A stretch of 62,176 nucleotides of DNA, the filler included, from Nemertoderma westbladi (Eukaryota; Animalia; Xenacoelomorpha): the NCBI GenBank assembly GCA_032718475.1. It is 3 parts of 3 records of this genome, joined end to end, with 100 filler letters (N's around TTAATTAATTAA, not from the genome) between each part and the next. Parts side by side here need not be neighbours in the genome. Positions count along the whole stretch, not along the records: positions 17,249 to 47,743 come from JAUCBJ010004697.1; 2 more parts are not named here. One strand, 5' to 3'. Every line of letters starts with the position of its first letter. The first letter of the stretch is position 1. Both the position numbers and the translations under genes were made by a program. The notes beneath the pieces were generated by a model. That model searched no databases. It was not told where the DNA came from and was given only the letters and a program-made list of their open reading frames with translations. Positions 1-62,176 of the stretch are shown here, piece after piece.

Positions 1-145
1 GATGTGTGCATTGTACTTGACACAGTGAACCCGGCGTAGCATTCTTGTGAATGCGCCATCCAGATATTTGGTGTCCCTCAGCTGTTAAAGCCCAGCATTG
101 TACTTGTCACAGTGAACCCGGCGTAGCCTTGTGAATGTGCCACCT
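1..145 (-). mobile_element. RTE-clade LINE fragment (family A), with a short internal duplication
   Basis: TGTGTGCATTGTACTTGACACAGTGAACCCGGCGTAGCATTCTTGTGAATG is near-identical to 47677-47743 and to the reverse complement of ~58470-58530. Confidence 0.75.
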
Positions 146-239
146 AAGCACGAAAGGTCTCATTGTAGAGGAATAAGCAAATGACCTCCCAAACTGGACA
201 TTCCTATTAGTACCCTTATTTGCCAAGCACTCTTCACTG

Positions 240-1395
240 ATGTGCAACGATCGAAATATCTCTCCGCTAATCGACTATATGAATTCTGAACTCAAACTAT
301 TATCCGAATGGCTAACTGAAAACAAACTAACTCTAAATACTGACAAAACTGAGTATACAATATTCTCAAAATCAAAGTCAGAAATACCCCCAACACCGAT
401 AACCATTAATAACAAAACAATTAGGTCCACAACAACATCCAAATATCTAGGTATATTAATAGATTCCAATTTATAATATAGGGAACACATAATCAGCCTT
501 ATTCGGAAAAAATATCCAAAAGTGGAGGATTATTCTATAAACTACGCCATATTGTGCTCATATAATGCGAACTCTATTCTATTCGTTAGTCTACCCCCAT
601 ATTTTTTACAGGTTGATAGTATGGGAAAATACATTCCAATCGATTACTCGTCCCCTCAAAACCAAACTCAATAAAATTGTCCGATGTATTACCTTCAGCC
701 ACTATCAGTCTTCATATTTTCCAATTTATTAGCAGCTACTCATTCTACCACTAGATCGTCTGTATAAATACCAAGTCCTCATACTAATGTATGAAATTCA
801 CCACAATCCTTCTCATCCTCTTTCTCACTTGTTCACCAAAGCATCATCTGTTCACACATATATTACCCGCTTCGCTCTGCCTCCGCTGGTCCTTTTCATT
901 TACCCAGTACGCGCACTGAAGTCAGGCACCAGTCACTTTCAATGCAGGGCCATCTTCTCTGGAATTCCCTCTCTAGAGATATCCGTGATAGCAGTAATAA
1001 GACAGATTTCAAAAACAATTAAATATTAATCTTCTTTCAAATCGTTATAACATATAATAACTATTTTCTTTCTTTTTGTTTTTAAAAAATTTTTCGCATG
1101 AAAATTTTTGAATTTGGAAATTTCTTATAATATTCCCATACCCATACTCAGTACATTGTCTCAGTTAGCAATTTATCACGATAATCTACTGTAAAGGTAA
1201 ACAAATTAATAGTTTAATCCCAACTATATCGTACTCCATACGCCTGCATCACCCGCATCTCATCAGTCATCCGCGTTTCCCCCTCTTATAGGAATATGAT
1301 AAGGCTACACTAGCTTTTCTATAGCCAAATCCTATTCCTTTATTGTAACATTTTTGTATTTTAGATACTTATTCTGAGGAAACATTAAACAATTG
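240..1395 (+). mobile_element. Degenerate 5'-truncated CR1/L2-group LINE (RT C-terminus plus 3' UTR)
   Basis: ORF 240-476 reads ELKLLSEWLTENKLTLNTDKT...KYLGILIDSNL, the RT thumb motifs NKL.LN..KT and KYLG..ID..L; downstream coding is broken by stops and frameshifts. Confidence 0.8.
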
Positions 1396-1399
1396 AACT

Positions 1400-1565
1400 A
1401 TAAAAGTCTGCCTTTGAGTATAATTTATTATACTTTATATAGACTACATGTATACCAAGTTTTGTTCCATTTCATCAAAGATTGGCAGACTTATTAGCTT
1501 TCAAACATCTCCAATGATGGTGACGACGACAACGACAAGACAGGTCCACTAATTATAACCCTAAG
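1400..1565. mobile_element. Non-autonomous Helentron/DINE-like repeat fragment with (GAC)n
   Basis: Similar to 25160-25310 (TACCAAGTTT...TTCATCAAA...GACGACG...GGTCCACTAATTAT) and, inverted, to the interior of 7653-7982. Confidence 0.45.
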
Positions 1566-2030
1566 GCTCAATGGTATCGTCAAAGGGCAAGTGCAAGTTA
1601 TAGAAGTGATTTACTTTGATTTACATACAAGTTATTTACTGACTAATTCAATAATTTATAATTGGTGGGGTCTGAGTATTTAAGTTTTGATCATAGAAAT
1701 GAGAACTGATTGATTAAAAGAAATTAAATGGGGCGAGCTAAATTTCTCAAGCTCTGATCATAGAAAAGTAATCTTATTATTATTAAATGTCAATAACTAT
1801 ACTATATATCACGCATATAATGATGACCTCAGCTTTTTCGTTCATTGTGTGTCGTTGGCAATATTGGAGTAATCGGTATTATTTTAATTATATGTATTTC
1901 TCATCCTAGATTTGTCATTAAATATAACTAACAATACAAATTGACAGATTAAGTCTATATCTATATACGTGTGCCTTTATCTAAGGTGGAAGGGTAGCTA
2001 AAGCTTAATGACCCAGCCTACCAGGAGATC

Positions 2031-2363
2031 CACTACTACCAGCATGCCGCATTTGCAGCTTTATTATATATATTACATATATATTAAGAATGCTGTGCTG
2101 GAAGTACCGAAAAGAAAACTACCCTGGCCCATGCGATGATCGAACCCACAACCTACGCCAGATTTGAATTCAATGCAACCATTACACCAAGATGGGACCC
2201 TATCCCAGAGATTTGCTAGATCATCCGCATCTTCAAGGCCAGTGTCCTTTAAGAGGCGTCTAAGAAAGTCATGGGCTGTCCACCATGCTTATTCACTCCA
2301 TGGGGATGCTAAGCACAAGATTATACTCTGGCTGGTCCTCACAGCGAAAGCAATGTCCTGCAA
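2031..2363 (-). mobile_element. RTE-clade LINE 3' fragment (family A) interrupted by a tRNA-like insert
   Basis: ATTTGCTAGATCATCCGCATCTTCAAGGCCAGTGTCC is shared with the 4871-5405 and 47336-47743 copies; (TAC)n tail. Confidence 0.8.
2108..2200 (-). pseudogene. Degenerate tRNA-derived sequence (tRNA pseudogene or SINE head, Gln-like 5' end)
   Basis: Minus strand GGTCCCATCTTGGTGTAATGG (A box)...GGTTCGATC (B box)...ATGGGCCA followed by a TTTTCTTTT Pol III terminator; anticodon arm is not intact. Confidence 0.55.
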
Positions 2364-3649
2364 AAGGAAATCCAGCCTACCCAGAGGAGCAACTTGCAAA
2401 AAACGGAGGACATATGAATAATATGGACTAATACCACACAATTGAACTGTGGTAGCTCACATTCTGCTACATTAAAGGCCACTGACCGCAGCTGCAAACA
2501 ATTATTCTAATTTATCTTCCTATATGATGTAGAAGCAATCCAAATTTATCCTCATCAAATTATGTAACTACGAAGCACATAAAAATCGTTAAATAGTGGG
2601 TGGGATCTCTTATGCTGGAGCTTAGCATTGGTTGAACTACATACATTATAGTACATATTTAATACCCCCCCCCCCCCCCCCCCCCACATTTACATTTATT
2701 GTAGGAGTAGGTTATACCACTAGGTGGAAATACATTTTTGCACGTTATTTATTAAAAGGCACATAATTTATGATATATTTCACATATATTCATATTTTTT
2801 CAATCAACAATTATATTTCTCATCATAAATTCATGGTTGAATAGATATACTAATAGTTAGAGAATTATCAGAAACTCAAAAATAATAGACAGAGATTTAA
2901 TTTCACCATGCCTGCGCCTGGTGAATTATTATAATATATATATTGTTTTATATAAATAACATTATAGGTACAGTATAACCTGACTGGCAAAATATTAATA
3001 TAAACAATGAGGAACAAGCCTCCTATATCAAAAATGAAACCTACTTACAAATAAACACCATTATAACTGCACGAATAAACTATCCTAAATATTATAAAAA
3101 TATTTTAGTTTTTGTCCGCCTAAGGGTGTAAGCCTACATCGCATAATGAATTTAATAAATTTTCAGGATTTCAGGATTCAAACAATTTATTCAAACAGAA
3201 AACTGTCAAAATGAGTCAAAACGAGTTAATTTCCAAAAACTTTTTATTCTTGGAGTCAACTAAAAGTCCATCACTGGAAACTCAATGCTCTTAGCAGCTG
3301 TAGAGGAGTTGTCAAGGTCAAGGCAAGGTCTTGTGGGTCTCACTGATAAATCGCGAAAGTTTTTTGTGCAGAGGTAGCCCGCAGCGTATACTAAAGATAT
3401 AGGACGATGCATGTACTTCAGTACTGAATTCTCTAGGATTGCCATAAAATAAGAGGAAATTTTATCTCTAAGATTATATATAGTGAGTGTTCCCAATTTC
3501 CAATATCTGACCTATCTATCACTTTGTATGGCATAAACTATAAACTTTAATAAAAATATTTTATTTATTTGAAATATGACGATTATTAAAAAGTTTCCTA
3601 TCGAAATAATAGTATAATGAAGACAGGTGGTTAATGAAACACAAAAAGT

Positions 3650-4279
3650 ATGATTATATATATCATTAGCTTATCCATGCTCATGGCTATATGCTGGTCC
3701 CAGTTACTCTCATGTGAGGAGTCAACAAAAACCAAAATGATTTCTGATGATGAAGAATTAATAAAGGCATACAAAAAAAGACTTGACTTATTAGGAAACG
3801 GAGGGAACTGGGAGTTTCTAGAAGGCCACTACCTGTTGGCTGCACCACGAATATCAGCAGCCGAATGTTTTCAATGCGGGACCATCTCGCGTATTGTTTC
3901 AAATCGAACCCCAAAGAATGTGGAGATTAGCTTGGAGGCAGTCCATAGAGTGTGTTACAGGAAACCTGGAGAGTGTAAACCTCTAACAGAAGATCAATGC
4001 AATGAGCTTCTAGATATTAATTTTATTGGCCATGACGACGAACTAATTGTTGCATTGTATGCAATTATGGATAGCATTAAAGGAGAAGGAGTTACTACTC
4101 TAAATGATACTTGTCAAAATCAATGTTGTGGAACAAAACGGTGTCCACGAGCAGAATGGAAGGAAGATCTCACAACTACGAGCAACTATGTCCAATTAGA
4201 AGGCAAGACTGAATCTGCTAGTCGATCAAGCAATGATACACCAATGTTTTTGATGGTATTCCTTGTTCTATTTATGTGA
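3650..4279 (+). CDS. Orphan Cys-rich protein, predicted signal peptide and GPI-anchor-like C-terminal tail (209 aa, single exon)
   Basis: ATG-to-TGA 630-bp ORF in very AT-rich DNA; hydrophobic N-terminus MIIYIISLSMLMAICWS; ~10 Cys including CQNQCCGTKRC; small residues (SASRSSN) then a hydrophobic end MFLMVFLVLFM; AATAAA at ~4324. Confidence 0.7.
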   Translation: MIIYIISLSMLMAICWSQLLSCEESTKTKMISDDEELIKAYKKRLDLLGNGGNWEFLEGHYLLAAPRISAAECFQCGTISRIVSNRTPKNVEISLEAVHRVCYRKPGECKPLTEDQCNELLDINFIGHDDELIVALYAIMDSIKGEGVTTLNDTCQNQCCGTKRCPRAEWKEDLTTTSNYVQLEGKTESASRSSNDTPMFLMVFLVLFM

Positions 4280-4870
4280 AATAACTACTAATCTAATAGG
4301 ATTAAAAACAAGTGGGGACTGACAATAAATTATAATTTTATTCAGTAATTTAATGGATTGAGGTAATCCTGAACAATATCGATTTTTGTTATATTTATTT
4401 GTATTATATTTGATACATATTTGTTTATTGCTTTATTAAATATGTATTATTTTCAAGTTAGCGTGAAATACGCAGTGAAATAAAGTAAACTCAATGATAG
4501 ACTATGTGGTGCTATATATCACGGCGTGAAATAAAGTAACAGTATTCTTTCAGTATGATTGTACCGTATTTTACAGTAATGAGGTACGCCTAACAGTAAG
4601 TCATTCATCACAGAGCAGACAGCATAAAATACTAGATTACATATATATTTAAATCATATATTATATATATTTAATATTTATATTTAAATTATTTATATTA
4701 TAATTTATTATATAATTCTATCAAGATGGGGAAATATACTATATGTCAATTGGTGAAGAATATATGTGATATTAATATTATTAATAAAAAAAGAACCTAT
4801 TTATTTATATTTTTATCATTACCCTCCCTCCATAGTCTTGACAATATAAACGGGTATTATCATCACAATA

Positions 4871-5405
4871 TACTACTACTACTATTAGTTCCGGCTTGCT
4901 GCATTGCAGCTGCATTTTTAAGAATGCTGTGCCGGCTTGTCGACAAAATTGCGCCGCCACAACTCCCTATCACCAATGATATTTGCTAGATCATCCGCAT
5001 CTTCAAGGCCAGTGTCCTTTAAGATGCGTCTCAAGAAAGTCATGGGCTGTCCAGTCCACCATGCTTATTCACTCCATGAGGCTGCCAAAGTACAAGATTA
5101 TGCACTGGCTGGTCCTCACTGCGAAAGCAATGTCCTGCAAAGCGGAGGTGATTTTGTTCTAGTGTCAAGCTTGGGGAACCAATGAAACACCTCCAAAGGT
5201 ATTCGAAGGTCCTCACCTGACTTCCGGATCCATGATCCCAGGTAACAGAAGTCGTCCACATGCCCAAGCATACCATCCTTTGAGCTTATGCTCATCCGAT
5301 CAGAGACTTGCTGAGAACTTTCAAAGTTAACTGTCAAAATTTTGGTCTCTCCGGAGTTAATAAAAAGACCAACACTAGAAGCAGCATGTTCTAATGAGCT
5401 GAGGA
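4871..5405 (-). mobile_element. RTE-clade LINE 3' fragment (family A), internally deleted
   Basis: Minus-strand translation VGLFINSGETK...VDDFCYLGSWI...LRFAGHCFR...LVLWQPHG matches the RTE RT thumb and C-terminal domain; (TAG)n tail. Confidence 0.85.
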
Positions 5406-6071
5406 GCCGTAATATAAATAATAGTATATCACAATATAGGCGTTGTTGGTTGTAACATTGCATTATTATTATTAGTTCAGGATTATTATTATTATTATTA
5501 TCCATATGTCCAACCCACACCCGCCCCCCCCCCCCCCCCCCCCATCCCTCCCTTCCCCTAATAGATAATGTATAATTATGCACATAAACATGGTTGTTGG
5601 TACTGTATCCGAGCAATAGTAATGGACAGGTGCTTGTTACAGGAAACCTGCTCATTGTTCCATGAACCTGGCCACTGGGATAACTGGGAAGGTAATTACT
5701 GCAATGTTTTATATTTGCATTATGGGACGATGGATTTCCCATGATTGGGCGGTAGAGAAAAGGGTTGGATAACTCCGTTCTGTATAATACTGTCTGTAAA
5801 CAACGTTAAAGTTATATCGTTCTTTATACCACCACCGATCAGACCAAAACCAAATACACTAGTACAATACTGTTAGCAAAACAAACTGAATCAGGTAACT
5901 TAAAAGTTGGAGGTCAAACTGCGTGAAGTAACTACAATGCTGGTTCCTAATTGGTTAATTGGTAAGGTGATAATAGGGGTTGATAATAGTGCTAGAAATA
6001 GGTTACTTCACACACAGAGGGCTCTGGGCAGTAACCGGGTAATAGATTGCACAAATAACATGTTACAATGA

Positions 6072-6837
6072 TGTGACGGGATCCTGGTTGGCTTAGGATC
6101 CCGACCGTACGTCTTCAGCCCCATTCACATCCAAGTAGTCTGGCGGTATTGAAGCGGTAAGCCAGCGTACACTACCCAGAGCCCGTTCACACCCAATGGT
6201 ACCGTTGCGGTAACCGATTGTCTATCTGTCGACTGAATTCAACAGGAAATTGCATTAATTGTTTAAACATTGTTTAAATGGGCTATGGTAAACCGCGCAG
6301 TTTAGCGCACAACTACCTGTTGGATCATTCACAGTCAGCGTTGTACCACTGGCCCTGCGGTACACCGCGCGGTGTACCGTTCCGTTGGATGTGAACGGGC
6401 CTTTTAGTGATGTCTCTACGCGTCACTGCTTTGAGAATACTGAATGGCCGAAGGCCTGGTAAAACTATGTGTTATCTGATGGTCGATATGGAGTCCCAAC
6501 AGAATAGAACACTTTACCAGAATAATGATTATATCACAGTACAGCAGTATTGGTATATGGTATATGACAACGGTGAAATCTATTCACATTTCTACACTGG
6601 ATATAGTGGCCAACTGATTTCATAGGTTGGAAGTGCTTAGTGGACTGGATCCGCTAACAAATAATAATGAAATATGGGCTATAACCAATCCAAACACTTT
6701 GCAAAAACAATATAATCTTGAATTAACTTGGGGTAATTAGGTCACTCTCTAAATTGGGGGTAGCTATTCCAGGGTAGCTGGGGGTTTGGGAAATGAGTAC
6801 TAGAAGAGTTAAGGATTATAATTATAATCCGCTAACA
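6072..6837. mobile_element. Possible solo LTR related to the LTR at 59322-59868
   Basis: Starts TGTGACGGGATCC...GGATCCCG and has GCTAACA ends (6659, 6837), the same termini as 59322-59868; no TSD found. Confidence 0.35.
6118..6401. mobile_element. MITE (PIF/Harbinger-like termini)
   Basis: GCCC(C/G)(A)TTCACA(T/C)CCAA at ~6118 and 6181 is inverted relative to TTGGATGTGAACGGGC at 6385-6400. Confidence 0.55.
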
Positions 6838-7313
6838 GTGCTAGTGCAGCCTGGAAGTACTGGAGGGGTGGGGATTCGAGGGAAAACAATAATAGTTTTT
6901 TCTTTAGTTTTACTTGGTTTAGTGGATTTCTACCATATTAAGTTACAACCCTAAGTCTGACATCCAAGGCTGAGCAAAAAATCTTTTATTGCTTTTATTG
7001 TACTCATATTCATCATAATGATACGGTGTCAATCTGTTCGTAGTAACAGCAATCTGAACTTAAGTGGGCCTATCTACTTGCTTCATAAAATATTACAGAA
7101 CATTATATGATTTAACATTGAATAAGGCATCATCAGAATTTAAAGTGATAGTGATAACTGGAATCGCTGTAACTGTGGAAGCAATATAGTAACATACTGC
7201 AGTTCTATTTCTTTTGTAAGACTATTTCGTTCTATATATATTTTCAATATTCTCTCGACAATTTTTTGATTACCTTTTTTGAAACTCGTTTGTCATTTTC
7301 TTCTTAGTTTTCG

Positions 7314-7450
7314 TATTACATGGTTGTGAGATATAATTTCTAATTACTTTTGTATTTCGGTGGTGGAAAATTCAAGCAGGTATTACATGGTTGTGAGATA
7401 TAATTTCTAATTACTTTTGTATTTCGGTGGTGGAAAATTCAAGCAGGTAT
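7314..7450. repeat. Perfect ~67-bp tandem duplication
   Basis: TATTACATGGTTGTGAGATA...TTCAAGCAGG occurs twice in tandem. Confidence 0.9.
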
Positions 7451-7652
7451 TTCTATTGTTATTGTTTTACAAAAAACAAGCTTTTTGGTATCTGCAATTT
7501 GCACTGCTGCTCTACTGCTAAAGGGTGTATTTGGTAGGGAGAGAGAGTAACATTTATATATAGAACTAACGGTAATGAAAGTAACAACTGTTGAGAAAGT
7601 ATGTACAGTAACTTACTGTATCTTGTGGGTGGAGGCCATACCACGGATACCT

Positions 7653-7982
7653 GTGGGGCGAGCCACGAAGTGAGCTAAGCCTTAGCATATGGGTGCCATT
7701 GGCGAGTTGTCTGTCGTCATCGTCGTATGTCGTCGTCGTCGTCGTAAATTTTTGATCGCTAATAACTCGGCCATTCTTTGATGAAATGAATATTGATGAA
7801 AATTGGTATGTATGTAGTCCGTCAAAAGTTTAGGAAGAATCTAAAGTTTGGTCAAAAACGAACGAATGCAAGGAGGCACAAGAGGAGGACGAGTATTGTG
7901 TTGAAGACTTCTGACTAACGGCAGACAACTCGTTAATGGTACCCATATGCCAAAGGCTTTGCTCACTTCGTGAAGGCTCCAC
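7653..7982. mobile_element. MITE-like element with ~55-bp imperfect TIRs and internal (GTC)n
   Basis: ACGAAGTGAGCTAAGCCTTAGCATATGGGTGCCATTGGCGAGTTGTCTG is inverted relative to CAGACAACTCGTTAATGGTACCCATATGCCAAAGGCTTTGCTCACTTCGT. Confidence 0.75.
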
Positions 7983-8326
7983 GAACGTGTACTGTAGTGA
8001 GTACAGGTAAGACTGTATTATTGGGTGTTCTGAAACTTATATACTGTATACCAATCTCTGAATTGAATATAGTGCCGGGCAGTATTGTATAGCATACGGA
8101 TCCTTTTCTGATATCATCACAATTGGGATGTATGCAACACAGCCACCATACAAGTTTGTTGAGGTCTAATAGTTGTAGTACAATGCATGCATGCATAGTC
8201 GCACACGTAAATAATCAGAACTGACATTTAGTTTCTCCCTTGTAATTCCTCATAAAAAATATATTAAAATAAGACGAACAAACCCATATACAATTAGTAA
8301 AAATATCTACATCTAGTAAAAATGCA

Positions 8327-8535
8327 GTGTATAATCTTGTGTTTTGGCAACCTCATGGAATTAATAAGCATGGTGGCGGCAGCCCATGACTTTCTTAATA
8401 CGCCCCTTATAAAGAAAATGAAGCTCTGAAGATGCGGATGATATAGCAAATGTCATGGGATATAGGGAGTTGTGGCGACGCAATTTTATATATATATAAT
8501 CCAGCAGCAATGCAGCATGCCAATAATAGTAGTAT
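8327..8535 (+). mobile_element. RTE-clade LINE 3' fragment (family A, diverged)
   Basis: GAAGATGCGGATGATATAGCAAATGTCATGGG...GCAATGCAGCATGC...TAGTAGTA tail. Confidence 0.75.
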
Positions 8536-8718
8536 GAGGATACAGGGGCGTATCTTTAAAAAATATGATAATTCACAGAAATACACTGGAAATTTCATCT
8601 GCTCTAAAATTTGCACAAAAATTTATATGAATTTTTTTATAAATTCTGAAATAAATTTTAGATATTTATGATGAATTAGGGCTGGGGTCCAGCAAACAAA
8701 TTATCAAAACAATTTTTT

Positions 8719-9040
8719 ATGGATTTATCAAATTAAGATTGACATATCATACTCTTGTAATTAAGTTCCGAATAGAACATTTAATTAATTAAAACAATAT
8801 TCCACGACAACTTTATATATCATTAATGACATTATAATTACCTACCATCATAAAGGAATTTCAATTATAAAGTATTTATCAAATGATGGATTTATCAAAT
8901 TAAAATTGACATATCATAATCTTGTAATTAAGTTTCGAATAGAACATTTAAATAAATAAAACAATATTCCACGACAACTTTATATATCATTAATGACTCT
9001 ATAATTATCTACCATCATAAAGTAATTTAAATTATAAAGT
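8719..9040. repeat. ~168-bp tandem duplication in the sulfotransferase 3' flank
   Basis: ATGGATTTATCAAATTAA...ATTATAAAGT occurs twice with few substitutions. Confidence 0.85.
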
Positions 9041-9090
9041 GTTACTTTAACCATTCAGAAAAGAACCCGCCAATAATACAATAAATAAGT

Positions 9091-10107
9091 CTAAATTTCA
9101 TACACAAACTGCAAGTCTGTTCCCTCGAGGTAGGATTTCTCCCATTCTATAATTCTATCAACTTGTTCTTTTGTGAGAACAGTTTTCCAATCTCCTGTTT
9201 GGCCTTTTCTCATGAAGCCAACAGGTTCACTTGTCGCATTGGCACTTTGCAACTTTTCAATAAGGCTGTCTTTGTTAACCATGTTATTCTTTTTCATATT
9301 TTTAAAAGAAAGATGGTCGACAAGCAGAGAAACTTGAGATTCGCTCAGAGATTTATTGAGGAACTTTGAGGTTTTACGCACAACCCCCTGCAAATCTTGT
9401 TTCATCTCCTCATAAGTAATGAAGAGGATATTGTTCTTATCCCGGTTCTCCCAGTAACCAAGAACATGGCCGAGGAAAGGTGTGCAATAACCACAGACAT
9501 CACCAATGAAAGCATTAAAGAAAGTATCAAAAGACCCTCTAAAACCCTCCATAATTTTCCAGTGGTGGTAGTAAGACACACAAGCATCTCTGGGATTTCG
9601 TGCAACATAGATCAGTTTAACTTGTTTCTCCATGACCTGGCGTGGAAGCATGTCGAAGGAGAGGTGCGTTTTTATTATTCGTGGAGATGGAATTGATTCA
9701 GCAAGTTCTATAGAAGAATTATACTTTTTGGCATCGCTTACTGCTTCTTCATAAAAGTCATTGAAGTTGTCCTCCATGAGACCAGAGAGTTCCAGAAACG
9801 GAACCCGCTTTTCAAGGTCTACACTTTTAGCCACTTGAAAGTTAAGATCATTAACAATGTTCCATACCATCTCTTGGGTCCAAGTAGTACCACATTTTGG
9901 GAATGATGACACAAACACATCATCATCGTTAACTTTAAACTCGTTTAGTTCCTTTTCAAATCGCATGAAACACCTTGGGAGCACCTGTCCACTGGGCTGA
10001 AACCGCACAAACCCTTTTGGAAAGCAATCAAAACATTTCCAGAATTCTTGCAATGCATGATCCTTAATTTCTTCAGTGGTAACACCATCAGATAATTTGT
10101 AACTCAT
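9091..10107 (-). CDS. Cytosolic PAPS-dependent sulfotransferase (Sulfotransfer_1 family, 338 aa, intronless CDS)
   Basis: 5'-PSB loop SFPKCGTTW, catalytic IIKTHL, 3'-PB YVARNPRDACVSYYHH, YEEMK, and C-terminal FMRKGQTGDWK; full length and intact. Confidence 0.96.
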   Translation of the reverse strand: MSYKLSDGVTTEEIKDHALQEFWKCFDCFPKGFVRFQPSGQVLPRCFMRFEKELNEFKVNDDDVFVSSFPKCGTTWTQEMVWNIVNDLNFQVAKSVDLEKRVPFLELSGLMEDNFNDFYEEAVSDAKKYNSSIELAESIPSPRIIKTHLSFDMLPRQVMEKQVKLIYVARNPRDACVSYYHHWKIMEGFRGSFDTFFNAFIGDVCGYCTPFLGHVLGYWENRDKNNILFITYEEMKQDLQGVVRKTSKFLNKSLSESQVSLLVDHLSFKNMKKNNMVNKDSLIEKLQSANATSEPVGFMRKGQTGDWKTVLTKEQVDRIIEWEKSYLEGTDLQFVYEI

Positions 10108-11260
10108 TCTAAATTTGTATTTAAATAATTTGGTAAGTATACAAGTTTTGTGTTGTTAATTATAATTGATGGCTAAACTAATATTAATTATGGCTAAACA
10201 CTCTTGATTTTATTTAATGCAGCAACATAGTGATATCTTGCTTGTTATAATATATGGTTGCTAGGCTACTGTGATGGCCTGGAGCTGAAATCAATAATAC
10301 GACAACAAATTAACTCTTGAATTTTACATAATGTTACAAATACACTATACCGATTGACTAAAATGGTGAAATATAAATGATAGCATTCTAATATTTTTGT
10401 AAACAAATTAAGTCAATGTTATTCATAATATTGAGTCTTATGGAGCACAACTAAGACAATCCATCATTCTAATTGAACTTTGAATCGGCATTACTTTGCC
10501 AAACAATATATTTTAGCTGAGGCCTTCGCAAATAATAGATTATATTAATAATAATCGAGATTATACTAATAATAGATAATAGAATAATAGAATTGTAAGA
10601 GATTACAAATTGGAAAATATTATCTTTATTTCTGTGTAATTAATTTGAGCAATATGATTGAATGATAAATAATGACTGACAGTTTACTGACTACAATTTA
10701 AATAATGTACTATATCGTTATCATGCAAGCTACCGTATTAATTTACAAACACCAAATTTATGGTGGGATAAAAAATGTGTTTAATATAAATAATAAATAT
10801 ATTCAAATATTGTAACATAGAATAATTGAGATTATTATGTGACGACACTACTGTGAACGTAAATTAAAATATTAAGAACTTTGTTTATTGTGAATAAATG
10901 CTGCATGAGTGGCTCATTAGACACATGTTGCGCATTATTTTACTGTGGTAGTAATTGGACGTTCGTTGATAGGTGTGGTGCACTCGTGAGATATAACTAA
11001 CATAACATAGTTCCAGCTATACAATTGCACTAGTACCAGTTGTGTGGCCAACTTGTGCAGCCAGTAAGGTATATTCTAAATGAAAGTTGTATGACATTCA
11101 CTTCCGGTAAGGTGAAAAACATACTGAAATTATTGTACCCGAAAGAAAGATTAAAATGTTTAATTAAAATTTTGAAGAGAAACCAAACTAAGTACATTTT
11201 AGTAATATAAGATTTTCTCAGTAAACCAAAAAATCCAGTTCTGATCAACTGAGTTTGTTT

Positions 11261-12505
11261 GGAAAACAGAGTGGAGTGTTTCACTATGGAAGATCATCCA
11301 TGGTGGTGAACAGGCATTCCTATTAGGAAACTGAGTGGAAAGGTTTACTGTGGAAGATCACCCATGGAGGTGAACAGGCATTCCTTTAGGAAACATAGTG
11401 GAATAGTTTACTATGGAAGATCACCCATGGCCTTCCTTTAGAAAACAGAGTGGAAGGGTTTACTGTGGAAGGTCACCAAGGGTGGTGAACAGGCATCCTT
11501 TCTTTAGGAAACAGTGCAATGGTTTACTGTGGAAGATCTCACATGGTTGTGAACAGTCATTCCTTTAGGAAACCGAGTGGAAGAATTTACTGTGGAAGAT
11601 CACCCATGGTGGTGAAGCATTCCGTTAGGAAACAGAGTGGAAGGGTTCACTGTGTAACATCCCCATGGTTGTGAACAGGAATCCCATTAGGAAACCGAGT
11701 GGAAGGATTTACTGTGGAAGATCTCCCATAGTGATGAACAGGCATTGCTTTAGGAAACAGAATGGAAGGATATCACCCATGGTTGTGAACATGAATTTGT
11801 TTAGGAAACTGAGTGGAAGGATTTACAGTGGAAGATCACCCATGGTGGTTTACAGCCATTCCAATTTTGGAATCAAAGTGGAAGTGTTAAAAGGGAAGAT
11901 CACCCATGGTGGTGAACAGGCATTCCTTTAGGAAACAAAGTTTTACAACGGAAGGAGTTTTACAACAAAGGATTTACTATGTAAGATCAACCATGGTTGT
12001 GAATAGGCTTTCCTTTATGAGACAGAATAGATGGGTTTACTGCAGATGATCACTCCATTGTGGTGAACAAGTATTCCACTTTTGGAAACAAAGTGGACGG
12101 GTTTACACTTAAAGATCACCCAAGGTGCTGCACAAGCCTCCCTTTAGGAAACAAAGTGGAAGTGTTTACTATGGAATATTACCCATATGGTGGTGAGCAG
12201 CATTTCCTTTAGGAAACAGAGAGGAAGATGATTTACTGTGGAAGTTCAACCATGGTGGTGAATAGGCATTCCACTTTTGGAAACAAAGTGGAATGGGGGT
12301 GTGTAATGTGGAAGATCACCCATGATGGTGAACAGGCCTTCCTTTAGGAAACAGAGTGGAAAGATTTACTGTGGAAGATCTCCCATGGTTGTGAACAGGA
12401 TTCATTTAGTATAAGGGTTTACAGTGGAAGGTCAACCATGGCATGGTTGTGAATAGGCGTTCTTTTAGGAAAAAAGTGGAAGGGTTTACTATGGAATATT
12501 ACCAA
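11261..12505. repeat. ~62-bp minisatellite, ~20 diverged copies
   Basis: Consensus GGAAACAGAGTGGAAGGGTTTACTGTGGAAGATCACCCATGGTGGTGAACAGGCATTCCTTTA. Confidence 0.92.
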
Positions 12506-12986
12506 TTTCTGGTGGTATTCTAATATTTAAATGTTAATTAAATTGAGGAGAATTGTTAGTTAGTTAAAGTATTAAAAATGGAAGAATATGCATTACAGAG
12601 ACATAAATAACACATTCGCTCAGTTAAACAGAGACTATTTTCTGAAATTGTAATCAACTAATTGTAATCATTAGAGTTTAGTAAACCAAACCCAATCATT
12701 TATCCTACTTAACTAGAAACATCCTTTGATGCGAGATATTGATGCGAGATAAGATGGTGATTCCTCGTACAAAGTTAGTTGATTGTTATTATATTATGAA
12801 ACAAAAATTTATTATTGAGCAATTCTATCACAAAATCGGAATTGGAGAAATTAAACCAAACCGCCAATCAATCAAAGAAGAGGGGACAGTTCCACCATTA
12901 ATCTGCACCACAACAAAAAAGGGAACAATGGAATTTTAAATAAATACTTATTAACAACCTAATATACAATTTAAAAAAAACAATAC

Positions 12987-13625
12987 AATGGTATCCAGCG
13001 GCACAATGAGCTCCGGGACACAGTCGGCGATATAGCTGCCCTCTCATTCGGACCGCGGAATGTTATAAGGGAACCGGTTATCCAAGAGCAACACATGGAG
13101 ATGGACACCTCTGGAGGGTCTCAGGAATTCTTAGCCCGCGAGTATTCTTAGCCTGCGAGTATTCTTAGCCTGCGAGTATTCTTAGCCCGTGGGGATTCTT
13201 AGCCCGCAAAACAATAGCGTTTATTGTTTTGGTTCCCCCAATACGCCTCTGAAACCTGCTCCATTACTAACCTGCTCCTTTAATATTGCTAAGAATACTC
13301 GCGGGCTAAGGATACTCACGGGCTAAGAATATCCGCGGGCTCAGAGTACTCGCGGGCTAAGAATTCACCCAACCCTCTGGAGTGGCCAATGGACTCTGCT
13401 GCAACCGATGGAAACTGAGGCGCGTTCAACCCACAGACTCAGGCGTTGATTGACGTCAGGCTAACTAACCTGACGCCAGTTATATGCGGGACGCACCCCA
13501 ATGACAGTCCTAGAAGGAGCTGAAGATAATAAGAGGCAACTCTATTCAGCAGCAGTGGAGATACGAAGAGGTGACTTTGCCCCAGTCGTGATATCTTGTG
13601 ATGGACTTGTTGCACCTTACGGTAA
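12987..13625 (+). mobile_element. CRE-like non-LTR retrotransposon remnant (restriction-like endonuclease domain), split by a MITE
   Basis: Translations GIQRHNELRDTVGDIAALSFGPRNVIREPVIQE, FNPQTQALIDVRLTN and VLEGAEDNKRQLYSAAVEIRRGDFAPVVISCDG match the RHN..RD / DVR / E..K...Y / F.P.V.S.DG motifs of REL domains. Confidence 0.7.
13117..13373. mobile_element. Foldback/MULE-like MITE whose TIRs are built of 17-bp subrepeats, 9-bp TSD
   Basis: Left arm (GAGTATTCTTAGCCCGC)x4, right arm inverted x4; CCTCTGGAG is duplicated at 13108-13116 and 13374-13382. Confidence 0.85.
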
Positions 13626-13917
13626 CGGTAAAATTATATATATCTTATCAAATATGCATCACAAATATTATAAAATATACGGATATAATACCTGAAGCAA
13701 ATTAATCTGTGTAACTACTGAGGCCGTAAAAACTAATAAGGCATAAGAATAATTAGCTGTGAAGAGGGCAAAGCTGTTTATTATTATTTATTATTGCTGA
13801 CATTAGATCACGTGAGCCTTTAGATTAATGCACAATTATTTATTAAACAATACAGTTATTAATTAATTATATATAATAAATTAAAATTTATATAACTTAT
13901 AGTGAGTGAACTTGAGA

Positions 13918-14161
13918 CAGGGGGGAAACTGGACGCAAAACCCGCCTTGGCGAATTAATATCCTGCCTCAATGTTAAATTCTCAATTTAGGGAAAGGAGC
14001 AGGTTACAGTGGCACGTTATTTCAACCAAAACAATAAACTCAATAAACTAAAACACAATAGAACAGGTTACAGTTTTATTTTTGAGAGTAATCAACTGTT
14101 ATTTGCGTCGAATTTACCCTGGAGAGGGAGGAATTTTAATTGCGTCCAATTTCCCCCCCTA
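13918..14161. mobile_element. Tc1/pogo-like MITE
   Basis: AGGGGGGAAACTGGACGCA is inverted relative to TGCGTCCAATTTCCCCCCCT; its interior GGAGCAGGTTACAG...CCAAAACAATAAAC motif is shared with 18520-18745. Confidence 0.6.
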
Positions 14162-14931
14162 TCTGGTGAACTTAGTTGTCGATTGGTATAACAGCTGAGA
14201 ATAGCAGTAGCAGAGCTGGTCTAGGCCATTAGTACAGTAGCGCACACACACCACCAAGAATAATTATTTCCATATCCCAGGCTGTCTCAGTAATTGGAAT
14301 AGAATTCAGCCTGAAGTAGAACCAATAAGACAACAGCAGCTGGTAACGAAAGAAGCTTTAGTGCTGAGACTATGGAATTCGGGAATACACCACTTCCAAA
14401 CCCCCAAACAATGTCGAAACTTATCAATAAATAATTTAGGGCTGATCTGCGAAAGATGTAATCCTGGTAACAGTGACAGTGAAAATAAATTTTCGTCGGA
14501 AAATTAACCACCCCCCACTCCCGTATATTACTAAACCTTGCGTAAAGCTATGGATATATCCAATAGAAATATTTGGCGGGAATATTATTCTCGGAATATT
14601 ATTATATGTTAATGTTTCACATTCCTACTTATTATTATGACTCCGATGCTTTTTTTTGCACGGGATGCCTCGGTTATTGCCTTTTTGACTATATTGTGGC
14701 TCAATTATAAATTTGATTATTGTTTCATCTTCTGATTAAATATATTAGATTGATATGAAATTGATTCTAATTTATTCGTATGAACCAGTTGCTTAAATTA
14801 TTTTATTTTTTTGCAAAACAAAATCAATCATTAGTTGATACGACATTTTGAATTATTGCATTGTACATATCTTTGTAGCTTCATGTGTACATATATATGC
14901 ATCCAAATACTATTTGGTCGAGTGGAGATAG

Positions 14932-16155
14932 ACTACTACTACTACTACTTCTAGGTCGAGCGAACTCGGATAGTGGAAATGAGATCCTTCCAGGCTTACC
15001 GATTCTCCATAGTTGTCGCAATTTCGTTTCTCCCAAGTTCAGTATCCCTTTCAAGTTGATCTATATATGTTATGGCCGGTCGTCCACGACTTCGCTTTCC
15101 ATGAGTTGGTTGCCAGAAAAGTAGATCTGGTATGACCTCGTCTTTACTTCGCCAGCAGTGCCCACTGAATCTTAATCTGCGTTCACGGAGGGTGGTTGAT
15201 ACAGGTGGTATTGTACCATAAAGCTCGGCGTTTGTCATGTGTTGTCTCCAGCTGGTGTTTAGGGCTGCCCTTGGTAGTCTTGTGTAGCAACCATCAATTC
15301 GTTGTTCAAGTGATTTAGTCAGTGTCCATGTCTCACCCCCGTATAAAAATACACTTTCCACTGTGGCTCGAAAGAACTTAGTCTTCAGGTGCCTGGAGAG
15401 ATCTGATTTCCAGATGGTATCCATTTTTGATAGAGCTACCCAAGCCTTTGCTTTCCTAACTTCTATGTCCTTTTTGCTACTCTCTATCCATGATCCAAGA
15501 TACTGGAAGTCATTGACCTTCCTTAGTTGATTATTATCAATGGTTGTCAAGTTTCCATCAACATTAAAGGTCATGAATTCGAGTCGAATGCCTTCTTGAA
15601 GTCCACAAAAGTCATGACAGCGGGGAGATTCTTTGACTTAATTCCTTCAATCAGTCTCCGTAGTGCAAGTATCTGAGCTATTGTTGATCTACTTGGTCGA
15701 AATCCGTTTTGGCTCTTACGCAGTAGTTTCTCTATGTGAGGCCTAATCCTATATAGAATCATTTTATTGTATATTTTGGCAGCTACCACAAGCAGACAGA
15801 TCCCACGATAGTTTGTTGGTATGCCGAGGTCTCCTTTCTTGGGGAGAGGCTTTAGTTGACCTTTAGTCCAAATTGGTGGTGGCTTTTCCCCTTTTAACAT
15901 CCGGTTGCAAACATTCAACAATGGTCTGTTTAGCACTCCGGTTTTCCATACCTCCGCTGGGATTTCATCTAATCCACTCGCTTTATTATTGGACATGCTT
16001 TTAATGCTTCTTTGGAGTTCGGCAGGTGTGAAGTCCCCTGTTTCTATAGGTAGTGTCTTGTCATATATTTTCCTTTTAGGGCTGACCTCTTTGTTTGGTG
16101 GCTGCCCAAGCAAGTTGCTGAAGTGATTTTTCCACTTCCCAACACGTTCTTCAGG
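14932..16155 (-). mobile_element. RTE-clade LINE (family B), 5'-truncated, RT core deleted
   Basis: ORF 15571-16113: KASGLDEIPAE, LPKKGDL..NYRGICL, QNGFRPSRST, FVDFKKAFDS. ORF 14996-15574: FQYLGS, LYGGETW, RRLRFSGHCWR, RGRP. (AGT)n tail at 14932-14949. No GVRQG or YADD between the two ORFs. Confidence 0.93.
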
Positions 16156-17040
16156 ACTTTCAGGATATTTCTGTACAGACAGACAGACACAGTGACCTCC
16201 AGTAATAATAAAAATAAAACATGTTCGCTAACGGTCCATACACTGACTTGTATCTGAATTCCGACATGTAGGCCTATCTAATTTTTTACATGTCAGCTTT
16301 GAAAAATATCGTAAAATATTATATTTGAAAAATCCCCCCCAAACACAGAAAATTCGCGGGTACGTATAATCCCCCCCCCCCCCCCTTTCTGGCTCTGGCC
16401 CCTCCTCTCGTGAATCTGGCTGCGCAACTGAATACAATTGTTTTATTATTTATACTTGGAACGTTGGGGATATTTATACCATGAATGCTTAAATTCATAT
16501 TTAAAATCCAATAGTTCTATTTCATTGGACAAATGATAATAAACCGTGTATAATTTGGCATAAAAACAAAGTTTCTAGGCAACAGAAAGTGACGGTTAGT
16601 TAATCAATCAATGAGATTAACAATGAGTATTAAGTATTAACGCCCAACATCATTCCCTTGAAAACGTCACGATCAGAGGATCTCTAATATCCAACATACA
16701 TCCGAATTTAATAATAAATAATAATAATGCTAAAATTCCAGGTAATTTATTTACAATAATTATATACAATTTATACAATATTTATAATATACAATTATAT
16801 AATAATTATAATATACAATTATTTAATCAATTTCAATCTGTTTCATTTTTAACATTGATGATTTGTTCTCGATACTTTATATATAGTTTATTAACAGGTT
16901 GAGTTAAAGTTTATTTAAGAAAAAAACATAAATCGAATGCATTACATGCCCTACAAGGCAGCCGTCTTCTCACATTATAGATGTCATCAGTTCGATTATA
17001 CCTGGACGTCATTGCCAAATTTGCTAAGCTATGCCCAACT

Positions 17041-17148
17041 AATACTACTAGGATCGGCATGCTGCATTGCAGCTGCATTTTTAAGAACGCTGGGCCGGCT
17101 TGTCGACAAAATTGCGCCGCCACAACTCCCTATCACCCATGGCATTTG
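17041..17148 (-). mobile_element. RTE family A 3' end running into the assembly gap
   Basis: ACTACTAGGATCGGCATGCTGCATTGCAGCTGC... is the same as 47340 onward. Confidence 0.85.
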
Positions 17149-17248
17149 NNNNNNNNNNNNNNNNNNNNNNNNNNNNNNNNNNNNNNNNNNNNTTAATTAA
17201 TTAANNNNNNNNNNNNNNNNNNNNNNNNNNNNNNNNNNNNNNNNNNNN
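17149..17248. other. Assembly gap / artificial linker N44-TTAATTAATTAA-N44
   Basis: Exactly 100 bp with a six-frame stop cassette at 17193-17204. Confidence 0.97.
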
Positions 17249-17389
17249 ACTGCAGGACTGTCCTCCTAGGCCATAGTGCATCGGTAGGCCTGTAGGCTGC
17301 TAGGTCTGTAGGTAGGCTGGTAGGCCTGCTGTCAGTCAGTACTGTTCTGCTGTTCAGTTCAGTTGTTAGACTATTTTAATGTGAAGCCA

Positions 17390-17647
17390 ATGGATAACTT
17401 TGTTGAATCGCTGGAAGTTTTATCACGACATCTGAAACGGGAACATTTGTTCGTCTCGTCGGAACGCCAACATATCGTCTCGTTGAGAGACTCCGTATCC
17501 AAGTTAGCCTTTCGGGTTTTCCAAGCTACGTGGAGAACAAGTTGCCAACGGAATCATCTCAACAATGTTCTCAATAACCCCAACGATACAACCGACCCCC
17601 GGCATTATTATATTATAAATAATGTCGTATTTAAAGAGGCCTATAAG
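17390..17647 (+). CDS. GAPVD1: GAPVD1 coding exon 1
   Basis: MDNFVESLEVLSRHLKREHLFVSSERQ...FKEAYK|GT resembles the GAPVD1 N-terminus (HLKQERLYV.SEKQ...FVDGYK). Confidence 0.85.
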
Positions 17648-20600
17648 GTTGGATTCTCTATCAGTCTATCTATTCCTATCACCTGTAGGGGAAAGTGGGG
17701 GAATTAGAAACACTTTTTGGATTTTAAAAAATTAAAAGTGCCCTCATTTCTACACAAACATTCATAGAGGAAATATAACTATAGATTTGGAATCATGCAT
17801 CTCTCTGCTAACAATAGAACATCCTATCTCGTCTGCCTATCACTATCTGGTAGTGACAGGCAGACGAGATTTTTTTTAAGTCGAGATTGTTTCCATTTAC
17901 CCCACAATGGGGTAAATGGAAACAGGGTTTGCCTCCCAATAGTTAAATCAACCAGAAATTCACATGGGGTAATTGGAATATTTCTAATTACCACATGGGA
18001 ATGTAGATTAAATTGCGCACAATTTGATATATAACATGTCTATGTTGCCACATATGTTTAATATTTAAAGTGTTTCACAAACCTTCAACAATTAACAGAG
18101 ATATGCATGTTTGTGAATAAAAGACATCCAGCAACAATATGGATATATGAAAACTAATTATTGCTCTTTATATAACTAAATTAAACTTAATTTATTTAAA
18201 TTAAAATGAATTAGCTTAACTTAAATTAAAATTAGAATTTCTTGTTGGTTCAGCACAGCCCCATTCCCGCTTTTCCTATTACCACCAGATATTGGGCCAA
18301 TGTTTCCTCATTGCTTTTCCGAGAAAACATCTATGCACCTGACCTATATAATTAGCGATCACTATATTTAAGTTTCTTGTTCCCAGAGGGTACCCCCAGG
18401 AATTCCAAAGTCTTCCGAATAGTGGCATGACCACTGGAAATGGTGCTTTAAGGCAGCAGATAGAGATTCCATAGAGTATGACGCCCAGGCAACGCAGGCA
18501 GCCATGAAGTTTTGCGTAAAATTGAGGGAAAAGAGCAGGTTACAGAGGCTGGCTTTTCTAACCCAAACAATAAACGGCCACTTTCCCAAATGAGGGAAAG
18601 GAGCAGATTACAGAGGCATGCTTTTCTAACCAAAACAATAAACGGTCACTTTACCAATTGACAGATTGAGGGAAAGCAGCAGGTTACCTAGGTGGGCTAT
18701 TCTAACCAAAACAATAAACGATTACTTTACCAATTGAGGGAAACCATATGGTCAGACTTCTAGTCAGCTAGTAGTCATTAGTCACATGGTCAGACTGTCA
18801 GTAGTCACTCTATAACCAAAAAAATCAGGCACTCAAGCAATAGGCAGATAGGTACCGGTGCGCAGCTGTATGACAATTAGAAACTGTTATAAAGGACGGT
18901 CCCCAAAGTAACAGGACCAGCTAAAAAAATTAATGTTTCCAATTACCCCATGGCACTAAAATTTGACCATTTTTAAATTATGTTGAACAAACAAATTTTT
19001 AATTATGCTATCATTAAATTAGGTTGTCTACTGAATAGATGACATAATAAGCTTTAAATTAAGCTATTGCTTAAGATAATTGGAATAAGACATCGCTCAC
19101 AATCCATTTGTGAAGTTGCAAAAAAATAATCGAAAATTTGATTTTTTTTTCATCTTTTATACAATCAGCCATTTGACAATGAAGAAGTGAAAATAAACGC
19201 CATATTCCTATTGGAAAAATAATCACCAATAATTTATCTCAATAAACATCAAAATTTCAAGTCTATACATACAAAAGCATGCATGTAGTAGCCATTGCTT
19301 CTAATTACACCAACCCCATGTTTCTAATTCCCCCACCTTCCCCTATTCAGCTAGTCTGTTTCTGTGTTTCTTTGTCCTACAATCAATCAGTGATGCATGA
19401 ATCAGATAATCCTTCAGTCAGTCGTCAGACACCGTACCGTACAGCCGTACCGGTACCGGTACTCGTTTAGTGACAGAGACCTGAGAGAGCTGAGACTGAG
19501 AAGTCTGAGAAGCCAGACTGAAATTGAAATTTGGTTTGAATTGAAATTATTGTCTAATTGATTACAAATATTTTACCAGCTGACCAGGCTGCCAGGGTTA
19601 GGGTAGTACTTAAGTTTGTTCATTCATTACGGTACTTCTTACTTCAGTAGGCCTACTTAATTCGTGGCTTCCAGGCTTCGTCTGTTCGGCTTCGTCAGCT
19701 CACGTCTACCTGTTACCTATCTACACGTGCGTAATTTAATTAAGTCTTATTATTGTCATTTTCACGTTTCGCTGACCTTGGACTTCTAACAGTCTTGTCT
19801 AAGTTGTAATCTACTTTATCTGTCTATTATCATTACTTACTACGTTACTAGGCTTACTCTTAAACCTCTTCATTATTTCTGGAAATAAATGCCACAAAAG
19901 GTGTAGGGATGTGATGATCGAAGTCGAACCATCAATCAAATCAATCCCACGTCCCATCCCATATAGGCCTACCGTTGACCGGTAATGATAAAGTATTTTT
20001 CATTTGTGTCCACTTCCCCCCGCACGCCCCCAGTATTGTTGTCAGTGTACCTCAAATCGTTTGTTTGTAACATTTTCTAGCGTATATAACCCGTGTCTCT
20101 ATTAGTATATATTTACTAATTTACAGGTACTTGGCTGCAATGACGCGGTTTACGGTAACCTACTCACGGATTTACGACTCAACCCTAAACTAGTCTCCAT
20201 GTGTCTCGTCACATGGAAACGAACCTCCAAGGACTTCTCGCTACTCAATTTGCTGTTCTCCTCGCTGTACGGCAGTTGTCTCCTGTCTGACGACGAATCT
20301 CTAGTGATCGACCTCCTCAGACACCTCATAGAAGACGAACTAGTTCCTTCCGACAATATATCCACAATTATACGACGACACAACTCCATGTTCGCCCATC
20401 TATTTAAACTTTTTACCGAGTCTCATTTCCCGACTAGGTTGTTCGTCACCGCCGCACTGAATGACCCGGTACTGGAGGTTCTGAAACAAAGCCACCTGAT
20501 ACTGGAGACCGACGCAAACCGACTGTGCGAGACGCTGACGGACGCCGAACGCAGCCGCCGTTTCGGGGACCCGTCCGACGCAGTCGTCTTTGCGAGTCGC

Positions 20601-23600
20601 CTCTCCCGCTACTGCGAGGAGATGCGCTCGCAACTCGTCGAGTTCTGCGTTCAGTTCATCTCGAGTTTGGAGTCGAGTTGGCACGCGTTCCCTCCCGCGC
20701 TACGGGCCGTCGTCGGTTGCCTCAACGAGGCGCTGCAGCGGAAGTTGGGGGCCTCCAGCACCGAGTCTCTCGCCTTCGTTATGTCGAGTTTAATCTGCCC
20801 CGCGATTATAAACCCCGAGCCCTACGGGGTCGTTATGGATATTTATATTACGGAGCGTTCCAGATTCAATCTCGTCCAGGTGAGAGCTGTTCGTATCTCT
20901 ATTTCTCTACCCGTTTAAGAGTTAACAATTTGGTCTTGAGTAAGTAAAGTAGTACTTTATATTTGCAGTACCTATATTCTAGAATACTGTATTACGGTAT
21001 TCTAGAATACTGAGCTGAGCAAGCCATTCTGACCAATAAAAATTTCCGGAGTAAAAATGTCGTGTGTAAAAATATCGAGTGTTGGAAAATATCGAGAGTA
21101 AAAATATCGAGAGTAAAAATATCGAGAATAAAAATATCGAGTGTTGAAAAATATCGAGAGTAAAAATCTCGATAGTAAAAATATCGAGAGTAAAAATATC
21201 GAGAGTAAAAATATCGAGAGTAAAATTATCGGGAGTAAAAATATCGGGAGTAAAAATATCGAGAGTAAAATTATCGGGAGTAAAAATATCGGGAGTAAAA
21301 ATATCGAGAGTAAAAATCTCGATAGTAAAAATCTCGATAGTAAAAATATCGAGAGTTAAAATATCGAGTGTTGAAAAATATCGGGAGTAAAAATATCGAG
21401 AGTAAAAATCTCGATAGTAAAAATCTCTATAGTAAAAATCTCGATAGTAAAAATCTCGATAGTAAAAATCTCGATAGTAAAAATATCGGGAGTAAAAATA
21501 TCGAGAGTAAAAATATCGAGTGTTGAAAAATATCGAGAGTAAAAATATCGAGAGTAAAAATATCGAGTGTTGAAAAATATCGAGAGTAAAAATATCGAGA
21601 CTAAAAATATCGAGAATAAAAATATCGAGTGTTGAAAAATATCGAAAGTAAAGATATCGAGTGTTGAAAAATCTCGAGAGTAAAAATCTCGATAGTAAAA
21701 ATCTCGATAGTAAAAATCTCGATAGTAAAAATCTCGATAGTAAAAATATCGAGAGTAAAAATATCGAGAGTAAAAATATCGAGTGTTGACAAATATCGAG
21801 AGTAAAAATATCGAGAGTAAAAATATCGAGAGTAAAAATATCGAGTGTTGAAAAATATCGGGAGTAAAAATATCGAGAGTAAAAATATCGAGAATAAAAA
21901 TATCGAGTGTTGAAAAATATCGAGAGTAAAAATATCGAGAGTAAAAATATCGAGAGTAAAAATATCGAGTGTTGAAAAATATCGGGAGTAAAAATATCGA
22001 GAGTAAAAATATCGAGAATAAAAATATCGAGTGTTGAAAAATATCGAGAGTAAAAATATCGAGAGTAAAAATCTCGATAGTAAAAATCTCGATAGTAAAA
22101 ATCTCGATAGAGAGTGGAAATATCGAGAGTGGAAATATCGAGAGTGGAAATATTGTGAACATTTAAAGGTGCGTTCACATAACGATGTGTATGTAAGCGT
22201 AGAAGCGATGCAAATTTCAATTAGTCGTTAGTCACTTTATATCCACACATGCACATACACATACATACGTTATGTAAAGGCACCTTTATATAAATGATCA
22301 TAATATTTTTATTCACAATATTTTTACTCTCGATATTTTTACTAGAAACTATCCTCCTAATCTTTAATATAAGATAAGTATTCATTCATATTAATTACAG
22401 AACCCTGGATATTATTTAAAACACTAATTTACGTACGGCCCCAGCAATAATTTTATATATTTCTCAACACTAATAACACTCAATATTTTTACGGTTCTCG
22501 ATATTTTTACTCTCGATATTTTTACTTTCGATATTTTTACTCTCGATATACTCGGGATATTTTTCAATGCTCGATATTTTGACTCAGCTCATATTGTAAC
22601 CCGGAGGAACCTCCGGGCTCCGGCTCCGGATGAAGTCTGGGATGGAGTACAAACAGGTCCCCCAAGAACTATGCCCGCCATTATACTTTTATTAATATAA
22701 TAAACACACATGGGTCAGAACACTGCTAATAAAACTTTATTATAAAAAAGTGAATTGAGGCATGCAAATTAATATTCGAAAATTTAAATATTGTCTTACA
22801 TCGTATGCGCAGGTAGACCAGGCCTGGATGTATACAATGTGGTTCTTTATACGACGGTTGACTTTTTAAGGCGGGTGATAAAGCCTTATATGACTGGTGC
22901 AGTAGCATTCATAGTACACTGTTAGCGATACACCCTGTGCAGATAGACCATCATTTACTTCGAGTTGAATTTTTATAAAGCTTTGAGCTAATTATTTTTC
23001 CCATGGCGATGATGATATTCGATAGGGACAACAGATTAAATGGCAAAATCGCTATAATAATGACGATTATCTATTCTGAGCCATTATTAATTCTAGAATG
23101 TTGTGCACACTGTGCACATTCTGCGGCTGTTGTGTCGGCATGACGGCATCCACCGGTCGATAATATGATATTAGGCCAACTAACAGCTGTACTTATCTAA
23201 TAACTTATACTAACTCCAATTATAGGCCAATTAACCTGTACTTATCTACTAACTTACACTAACTATAATAGGCCAACTAACCTGTACTTATCTACTAACT
23301 TATATTAACTTATAATAGGCCAACTAACCTGTACTTAATACTACACGTACACAGTGCTATACATCATATATAATAATAATACTACAGTGCACATAGTATA
23401 TACTGGGTTAGTGTTTTAATTGAAACCCATCGTAACCCCACTGCGACACCCACCCACCCTGTGGAATGCCAACCCAGGGTGTATGGTACCTGCTCCGAGA
23501 CCGGCTGAATGAAATCAACGTTGGATAACTATTTAAATCATTGTGGAAAAAGTGGAACTTTTCAACGTTTTGATCCGAGTTTATTATGTACCCAAGTGAG

Positions 23601-26600
23601 CGCAGCGAGGCAGGTTTACAATAAGGGACATAAAACCTGAATAGTGCCATTTTCACACACTGGTCTACGTAATATGTCAAACATACTGGCATTCTGAAAT
23701 TTCCCAGGTTGCGGATAGGGATAACAATTCACACATCGCACTAATTTCGATTGTGATTTGTCTGCTTAGGCTACTGTGTATTACATTAGATGTGTTATGT
23801 ATTACATTACATTTCAATTCTGAAAACGGCTTAGAGCGATCTCTTTTAGTTCTCGAGTTATCCTGGAATATCTGTCTGGCAATCTGCCTGTCAAAAAGTA
23901 AGTAAGACAGACAGGTAGACAGGCGACCGACAGGACGGACAGACTACATTCCACCAAATATTAAAACTGACATCGGAAATGAAATCAGTACGGAGGGGAG
24001 GCCCTAAGAGGACATGAAATCCTCGTTTTTTTTTATTCTTCTTGGTATAGATTTCCGCTAACTCAATATATTGAGTTAGCGGAGATGTGTCTTCTAACTC
24101 AATATATTGAGTTAGCGAGCATGTGTCTTCCAACTCAATATATTGAGTTAGCGGGTAGCGGATGTGTCTTCCAACTCAATATATTGAGTTAGCGGGTAGC
24201 GGATGTGTCTTCTAACTCAATATATTGAGTTAGCGGACATTACATGTCCTCTTAGGGGCTCTGTACAGCGACCCCGAAAACCCCCATAAATACCATTTTA
24301 GCTCGGGTGGTGTACTTCCTTCCTGTCAGACACTATATAACCAACCAGAATCCATACAGGTAGTGTTGCGCGGGAAGGTTTGAACTTTGTAGGCGATTAT
24401 CTCTGAATGACATTTTTTCGCACGAAAAATACCACTCCTCCGCCATTTCTTAACCGTTTTATGTTGCAATTTTATTTCCATGTGAAAGGTAATTTCATAA
24501 GCGTTAATAAATTTCACGCACTTTTCTTAATATAAGGTGCGGTGCGTTCACATAACGTATGTGTATGTGTACCGTATGTAAGGGTAGAAGCGATGGAAAT
24601 TTCAATTAGTCGTTAGCCACTTTATATCCTGACATACACATACATACGTTATGTAAAGGCACCTTTATATAAATGATCCCAATTTTTTTTCACAATATTT
24701 TTACTCTCGATATTATATTTTTACGGTTCTCGATATTATATTTTTACGGTTCTCGATATTTTTACTCTCGATATTTTTACTCCCGATATTTTTCAACACT
24801 CGACATTTTTCTCTCCATATTTTTACTCTCGATATTTTTACTCTTGATACTTTTTTACTCTTAGATATTTTTCAATGCTCGATATTTTTACTCTCGATAT
24901 TTTTCAACACTAGTTATTTTTATTCTCGATATTTCTACTCTCGATATATTTACTCTCGATATTTTAACTCACGATATTTTTCAAACTTAAATTTTTTTAT
25001 AATTTTTCAAACTTTTAACTTCGCAGTTATTGGGCCTTAGATTAAGATATACGAGTGTTAGGATTAGCGCATCGCGAAGTAAAGGTGAACCTTTTCGTAG
25101 CTGTAAAATTATTGAACCTGGTCACTCCCTTAGCGGCCGACAGAGAAATTAACTATATAGAAGTCTGTCTGTGAATATAATTTCTAAACTTTTGCAGACT
25201 AATTGTGTACCAAGTTTGAGTTTCTTTTCATCAAATATTATTATTATTAGAGTTAAAACATTTCTAACGACGACGTCAGACGGGTCCAGGGTCCACTAAT
25301 TATTATACTCCTGTCAACGCTACTGCTCAGTGCTCACCTAGTGGTTCTCCCCACAATCCAGTGTATATTTTTCTCTTCCAGGTGGCTCAAACGCTGCAAT
25401 CCCTGATACTCGGTAAATCGGTGGACAATCCAGCCAATCAGACCGCCGCTAAGCTGGGATTGGAGCACTCCTCGTTGCTCATGACAACCATTCTCGAGGG
25501 TTGCTACGAGACTTCCCAACAGCAACCCTACCTGGACTACATGCAGCGGTCTACCGTCTTTATAACTCTCCCCCAACTAAAGACCCTCATTAATTTCCTG
25601 CGGTCCGTCCAACTCACATCCCCGGTCTCCATGTCGGCGAAGTTGGAGCCGCTGTTGGCCGAGTTGCCTGGGACGATAGGGAAGTCGCAGTCGGACGACC
25701 GGCTGTCCGAGTTGAGCGGCGGGAGTGGGGCGCCCCCTAGCGGGGCCGGTGGGGCAGCCTTGGACGACGTACAGGAGGATATATTGATGATTTCGTTGAG
25801 TTGTCAAGGCGGCGAGAGTTTCGAGTTGTTACCCGAATCGAAGGTGAGTATTTGCGGATTGTGCACCGTTAAACAACCATGTGCAGTTCCACAACTACGG
25901 ATTGTGCGCCGGTGCTGAACAATTTAATTTTTGTTAATTACATTTTGTGGGAATGCTTTTGGGAACCGGTGCTCAAATTTATTATTATTGTATTTATAAA
26001 ACAATGGAGAACCACCATGAAAAACCGCATCCCAATAGACAATAGCTCCGTCCAGTCCAGAGATAGTGGTTTGAATTTTATAAAAATTGTATATATTTTT
26101 TTATGATTTTACTCTTTACAGGAAACAATTTTCAAAACTGTACCAATAATTATCCCATCACATTAGTAAATGACTTTTGGCCACTTACAAAATTTCAGGT
26201 GGCTACAGGGTTTTTTTTCAAAATGTTCACTGTGAAGAGTTTCTAAACGGTTAGAAAAAATTTAGAAAATCGAATTTTGTTTAGGAAACCAAAATATTTT
26301 TCTCAATGCCCGAATGAATTGAGAAAGTGAAAAGTAGGCCATGAAATACTGCTGTATTGCTTGTTTTTTACTTAATTTTATCATACGGTAAATCCTGCAC
26401 CTAATATATCCAAATATTCAACTAATTAGGCGCCACTACTGTATTTAATGCCGCTTTGGTAAACTGAAGCGAATCTATTGGGAAGGAATACGTGTACGTA
26501 CGTACACGTACAATATCATTGGTCATGGTCACAGTAGAAAGGGCCAACAAAGAAAAAATATGATATTGGGTTAAATTCGTTTAATGTTTTTGTTGTTGAA

Positions 26601-29600
26601 ATTAAATTAAATAATTAAATGCTTATATTATGTTTCTTGTGCGTAATAAACTGGAGGGAAATTTGATTATCACAATGTATAGATAAGTCTACCGTACCGG
26701 TATGTCAAATATCACAATCCCTGACTATTCACTGATTTGTCCTATTTTTACAATAATTATCTGACATTTCAGCGCCCCTGGGTGGGAGCACCCGGGGGAA
26801 CGTCCCCCCCCCCCCCCCCCCCTTCGCTACGCCTCTGGCACTTGATCCCTTTCTACTACGTATGCGACCGACTGGTAATTGTACCTAAAACCTAATCAAC
26901 ACAACACCAGCCATTATTTTTCATAAGTTTCCTTGAAAATTGCGAAAGAGATTTTATGCTCGAATTTGTTCATGTAATCCGCCATTCTGATTCCACAAAA
27001 CAGGTTGAGAAGAAATATCAATAAGTCAAATAGGAGTTGGTAGAAATGAAGCTGATGGAGATTCAAGGATTCGATTTTGGTTAATGAACAATGAAAAATT
27101 AAATATGGCTGATGTTAAATTCTGATTCATAGGTGTTCTTATTTCAATCTCTGTGTAGCAAAATTTATAATTTTAAATTTGTTATTTTCAATATTTAGTT
27201 TTAGAAATATTTCTAAACAAGTTTAAAAAATTTAGAAATCATTATTTACTTTTATAAACCCGGGGGCGGGCGACAAGATATACTATAACTAACGTGTTAA
27301 CTCATAGAGTATGAATTATTATTACCGATAAGAATATCTAATTGTAAATGTTTTTTGTAAGTTATGGTCTGGTCTTCTAATTAGCAAATGTTTCATATCT
27401 TTAGGCCTCCTCTCTTTTTCTTTGCCTTTGTTTTCGCTCAGCATAAATTTATGCAGAAAACTGTTCAAACCGTCTTAAAATATTTTTATTTTTCAAATAG
27501 TGACGGGATTTAATTAATAATTGAATTTCATTGATCGGTTTATATTTTATCTCTTTCGTGACATCGTCGCTCTGTGTGAATCTGCATTATTTAATCAAAC
27601 AGATAAAATATAAACAAAATGGGTCGTCTATAAGGTCTCCTTCTCCTACATGGCCGGCTATTCATTTGAATTATTATCAATTAAGTACAAACATTAGTCT
27701 TCTAATCGTCATCATACTCGTAATACTCATTATTTGGATCATGAAGGACCCCCCGCCCCCCGCCCCGCCCCCTCCAAGGGTGAGGTGAGGGGGGGGGGGG
27801 GGGGGGTCCAATGTCCACAGTACATCATTATATTCGGACTAAACTTGTGGGTGGCCTCTGTCACATTAATGTAATTTAAGTGCCTCTAAATTAACTTTCC
27901 TTCAGCTACTAGCGACTGTAACTAAATTTAAACCCCCTGCCTGACCCCCTGACACCCTCTCCATGACAACCTATGGCTGTACGGTTTTTGATATTGATTG
28001 AGATGCTCCAAACAGCATTAAACACATCGAGAGAGTGCGCGCATTCTTCCAGAAGCTGGGGTGGGTGGGGCGTGAGCAATTATATACTTATCTACCACTG
28101 CTAATATAAAACGCGTTAACCCCCCCCCCCCCCCCCCCCCCCATCTCGCACACAGTGACACGTCGCTTCCATTGGTAGCCGTATTCGTTTATTTGCAATG
28201 GGCCAACCATACAATGTGTCGAGGAGTTAGTGCAGTACGGCAGCTCACCTTCGTGTTTCTTCCTTTTTATGTAAGTACATTGGGAGCGATTTGGACCATG
28301 GGCTCAACTGTTCTGGTTCTACACCTATTGGAACCGTTTTCCACTGCCCTTATCAAGACCTCCCGCCCCTTCGTAATTAATCAACATTTTTTTTTATTGT
28401 GCTTCAATAAAAAAATGATAAACTAATTTTATGTAAAGTCGAATATCAGCAATTCCGGAATACCAACAGTAACTTCATCGTTTACTTTCAGGTTCTGGAC
28501 AAACTGGATGATAAAACTTCGATTGAGTCTCCCGTCGAACCGCAGTCAGAAGCTGGGTTTCCGGAATCCGTGGCGGAAGCTGATCGGCAGTCCGACTGCT
28601 CACCCTTGGAGCGGAGGTCCGAGGGTTCGGGTGGGGGTAGTGCTGCTGGATTCCCGGACAGTGGGGTGGCATTCCCGGACACTGGAGCAGAGTTCCCGGA
28701 CCCCGGAACTGGGTTCCCGGACACCGGACCCGTGTTCCCGGACACCGGAACTGGATTCCCGGACACCGGAGCCGGGTTCCCGGATACCGGTATAGGATTC
28801 CCGGACAGCGTCGCAGCCGGGCCGGACGGCCCCAGTTCGACGACGATCGCCGCAACTCCGGCTCCGCGCGAGAAAGTGATCCGATTTTCGACGTCGGACA
28901 CCTTGCTGGATCCCATGGAAACCGGCGACTCGGAGGCTGCGGGCAGCGAGCCCGCGAGTTTCTCGCTCTGCAGTCTGGAAGACGACGAAGAGTTGGCGAG
29001 GAACTCGGAAGGTCGGAGTACGCCGCGCTCCATGGTTACCAGCGACGACGGGATCGATCCATCCGACCCCCCGGCCTCGTTCCGCCGCCCCAAAACGCAA
29101 CGCGCCGCTCCCAATAACAACATCAACGACCTACTGGGGAAGTTCGAGGTGAAAACCATGTTGGATATGAAGGAAGAGGAGAAGCGACAGCGGGGCGACG
29201 CGGACGGGATGAGCGATACGTGGAGTACCGACGTGTTAGGGAGCGATTCGGAGGCGCCCCCGGAAGAAGGAGTCCGGGAACGGCTGTCCGAGATCGTAGA
29301 GGATCCCGTGGGGGAGTACAAGCTGATGATGGACGTGGACGCCGGGCTGGGGGAGACCGCCAGCGAGACGTGGTCCGTCGATGTGGTCGCATCGGAGTGC
29401 GAACCCGATAGGATGCTCGAGGTAGGTGGACCTTGTTGGTCTAACGTCAGCCGTTTGTTGATTTAGTTTTGTAGGATTTCGTATCAGTCAGAAGAAGTAC
29501 CGTAAATAACTATTAATTAACTTAATTTTGTAAAATTTGGCGTTCTGACCCGAGCGTGATTATTATACTAGCGGTGTTATAGAAAATAATCAGGGTTATG

Positions 29601-32600
29601 ATTTGCTACTATAAAGTACGTTTGATTTTATAAACTTTTTTGCTGTTCTAGAAAAAGTTATTGTAAATAAATTATATCTAACACAGAGTGAACTGATTCA
29701 ATTTATATATCTATTAGAAAACATTAGAAACACCATTGAAAGTTGGAAGGCCCATCAAAAAGATTCATAGGTTGTACTTGAACATGAACATAGTAACATA
29801 GACAATATTCTTGTTATTAGTTGGTCATTGTAAAAACTCCAAAAAGCGCAACTTGTATCCGAAATTTAAAAGTTGGTCAAATAGGCAATGTATCTTATAC
29901 GTAAACGTTACCAATTTTATAGCACCTCGAAAATTGAGTTCATGATCTTCATTTTTATATTTTTTTTCTGAGTTGGTGTTACATTCTTGGCGATAGCTTC
30001 GCCGTAGGGAGATTATATGGTCAGGTCACATCAATTGGTTATAGAAAGCTCATGAAATTATCTTCGAATTGGCCTCGAAATTGAACCACAAAACCTAATC
30101 TACTATTACCAGTGATCCTTCAAAGTTCGGCAATATTTTATGAGAAAATCAATATTTTCAAACCCCATTCTACTATAATATAAACAGCAAAAATACAAAT
30201 GAAAATATGATTACTTGTTATTGCTAATTGTTATAACTAAAGTATGTTGTTGGGTTTATCAAGAGCTACAAAACAAGCCCAAGATTGTCGTTTTCGTTCA
30301 CGCAATCAAATGATATGAACATTTAAAGTTTTTGCTAAACTTTTGCCCGTTTAAAGTGCCAGTGACCAGTTATATTTCTGTTCAGAGGTGCAAAAATGTC
30401 AACTTTCTAAACCTCAGACAATATTTCTAGAACTGTAAATTATTGATATAAGTAGAGAAAATATTTGTTAGACGAAAAAGTGGCCGTTTTCTAAACTCGT
30501 TTCTGTTCATTCCACTAGGAGTTTAAAATTAATAAAGCAAAGATTTGTTATTTTTGTAATAATTTTACGCAGTTTTATTTGAAACTCAATACTTTTTTAA
30601 AAAATACGTCCAGAAGTAAATAATAGTAAAAGGATCGTATACATAGTAACTTAAAGTGGTTATTTTCTGGCAAACGACATTCATTGTTGTCATCATGTCA
30701 TCATTTTAATTCATGTAGAATGGGGCGATTAATTAACCAGCAATTAATAATTATAAAAAGGATTCTTTGATGTTTAGGTGGAGGCTGAAGAGTTTTCCTT
30801 CTCTGATTCAGCTACCGGGATCACCGTGGATAGCAGCCCGATCAAGTGTCAGGAGGCCTTGGAGGATCTGGTCCCACGTTCCGCGCCTCATAGGGAACGC
30901 GCTGTCGCGTCCACCGTTCCCCCTGACAATGCGTCCGATACCACCTACAGTTGCGTCAGTTCAACCTCCGACGCAACATTCAGTTCGAGGTCCGACGCTG
31001 TTCCCATAGCGACGCCCCAGCCGGTAGCAGCCACCAACGATAAACTCAACCTCTATCATTTACTGGGGGCCAAACCCAAAGTTCCGGTTGAGCCCACTAG
31101 GCGGCCTCGCGCAGCCAGCGGAATCTGCGGGGCGTTCCCGGTGATTGTCGCTAACCCGTTGCCCAGGGCGACCGCGGTACACAACCGGGAGCCAATCAGC
31201 GAGGCTCCCCGACCCGCCGACCCCTCCCAACTCGGCGACTTCGACCCGCTGCTCTCCGACTCCCCCTCACGTTGTAGGGCGGAGTCTTCTCGTAACCGTG
31301 GCAACTGGGTGCAGTTCGACGCGGATCCCCTTAGCGGCGGGATGGGAAATCTATCTGTCAACGGTTTCCCAGGCGACCAGGCCGGCGGGTATTCGCAATC
31401 GCGTGTCGCCACACCCCCTAGCGGAGTCATGACGAAACCTACGATTAAGGTGTCGGTGGAAGCCAACCAGACAGGTCAGCCACAATCGATTACAGACCAA
31501 CTGATCCAGAGTTCTACAGACCACCCCAAACCGATTACAGACCAACTGATCCAGAGTTCCACAGACCACCCCAAACCGATTACAGACCAACTGATCCAGA
31601 GTTCTACAGACCAGCCCAGACCGATTACAGACCAACTGATCCAGAGTTCCACAGACCACCCCAAACCGATTACAGACCAACTGATCCACACAGCGCGTAG
31701 ATCAACGATCGCGAGATCAGATAAGATTAGCTCCGAGGGCCGTTTGGGTGCGGAGGAAGAGGATTCTGGGAAGGACCCGTGGTGGAAACGGAAGATAAGG
31801 TAAGCGGGCAGCGGGAACTGTATCATCTGTAACACATCAGCCTAGGGCGTACCTTACTGTATTTCTGCACGTAATGCATGATATACAAACTAGTGTTTTA
31901 TCATTATGTAAATGTGTAAGTATAACACAGTTTTTGGGCAACTTTATCTCACTTTATTTCACACTGCACTGGTAAAATATAATAACATATAATTATATTA
32001 AAATAAATTTATATAGTTGTTTACTGGGCTTGTATTCTGTCATATTAATGGAAATGACAATCGGCAATCGAGAAAATCAGTACCAGTGCCTTCACAATCT
32101 TTAGGAAGGTCTGTCTAGACAACCTACTTTCCTCGGTACTGCTCAGACCTCGTCTGCTACCTGGTTTGGTTACTTGCTTGTTAGCGGAAGTACGAACTCT
32201 GGGTCTGGATCAATTGTTAGAACCATCCGAGAGATTAGCTGAAAAACCTGTTTGTTTCAAATTCGATCCTATCGAACCATCTTTCAACAGACTCCGATTT
32301 CATTATTTTATCTTATGGCACCGTAGCATTCAACATTTTACTGCTAATGATCATCGTTGCGCCATTATATCACGTGACCGCTGCTGATTTTGTGTGTCCC
32401 GATCGCATCTGTTGCCCGCAGCTGGTGAGCGTTGCGAATATTACCAACTTATGCCAAAGGAACCCATTCATTGCCCTTCATGTCACATAGCTGACCAACA
32501 CATAATCTTTGCTTGCCTACAGTTTATGCTACAATGTGAACTCCGTTAACTAAATGGGCCATGAGAGTAAAGACTGTACGTATATTCCTAACAAATATTG

Positions 32601-35600
32601 AGAAAGATGATGAAATCAACATTAGGAAATACATTCGAGCACGAACTATTTAAATGCTATTTATATTTATATACTTGCTGACTATTTACCATGGTCCTTC
32701 GGGTTTTACAATTAACATGTTCGCGTTATTTTCATTTATGTAGCGGGCATGTATTAATTTATTATAGGAAGGGATCTTGGGGTCTTAGCCTCGAATGATA
32801 AGTTTATTTTACCGAAAATAACCGAAACAATTTTAACGAAAAAATACTCCATATCTCAAGAACCTTTGGCCTAGTGGTTGTAGTCTCGGCTTCCACCTCG
32901 AGGTCCCAGGTTCGAATCCGACACCACGCTGATGAGACCCAGTAAGGTCGAAACGCGTACGTGGTTTGGAGAGATATGAGATATTAATTTCAAGAAAAAA
33001 TTACGCGATTCCTAAATTTGTACACTACCCGGTTAAAAAGTACGCATGTGATGGGATTAGTCCTACAATTGCGCCAATAAAAGATAAGTTATTTTCGGTA
33101 AAATAAACTTATCATTCGAGGCTAAGACCCCAAGATCCCTTCCTATAATAAATGTATAATAACAAACACCTCGAAAAATACAGCTTGCCAACACATTGTT
33201 ACTATCAATAATATATTAATTTAATAAACTCTATGAATATGAAAATTCTAAAACGACCAGCGGACCATATAACCACAATTCTGAAATCCGAAACCCCCCA
33301 AAACTCATGTGCAGTTTTCCATTAATCTGACAATAAAATGTGTTTCTCTGGCTATAAAGGCCTCCTGAAGTTCAAAGAATTGAATTATTTGGCTTCAGGT
33401 AGAGTTCCTGACAGCCTAGGGGCAACTTCTGTGCTTCTGACTAAGGACCCCGCGAAGCAACGGCACTATTCCTGAGCGGTGCGCTGGTCGGTGTATATAA
33501 GTACGAGCCTGAAAATGATTCTGAGAGTATTCTGACTAAGGGTGCTGTGAAGGATAGGCCCTAGGGACAAACCCCGAGCGGTGCAACCAGCAACCGGACG
33601 CAACCACCGCGGACTATACAGACAGCGCGGTCGGCGTTGAATGGAGCCACTACGAGCCTGAAAGGGACTCATGACTGAAGCCACTCTACCCTCGCCAGTC
33701 ACGACTGACACAGACCGGACAGACGGGGTATTAAAAGAGAAAACCGAAAAGCCGGGAATATAACAATAGTTAATGATGCCACAGCCACATTCCAGGGAGA
33801 ATCCTTAAACAGCCAGTTGAACACTGGGCCCAACATATACGGTACGCTGGTAGGCGTATTGTTACGATTCCGCGAGAAAAAGGTCACATTCACATGTGAC
33901 ATTAAAGCGATGTTCCATCGGTTCGGGGGGTAGAATGGGACATTCCGGATGACATATTCCTGTTCAAATATACCCACGTTAATAGACACCTGACGAAAGG
34001 GATGTCTATCCGTGAAAAGCTCAATCTTTGTTTCATCCATTTGCATTTCCATGCAATCCATTTGTTTCATTTCACCCGTAATTCTGGCCGAGATGAATCT
34101 AATCAAGGAAATGTGGATCAATGGACTAGGATGGAATCATGAGTTACCCGAGTTATCGGTATTGCGAAAAAAAAAATGGGAGGTATGGGTAAATAACTTG
34201 GAACAGTTGAAACTCACGAGAGATCCACGCCCATGTTTCCGGACAAACGACCGGGTGATATCTCTCAGCTACACATTTTCTCAAATGCGTCGAACACCGG
34301 GATAGGAGTTACTTGTCACATATCTACGGACGATCGACGAGGATGGCTAGATCGATATAAGTTTTGTATTTGCTAAAGCCAAAACATTGTCGGGAGAGTT
34401 CGTAGCAACGGTACTGAGACTGGAGATTCAAGTGACTGTATGGGCCGGTCGTCAGAACCGATTGATCCTCAGGGAGCTTCCGATCACGATCCAGTCGGAA
34501 CATTTCCGGGTAAATTCCAGCATCGTACTCTACTACCTCCACTTACAATCCCGACGACACACGACGTTTGTAGCGAACCGTGCCTCAGGGATTAAACAAT
34601 AATGCACGGACAGAGAACAGTGGCACCATGTCGCAGGAAAACAGAACCCCGTAGACATCGCTAGCTGTCGAGCTACCCCACATCAATTGTAAAATTAATA
34701 GCCAGCTTGGAAGGCAAGTTTGGAAGGGCTGGAATTCCTCAGACAAGCCCATCTAAGATAGAGTGTTTTCGGAACAAGACAGTGGGAAGTATACCGAAGA
34801 TGACAAACAGATCCGGAAAGTTAAGGGAGCAAAGACCATGGATATCTATATAGTTGTCTGACCGAGACTGCAAAGGACTCGAGCAGGTACTATACAATAC
34901 ACTGTCCAGCGCCAGTCCCTGATAATACGCCCCTACACTGAAAAAAGTAAGTGGTGGTATTTTGTTAAAAAACTGCCGGTTTGCAAGAACTACCTGGGGT
35001 TGTTTTGCAACGAAAACCACCGCAGGTTGTTTTTACAAACCGGCGGTAAATAGACATTGCCAAGAACTGGCAGTTGTGCAAACCGGGGGTTGATTATCTC
35101 TCGTAAAACCGGCGGTTCCATAACCCCCAGTTGTTTAGAACCTAAAATTGCATTGTAAAACCTCTGGTATTTTATATCGCAAGGAACTGCCGGTTCCTCA
35201 GTTTCTGGTTTAACGCAAATTCCCGGTCGAATATTTAATCGGCATTTATTAACCTATGGTTTACTGCTGGTAACTGGCGTTTCAACTATTTAAAACTGCC
35301 GGTTTTCTCAAAAAACCACAGGTAAAACGGCAACCAAATAAACCAGTTTTTACGAAACCGCCGTTTAATTAACAGTCAACTGGCGGTTTTATTTGAGAAA
35401 ACTGGCGGTAATTTTAATAAACTGAGGCTTTAATTTATTTATAACCTATGGTTATAAAAGAAAAACCCACGGTTAAAACGTACTAACCTGTGGTTATAAA
35501 GAGCAAAAAAAACCTATAAACCTGAAAATAATGTTTGGTTAGGAGCACAGGACATGTACGGCACACATGAAGCTCAATGTTACAACATGGATATATTGGG

Positions 35601-38600
35601 AGAGGGGGGTGAAAGCCTACCTTATCTAATCCCTACATCCTACCCTACGCTTACGGCCTATGGCCAATGCATACAATTAATACGCTTCATACATATTGGA
35701 TTGGATACACACGGCTAAGTATATAGGAAAATATTTAATTCATTTAGATTTATGGATATCCTAATTAATTCTAGTTGATGATCAACAAATAGTGTTTTGA
35801 TTATTAATTTTAATATCATTTGTCTTCTTTTCAGCCATATTAGATAATTCATTTCAATTAATTTATATAAATTAATTAATTTTAACCAAGTTTAATTAAT
35901 AATTTAAAATTATGTTTTGATTTATATATATTTACTTTTTATATTTACATATACAAACTGGCAGTTATTAGTTTGTAAATCTGTGTGTGGTTCAATGATA
36001 AACTGGCAGTTATTATTGTAAATCTGTGGTTCTGTGATAAACTGGCAGTCATTAATGTAAATCTGTGGTTCTGTGATAAACTGGCAGTCATTATTGTAAA
36101 TCTGTGGTTCTGTGATAAACTGGCAGTCATTAATGTAAATCTGTGGTTCTGTGATAAACTGGCAGTCATTATTGTAAATCTATGGTTCTGTGATAAACTG
36201 GCAGTTATTATTGTAAATCTGTGCTTCTGTGATAAACTGGCAGTCATTATTGTAAATCTATGGTTCTGTGATAAACTGGCAGTTATTATTGTAAATCTGT
36301 GCTTCTGTGATAAACTGGCAGTCATTGTAAATCTGTGGTTCTGTGATAAACTGGCAGTCATTAATGTAAATCTGTGCTTCTGTGATAAACTGGCAGTCAT
36401 TGTAAATCTGTGGTTCTGTGATAAACTGGCAGTCATTAATGTAAATCTGTGGTTCTGTGATAAACTGGCAGTCATTATTGTAAATCTATGGTTCTGTGAT
36501 AAACTGGCAGTTATTATTGTAAATCTGTGGTTCTGTGATAAACTGGCAGTCATTATTGTAAATCTGTGGTTCTGTGATAAACTGGCAGTCATTAATGTAA
36601 ATCTGTGGTTCTGTGATAAACTGGCAGTCATTGTAAATCTGTGGTTCTGTGATAAACTAAGAACCGACAGTTTGAATATAAGACCACCATTTTTACATTT
36701 CATAAAAACCGCCGGTTTGAAAACTACGTACGTGTTTATTAACAAGAACCGATAGTTTGAATATAAGACCACCATTTTTACATTTCATAAAAACCGCCGG
36801 TTTGAAAACTACGTACGTGTTTATTAACAAGAACCGATAGTTTGAATATAAGACCACCATTTTTACATTTCATAAAAACCGCCGGTTTGAAAACTACGTA
36901 CGTGTTTATTTACACGAACCGACAGTTTGAATATAAGACCACCATTTTTACATTTCATAAAAACTGCCGGTTTGAAAACTACATACGTGTTTATTAACAA
37001 GAACCGACAGTTTGAATATAAGACCACCATTTTTACATTTCATAAAAACCGCCGGTTTGAAAACTACATACGTGTTTATTAACAAGAACCGATAGTTTGA
37101 ATATAAGACCACCATTTTTACATTTTATAAAAACCGCCGGTTTGAAAACTACGTACGTGTTTATTAACAAGAACCAACAGTTTGAAAATAAAACCGCCAT
37201 TTTTACATTTCATAAAAACCGCAGGTTTGAAAATTATATGTTTTCATCAATAAGAACCGCCAGTTTGAAAATTTAATAACCACCTTTTTAATACAACCGT
37301 CACTTTCTATGCAAAATTCCGCAATGACTACAGGTTTCGTTTCAGGTAATATAACAAATATATCTTAAACCGCCGGTTTAATATCGTAACCGGAGGTTAC
37401 TACCAGCCATTTTTGTATGATCCATACTAACCCCCGGTTTACCAATCACTACCGCAAGTACCTATCCATAACCAATGGTTAAAAAATCGACCGGCACTTA
37501 CTTTTTTCAGTGTACATTAGTTCATCGAACAAAGTTCATCTATGAATAAACTCATAATTACGTACTGATGCTTAGGAACTTCATGAGATGAAAATTCAGC
37601 GTTCTGATTGTAAAGCATAGTATCCACATCCAGGAACTAGGAACGACACGACTGACACAGCCGGACAGACCGGGGTATCAAACGTAGTTGGGGTGGTTAT
37701 AATCCTTTAAAGTAAAGTCAGTAGTCCTATAAAGTAAATACTTAACTGTCATTCTGTTCTGTAGGTTTATTATATCTCGTGAATAGTTGGTATTTATTAT
37801 TGTTGTGAGGAAGCCCATATATTTAGAATCAGATTACTTATAGGAATAGACCACTTATAGGAACAGATCACGTAGGAGTAAATTCATTGGTGTAACAGAT
37901 CACTTACTGCGTAAAGAATGTCTGTTTGTAAAGAATAAATTTGATATCCAACCAACATGTACTTTTTGTGATCTGCATGACATATCCCGGTTCTCCCCAC
38001 ACGCAGTAATACCGGTGACTAGTATTTGGGGATTTGGTGACCTTCCTCAGATCTTACATCGGCGTCCATCCCTGGCACCACAGCACTACTAGTAGTAGTA
38101 GTCCTGTGGTGCCAGGGTTGACGGCAACAAAACAGGTTTTGAAAAATTTAATTATTTTATTTTTGCTATTTCATTTTTCAGGAGTCTTAAACCGCGTGGT
38201 CCCGTACACCTACCATCTCGCAGCATTTCCGCGGCATTCCAATCCGGTCTGTCTCGAACTAAACCGGAGCGGCCCCCGCTACCGTCCGCCGCGTTGCTAA
38301 GGAAGCCGCCGGCGGACGACGCCGACGTAAAGCCCGACACCGGCGAGGATATTATGGAGAAATACGAGAAGAAAGTTCGCAACTCGATGGTTGCGGAAAC
38401 TCCGGATGTTGTACCTCGAGGTTCGGTTTCCGTCGCCGGTTCCTCCATAACGACCTACCCCCCGTCGTCGACGAGCGGAACCGGCGGGACCACATCCCCG
38501 CTTCTCGACCCCGACGGTAACCATGGAGAGTCGCTTAGCAACGCCGTGGACAAGGAGCGTTGCTATAGCGCCAACTCGGCGCGTTTAATCGGCGACGCGA

Positions 38601-41600
38601 AACGCAAACTTCGGCTGGTTCTCGCCGCGGCCGATTTTAGTTTTGTGCCTCGTCGTGTTCGCCGTACCGGGAGCGATTACTGCGATAGTTACCAGGGCAA
38701 CACGTTGTACAACCTGCAGGTGTTCCTTCAGTTGCAACTAGCCGAAGCTATTAATATGCAGGTTAGTGGATATTGCTATACTGTATGGCTAAGCAGCATT
38801 ATGGCAGCACTTTTTAGTGATTTATTTTTTAGGTTCGCGTAGCGAGACCTCTAGTATTCAATCCGTTGATGGGGTTGTTGTTGGGGTTGTTGTTAGGGTT
38901 GTTGTTGTTATTGGGGATGTTGTTGTTGTTGGGGTTGTTGTTGTTGTTGTTAGGGATGTTGTTGTTGTTGGGGTTGTTGTTGTTGTTGGGGATGTTTGTT
39001 GTTGGGGTTGTTGTTGTTGTTGTTAGGGTTGTTGTTGTTGTTGGGGATGTTGTTGTTGTTGGGGTTGTTGTTGTTGTTGTTAGGGTTGTTGTTGTTGTTG
39101 GGGATGTTGTTGTTGTTGGGGTTGTTGTTGTTGTTGTTGGGGTTGTTGTTGTTGTTGTTGTTGTTAGGGTTGTTGTTGTTGTTGGGGTTGGGGTTGTTGT
39201 TGTTGTTGTTAGGGTTGTTGTTGTTGTTGTTGGGATTGTTGTTGTTGGGGTTGTTGTTGGGGTTGTTGTTGTTGTTGTTAGGGTTGTTGTTGTTGTTGTT
39301 GTTGGGGTTGTTGTTGTTGTTGTTAGGGTTGTTGTTGTTATTGGGGATGTTGTTGGGGTTGTTGTTGTTGTTGTTAGGGATGTTGTTGTTGTTAATAATA
39401 ATAATAATATATATTTATTTATATAGCGCCAAATTTACATCATATACGTACTCTAAGGCGCTGACAACACATAGTACACAGTAATTAATAGTGTTATTAA
39501 TTATGTGTTGTTGGGGTTGTTGTTGTTGTTGGGGTTGTTGGGGATGTTGTTGTTGTTGGGGTTGTTGTTGTTGTTGTTAGGGTTGTTGTTGTTGTTGGGG
39601 ATGTTGTTGTTGTTGGGGTTGTTGTTGTTGTTGTTAGGGTTGTTGTTGTTGTTGGGGATGTTGTTGTTGTTGTTGTTGGGGTTGTTGTTGTTGTTGTTGT
39701 TGTTGTTAGGGTTGTTGTTGTTGTTGTTGTTGGGGTTGGGGTTGTTGTTAGGGTTGTTGTTGTTGTTGTTGGGGTTGTTGTTGTTGTTGTTGGGGTTGTT
39801 GTTGTTGTTGTTAGGGTTGTTGTTGTTGTTGTTGGGGTTGTTGTTGTTGTTGCTGGGGTTGTTGTTGTTGTTGTTGTGGTTGTTGTTTTGGTTGTTGGGG
39901 TTGTTGTTGTAGTTGGGGTTGTTGTTGTTGGGGTTGTTGTTGTTAGTGTTGTTGTTGTTGTTGTTGGGGTTGTTGTTGTTGGGGTTGTTGTTGTTGTTGT
40001 TAGGGTTGTTGTTGGTGTTAGGGTTGTTGTTGTTGCTGTTGGGGTTGTTGTTGTTGGGGTTGTTGTTGTTGTTGTTAGGGTTGTTGTTGTTGTTGTTGGG
40101 GTTGTTGTTGTTGTTGTTGTTGGGGTTGTTGTTGTTGGGGTTGTTGTTGTTGTTGGGGTTGTTGTTGTTGTAGTTGGGGTTGTTGTTGATGTTGTTGGGG
40201 TTGTTGTTGTTGTTGTTGGGGTTGTTGTTGTTGTTGGGGTTGTTGTTGTTGTTGTTGGGGTTGTTGTTTTTGTTAACTTCCAGTTAGCTTTTAGTTCTAT
40301 AAGGATTCATGCGGCGCAGTGGCGAAGTTGGTAGAGCGTTGGACTTGAAATCTCTAGGTATGGAGTTCGCAGCTATGTATTCAGACTTTATCCAATTTGG
40401 AACAAGTTGAGGATTTATTTTAAAACCAAGACCCGTTTAATTATTTTCTTCGTTTTTTAAACAGATTATACATATTTGTTTCACTAATAATTATTCCGTG
40501 AAGTATTTCCATTTGTCCCGCTGGGGGCGTATAAAATAGGATAATGGCGCAAATTGACCGCATACGAAATATTGTTTTGTTTATTGTTTTGAACCTCGTT
40601 TATTGTTTTGGTTAGAACACAACGCCAATGTAATCCGCTCTTTTGCATTAAGGTTTTCAACTTAAATAAAATAATTAAATACATATTAGGAGTTTGTGGT
40701 CATTTTGCGCCATTCAATTTACTTTATTTTATATTATTATTAATTAATTATTGGAGTTACGAATAATGTAAATGTAACTGTAAGTCGTTTACTTAATCAC
40801 TATAGGATAGATGCCGAATGGCGCAACTACACGAGACTTTACGTTGTGTCTCGGTACTCGACAGCGTATCATCTCGGGACCTTGTAGATTCTCTACGCAG
40901 GGATTACTCCAACAGAGTTCCCTACATCGCCTACTTAATACGTTGTAGACAGGGTCTGCTAATAACCCTGGACTACCTTAATAGACTGCGTGATAGAGTA
41001 GAAAGGTGAGTCACTAAACTATTAATGGGTCGTTCTCAGAAAAAGTGGCCAAACTTTTATGTCAAAATGTCCATGCATTCGCACGGTTATATTTCCAAAC
41101 GACACAGATTTAACCCCATGAACCTATATACCAATCGGAAGAGCGGAAATCTGCTCATATTTCAGCAAATTTTCAACAGATTCCATTCACAACCTAGAGA
41201 ATGACACCATTTCAAATATCGAAAATGCATGTTTTTTGAAATGTCACATTGAATTATTTTTAAATATTTGGCTTCTGAGCTAAAGCAATGAAAGCAAAGG
41301 TTCCACATACCATACATCAAAATAAAGCAAATTTAATGCTCTTTCACATACTATTGGTGGTTTTCAACCGAAGCTACTCACATTTTATATATTTACTATT
41401 TACTAACAATTAATTACGCCGTCACTAGGATTTTGTCCACCATGTAACGCTCGTTTTTATGACATGGTTTTTTTATATTTATTCACAACATCTCCAAGTG
41501 AGATATTTCTAAACGGCGATTTCTTTAGCTATCAGCAGGTAAAAAAATTATAAGAATTCGTTCATTAGAACTCGAGCGTTGTGCGAAAACGTAAATCTAC

Positions 41601-44348
41601 ATAAAATACCGTCATTAGGAATGTCCTCAATGTAACGCTACTTTGAATAGCGATAACTTTTGCTTTACTAATCATATCGACACCATTGATGGCTCATATG
41701 AAAGAGCAATCGCAGATCTATCGAATCACATATTTGATTTTAATATAGTTTTAAAACAGACTATAGTCAACGCCATGCTAATGAAAAATGTCTTCAATGT
41801 CCATCATGTAACGCATGTAACGCTGTCACAATCAATAGCGTTACACTTGAGACATGTCCATCATGTAACGTAGTTGGGCCTGAACATACCTAGCAGTACG
41901 AGTGGCGTTTCTTTTTACAAATTAGCAGTCAGGGTCAAATTAACAATAGTCGATGGTTTCTGGTTTTCAGTATTTAGTATAAACTACTGTAATAGTCTCA
42001 TGAGTTTGTTTACCTTTCTTTATTTCGGTTCTAAAACAGTACTTCTTAATCGTCATGCAATTACAATTGTCAAACGGAATTAAGCGTGTTGTGTCCGGTA
42101 AGAACTTCTCGATTGAATTTATAGTGATGGTGTTACACTTGAAGGACATAGAGATCAAGTTAGTGATGGGATGGCGTTACACGTGAAGGACTTAGAGATT
42201 AAGTTAGTGATGGCATTACACGTGAAGGACTTAGAGATTAAGTTAGTGATGGCATTACACGTGAAGGACTTAGAGATTAAGTTAGTGATGGCGTTACACG
42301 TGAAGGACTTAGTTACACGTGAAGGACTTAGAGATTAAGTTAGTGATGGCGTTACACGTGAAGGACTTTAAGTTAGTGATGGCGTTACACGTGAAGGACT
42401 TAGTTACACGTGAAGGACTTAAAAGATTAAGTTAGTGATGGCGTTACACGTGAAGCACTTAGTTACACGTGAAGGACTTAGAGATTACGTTAGTGATGGC
42501 GTTACACGTGAAGGACTTAGTTACACGTGAAGGACTTAGAGATTACGTAGTTTAAGGATTCCGTTAACTATTTTGTACAATTAGTGTTACAATAGTATGT
42601 ATATTCATATTGTATGGATACAATAATACAAACTAAATAATTTGCTGATTTGAAAAATATTATTTTCAGCCATTGGGTCGACAAATAAATCCGTAAAAAA
42701 CCCGTATAAATATAAAATAAATCCGTACATGACATTAAAGTGACTGTTGAATTTCTGGTATATATTTTAAATGTCAAATCCTGGATAATGATTGGCTAAC
42801 AAGTAGCGTTACATTCGAGACAACAAGTTAGATAGTGGCCCTTCTGTGAAATGAAGGCTGCTGATTGGCTAACAAGTAGCGTTACACCAGGGACAAAATG
42901 TTACATTGTGGACATTAGTTTTTCGCTAATAAAACCTTACGACTTTACTAAAAAACGGCCCACTAGTGTATTAGAAATCGCCTCATCGAGAGCTCTCGAA
43001 ATATGTATATATTTATATGGTTTTGACAAAAAAAAATTTGACAATTTTTTCTCAAAATTTTGGCCACTTTTTGTGAGAACAACCCATATAGACTTTATAT
43101 ACCACATATCTTTATAACAAAACTTCAATTAAAACAATTATCTTCTTATTATTAATGACAAAAATAACTGTTTAAAGAGTTCGATTTGGGTAAGTCGCTA
43201 GATCATAAGAAATATTTATATCAACATGAAATTTTAGGACTGAAAGTTACCTAATATTAATTGCCCAATTTCTATTCTATTCAGTGATATAATACAGTAG
43301 ATTGTAATAGTGGACAATGACTGGTTCCAGAGATTAATTGTTATAATGAATATTTATAGCAGTAAATAATATTATGATTATATTATTGTATCTTATTGTT
43401 ATCCCAGGGATATGCAAGTTTGCACTCAATACTTGTTGTCGATCCACATTCATCGCTTTTTGGATCAGTATTCCGAGGAAATTCGAGAATTCGGACGCCA
43501 ATTCACGGCATTAGATGGCGCTGTGGACGACAAGTCTAGTTTCTTAGAGAAGTTCCTTTGTCGGCTGTATGGCCAGTTGGCTAACGACAGTAGATGGACG
43601 GTACTGCCAGACAATGCTGTGAACGATGGCTACTGTATATTAGAGAGAATTATTCTTAGTACAACATACAGGTAAGAAGTTGTAAACTATGTAAACTATG
43701 TTTTTTTTCACTTTCGGTTACTGCTGTACATACCTTCCTGTACGGTTTTTTACTCTCTGGTTTTGCTGTACATACCTACCTCTACAGTTTTTTACTTGAC
43801 TTGCTTAATTAAATTCAAATGTAATTATTTATATAAAATTTTAGTTAAAAATTGAAATAACTAATTATAAACTATTTTGTTTTATTAGAACGACTTTCTA
43901 CCCCAACGGAGATGTGGATATCTCCCGCGACGCGGTCCTTTCGGAACACATCGAGAGACTCCGTGACGTCATCGACGCGGACCACCCCGCGATCCAATTG
44001 CCGCAGTGCTACCGCAACGAGATGCCCTGGCCAAGCGCCCAAACCGAGTTGCGAGCCATGAGCGCGTTCCGCACCCCGCGGGACAAGGTGGCCTGTGTGC
44101 TCCGATGTTGTGTATCGATAATGAACCTATTGAGTCTGGCCGTGGAGGATGGGGGCGCGCCCGGGGCGGACGACCTCGCCCCGGTACTCATCTACGTGAT
44201 TATCCGAGCCAACCCCCCCGGTCTGCTATCTACCCTCCAGTACGTAGACAACCTGTACGACGATAAATTATCGGGTGAGGAGGCCTATTGGTGGAGGCAG
44301 TTTTATTCCGCAGTTTTATTCATTAAAACTATCGATTATAAATCATAG
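17390..44348 (+). CDS. GAPVD1: GTPase-activating protein and VPS9 domain-containing protein 1 (RME-6/Gapex-5); 9 coding exons, 4929 nt, ~1642 aa
   Basis: join(17390-17647,20127-20879,25382-25843,28492-29421,30778-31799,38182-38761,40806-41005,43408-43671,43889-44348). All introns are GT-AG with matching phases 0,0,0,0,2,0,2,2. N-terminal RasGAP-like domain, TWSTDVLGSD motif, C-terminal VPS9 domain. Confidence 0.93.
17688..19343. mobile_element. Non-autonomous Tc1/pogo-like TIR element in GAPVD1 intron 1, TA TSD
   Basis: TA|GGGGAAAGTGGGGGAATTAGAAACA ... TGTTTCTAATTCCCCCACCTTCCCC|TA; internal 17-bp-arm palindrome at 17888-17924 and ~67-bp repeats at 18520-18745. Confidence 0.85.
20127..20879 (+). 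CDS. GAPVD1: GAPVD1 coding exon 2 (RasGAP-like domain)
   Basis: TACAG| VLGCNDAVYGNLLTDLRLNPKL...SLYGSCLLSDDE...LETD...ICPAIINPEPYG...RFNLVQ |GTGAG. Confidence 0.95.
21050..22155. repeat. ~15-bp minisatellite (AAAAATATCGAGAGT)n, left arm of a foldback-like element
   Basis: Dozens of tandem units; inverted copies at 22315-22340, 22483-22585 and 24693-24982. Confidence 0.95.
22166..22285. mobile_element. Small Harbinger-like MITE, duplicated with its right flank at 24539-24720
   Basis: AAGGTGCGTTCACATAACG ... CGTTATGTAAAGGCACCTT inverted ends; both copies are followed by TATATAAATGATC and inverted 15-mers. Confidence 0.7.
23171..23340. repeat. ~48-bp tandem repeat x3.5
   Basis: TAGGCCAACTAACCTGTACTTATCTACTAACTTAT repeated. 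Confidence 0.85.
23580..24470. mobile_element. Helentron/DINE-like non-autonomous repeat with (GACA)n; paralog at 46205-46560
   Basis: Shared CTCTTTTAGTTCTCGAGTT, ACAGACAG, TTAAAACTGACATCGGAAATGAAATCAG and CGACCCCGAAAACCCCCATAA. Confidence 0.6.
23989..24265. mobile_element. MITE with TAC...GTA termini and 3-bp TSD (CAG), internal palindromic repeats; Academ-like
   Basis: TIR GAGCCCTAAGAGGACATG / CATGTCCTCTTAGGGGCTC; the empty site GAAATCAGCGACCCC is present in the paralog at ~46367-46381. Confidence 0.75.
25382..25843 (+). CDS. GAPVD1: GAPVD1 coding exon 3
   Basis: TTCCAG|VAQTLQSL...RSTVFITLPQLKTLINFLRSV...LLPESK|GTGAGT, in phase. Confidence 0.9.
28492..29421 (+). CDS. GAPVD1: GAPVD1 coding exon 4 (disordered linker with 21-bp repeats)
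   Basis: TTTCAG|VLDK...DLLGKFEVK...SDTWSTDVLGSDSE...SETWSVDVVASE...MLE|GTAGGT. Confidence 0.9.
28648..28809 (+). repeat. In-frame 21-bp coding repeat (xFPDTGx)x8
   Basis: TTCCCGGAC recurs every 21 bp. Confidence 0.9.
30778..31799 (+). CDS. GAPVD1: GAPVD1 coding exon 5 (disordered, 45-bp repeats)
   Basis: TTTAG|VEAEE...KI AG|GTAAGC; GC-rich open frame whose phases match exons 4 and 6. Confidence 0.82.
31486..31690 (+). repeat. In-frame 45-bp coding repeat (ITDQLIQSSTDHPKP)x4.5
   Basis: CGATTACAGACCAACTGATCCAGAGTT recurs every 45 bp. Confidence 0.92.
32867..32919 (+). promoter_or_regulatory. tRNA-derived internal Pol III promoter (A and B boxes), Gly(TCC)-like anticodon loop
   Basis: A box TGGCCTAGTGG at 32867-32877, B box GGTTCGAATCC at 32909-32919, with CTCGG-CTTCCAC-CTCGAG between them. 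Confidence 0.75.
32923..32965 (+). ncRNA. Minimal type I hammerhead ribozyme
   Basis: ACCACG-CTGATGA-GACC-cagtaa-GGTC-GAAA-CGCG-TA-CGTGGT: 6-bp stem I, intact CUGAUGA and GAAA core, 4-bp stem II, palindromic ACGCGT minimal stem III, predicted cleavage after GUA (32959). Confidence 0.9.
33780..34900 (+). mobile_element. Bel/Pao LTR retrotransposon pol remnant (RT start, RNase H region), deleted and frameshifted
   Basis: SLNSQLNTGPNIYGTLVGVLLRFREKKVTFTCDIKAMF; EMWINGLGWNHELP..W..W...L; SSIVLYYL...TFVANRA; QWHHVAGKQNPVDIAS. Confidence 0.88.
35955..36658. repeat. 42/39-bp minisatellite (~17 copies)
   Basis: AAACTGGCAGTCATTATTGTAAATCTGTGGTTCTGTGAT units. Confidence 0.95.
36659..37270. repeat. 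85-bp minisatellite (~7 copies)
   Basis: AAGAACCGACAGTTTGAATATAAGACCACC...GTGTTTATTAAC units. Confidence 0.93.
38182..38761 (+). CDS. GAPVD1: GAPVD1 coding exon 6
   Basis: TTTTCAG|...EDIMEKY...DAKRKLRLVL..ADF...FLQLQLAEAINMQ|GTTAGT, conserved GAPVD1 motifs. Confidence 0.92.
38864..40272. repeat. Compound (GTT)n microsatellite punctuated by GGGG and AGGG
   Basis: ~1.3 kb of GTT with TTGGGG and TTAGGG interruptions. Confidence 0.97.
39394..39475 (-). mobile_element. L2-type LINE/SINE 3' end inserted in the microsatellite
   Basis: Minus strand AGCGCCTTAGAG...TTGGCGCTATATAAATAAAT...(ATT)n, the typical L2 3' stem-loop and tail. Confidence 0.6.
40311..40372 (+). mobile_element. tRNA-derived SINE head remnant
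   Basis: GCAGTGGCGAAGTTGGTAGAGCG (A box)...GAGTTCG (degenerate B box). Confidence 0.45.
40806..41005 (+). CDS. GAPVD1: GAPVD1 coding exon 7
   Basis: TATAG|DRCRMAQLHETLRCV...DYSNRVPYIAYLIRCRQGL...VE AG|GTGAGT. Confidence 0.95.
41027..43085. mobile_element. Non-autonomous ISL2EU/Harbinger-like TIR element, AT TSD, internal 39-bp minisatellite
   Basis: AT|GGGTCGTTCTCAGAAAAAGTGGCCAAA ... TTTGGCCACTTTTTGTGAGAACAACCC|AT; internal TGTAACGC/GCGTTACA motifs in opposite orientations. Confidence 0.8.
42123..42548. repeat. 39-bp (and 19-bp partial) minisatellite containing CACGTG
   Basis: GGCGTTACACGTGAAGGACTTAGAGATTAAGTTAGTGAT units. Confidence 0.92.
43408..43671 (+). CDS. GAPVD1: GAPVD1 coding exon 8
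   Basis: CCCAG|G DMQVCTQYL...AVDDKSSFLEKFL...LERIIL..TY AG|GTAAGA. Confidence 0.92.
43889..44348 (+). CDS. GAPVD1: GAPVD1 coding exon 9 (VPS9 Rab5-GEF domain, stop codon)
   Basis: TTAG|A TTFYPNGDVDISRD...EMPWPSAQ...TPRDKV...PGADDLAPVLIYVIIRANPP.LLST.QYV...GEEAYWW.QF..AV.FIKTID. Confidence 0.97.
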
Positions 44349-45654
44349 TAAATTCAATTTAGTTACAATATTGACAATTATTTAGTTTGAGTTTCCAGAT
44401 CTACTCTTGTAGATTTAGATTTTATTTATTTATACAAGGTAGGTAGCATGCTGCCATAGAGTATGCGGCACTTGTACGCATGCATATTGATAAATAATTG
44501 CATTGTTTTTGCTATTATTATACATTTGGACTGGATTACAAATTGAGCAGATTAGTAAAGGAATAGGTTAAAGAGACAGGTTAGGGGGGGGGGGGGGGGG
44601 CAATAAACGAATGAGAAGAATGTTGAAGAAAAAACAATTGAATGGGGAGATTTTAAACTGAAAAGGAGTAACATTGACATGAAGAGAGAAAACAAGGCAT
44701 AAAGGTGGAAAATTATACACAGATACACAGATACACAAATTATACAAAATATACATTTAGGGTAAATAATTTTGTTGTTTTGGTTTGAAACACTATTACT
44801 AATACTGTCGCTGTAATCTGTTCCTTTCCCCTAATAGATAGCGCTTGGTACATTAAATACAGGAGTTTGTATCCTTGTGGTGGTCCAGTTGTCCGAATTA
44901 TTTGTCTGTTAAGTATCGTTATGTGGAGAATATTTATAATATTGCTGGGATTGATATAGTATTTGGATCTAGTTGTATAAAGAGTTTTAATTACTTAAGA
45001 TTCCAGTGTGACGTGATTTTGTGAATCCACTGGGGTTTGGTTCAGGTGCAAAGCCTTGAAGGGCGAATTATTTATCATAATGAGGCTGGTTCCTCTTAAG
45101 TAATTTTCGGATTTTATTAATATATTAGTTTTTTTGTAATTTTTTGTTCTGAAAGGGGCATCGATTAATCTATTAAACTCTACAATTAATTTGTTTAGTC
45201 ATAAATTGTTTAGGCAAATGGCAAATACCTGAGTAAATTTCAATAGGCCAGTTTTGATAGCTCATTCAATTGTAGTGATTAGTTGTAGTGTAGTGGTGTA
45301 ATGATTTTTAATTTCGTGTAGTGTTAGCTGATTTAATTGCTGTGATTGGTCAGTTTTTATCGCGGGTTAGCTTATTAAATTGTTGTGATTGGCCAGTTTT
45401 AATCGAGGGTTTGTTTTTTATTGGTCAGTCTTTTATTTATCCGTCTATTCAGCCGTTATTTAGCTTAAGTGGGTTCCTTTTGTTTGCAATATTGTGCTGC
45501 TTTAGGCTTTGTTTAATTTTGAAAATTTCTCTGTTGTTGTGTAAAATAAATAATAATTGAATCTATTTTTGAAAATTTTAGTATTAATATTGATATTAGA
45601 GTAATGAATGGAGGATTTTGTATTATTGCAATATAAACTATCACTTTAGACTAA

Positions 45655-46017
45655 GGGGCTGTCCAAGTATGACGTCAGCACTTTAGGGGGGGGGGGGGGT
45701 TGGGAAAATCTGATGACGTGCTGATGAGGGGAGGGGAGGGGTCAGCCAAAATCTGACGTCAGCATGTTCATTTATAGGTGCTAGAAGAGATATAGCAGAA
45801 GAGTAAATAGCTTGCCTATTTTAATTGTTCGAAGCCCCCGGACCTTCTGTTTCAGTTACCAGTCACAATGTTTCAGTGATTAGGACGCGAAAATTTTTTT
45901 AATCTGATTTAGGGGAGGGGGGGGGGGGGGTCAACGCCTATCTGATGACATCTGATTTAGGGGAGGGAGGGGGTCAACATTTTGGGGAAAAGTGCAGACG
46001 TCATACTTGGACGGCCC
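45655..46017. mobile_element. Harbinger-like MITE
   Basis: GGGGCTGTCCAAGTATGACGTC...GCACTTT is inverted relative to AAAGTGC..GACGTCATACTTGGACGGCCC. Confidence 0.75.
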
Positions 46018-46204
46018 AAAAGTGACAATAATTGCTGGAATTTGGGCAGCTGCTGGTGCTTATGTAGTTTGGCCGTTTTTGGAAAAATAATAATTTATGT
46101 TCCAGAATGAGGTTTTGTATTTAAGGCCGGAGTACCCCCCTCTCCCCTGGCCGAAATTTAAAATGTCTGTTTTTTTATTTTCTCTATAGCAGAATTTAAT
46201 GAGG

Positions 46205-47230
46205 ATTTCAAATCTGAAAACCGCTTAGCGAAACCTCTTTTAGTTCTCGAGTTGTCGTTGTTTTTCTGTATGATGTAACTTTCAGTCAAATTGTAAGACA
46301 GACAGACAACTGACAGACAGACATACAGACTAGATTCCACCAAACCTTAAAACTGACATCGGAAATGAAATCAGCGACCCCGAAAACCCCCATAATGAAA
46401 GTTTTAGCTCTGTGATGTGCTTCGTTCGTTCCAGAAATGATTAACCAATCAGACCACAGACTGCCACTTTTGGCGGGAAGGTTTAAACTTGAAGGCAATG
46501 ATCTCGGAATGACAATTTTTATTCTCAAAATACAACTCCCCGCCATTTTTAACCAATTTTCTTTATTTTTGGCTCAGTCGAAAGGGTTTCAGCTGTTCTT
46601 TAAAAGTTATCGGTTGGAATTTTTATATTTCTGTTTTTAAAGCCAATTTTTCAAATTAAAGCCAAAAATTTGTTAAAATTTTGCCAAATACTGTATTAAT
46701 AAATATTATTAATTTTCATAAAAAGGGAAAACTAAAAATTTTAACCAAATAACTTTTGTGGAGCTCACCTCCGTAATTCGAAAAAAAAAATGGTTTCATA
46801 CAATTTCACCTAAAATTGAATGACTATAATAGCATTCTATCCGCAAATCGTGTATCATTCAATGGCCCCTAGAGGGCGACTTGAAAATTTTTCGAAAAAA
46901 CAAATGTTTAGCCATACTATAACAGCCCATGTATAAAATATGTCTGTCTGTCTGTTCGTCTGTCTGTCCGTCTGTCTGTCTGTCAAAATATAAGAAAATC
47001 AATCCACCTATATAAAAGTTTTGTTATGGGGGTTATCTTGGTTGCTTATTTCATTTCCGTCGTCAGCTTTCACTTTTAACAAAACCTACTATGTCTACGT
47101 ATGTCTGTCTGTCGGTTTTTCTGTCTGTCCATCTATCTGTCTGTCAAAGTAATAGGAAATCATGCCAACTGGCTAAAAAGTTCGTTATGTGGGTTTTCAT
47201 GGTTGTTGATTTCATTTCCGATCCGTAAAA
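46205..47230. mobile_element. Helentron/DINE-like repeat with (GACA)/(TGTC) tracts in both orientations
   Basis: Paralog of 23580-24470; inverted partial copies ATTTCATTTCCG at ~47048 and ~47209. Confidence 0.55.
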
Positions 47231-47335
47231 CCCTTACAACAAAATTCGATGTCGAATCGATGTCGTTCCTCAGACTCTGGAATATCTTGTTTTCTTCCTC
47301 CTTTTGGGGCCATCCTCCCCTCGGCGTGGTTGAGG

Positions 47336-47743
47336 ATACTACTACTAGGATCGGCATGCTGCATTGTAGCTGCATTTTTAAGAATGCTGTGCCGGCTTGT
47401 CGACAAAATTGCGCCGCCACAACTTCCTATCACCCATGACATTTGCTAGATCATCCGCATCTTCAAGGCCAGTGTCCTTTAAGATGCGTCTCAAGAAAGT
47501 CATGGGCTGTCCACCACGCTTATTTACTCCATGAGGCTGCCAAAGTATAAGATTATGCACTGGCTAGTCCTTACGGCGAAAGCAATGTCCTGCAAAGCGG
47601 AGGCGATTTTGTTCTAGTGTCAAGCATAGGGGAACCAATGAGACACCTCCAATGTTATATAGTTTCTGGTTGGAGTTGTGTGCATTGTACTTGACACAAT
47701 GAACCCGGCGTAGCATTCTTGTGAATGTGCCATCCAGAGATTT
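47336..47743 (-). mobile_element. RTE family A 3' fragment running into the gap
   Basis: LILWQPHGVNKRGGQPMTFLRRILKDTGLEDADDLANVMGDRKLWR; (TAG)n tail. Confidence 0.88.
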
Positions 47744-47843
47744 NNNNNNNNNNNNNNNNNNNNNNNNNNNNNNNNNNNNNNNNNNNNTTAATTAATTAAN
47801 NNNNNNNNNNNNNNNNNNNNNNNNNNNNNNNNNNNNNNNNNNN
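47744..47843. other. Assembly gap / artificial linker N44-TTAATTAATTAA-N44
   Basis: Same 100-bp cassette as 17149-17248. Confidence 0.97.
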
Positions 47844-50530
47844 AGAAACATGCTTTCAATGTCTGAGGCAAAGACGATGGAGTACTGCTGGAGTCAGTAA
47901 TATTCCCAACAGCGATTGGAGTAAGTTGGGTCCTGGCAACAACTCTGAGTTCAGGGACTGTCCTTTTTATAAGGCGGAGCCGTCAAACATTACCTGGACT
48001 TCGTTGGGTTTACCGGGTTTGGGAACGTAGTGGTGAGTTAGATAATACATTCTCTCCGTAACGGGTGTTTCTATAAGAACTCGCTCAGTATATCCCTTAT
48101 CAATGAACTTCTTTGATAGAATCTTGTACATTTCCTTAGCTTTATTGTTCGAAGATAAGTGTTGGTGTAGCTGTTTGATTCTTTTGATGGCTAATGGTCG
48201 ATTATTAATGAAGCTGGGCTCTCAGTTCTGGAAGAATTATATCGCTCCACTACCTCGTTCAGCTCGTCATCTTCATAGGCCAACAACTCGTTGTTCTGCT
48301 GTATCAGATGACACAATTCGGTTTGATTAATCCAGGCTTGATTCTTGGTGAGGGGTTCTATTGTATTGTCCTCCTCATACAATAACTGAATATCATCATT
48401 ATCTGAGGAGCATGTAGTTTCCTCAGTTGAGATAGTCTCATCATCCACGGGGTCTATATTCTCACTCACCTGCTTATGTAGATATTCTCAGTTCTTTCCT
48501 TCAGGGTTTGCTGAGATCGTCCCATGAAGTACCAGCATACTCTAGTTTGTCCCGCGTAGGTTTGTAGAGTTCGCGGTCGAGTGGATCTCTTTTCCAGCAT
48601 CTCTAGCGCCACATGCGCATTCTGGTCGAGTAACATCTGGACTCCAGGAGACTCAGTCTTAAATCTGGGAACTTTATACGGTTGTGCAAAACTGTCCTCG
48701 TCCCAGTTATAAGGTTCTACTTGACAGGTGGCAAAGTTCTTAATAGCTACCATCTTGATAGACCTTATACTATCTTTACCTGATTTATCTTGTGATCCCA
48801 AGTGACACTACGCCTGTCTTTGAGGTTTTTCCTCAGGAATTCCTCACACTTACTTAAATAGTGTGGCCCTTCGCATAACACACACTTAGGTTTAATATTA
48901 GTTACCTTTGGTTGGTCTGTGTTCTGTACACGAGTTCTTTCTTCGGGCTTCTTACCAGGAATCCTCTTGGGTGACATTGGAGGAGCCGTGAGTTGTTCTC
49001 TCCTGTGGTTGTTAGGCCGAACCTTGGGATTTCCCATGTCCTTACCTTTACTTGTATAATATACGTCGGCAGTATCTTGGCCGCTATCCTCATCGTATGA
49101 GGTTTGACTCTCATACTCGGTGTAACATACAGGAGTTACTCTTTTCCTAGCAACTGGTTTCTCACTTACCTTAGTTTTAGGAGTCTTCTTTCTATACTGT
49201 TTAATAAGCTGCAATCTTACCTCTCCTGACAGGAATGTAGTAAGGTCTGCCATTATGGGATCTCTACCATGCTGGTATGCAAAGTATAAAACCTTCTTGT
49301 CCCAACGAGTTCCTACTCCACCTTTTGGCAAAGAAGCAGCTACAGCTCCTTCTACCATAGAAATTTGGTACTTGTGAGATTTATCTAACCAGTCTAACTG
49401 TCTACAGATCTCCTGAATCTTATCGGAAAACTCTATGATTCCGTTGCTAGGGAATCTCGTGGGTGCTTCTAATTTCGCATACAAGTATCTAGCCATGTTA
49501 GTCCTAATACCATACCTGATATTGAGGGTATCCCAGACTTGTCTTAATCTGTCAGGATGTCCGATGAACTTTAACGCCATCAATTTGGGAGGACCTTCCA
49601 AGCACGCGATGAGGAATCGTAACTTTTCTCCATTTGATAATACAGAATTTTGTATATTATCATTATAATATTCATTAAAAGGTAGCCACTTCAACTCATC
49701 TCCATTAAACTTCACGACCTCTCCCACCTTTACGGCTTTCGTTCTAGCCATCTGACGCGTAAAACTCTCCTGAGCCATCGTAGTATTCAATATCGAATTA
49801 TCCGAATATATATTTCTTGGATTATTTACAGGCACATATGGGATATCATTATATGTTGGTCTATTAATATGATTAGTATGGTTTGCTATAGGAGTTTCCA
49901 CTTCACTAGCAATATAGATGGATGTATGCTCTACACCTGGCGCTTAAATGCAGTTGCAGGGGGTGGTTGTATACCCATTTCTATGTTCACTAAATTATCG
50001 CTTTCTAGGGCCATATGTTGCTATACTTCTTTCAACTCAATTTTAATATCTCATACTGTTCCCTTCAGTGAGTTGACAGTACCTTCCAAATCCCTCAACT
50101 GATCCACAGACCGGGATCCCTTGTGGGCCAACTGCCTGAGCAGATCGCCCATCTCCCGCCACCCCTCCTCCATCCACTCCACTGCTTGTGCTGGAGCCAC
50201 CAATGGAGTGGCTAGTGGTTGGCCCATCGGGACGACGGGAGACAATCCCGGTCCGAACGACTTGCGTTCTCCTATTTTAATGCCAGTCTTGGATTCTGGG
50301 ATTTGACTACTGGTTAAGAGAGGATTAGTACTTTCTAAATGGAACTTAGAATCGGGTTATATCAGTAAAGGAGTCTCCACTAAGGGAGTAGACTTAATAA
50401 AGGCCTAATAATTTCAGGCTCATCTAGAATATTGGGAAGCCTATCAGATTCAACTACCTGGGTTATTAACTCGCCAGACTGTAGATCCGTGCTAGCAAAG
50501 TGTCTTCTCACTGGAGGGGGCAAGTTGGGT
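47844..50530 (-). mobile_element. Bel/Pao LTR retrotransposon gag remnant
   Basis: ORF 48765-49901: KFNGDELKWLPF...LSNGEKLRFLIACLEGPP...L..RYG (DUF1759-type gag) and CVLCEGPHYLSKCEEF knuckle; flanking frameshifted ORFs on the same strand. Confidence 0.85.
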
Positions 50531-50780
50531 AACTTGCGTCCTATAGGAGCTCGTCTACGTCCATTTGAATTATATTTGTAACTCCTACATTCTGATTCTG
50601 TCGTAGTAACATTAATCCGAGGAGGTAATAAATTCGTGTCTTTTAGGCGTTGATCAACTTGCGTCCTATAGGAGCTCGTCTACGTCCATTTGAATTATAT
50701 TTGTAACTCCTACATTCTGATTCTGTCGTAGTAACATTAATCCGAGGAGGTAATAAATTCGTGTCTTTTAGGCGTTGATC
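50531..50780. repeat. ~125-bp near-perfect tandem duplication
   Basis: AACTTGCGTCCTATAGGAGCTCG...AGGCGTTGATC occurs twice. Confidence 0.92.
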
Positions 50781-50811
50781 GACTTCTGAGGAGTAAGGCA
50801 ATGATTTTGAA

Positions 50812-53800
50812 CATTTCTTCGCGATATTCACGATCTTCGCAAACGTCGCAATTTTTGCGAAGATTGTGAAAATCACGAAATTTTGCAAACATCGCGATTT
50901 TTGCGAAGATTGTGAAAATCGCGAAATTTCGCAAACGTTGTGATCCTCGCGATATTTTGTGTTTACCAATACTATAATAGGTGGAGCTTCGCAAATGTCG
51001 CGATCTTCACGACATATTTTGTGTTTACCAATACTATAATAGGTGGAGCTTCGCAAATGTCGCGATCTTCGCGACATATTTTCTGTTTACCAATACTATA
51101 GGTGGAGGTTCGCAAACGTCGCGATCTTCACGACATATTTTGTGTTTACCAATACTATAGGTGGAGCTTCGCAAACGTCACGATATTTGCAATATTTTGT
51201 GTTTACCAATACTATAGGTGGAGCTTCGCAAACATCACGATCTTTGCGATTTTTTGTGTTTACCAATACTATAGGTGGAGCTTCACAAACGTCGCGATCT
51301 TCACGACATATTTTGTGTTTACCAATACTATAATAGGTGGAGCTTCGCAAATGTCGCGATCTTCGCGACATATTTTCTGTTTACCAATACTATAGGTGGA
51401 GCTTCGCAAACGTCGCGATCTTCACGACATATTTTGTGTTTACCAATACTATAGGTGGAGCTTCGCAAACGTCACGATATTTGCAATATTTTGTGTTTAC
51501 CAATACTATAGGTGGAGCTTCGCAAACATCACGATCTTTGCGATTTTTTGTGTTTACCAATACTATAGGTGGAGCTTCACAAACGTCGCGATCTTCACGA
51601 CATATTTTGTGTTTACCAATACTATAGGTGGAGCTTCGCAAACGTCACGATATTTGCGATATTTTGTGTTTACCAATACTATAGGTGGAGCTTCGCAAAC
51701 ATCACGATCTTTGCGATTTTTTGTGTTTACCAATACTATAGGAGGAGCTTTGCAAACGTCGCGATCTTCGTGATATTTTCTGTTTACCAATACTATAGGT
51801 GGTACTTCACAAACGTCGCGATCTTCGTGATATTTTGTGTTTACCAATACTATAGGTGGTACTTCACAAACGTCGCGTCGCGATTTTTTGTGTTTACCAA
51901 TACTATAGGTGGAGCTTTGCAAACGTCGCGATCTTCGTGATATTTTCTGTTTACCAATACTATAGGTGGTACTTCACAAACGTCGCGTCGCGATTTTTTG
52001 TGTTTACCAATACTATAGGTGGAGCTTTGCAAACGTAGCGATCTTCGTGATATTTTGTGTTTACCAATACTGTAGGTGGAGCTTCGCAAACGTCGCGATC
52101 TTCGCGATATTTTGTGTTTACCAATACTATAGGTGGAGCTTCGCAAACGTCGCAATCTTCACAACATATTTTGTGTTTACCAATACTATAGGTGGAGCTT
52201 TGCAAATGTCGCGATCTTCGTGATATTTTCTGTTTACCAATACTATAGGTGGAGCTTTGCAAATGTCGCGATATTTACGATATTTTGTGTTTACCAATAC
52301 TATAGGTGGAGCTTCGCAAATGTCGCGATCTTCGCGATATTTTGTGATTACCAATACTATAGGTGGAGCTTCGCAAACGTCACGATCTTCACGACATATT
52401 TTGTGTTTACCAATACTATAGGTAGAGCTTCGCAAACGTCGCGATCTTTGCGATATTTTGTGTTTACCAATACTATAGGTGGAGCTTTGCAAACGTCGCG
52501 ATCTTCGTGGCATATTTTGTGTTTACCAATACTATAGGTGGAGCTTCGCAAACGTCGCGATCTTTGCGATATTTTGTGTTTACCAATACTATAGGTAGAG
52601 CTTTGCAAATGTCGCGATATTTACGATATTTTGTGTTTACCAATACTATAGGTGGAGCTTCGCAAATGTCGCGATCTTCGCGATATTTTGTTATTACCAA
52701 TACTATAGGTGGAGCTTCGCAAACGTCACGATCTTCACGACATATTTTGTGTTTACCAATACTATAGGTGGAGCTTCGCAAACGTCGCGATCTTTGCGAT
52801 ATTTTGTGTTTACCAATACTATAGGTGGAGCTTTGCAAACGTCGCGATATTTACGATATTTTGTGTTTACCAATACTATAGGTGGAGCTTCGCAAACGTC
52901 GCGATCTTTTGTGTTTACCAATACTATAGGTGGAGCTTCGCAAACGTCGCGATCTTCGTGGCATATTTTGTGTTTACCAATACTATAGGTGGAGCTTCGC
53001 AAACGTCACGATATTTGCAATATTTTGTGTTTACCAATACTATAGGTGGAGCTTCGCAAACATCACGATCTTTGCGATATTTTGTGTTTACCAATACTAT
53101 AGGTGGAGCTTCGCAAACGTCGCGATCTTTTGTGTTTACAAATACTATAGGTGGAGCTTCACAAACGTCGCGATCTTCACGACATATTTTGTGTTTACCA
53201 ATACTATAATAGGTGGAGCTTCGCAAATGTCGCGATCTTCGCGACATATTTTCTGTTTACCAATACTATAGGTGGAGCTTCGCAAACGTCGCGATCTTCG
53301 CGACATATTTTGTGTTTACCAATACTATAATAGGTGGAGCTTCGCAAATGTCGCGATCTTCGCGACATATTTTCTGTTTACCAATACTATAGGTGGAGCT
53401 TCGCAAACGTCGCGATCTTCACGACATATTTTGTGTTTACCAATACTATAGGTGGAGCTTCGCAAACGTCACGATATTTGTAATATTTTGTGTTTACCAA
53501 TACTATAGGTGGAGCTTCGCAAACATCACGATCTTTGCGATTTTTTGTGTTTACCAATACTATAGGTGGAGCTTCGCAAACGTCGCGATCTTCGCGATAT
53601 TTTGTGTTTACCAATACTATAGGTGGAGCTTCACAAACGTCGCCATCTTCGCGATATTTTGTGTTTACCAATACTATAGGTGGAGCTTCGATAAAGAAAT
53701 TTCTCAACCTTTAATAATATTATTTATTAATACCATTATAGGTACAGCGACGCAAAATTAGCAAAATTTCTGGAAGGCCTACACGAATATACGGACTTCT

Positions 53801-54905
53801 AGAATACAATTTTATACCAGCTGTCTGTATATATATAACATTCTAGAATTCTGTGAACAATACTAATACTAATAGTGTCATATATATACTATAGAACATG
53901 TTAGCTATTTTATTAAAAAAAAAAAATTTTTTCTCTAGAACTAATAATACATTTTATTCTAGAAAAATTATAAAAAATATATTTTTCATTATAGATTTTC
54001 TTACTTTTTAAAAATTCGCGAAGCTCCACCTATAGTATGGGTAAACACAAAATATTTCGCGAAGATCGTGACGTTTGTGAACCTCCACCTATAGAATTGT
54101 TAAATACAAAATATCGCGAAGATCACGACGTTTGCGAAGTTCCACCTTTTCACCTAGGTGAACCCGACATTCTTTTCAGCAATACTATAGGTGGAGAACG
54201 TCGCGATCGTCGCGAACGTCGAGATCTTCGCGAATTTTGTGTCTACCATTTCAATAAGTGGATCATCAGATGTGAAATTTGTATGCGAAGTTCCAAAATT
54301 TTGCTAAATTTGAGAAGCAATTCTATTTGCTTACCGAAAAAATATAAGTAGAACTTTCATTGAAATTTTATGACACAAAACCAAATGTTTGTCATAACAG
54401 TACTGGAACACTGTTATTTCACTTTAACTATGAAATATATTCTAAATATTACCAGTACTGTACTCGCAGCTAAACTACTCGAAACTGTACTCGTATCGTA
54501 TCGTATCGTATCGTATCGTATCTTTATAAAATATGAATAGTTTATTTGTGTTCTCCTCTAGAATATAGACATTTATGGATACAGCACATTATTGTTGCTG
54601 GCCTTTTTAGTATACAATTCATAATTGTTTTAAATATAAGGAAAGGACTGTAGTGCAATGCAAAATTTATATATTAGTATTGTTCACCGATTTCTGGAAT
54701 GTTCTATATCTATATATATATTAATATATGGTGTAAAATAATATTCTAGAATTCCATGTATTGGTGTAGGCCTTCCAGAAAATTCCATATGTTAGCGAAG
54801 CCCCGCCTATAGAATTGTTAAATAATATTAATAAAGGTTCTGATATTTCACAAAAATCGCGACGTTTGCGAAATTTCGCGTTTTTCACAATTTCGGAAAT
54901 TCTCA
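50812..54905. mobile_element. Foldback-type element with long imperfect inverted arms; left arm expanded into a satellite
   Basis: TTGTGAAAATCGCGAAATTTCGCAAACG (~50911) is inverted at ~54863; 53696-53870 is inverted at 54670-54850; inverted satellite units at 54016-54147. Confidence 0.75.
50925..53690. repeat. 57-62-bp satellite array (~48 units) with higher-order structure
   Basis: TTTTGTGTTTACCAATACTATAGGTGGAGCTTCGCAAACGTCGCGATCTTCGCGATA; a 294-bp 5-mer period is visible (51043/51337, 51102/51396). Confidence 0.97.
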
Positions 54906-56262
54906 ATGTCGTTGCTTTCACTACTGGAGCAGAGAGTCCCTGGCAGAATGGACTGTGCGAGAAGAATCATCAAATTGTAGACGTTATGCTTGAACCAATG
55001 GTTTCAGATTCTCCAGGCACACCAGTAGAAACACTTCTTGCTTGGGCAAATATGGCGAAGAACTCTATGCAAATGGTGTATGGATATAGTTCTAATCAGC
55101 TTGTATTTGGGACAAATCCTAACCTTTCCAACATCATGACTGAAGGTCTCCCAACCCTAGAAGGCAAAACATGAAGCTAGGTATTTGCGAAACATTTAAA
55201 TGCTTTGTACAGTAGCAGAAAGGCTTTTATTGAATCAGAGAGTGCTGAGAGGGTTAGGAAAGCATTGAAAAATAAAGTATACACTAATAATACTATTTTT
55301 CATTATGGTGACACAGTTTGGTACAAGAGTGAAAGATGTGATAAATGGCGAGGGCCAGGAAAGGTAATTTTTCAAGATGGAAAATTGGTATTTGTCAGAC
55401 AAGGTTCAACATGTGTGAGGGTATCAGTGAATAGAATAGTTAAACGAGGTGAGGAATTTATGAAGGATGAGGTGAAATATGAGGAACCCAAAGTATTGAA
55501 TAACAAATACATGAACACACCCAAATATGAAGATAAAGATACAGTAAGGGAGATCGATGATACGGTGATAGGATTACAGGACTTTGGACATATCCCTAAT
55601 GGGGCAGTTAAAGATAATGGAGTACATAGTGAAGCAAAACCAGTAGAGGTGAATGCAAAAGTAGATAAAATGGGAAAAACTACTAACACTTTTCCAAGAA
55701 GTAAAGGTCCAAAAATTCAACTGAAAAGAAATGACAGAATCGAGTTCCAGGAAGATTGTAGATCAGAATGGTTGGAGGCAACAGTGGTAAATAGGGATAA
55801 AGTGACTGGAAAGTATTACAATTATTTCAATGTACGGGGAGAAGATGGAATTGAGAGGAATATTGACCTTGAAAAGGTTCCCTTTAAACAAATAAAATGT
55901 GAGGAAGAAGTGAACATAGTAACATTCCCTAGAGATAGAAATCATGAAGATGAATGTAAACAAGCGAAGTTAGTTGAGTTACAGAAGTTAACTGAATTTA
56001 AAGCCTATAAGGAAGTTTAGGATATTGGTCAAGATAGAATATCCTGCATATGGGTATTGTGGAAAAAGGGGGAGGAAATACGAGCTAGATTAGTAGTTGC
56101 TCGAGGATTTGAAGAAATAGGCGTCAAACAGATGATTAGCCAAGGAGAAGTTTGCATCAGTCACTTGGTGTCCAGGAAAAGAACAGCTAGCTGATTGTAT
56201 GACGAAAGTCACTGCTTCGAGTTTGGAGTTACTGAGAGTATTTCACTCTGGCAAACGTTTTA
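54905..56262 (+). mobile_element. Ty1/Copia (GalEa-like) pol remnant: integrase C-terminus, RT start, RNase H end; RT core deleted
   Basis: TTGAESPWQNGLCEKNH...AKNS...GYSSNQLVFGTNP; KWRGPGKV; AKLVEL...EV*DIGQDRISCIWV...RARLVVARGFEE; WCPGKEQLADCMTK. Confidence 0.88.
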
Positions 56263-58441
56263 AATAACTGTCATTTCACAAGAAAGAACCAGTGCACCAA
56301 TATTGTCGGGAAGCATTGGATTGTAAACTGGAAGAAAGTTGCGTCTGAAATTTAGAAACTGAAAGTATAATTAATGTAGTATCTGGTTTAAAGTAATTAT
56401 AAACTGGAAGGAAGTTGCTTCTGAAACATAAAAATTAAAAACTGAAATTATAATTAATGTCTGGTTGTCAGGGTAGTACTGCTGGAGGTTGACGGTACAG
56501 TACTGTTGGGTTGGGGTTTTTACTGTTGTATCTGTATAGTAGCGGAACAGTAGTACTGAGTAGGCCTACCTATCACAAACGTTACATGTAAATAATGATT
56601 ATGCTGTTACTATCTATGTCTGGATTAAACTCAACGTTTCAGTATGATCCCCATTGAAATGAGGCAATTCTCCAATGCTCGAATAATACTCAAGTCCATC
56701 GATAGGATTTTCAGGTGGAGTTGAGATGTCTGAGTGAGCAGCCAACGTATGAGGGATCCAACTGGATTTCTGTACGGCCTGGGCATCGTGGTTGTCAAGG
56801 AGTTGAAGTCCTCGGAGTAGGCGGAACGCCGACGCTCGATGCCTTCTCAGGCTCGCTCACCACCATTCACCTGTAAATCGGATCTACATCACCTTCTGAA
56901 TACCTCTAGTCCCCGGTATTGGGCATTCTGTCGAGGAAAGTGCATAGCCATCCCATCCAAAGCCTTTTCAGACTCGTACCGGGCGCTATGACTTCCCTGG
57001 ACTTCCTCCAATGGTTCTTGAGAGGGTATTCTCTGATGGGCATTCTGTCCAGGAAGATGCGTATCCATCCCTTCCAATGCCTTCTCTTGGCTTGTACCAG
57101 GCACTATGACAACCCTGGTCCACTTCCAGGATAAACTCTTGTGCTATGGGTGTGAGTTTGGATGGTTTAAGCATAGGTTGGAGAATGATGGGTTCCTTGA
57201 AGGGAAGGGATTTCTCCAATTCGGGAATGGGTTCGAATTCCCGTTCAATCCCCCTTTTCCTATCCTCCTCAAATAGGATGTCTCACTCAATTAGAGCAGT
57301 TTCATAATCGGCCAACTTGACATCGTCCATGCTGTTCTTTTGGATTAGGAACTTTTCGGGCTTTACTTCCCAAGTTCGTTGTTCTGCATCCCATCTCTGT
57401 ATCTTCTTAACTTTAGCGAGTTCCCTGTTACGTTTCTCAGCCTCCTTCTCGTTTTTGAGTTAAGTTTCTCTTTTGCATTTCTCGATTTCGAGTTGATTTT
57501 CCTCATCTTGCTCCTCGATATCAATCATCTGGCATTGATTAATGATTTCCTGTGCCAGCGTGACTCTATCTAGTTGTAACTGCGCGTATTAGTTGTCCTT
57601 ATGAGCTTTGAACACTCAGGCTCTTTGTTCCCAAATCTGATCCTGGAGTCTGTTTCCCTGTGAGTTTGTGGAAGCTGTGCTGCTGAAACTAGACTCAGAT
57701 TGTCTAGTGGATATAGGTTTTCCCCTTGTAACTGATTGTCTCATGGAGACAGTGGAAGCGGTCTCTACTCAACTCTCCACTCAATTGGTGTAATTGATAC
57801 ATCCATTCCTCATAGAGACCTTTAGATAATGTGAATGATTAGAGTCTGTAAATAAAGCAAGTTTATAGTTTATCCACTCTTTACCAATCTAGGATTTTCC
57901 TTTGTGTTTATGTGCCTGTGGAGCATGGAAGTAGTTTTTCGTTTCAATAATTCGTTGCAGTGCCAAGTTCTGTCGGGAAGTTGCCATGGTCGAAACTCCG
58001 AGGTTTATCCTTATCCTAAATTTTGTCAGTTAAAATTCAATGCTAATATTTTGAATTTTGTTGCCTTTAATTCCTTAACGCTGATGCAAGTTTGAGAGGG
58101 TTAGCGATCTCAGCTTCTTGACTCATCTTCTCATCTTGTTCTCTATTGATTTTAACATTGATTACAAATACATGGGACTCCCCAAACGCCAATATAAATA
58201 GAATATACACAATAAATGGATTTAGCATAAAAATAATAAGCCTACAATAAAATTTATTTAATCAGGCAGTTGATTTTAATTTCTTTAGATTTTAATCCCT
58301 CAACTACGTGTGAAAAAATGTCCATCCAGTCTATGTCTGCCATAAGTCAGTCAGTAAGCCGGAGGTCCGTCGGTAGTCCACCAGGTCTGTCCCTTGCATT
58401 GCCTAGTGTCATCATGGCCCGATGCCTTAGCAGGCTCATAC

Positions 58442-58863
58442 ATGCAGTCACATGCTCATGCATGTGCCTGGACGGCACATTCACAAGAATGCTACGCCGG
58501 GTTCATTTTGTCAAGATCAATGCACACATCTCCAACCAGACACTATATAACATTGGAGGTGTCTCATTGGTTCCCCCAAGCTTGACACTAGAACAAAATC
58601 ACCTCCACTTTGCAGGACATTGCTTTCGCCATGAGAACCAGCCAGTGCATAATCTTGTACTTTGGCAGCCTCATGGAGTGAATAAGCATGGTGGACAGCC
58701 CATTACGTTCTTGAGACGCATCTTAAAGGACACTGGCCATGAAGATGCGGATGATCTAGCAAATGTCATGGGTGATAGGGAGTTGTGGCGGTGCAATTTT
58801 GTCAATAAGCCGGCACAGCATTCTTAAAAATGGAGCTGCAATGCAGCATGCCAATCCTAGTAA
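58442..58863 (+). mobile_element. RTE family A 5'-truncated copy with an 8-bp TSD
   Basis: LHFAGHCFRHENQPVHNLVLWQPHG...; GCTCATAC at 58434-58441 and 58864-58871. Confidence 0.85.
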
Positions 58864-59321
58864 GCTCATACTAAGCTGACCGGCGCTTTCGGCTCTCTGT
58901 TGGGATTCTGGAGAGAATGCAGCAGTGATGCTGCATATCACTCTGTCGGGTCAGTTGGAAGTCGACCATCTGCGTACCACTCGCCCCTCGCAATACCTTT
59001 TGGGGTTTGTCCTCAGACAAGTCAAGCGGCTTAGCTCGGGGTTTGTTGGTTCCCTAAGACGCCTAGTGTCATCGTGACATGATGCCTTCGCATGTGTTTA
59101 AGACATGTGATGGGATCCCGTTTGTCCTGAGATCCCGACCGTTTGACTTCTGTATGTTCCACACGTGTGTGCTGGCTAATGGTTGACTGGTGGTTGGACT
59201 GACTGACTTGGCCGTAGGCCAGTGAAATGAAAGAGTTTGTTTGGTGAACTTTACTATCAATCGACTGAGTGATTAATGCTACCTTAATGCTACCTTGAAG
59301 GCTACTTTATCACACCTCAAT

Positions 59322-59868
59322 TGTGACGGGATCCAAGAGGGATCCCGGTTTATCCGGTTTTAGTTCACGCGTCCCCGCCGTGTATAAAGAGTGAAATGAG
59401 TTCTGATGTTGTTTGTCGTATATAATATAATATGTGGATATAGATATAGATATAGTATGAGATAATATTGTCGTATACGGAAGGCGGGATACGGTAACTA
59501 AAGTCCCGGTCCTTCCCTATCTAAAACTATGTAATAACCTAACTAGCACCGGTATTGCACTGAGATAACTGAATTGGTAATATTACTGCCAAGTGGCTAT
59601 ATTGCACGGTGGCCTTGTTACTTTACCTAATCGATGCCTTTCCCCCCTCTGATTGGTTGATACCCTTGTTGGCGCCCTTTGGAGTGTTCCCGTTCACTCC
59701 ACCTATTCTCTCTGGGTTAGGGGTTTGGCCCCTGACCCTCTGTTGTGTGCTTCCTTCCCACTCTTATTGGGATGGCACGAGTTGGTTAATTGCCCAATCT
59801 CGTGGCTCCCAATATTGCTTATCGGCTTATAACTTTATGGGGTGTTAGCGGGATTGAATAAGCTAACA
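59322..59868 (-). mobile_element. Putative 3' LTR (TGT...ACA) with an adjacent polypurine tract
   Basis: Minus strand GGGGGGGAG (59869-59877)|TGTTAGC...CCCGTCACA; perfect 11-bp hairpin ATGCTATCTTC/GAAGATAGCAT just inside the PPT. Confidence 0.6.
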
Positions 59869-60577
59869 CTCCCCCCCATGCTATCTTCCCGGTAAGAAGA
59901 TAGCATCAACCAAAAAGTGCGCTACAATCCCGCTGGATCCCGATCTAGTATCGGGTGTGGGGTGGAATTCTTTTCTCTCGGAGTCGGCTTTCCAGGCCGC
60001 CCCCTATGGGTATGATAACGCTACCCTGTGTGCCTGGCGTCTCATGTCGGGCCGATCGCGCTCACCTCTCACGCAACTTTTGTTTCCCCAACACTTCCGC
60101 CCTATCTCTTCCTCACTCTCACCCTAACTCTCTCACACTCGGACCTCCTCGTCCCTCACTCAGCCTCTTATTCTCCCCCCCCCACACTAGAATTGCGTCC
60201 GCACTCTCTCCGCACTCCGCACTATTATTCCGTCCCTCAACCTCACTTCGACTGTCTCTTCCCTTCTGACGAATCTCCCCCCCCCCTCTCGTGCCGTCGC
60301 ACTCAAGAAGTGTGAAATTGTCTGGTGTCTCGTCCATAGTGCCATAGTCAGTTATCCCCCAGTCCCAGTAGCTAATTGAGAAAGGTTGTATGACTATAGT
60401 ACTTACTCCGAACGTATATATTTCTAGATTACTAATTACTACGTACGTACATACAAATTGCACTTATATGATTATTTGCATTAATTAAATTTGTACTTAA
60501 TAGTTCGTACATCCCACGCGGCGCCTTCCAGGCGTACCACGTCCAAGTCCCAGTCTCTCTCCCTCGACTCTGGGAAC

Positions 60578-62176
60578 CTATCTGTTCCTCCGGGGGTAGT
60601 TCCCCCTGGCGTCCTCTTCCCTGGGTCGTTTCTTGGTTATCACCGTTCCTCTGGCATCATCCGCTTTCTGCTTTCGGACCTTCGCCGCCACTTCCTTGCT
60701 GATCCCGGTCGTTGGCTCCTTGGGCGCTGGTGTTATTAGTGCCCGATATCGCTTCGCCGGTGGCCCCTCAGAATGGCCCGGTTGTCTCCCTCTAGTGGCG
60801 TCCCATAGGATCATTTTCATTGCCTTTGGTACGTGCTCCGCCAAGAAATCCCTAAACTCCCTTCGGTTCTCTGGCGTCCACCTGTCCAGATACCTTTGCG
60901 TGTTCATCACTCCAGCGTACGACGCCGCCGTTGCTACCTCTTGGTAGGTAAACGGTAGCCTCCGCTTTATGATTTCCATGTGAGTCTCCTGATTGATAAG
61001 GAAGAAACCCCACTTGAACTCCTGGGCCTTCATGCGCTGGCGCGTCATGGCCCCGACGTCGGCCCACTCCTCGAATCTTGTGAACTTCTCCTCGTCGTTC
61101 ATCCAGTCGCACTCGCGTCCGTAGTGTCCCCGAAAGTGGCACTTTGGACATCGGTTATGCAACCGTGGACACGCCCCCATCCTGTGGCTTGGTTCTCTGC
61201 AGTAGAGACAAAAGGTTCCCTGTTGGAACCGGTATAGGCAGCTGCTTTCCCGATGGGTCTGTCTCCCACAGTAGTCGCAGCCGAGTACCAATGTCTCCCG
61301 TCCCACCTCGTCTTTCGTCCCAAGCGATCTCCGCGGTCTGTGGAGTCGCTGGTAGGCGAACTTCTCTACGTTGGTCTCTCTATCTACGTCGATCTCTCCG
61401 CCCCTCTCGGGCATCGTCTCCCCGAATACTATCCGTGGTGCCGTCCCCGGTTGCTCGCCCAACCTGATGGTGCTCCCCGCGAAATCCATCGCCGGCTCCT
61501 CGTGCACCCAGGTCCGCTTGCCGGATCTGTTCCAGAAGGCCCTCGCCCCACTGGCCGTCACCACCCTTCCGCCAACCCAGTCCGTGTCCGAGTGGCCTAT
61601 CCTCTCGATGGGCGGCATCTCTCCGAACTCGTCGTCGTCGTCCTCCTCTTCTGGTAGTGTCTCCAATCCCGGTATCCCGATGGATCCACTATGTCCCTTC
61701 CCGCCTTGGCTCTCGCCCGTAGCTCTCCATCCCTCTAGCTCCCTTAACTTCCTTGGCGGTTGGTCGCCCTCGGCGCCCGCTGGTATGGGCATCGTTCGCA
61801 ACCCCGACGTCGACTGTTTCGGCGATCCCACCGTCCATCCCAATTCTCGCCCTAGAGACTCCCCCGAACTCCCTGACGAAGTCCAATGAAGTTCGTCCAG
61901 GCCCGCCTGTTCCTCGAAGCCGTAACTCTGTGTCCTGGCCTCCTCTTCCCTCTCCTCTGCTTCTATCCTCTCCCGTCTAGCGACTTCTTCCAGTCGCTTT
62001 GCTTCTCGTCTATCCGTCTCTAGCTGCTCCCATCTCTGATACGGTGTATCTGTCTCCCCGTCTACCAGATGTCGGCTGTTGTAGTACACCGACTCGCCCT
62101 TCAGCCCCGGGTGGTCTACCAGACCGTCAAAGGCCACTTTAAAGGCTCTCCTGTAGCTTAGCCCGATAACCGATAA
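60578..62176 (-). CDS. Intact GC-rich ORF (>519 aa, open to the window end) with three tandem CCHC zinc knuckles; probably encoded by the LTR element
   Basis: CDYCGRQTHRESSC, CLYCREPSHRMGAC and CPKCHFRGHYGREC (CX2CX4HX4C x3) at ~61108-61279; no stop codon from 62176 down to the terminator at 60578-60580. Confidence 0.8.
   Translation of the reverse strand, partial: LSVIGLSYRRAFKVAFDGLVDHPGLKGESVYYNSRHLVDGETDTPYQRWEQLETDRREAKRLEEVARRERIEAEEREEEARTQSYGFEEQAGLDELHWTSSGSSGESLGRELGWTVGSPKQSTSGLRTMPIPAGAEGDQPPRKLRELEGWRATGESQGGKGHSGSIGIPGLETLPEEEDDDDEFGEMPPIERIGHSDTDWVGGRVVTASGARAFWNRSGKRTWVHEEPAMDFAGSTIRLGEQPGTAPRIVFGETMPERGGEIDVDRETNVEKFAYQRLHRPRRSLGTKDEVGRETLVLGCDYCGRQTHRESSCLYRFQQGTFCLYCREPSHRMGACPRLHNRCPKCHFRGHYGRECDWMNDEEKFTRFEEWADVGAMTRQRMKAQEFKWGFFLINQETHMEIIKRRLPFTYQEVATAASYAGVMNTQRYLDRWTPENRREFRDFLAEHVPKAMKMILWDATRGRQPGHSEGPPAKRYRALITPAPKEPTTGISKEVAAKVRKQKADDARGTVITKKRPREEDARGNYPRRNR

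What the first reader, a model, noticed from the sequence alone, without database searches (positions are those of the whole stretch)
32757..33153. tRNA-promoter + hammerhead ribozyme cassette wrapped in perfect inverted repeats
Seen: Pol III A/B boxes (32867-32919) are followed 3 nt later by a complete minimal hammerhead (ACCACG CTGATGA GACC-cagtaa-GGTC GAAA CGCG TA CGTGGT). An extra helix (CATATCTC at 32850 / GAGATATG at 32971) brackets the module, and all of it lies inside ~65-bp perfect inverted ends, which implies a young insertion. Established: minimal hammerheads with a palindromic stem III are typical of Penelope-like element pLTRs and non-LTR retrozymes, and tRNA-promoter plus hammerhead repeats are known (Schistosoma SM-alpha). 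Inference: this is either a Penelope-mobilised self-cleaving SINE/retrozyme whose 3' end was copied as an inverted 5' flank, or a MITE that captured one. It may be an undescribed self-processing, possibly circular-RNA-forming, mobile RNA family.
Basis: partly seen in the sequence, partly recalled or inferred. Interest (0 to 1): 0.88.

Follow-up and report, generated by a model that had tools for sequence, protein, structure and literature searches.

The report
Penelope-mobilised tRNA-promoter hammerhead retrozyme
This is one recently inserted copy of a very abundant ~410-base non-coding repeat of an animal that joins a tRNA-type promoter to a predicted self-cutting hammerhead RNA; its inverted end is not a DNA-transposon end but likely the footprint of a Penelope retrotransposon enzyme that copied the RNA from both sides of the cut, a design already known from blood flukes.

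Summary
In detail: A/B boxes, a type I hammerhead (cut site after 32959), the bracket helix and a 66-bp perfect inverted repeat are all present. The MITE reading fails. In public runs of this organism the repeated unit is 32843-33213, 60 bp past the right 'TIR', at about 10^4 times the summed depth of the flanks. Other copies end at about 33148, 33161 or 33211-13, invert at other breakpoints, and close head-to-tail through a 39-41-nt spacer (a 411-nt unit). A 10-bp AT-rich direct repeat flanks this insertion; the true inverted arm is 61 bp and stops at the 33148 end cluster. Inverted 5' copy, one-sided tail and an 8-10-bp target duplication are Penelope-like (PLE) hallmarks. Best reading: a non-autonomous, PLE-mobilised non-LTR retrozyme with its own Pol III promoter, built like Schistosoma Sm-alpha. 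Cleavage, Pol III transcription, circles and the partner PLE are untested. An unrelated metagenome contig has the same anatomy, and this scan noted similar elements in other genomes. It is a new member of a known kind, useful because it puts PLE insertion signatures on an Sm-alpha-type element.

The parts
32752..32761 (+). Left copy of a 10-bp AT-rich target-site duplication (TATTAATTTA); its last 5 nt (32757-32761) are also complementary to element 33149-33153 (possible priming microhomology)
   Evidence: identical to 33214-33223; match of 10 or more in 22 of 20000 shuffles and 4 of 1053 anchored AT-rich control windows; empty site not seen
32762..32822 (-). Inverted, 5'-truncated, tail-less second copy = exact reverse complement of 33088-33148
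   Evidence: 61 of 61; outer end equals the end cluster at 33148; junction contig at depth 11.5 (X1 record 1)
32823..32842 (.). 20-nt junction filler resembling slipped copies of the end of the inverted arm
   Evidence: sequence; depth 0 at 32823-32835 in 4 of 4 runs once the arm is left out of the stretch; slippage origin inferred
32843..33213 (+). Forward copy, 371 nt of a ~411-nt unit (lacks the 39-41-nt spacer)
   Evidence: depth plateau and loose ends; X4 record 17; X2 joint 33213->32843
32844..32857 (+). 5' strand of the bracket helix (pairs with 32971-32984)
   Evidence: pair probability 0.99-1.0 for 32851-32857
32860..32922 (+). tRNA-derived head: A box 32867-32877, B box 32909-32919 (predicted type 2 Pol III promoter)
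   Evidence: local score 57 against 121 tRNAs vs at most 49 in 50 shuffles; not called a tRNA by ARAGORN or Rfam
32923..32965 (+). Type I hammerhead; palindromic helix III 32953-32958; predicted cut between 32959 and 32960; predicted to need a dimer
32971..32984 (+). 3' strand of the bracket helix
33083..33113 (+). Hairpin holding the only T4 run (33092); the inner breakpoint of the inversion (33088) lies in it
33115..33175 (+). Predicted stem (33115-21/33169-75) round an A/C-rich loop that holds the short-end clusters 33148 and 33160-62 (inferred RT start sites)
33149..33213 (+). 'Tail' present at the right end only; long-end cluster 33211-33213
33214..33223 (+). Right copy of the 10-bp target-site duplication, directly after the family's end

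Best explanation
The locus is one young insertion of a high-copy, non-coding ~411-nt repeat family with a tRNA-type promoter and a type I hammerhead (an Sm-alpha-like non-LTR retrozyme), likely copied into the genome by the enzyme of an autonomous Penelope-like element. Shown: family ends, head-to-tail closure, variable inversions, flanking 10-bp direct repeat. Inferred cycle: (1) Pol III reads tandem copies from the A/B boxes, with some read-through of the T4 at 33092. (2) Two hammerheads pair through the palindromic helix III and cut out unit-length RNA starting at 32960. (3) Stem I plus the bracket helix hold its two ends together, so a host ligase would close a circle. (4) A PLE RT/GIY-YIG protein nicks both strands of an AT-rich site 10 bp apart; one 3' end primes at RNA position 33213 (forward copy with tail), the other at 33148 (inverted tail-less copy). 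(5) The two cDNAs are joined through a 20-nt slipped filler. Copying across the unit junction would let new copies take the promoter and its upstream spacer along.
For: Ends: unique-flank loose ends at 33211-33213 (X1 11 and 19 contigs, X2 15 and 24, 14 of 481 rows shown) and at 33148 (5, 5, 7 contigs in X1, X2, X3) and 33160-62 (24 of 602 rows shown). This copy's inverted arm stops at 33148 once the duplication is set aside. Inversions elsewhere: 3 opposite-strand joints among 15 of 37 shown; 4 arm-to-body joints at other breakpoints (tables 5 and 5c). Closure: X2 joint 33213->32843 over 39 nt; X4 record 17 is 441 nt with 30-nt overlapping ends, i.e. a closed 411-nt unit; loose letters before 32843 agree at 0.89-0.99 in X2 and X3 and match the spacer. 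No ORF: stops in all three + frames, longest 56 aa. Dimer fold -31.7 vs 2 x -11.7 kcal/mol, with helix III formed between molecules. A diverged relative in run X7 keeps 32903-32982 (1 difference in 80) and 33138-33178 (5 in 41), loses ~155 nt between at the 80% threshold, and its 8 located head substitutions (of 11) all fall between the A and B boxes. Literature: inverted 5' copy and one-sided tail (PMC8557442 passages); inverted pLTR with tail and 8-10-bp TSD (PMC3846280 passages); both strands cut and extended, two internal RT starts in an AC-rich stem-loop (PMC11167929 parts 1-2 of 4).
Against: No partner PLE was found: no genome is held and none of 12 window ORFs scanned has a GIY-YIG domain. 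The tail here is 52-65 nt against 30-40 nt in described PLEs. The empty site was not among the joints shown, so the TSD rests on the direct repeat alone. A T4 at 33092 lies upstream of both inferred RT starts, and T4 runs are not depleted (1 observed; 0 or 1 in 1155 of 2000 shuffles). A transcript started at 32858 is predicted to misfold stem I, whereas one started at 32852 folds it. Within the family, the 10 sites varying at 1% or more in X1-X3 miss the boxes and ribozyme, but that is not significant (about 0.13 by chance, my arithmetic). Only 1 of 9 Xenopus retrozyme dimers cleaved in vitro (bioRxiv 10.64898/2026.07.22.740005), and hammerhead cutting was not needed for PAc insertion in vitro. 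PAc starts RT without target homology, while a 5-nt match is seen here.
Confidence: 0.78

Rival explanations
1. The unit is the pseudo-LTR of an autonomous PLE that has taken up a tRNA promoter, and this locus is a solo, 5'-truncated pLTR insertion, not a separate non-autonomous family.
For: All insertion hallmarks are the same in both readings. PLE insertions are often very short through 5' truncation (PMC9977147 passages). An ATG at 33152 opens 19 codons in the tail.
Against: The only recurring continuation seen after 33213 leads through 39-41 nt back to the head, and one record closes on itself at 411 nt. The 19-codon frame stops at 33209. No long ORF-bearing continuation is among the rows shown, but most rows were not shown.
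Confidence: 0.12
2. An ordinary LINE-mobilised tRNA SINE that carries a hammerhead, inverted here by L1-type twin priming.
For: tRNA head, dispersed copies, a TSD; RT-bearing LINE fragments lie in the window.
Against: No poly(A) or simple-repeat tail; three internal 3'-end clusters; 33088-33148 is present twice instead of being inverted in place; head-to-tail closure.
Confidence: 0.05
3. A satellite-like repeat spread at the DNA level (unequal exchange or circular DNA); ribozyme and promoter are passengers and the inversion is a repair product.
For: Tandem closure is seen in a DNA run. The slipped filler resembles end-joining repair (inference).
Against: Many copies share sharp 3' ends followed by unrelated flanks; boxes and ribozyme are kept in a diverged relative while the spacers change.
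Confidence: 0.03
4. A MITE with ~65-bp terminal inverted repeats that captured a tRNA-hammerhead module.
For: A 66-bp perfect inverted repeat.
Against: The family runs 60 bp past the right arm at full depth; the left junction is single-copy; inversion breakpoints differ between copies; the direct repeat flanks 33213, not 33153.
Confidence: 0.01

Closest known systems
Sm-alpha / Sj-alpha SINE-like hammerhead retroposons of Schistosoma (PMC6765202 passages; PMC2770079 passages; Ferbeyre 1998 itself not held)
   Same: tRNA-derived Pol III promoter followed by a hammerhead; tandem and dispersed copies; very high copy number; cleavage would leave the promoter at the 3' end of the monomer.
   Different: Different sequence and host. 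The passages read name no mobilising element and no inverted or tailed insertions for Sm-alpha; here PLE-type ends are seen. Activity is shown for Sm-alpha and only predicted here.
Metazoan non-LTR retrozymes (PMC7229834 passages and part 4 of 6; PMC7761336 passages; bioRxiv 10.64898/2026.07.22.740005 parts 1-3 of 5)
   Same: 150-450-bp non-coding unit, GC under 50%, type I hammerhead, tandem plus monomer copies, TSD longer than 4 bp, PLE origin proposed.
   Different: The review says retrozymes do not seem to carry promoters or a motif that points to their partner; this family has A/B boxes and PLE-type end clusters. Circular RNA is not shown here.
Penelope-like elements: Adineta Pen2a, Poseidon_Ac, Naiad/Chlamys
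   Same: Inverted 5'-truncated copy, tail at one end only, 8-10-bp AT-rich TSD, several internal RT starts in an AC-rich stem-loop, hammerhead upstream of them.
   Different: No RT or GIY-YIG ORF; Pol III-type boxes instead of a TATA/Inr promoter; longer tail (52-65 nt).

Membership tests
Type I hammerhead ribozyme | Conserved core with helices I, II and III and an NUH cut site | tested here: met
   below the Rfam gathering score; helix III is only 2 bp with a 2-nt loop as a monomer
Type I hammerhead ribozyme | Self-cleavage | not testable with these tools
   dimer fold favoured by about 8 kcal/mol; no assay
Non-LTR retrozyme | Non-coding 150-450-nt unit with a type I hammerhead | tested here: met
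   411-nt unit, GC 0.39, no ORF over 56 aa on +
Non-LTR retrozyme | Head-to-tail tandem copies | tested here: met
   X2 joint 33213->32843 and X4 closed record; two consecutive whole units on one contig were not seen
Non-LTR retrozyme | Expressed as linear and circular monomer RNA | tested here: inconclusive
   X4 is RNA by guess only; a closed contig cannot tell a circle from a tandem array
tRNA-derived SINE (Sm-alpha type) | A and B boxes at tRNA spacing, tRNA-like head | tested here: met
   boxes spared in the X7 relative
tRNA-derived SINE (Sm-alpha type) | Pol III transcription | not testable with these tools
   no raw RNA reads listed
tRNA-derived SINE (LINE-mobilised) | Single 3' end with poly(A) or simple-repeat tail | tested here: not met
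   three end clusters, no such tail
PLE-mobilised element | Inverted 5'-truncated copy with variable inner breakpoint | tested here: met
PLE-mobilised element | Tail at one end only; more than one internal 3' end | tested here: met
   ends 33148, 33160-62, 33211-13; tail longer than the described 30-40 nt
PLE-mobilised element | Short AT-rich target duplication | tested here: met
   10 bp; one locus only, empty site not seen
PLE-mobilised element | 3' region shared with an autonomous RT + GIY-YIG element | not testable with these tools
   no genome held
Autonomous PLE | RT and GIY-YIG ORF | tested here: not met
MITE | Fixed terminal inverted repeats that bound the family | tested here: not met

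The most novel reading that the evidence does not exclude
A self-sufficient circular-RNA SINE: Pol III makes it from its own tRNA promoter, dimeric hammerheads cut it, the bracket helix clamps the ends into a 411-nt circle (the closed X4 record being that circle), and a Penelope RT dimer copies it from both target strands at two internal starts. That would explain both how Sm-alpha-type elements keep their promoter and how PLE inverted ends arise, and the same head-plus-hammerhead design would have arisen repeatedly in animals.
Probability: 0.35. Interest if true: 0.7.

Novelty: new member of a known kind. Interest (0 to 1): 0.48.

Why it matters
Which reverse transcriptase moves animal hammerhead repeats has been argued from co-occurrence and sequence likeness. 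This family shows the insertion footprint of Penelope-like elements directly on a promoter-bearing, Sm-alpha-type repeat. Being young and very abundant, it offers hundreds of junctions in one genome to test two open points: whether PLE inverted ends come from priming on both target strands at two internal RNA sites, and whether the template is a circle or a tandem transcript. It also warns annotators that such copies look like MITEs.

Tried and rejected
No whole genome is held, so copy counting, empty-site search and the search for a partner PLE were not possible. No RNA holder listed. Rfam at gathering threshold: 0 matches in the window. ARAGORN: no tRNA; relaxed thresholds gave only a minus-strand call that I treat as spurious. 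No second copy in the window. Family-specific pattern in viral contigs: 0. General B-box + core pattern: 70 viral, 9 metagenome and 1 genome locus; 7 of these 80 hold a type I descriptor and only L078 has the palindromic helix III; BLAST of the element against the 79 loci then held gave one 22-nt hit. T4 depletion: not seen. The active monomer fold could not be scored (2-nt loop). The permuted-monomer fold used N for the spacer, so it leaves the spacer's own pairing open. I first read X7 record 20 as tandem; it is collinear (corrected). Summed contig depth is not a copy number; I use it only for order of magnitude. Covariation was not counted because other copies are not held as loci. Two primary papers (Ferbeyre 1998, Lunse 2017) are not held; PMC10886601, PMC3531059 and PMC8490949 (passages) added nothing on the mechanism. 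Supplements were not read; those of the 2026 preprint and PMC7229834 may list related families. The host species was not determined.

Full report
Observation. A full type I descriptor hits once in the window and never in 60 shuffles. Rfam HH9 gives 26.6 bits, E 5.1e-5, under its gathering score. The module folds at z -3.31. The head is tRNA-like (score 57 against 121 phage and bacterial tRNAs, at most 49 in 50 shuffles) but is not a tRNA gene. With helix I of 6 bp, helix II of 4 bp and a short palindromic helix III it is the canonical metazoan type I form that needs a second copy (PMC4209133 passages). Co-folding gives the intermolecular helix III at -31.7 against 2 x -11.7 kcal/mol.

Context. 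The window is animal DNA. RasGAP (20106) and VPS9 (43845) ORFs lie on the + strand on either side, so the element is likely intronic and in sense in a GAPVD1-like gene (name recalled). No genome is held and the window has no second copy, so I used public runs (7 of 8 listed runs hold part of the stretch; 6 were laid).

True boundaries. Summed contig depth is 1.7-5.8 x 10^5 (X1) and 4.6-8.2 x 10^5 (X2) over 32847-33197, against 11-39 in the flanks. This is not a copy number, but 1127-3020 contigs were laid per run in X1-X3, so the family is very abundant; most contigs are 95% or more alike, so it is young. It runs 60 bp past the right arm. Contigs leave it for unrelated flanks at 33211-33213 (14 of 481 loose-end rows shown). 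With that end left out of the stretch, further clusters appear at 33148 (5, 5, 7 contigs in X1-X3) and 33160-62 (24 of 602 rows shown). Upstream of 32843 other copies share a constant sequence, so this copy is 5'-truncated. That sequence is the end of a spacer: X2 has a joint 33213->32843 over 39 nt, and the only record laid from X4 is 441 nt with ends overlapping by 30 nt, a closed unit of 411 nt. X4 is RNA by guess only and comes from another organism label, so circle, tandem DNA or carry-over cannot be told apart.

The inverted arm. Its junction contig has single-copy depth (11.5). Other copies switch strand elsewhere: 3 opposite-strand joints among 15 of 37 shown and 4 arm-to-body joints (read as strand switches by inference). 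A 10-bp direct repeat sits at 32752-32761 and 33214-33223, starting exactly after the family's end; a match this long arose in 22 of 20000 shuffles, 5 of 234 unanchored and 4 of 1053 anchored AT-rich controls. Its left copy overlaps the outer 5 bp of the 'TIR', so the copied arm is 32762-32822, the reverse complement of 33088-33148, and ends at the 33148 cluster. Both arms carry the same two minority variants (33122, 33132; family majority differs in 80-90% of depth), which fits one source but is weak alone because the variants are probably linked. A 20-nt filler resembling slipped copies of the arm end joins the two pieces. This rules out a MITE.

Mechanism. PLE insertions carry an inverted 5'-truncated copy and a tail at one end (PMC8557442 passages), with 8-10-bp AT-rich duplications in Adineta (PMC3846280 passages). 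The purified anole PLE protein cuts and extends both target strands and starts RT at two internal sites in an AC-rich stem-loop (PMC11167929 parts 1-2 of 4). Here the short ends lie in an A/C-rich loop closed by 33115-21/33169-75. I infer nicks 10 bp apart, one strand primed at 33213 and the other at 33148, helped by a 5-nt match. That gives head-to-head copies from a sense template; Arkhipova 2013 proposed self-priming on an antisense template instead. A search for Penelope with 'twin priming' listed 3 papers, none on PLEs by title (listing only). In the monomer that cleavage would release, stem I and the bracket helix pair the two ends with probabilities mostly above 0.85 (spacer as N), which would favour ligation as shown for other retrozymes with RtcB (PMC7229834 part 4 of 6). 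A relative in run X7 keeps the ribozyme region (1 difference in 80) and the RT-start region (5 in 41), loses the part between, and has its 8 located head substitutions between the boxes, which points to selection on all three modules.

Against or open. No partner PLE, no RNA data and no empty site. A T4 lies before the RT starts and T4 runs are not depleted. The tail is longer than described. Variant sites within the family miss the functional motifs but not significantly. Most tested Xenopus dimers did not cleave. One X6 record carries five ribozyme-region substitutions, so dead copies exist. The solo-pLTR reading cannot be excluded, because most table rows were not shown.

Comparison and novelty. 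Sm-alpha already joins a Pol III promoter to a hammerhead in tandem and dispersed copies, and retrozymes have been tied to PLE pLTRs. One unrelated metagenome contig, L078, has the same A box, B box and palindromic type I hammerhead order (1 of 80 pattern loci). This scan noted similar elements in other genomes; none matched this sequence. Searches (10, 38, 75 and 1 papers; others listed; mostly listings seen) showed no report of a tRNA-headed hammerhead element with PLE insertion hallmarks, but the library lacks most subscription journals and repeat databases. Verdict: a new member of a known kind with unusually direct evidence for PLE mobilisation; interest 0.48.

Noticed in passing
L078 (Ga0307474_10214395), minus strand, core at about 834: Unrelated element with A box, B box and a type I hammerhead with an 8-nt palindromic helix III (dimer -38.3 vs 2 x -14.9 kcal/mol), followed by a 157-nt direct repeat; the contig ends overlap by 127 nt, so it is closed or tandem.
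   Followed up: partly
L002, L045, L047, L048, L050 (also L005), viral contigs: Type I hammerheads with a full helix III a few bases after tRNA-like T arms in phage contigs (6 of 70 loci meet the descriptor); possible tRNA 3'-trailer ribozymes.
   Followed up: no
window 32860-32865 / 32908-32913 and the L078 head: In both families the bases upstream of the A box are predicted to pair with the B box, folding the head as one long hairpin instead of a cloverleaf.
   Followed up: no
run X6 on window 32823-33200: Loci at single-copy depth in X1-X3 range from about 25 to over 1000 in X6, unlike whole-genome DNA; the library may be RNA or reduced-representation. Unexplained.
   Followed up: no
window 32890-32896 and run X7: The anticodon-like loop reads TCC here and TTC in the X7 relative, suggesting a Gly/Glu-class tRNA origin (assignment recalled).
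   Followed up: no
window 33066-33151 in runs X2, X3: An 84-nt internal-deletion subfamily at depth 1838 and 4313, tens of times single-copy depth, lacks the hairpin and short-end region but keeps the tail.
   Followed up: no
window 33700-34600 and 48765-49943: BEL/Pao-like LTR retrotransposon remnants (DUF1759 hit for the second; first recognised from recalled motifs, no Pfam hit).
   Followed up: partly
window 9091-10155 (-): Intronless sulfotransferase ORF (PF00685, E 4e-74).
   Followed up: partly
window 4877-5202, 14996-16227, 47337-47737, 58468-58862: LINE-like fragments (RVT_1 at 15574-16227); three 3'-end-like copies are 92-93% alike.
   Followed up: no
window 21037-22153, 35955-37269, 50928-53690: Long intronic minisatellite arrays (15, 39/85 and 57-nt units).
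   Followed up: no
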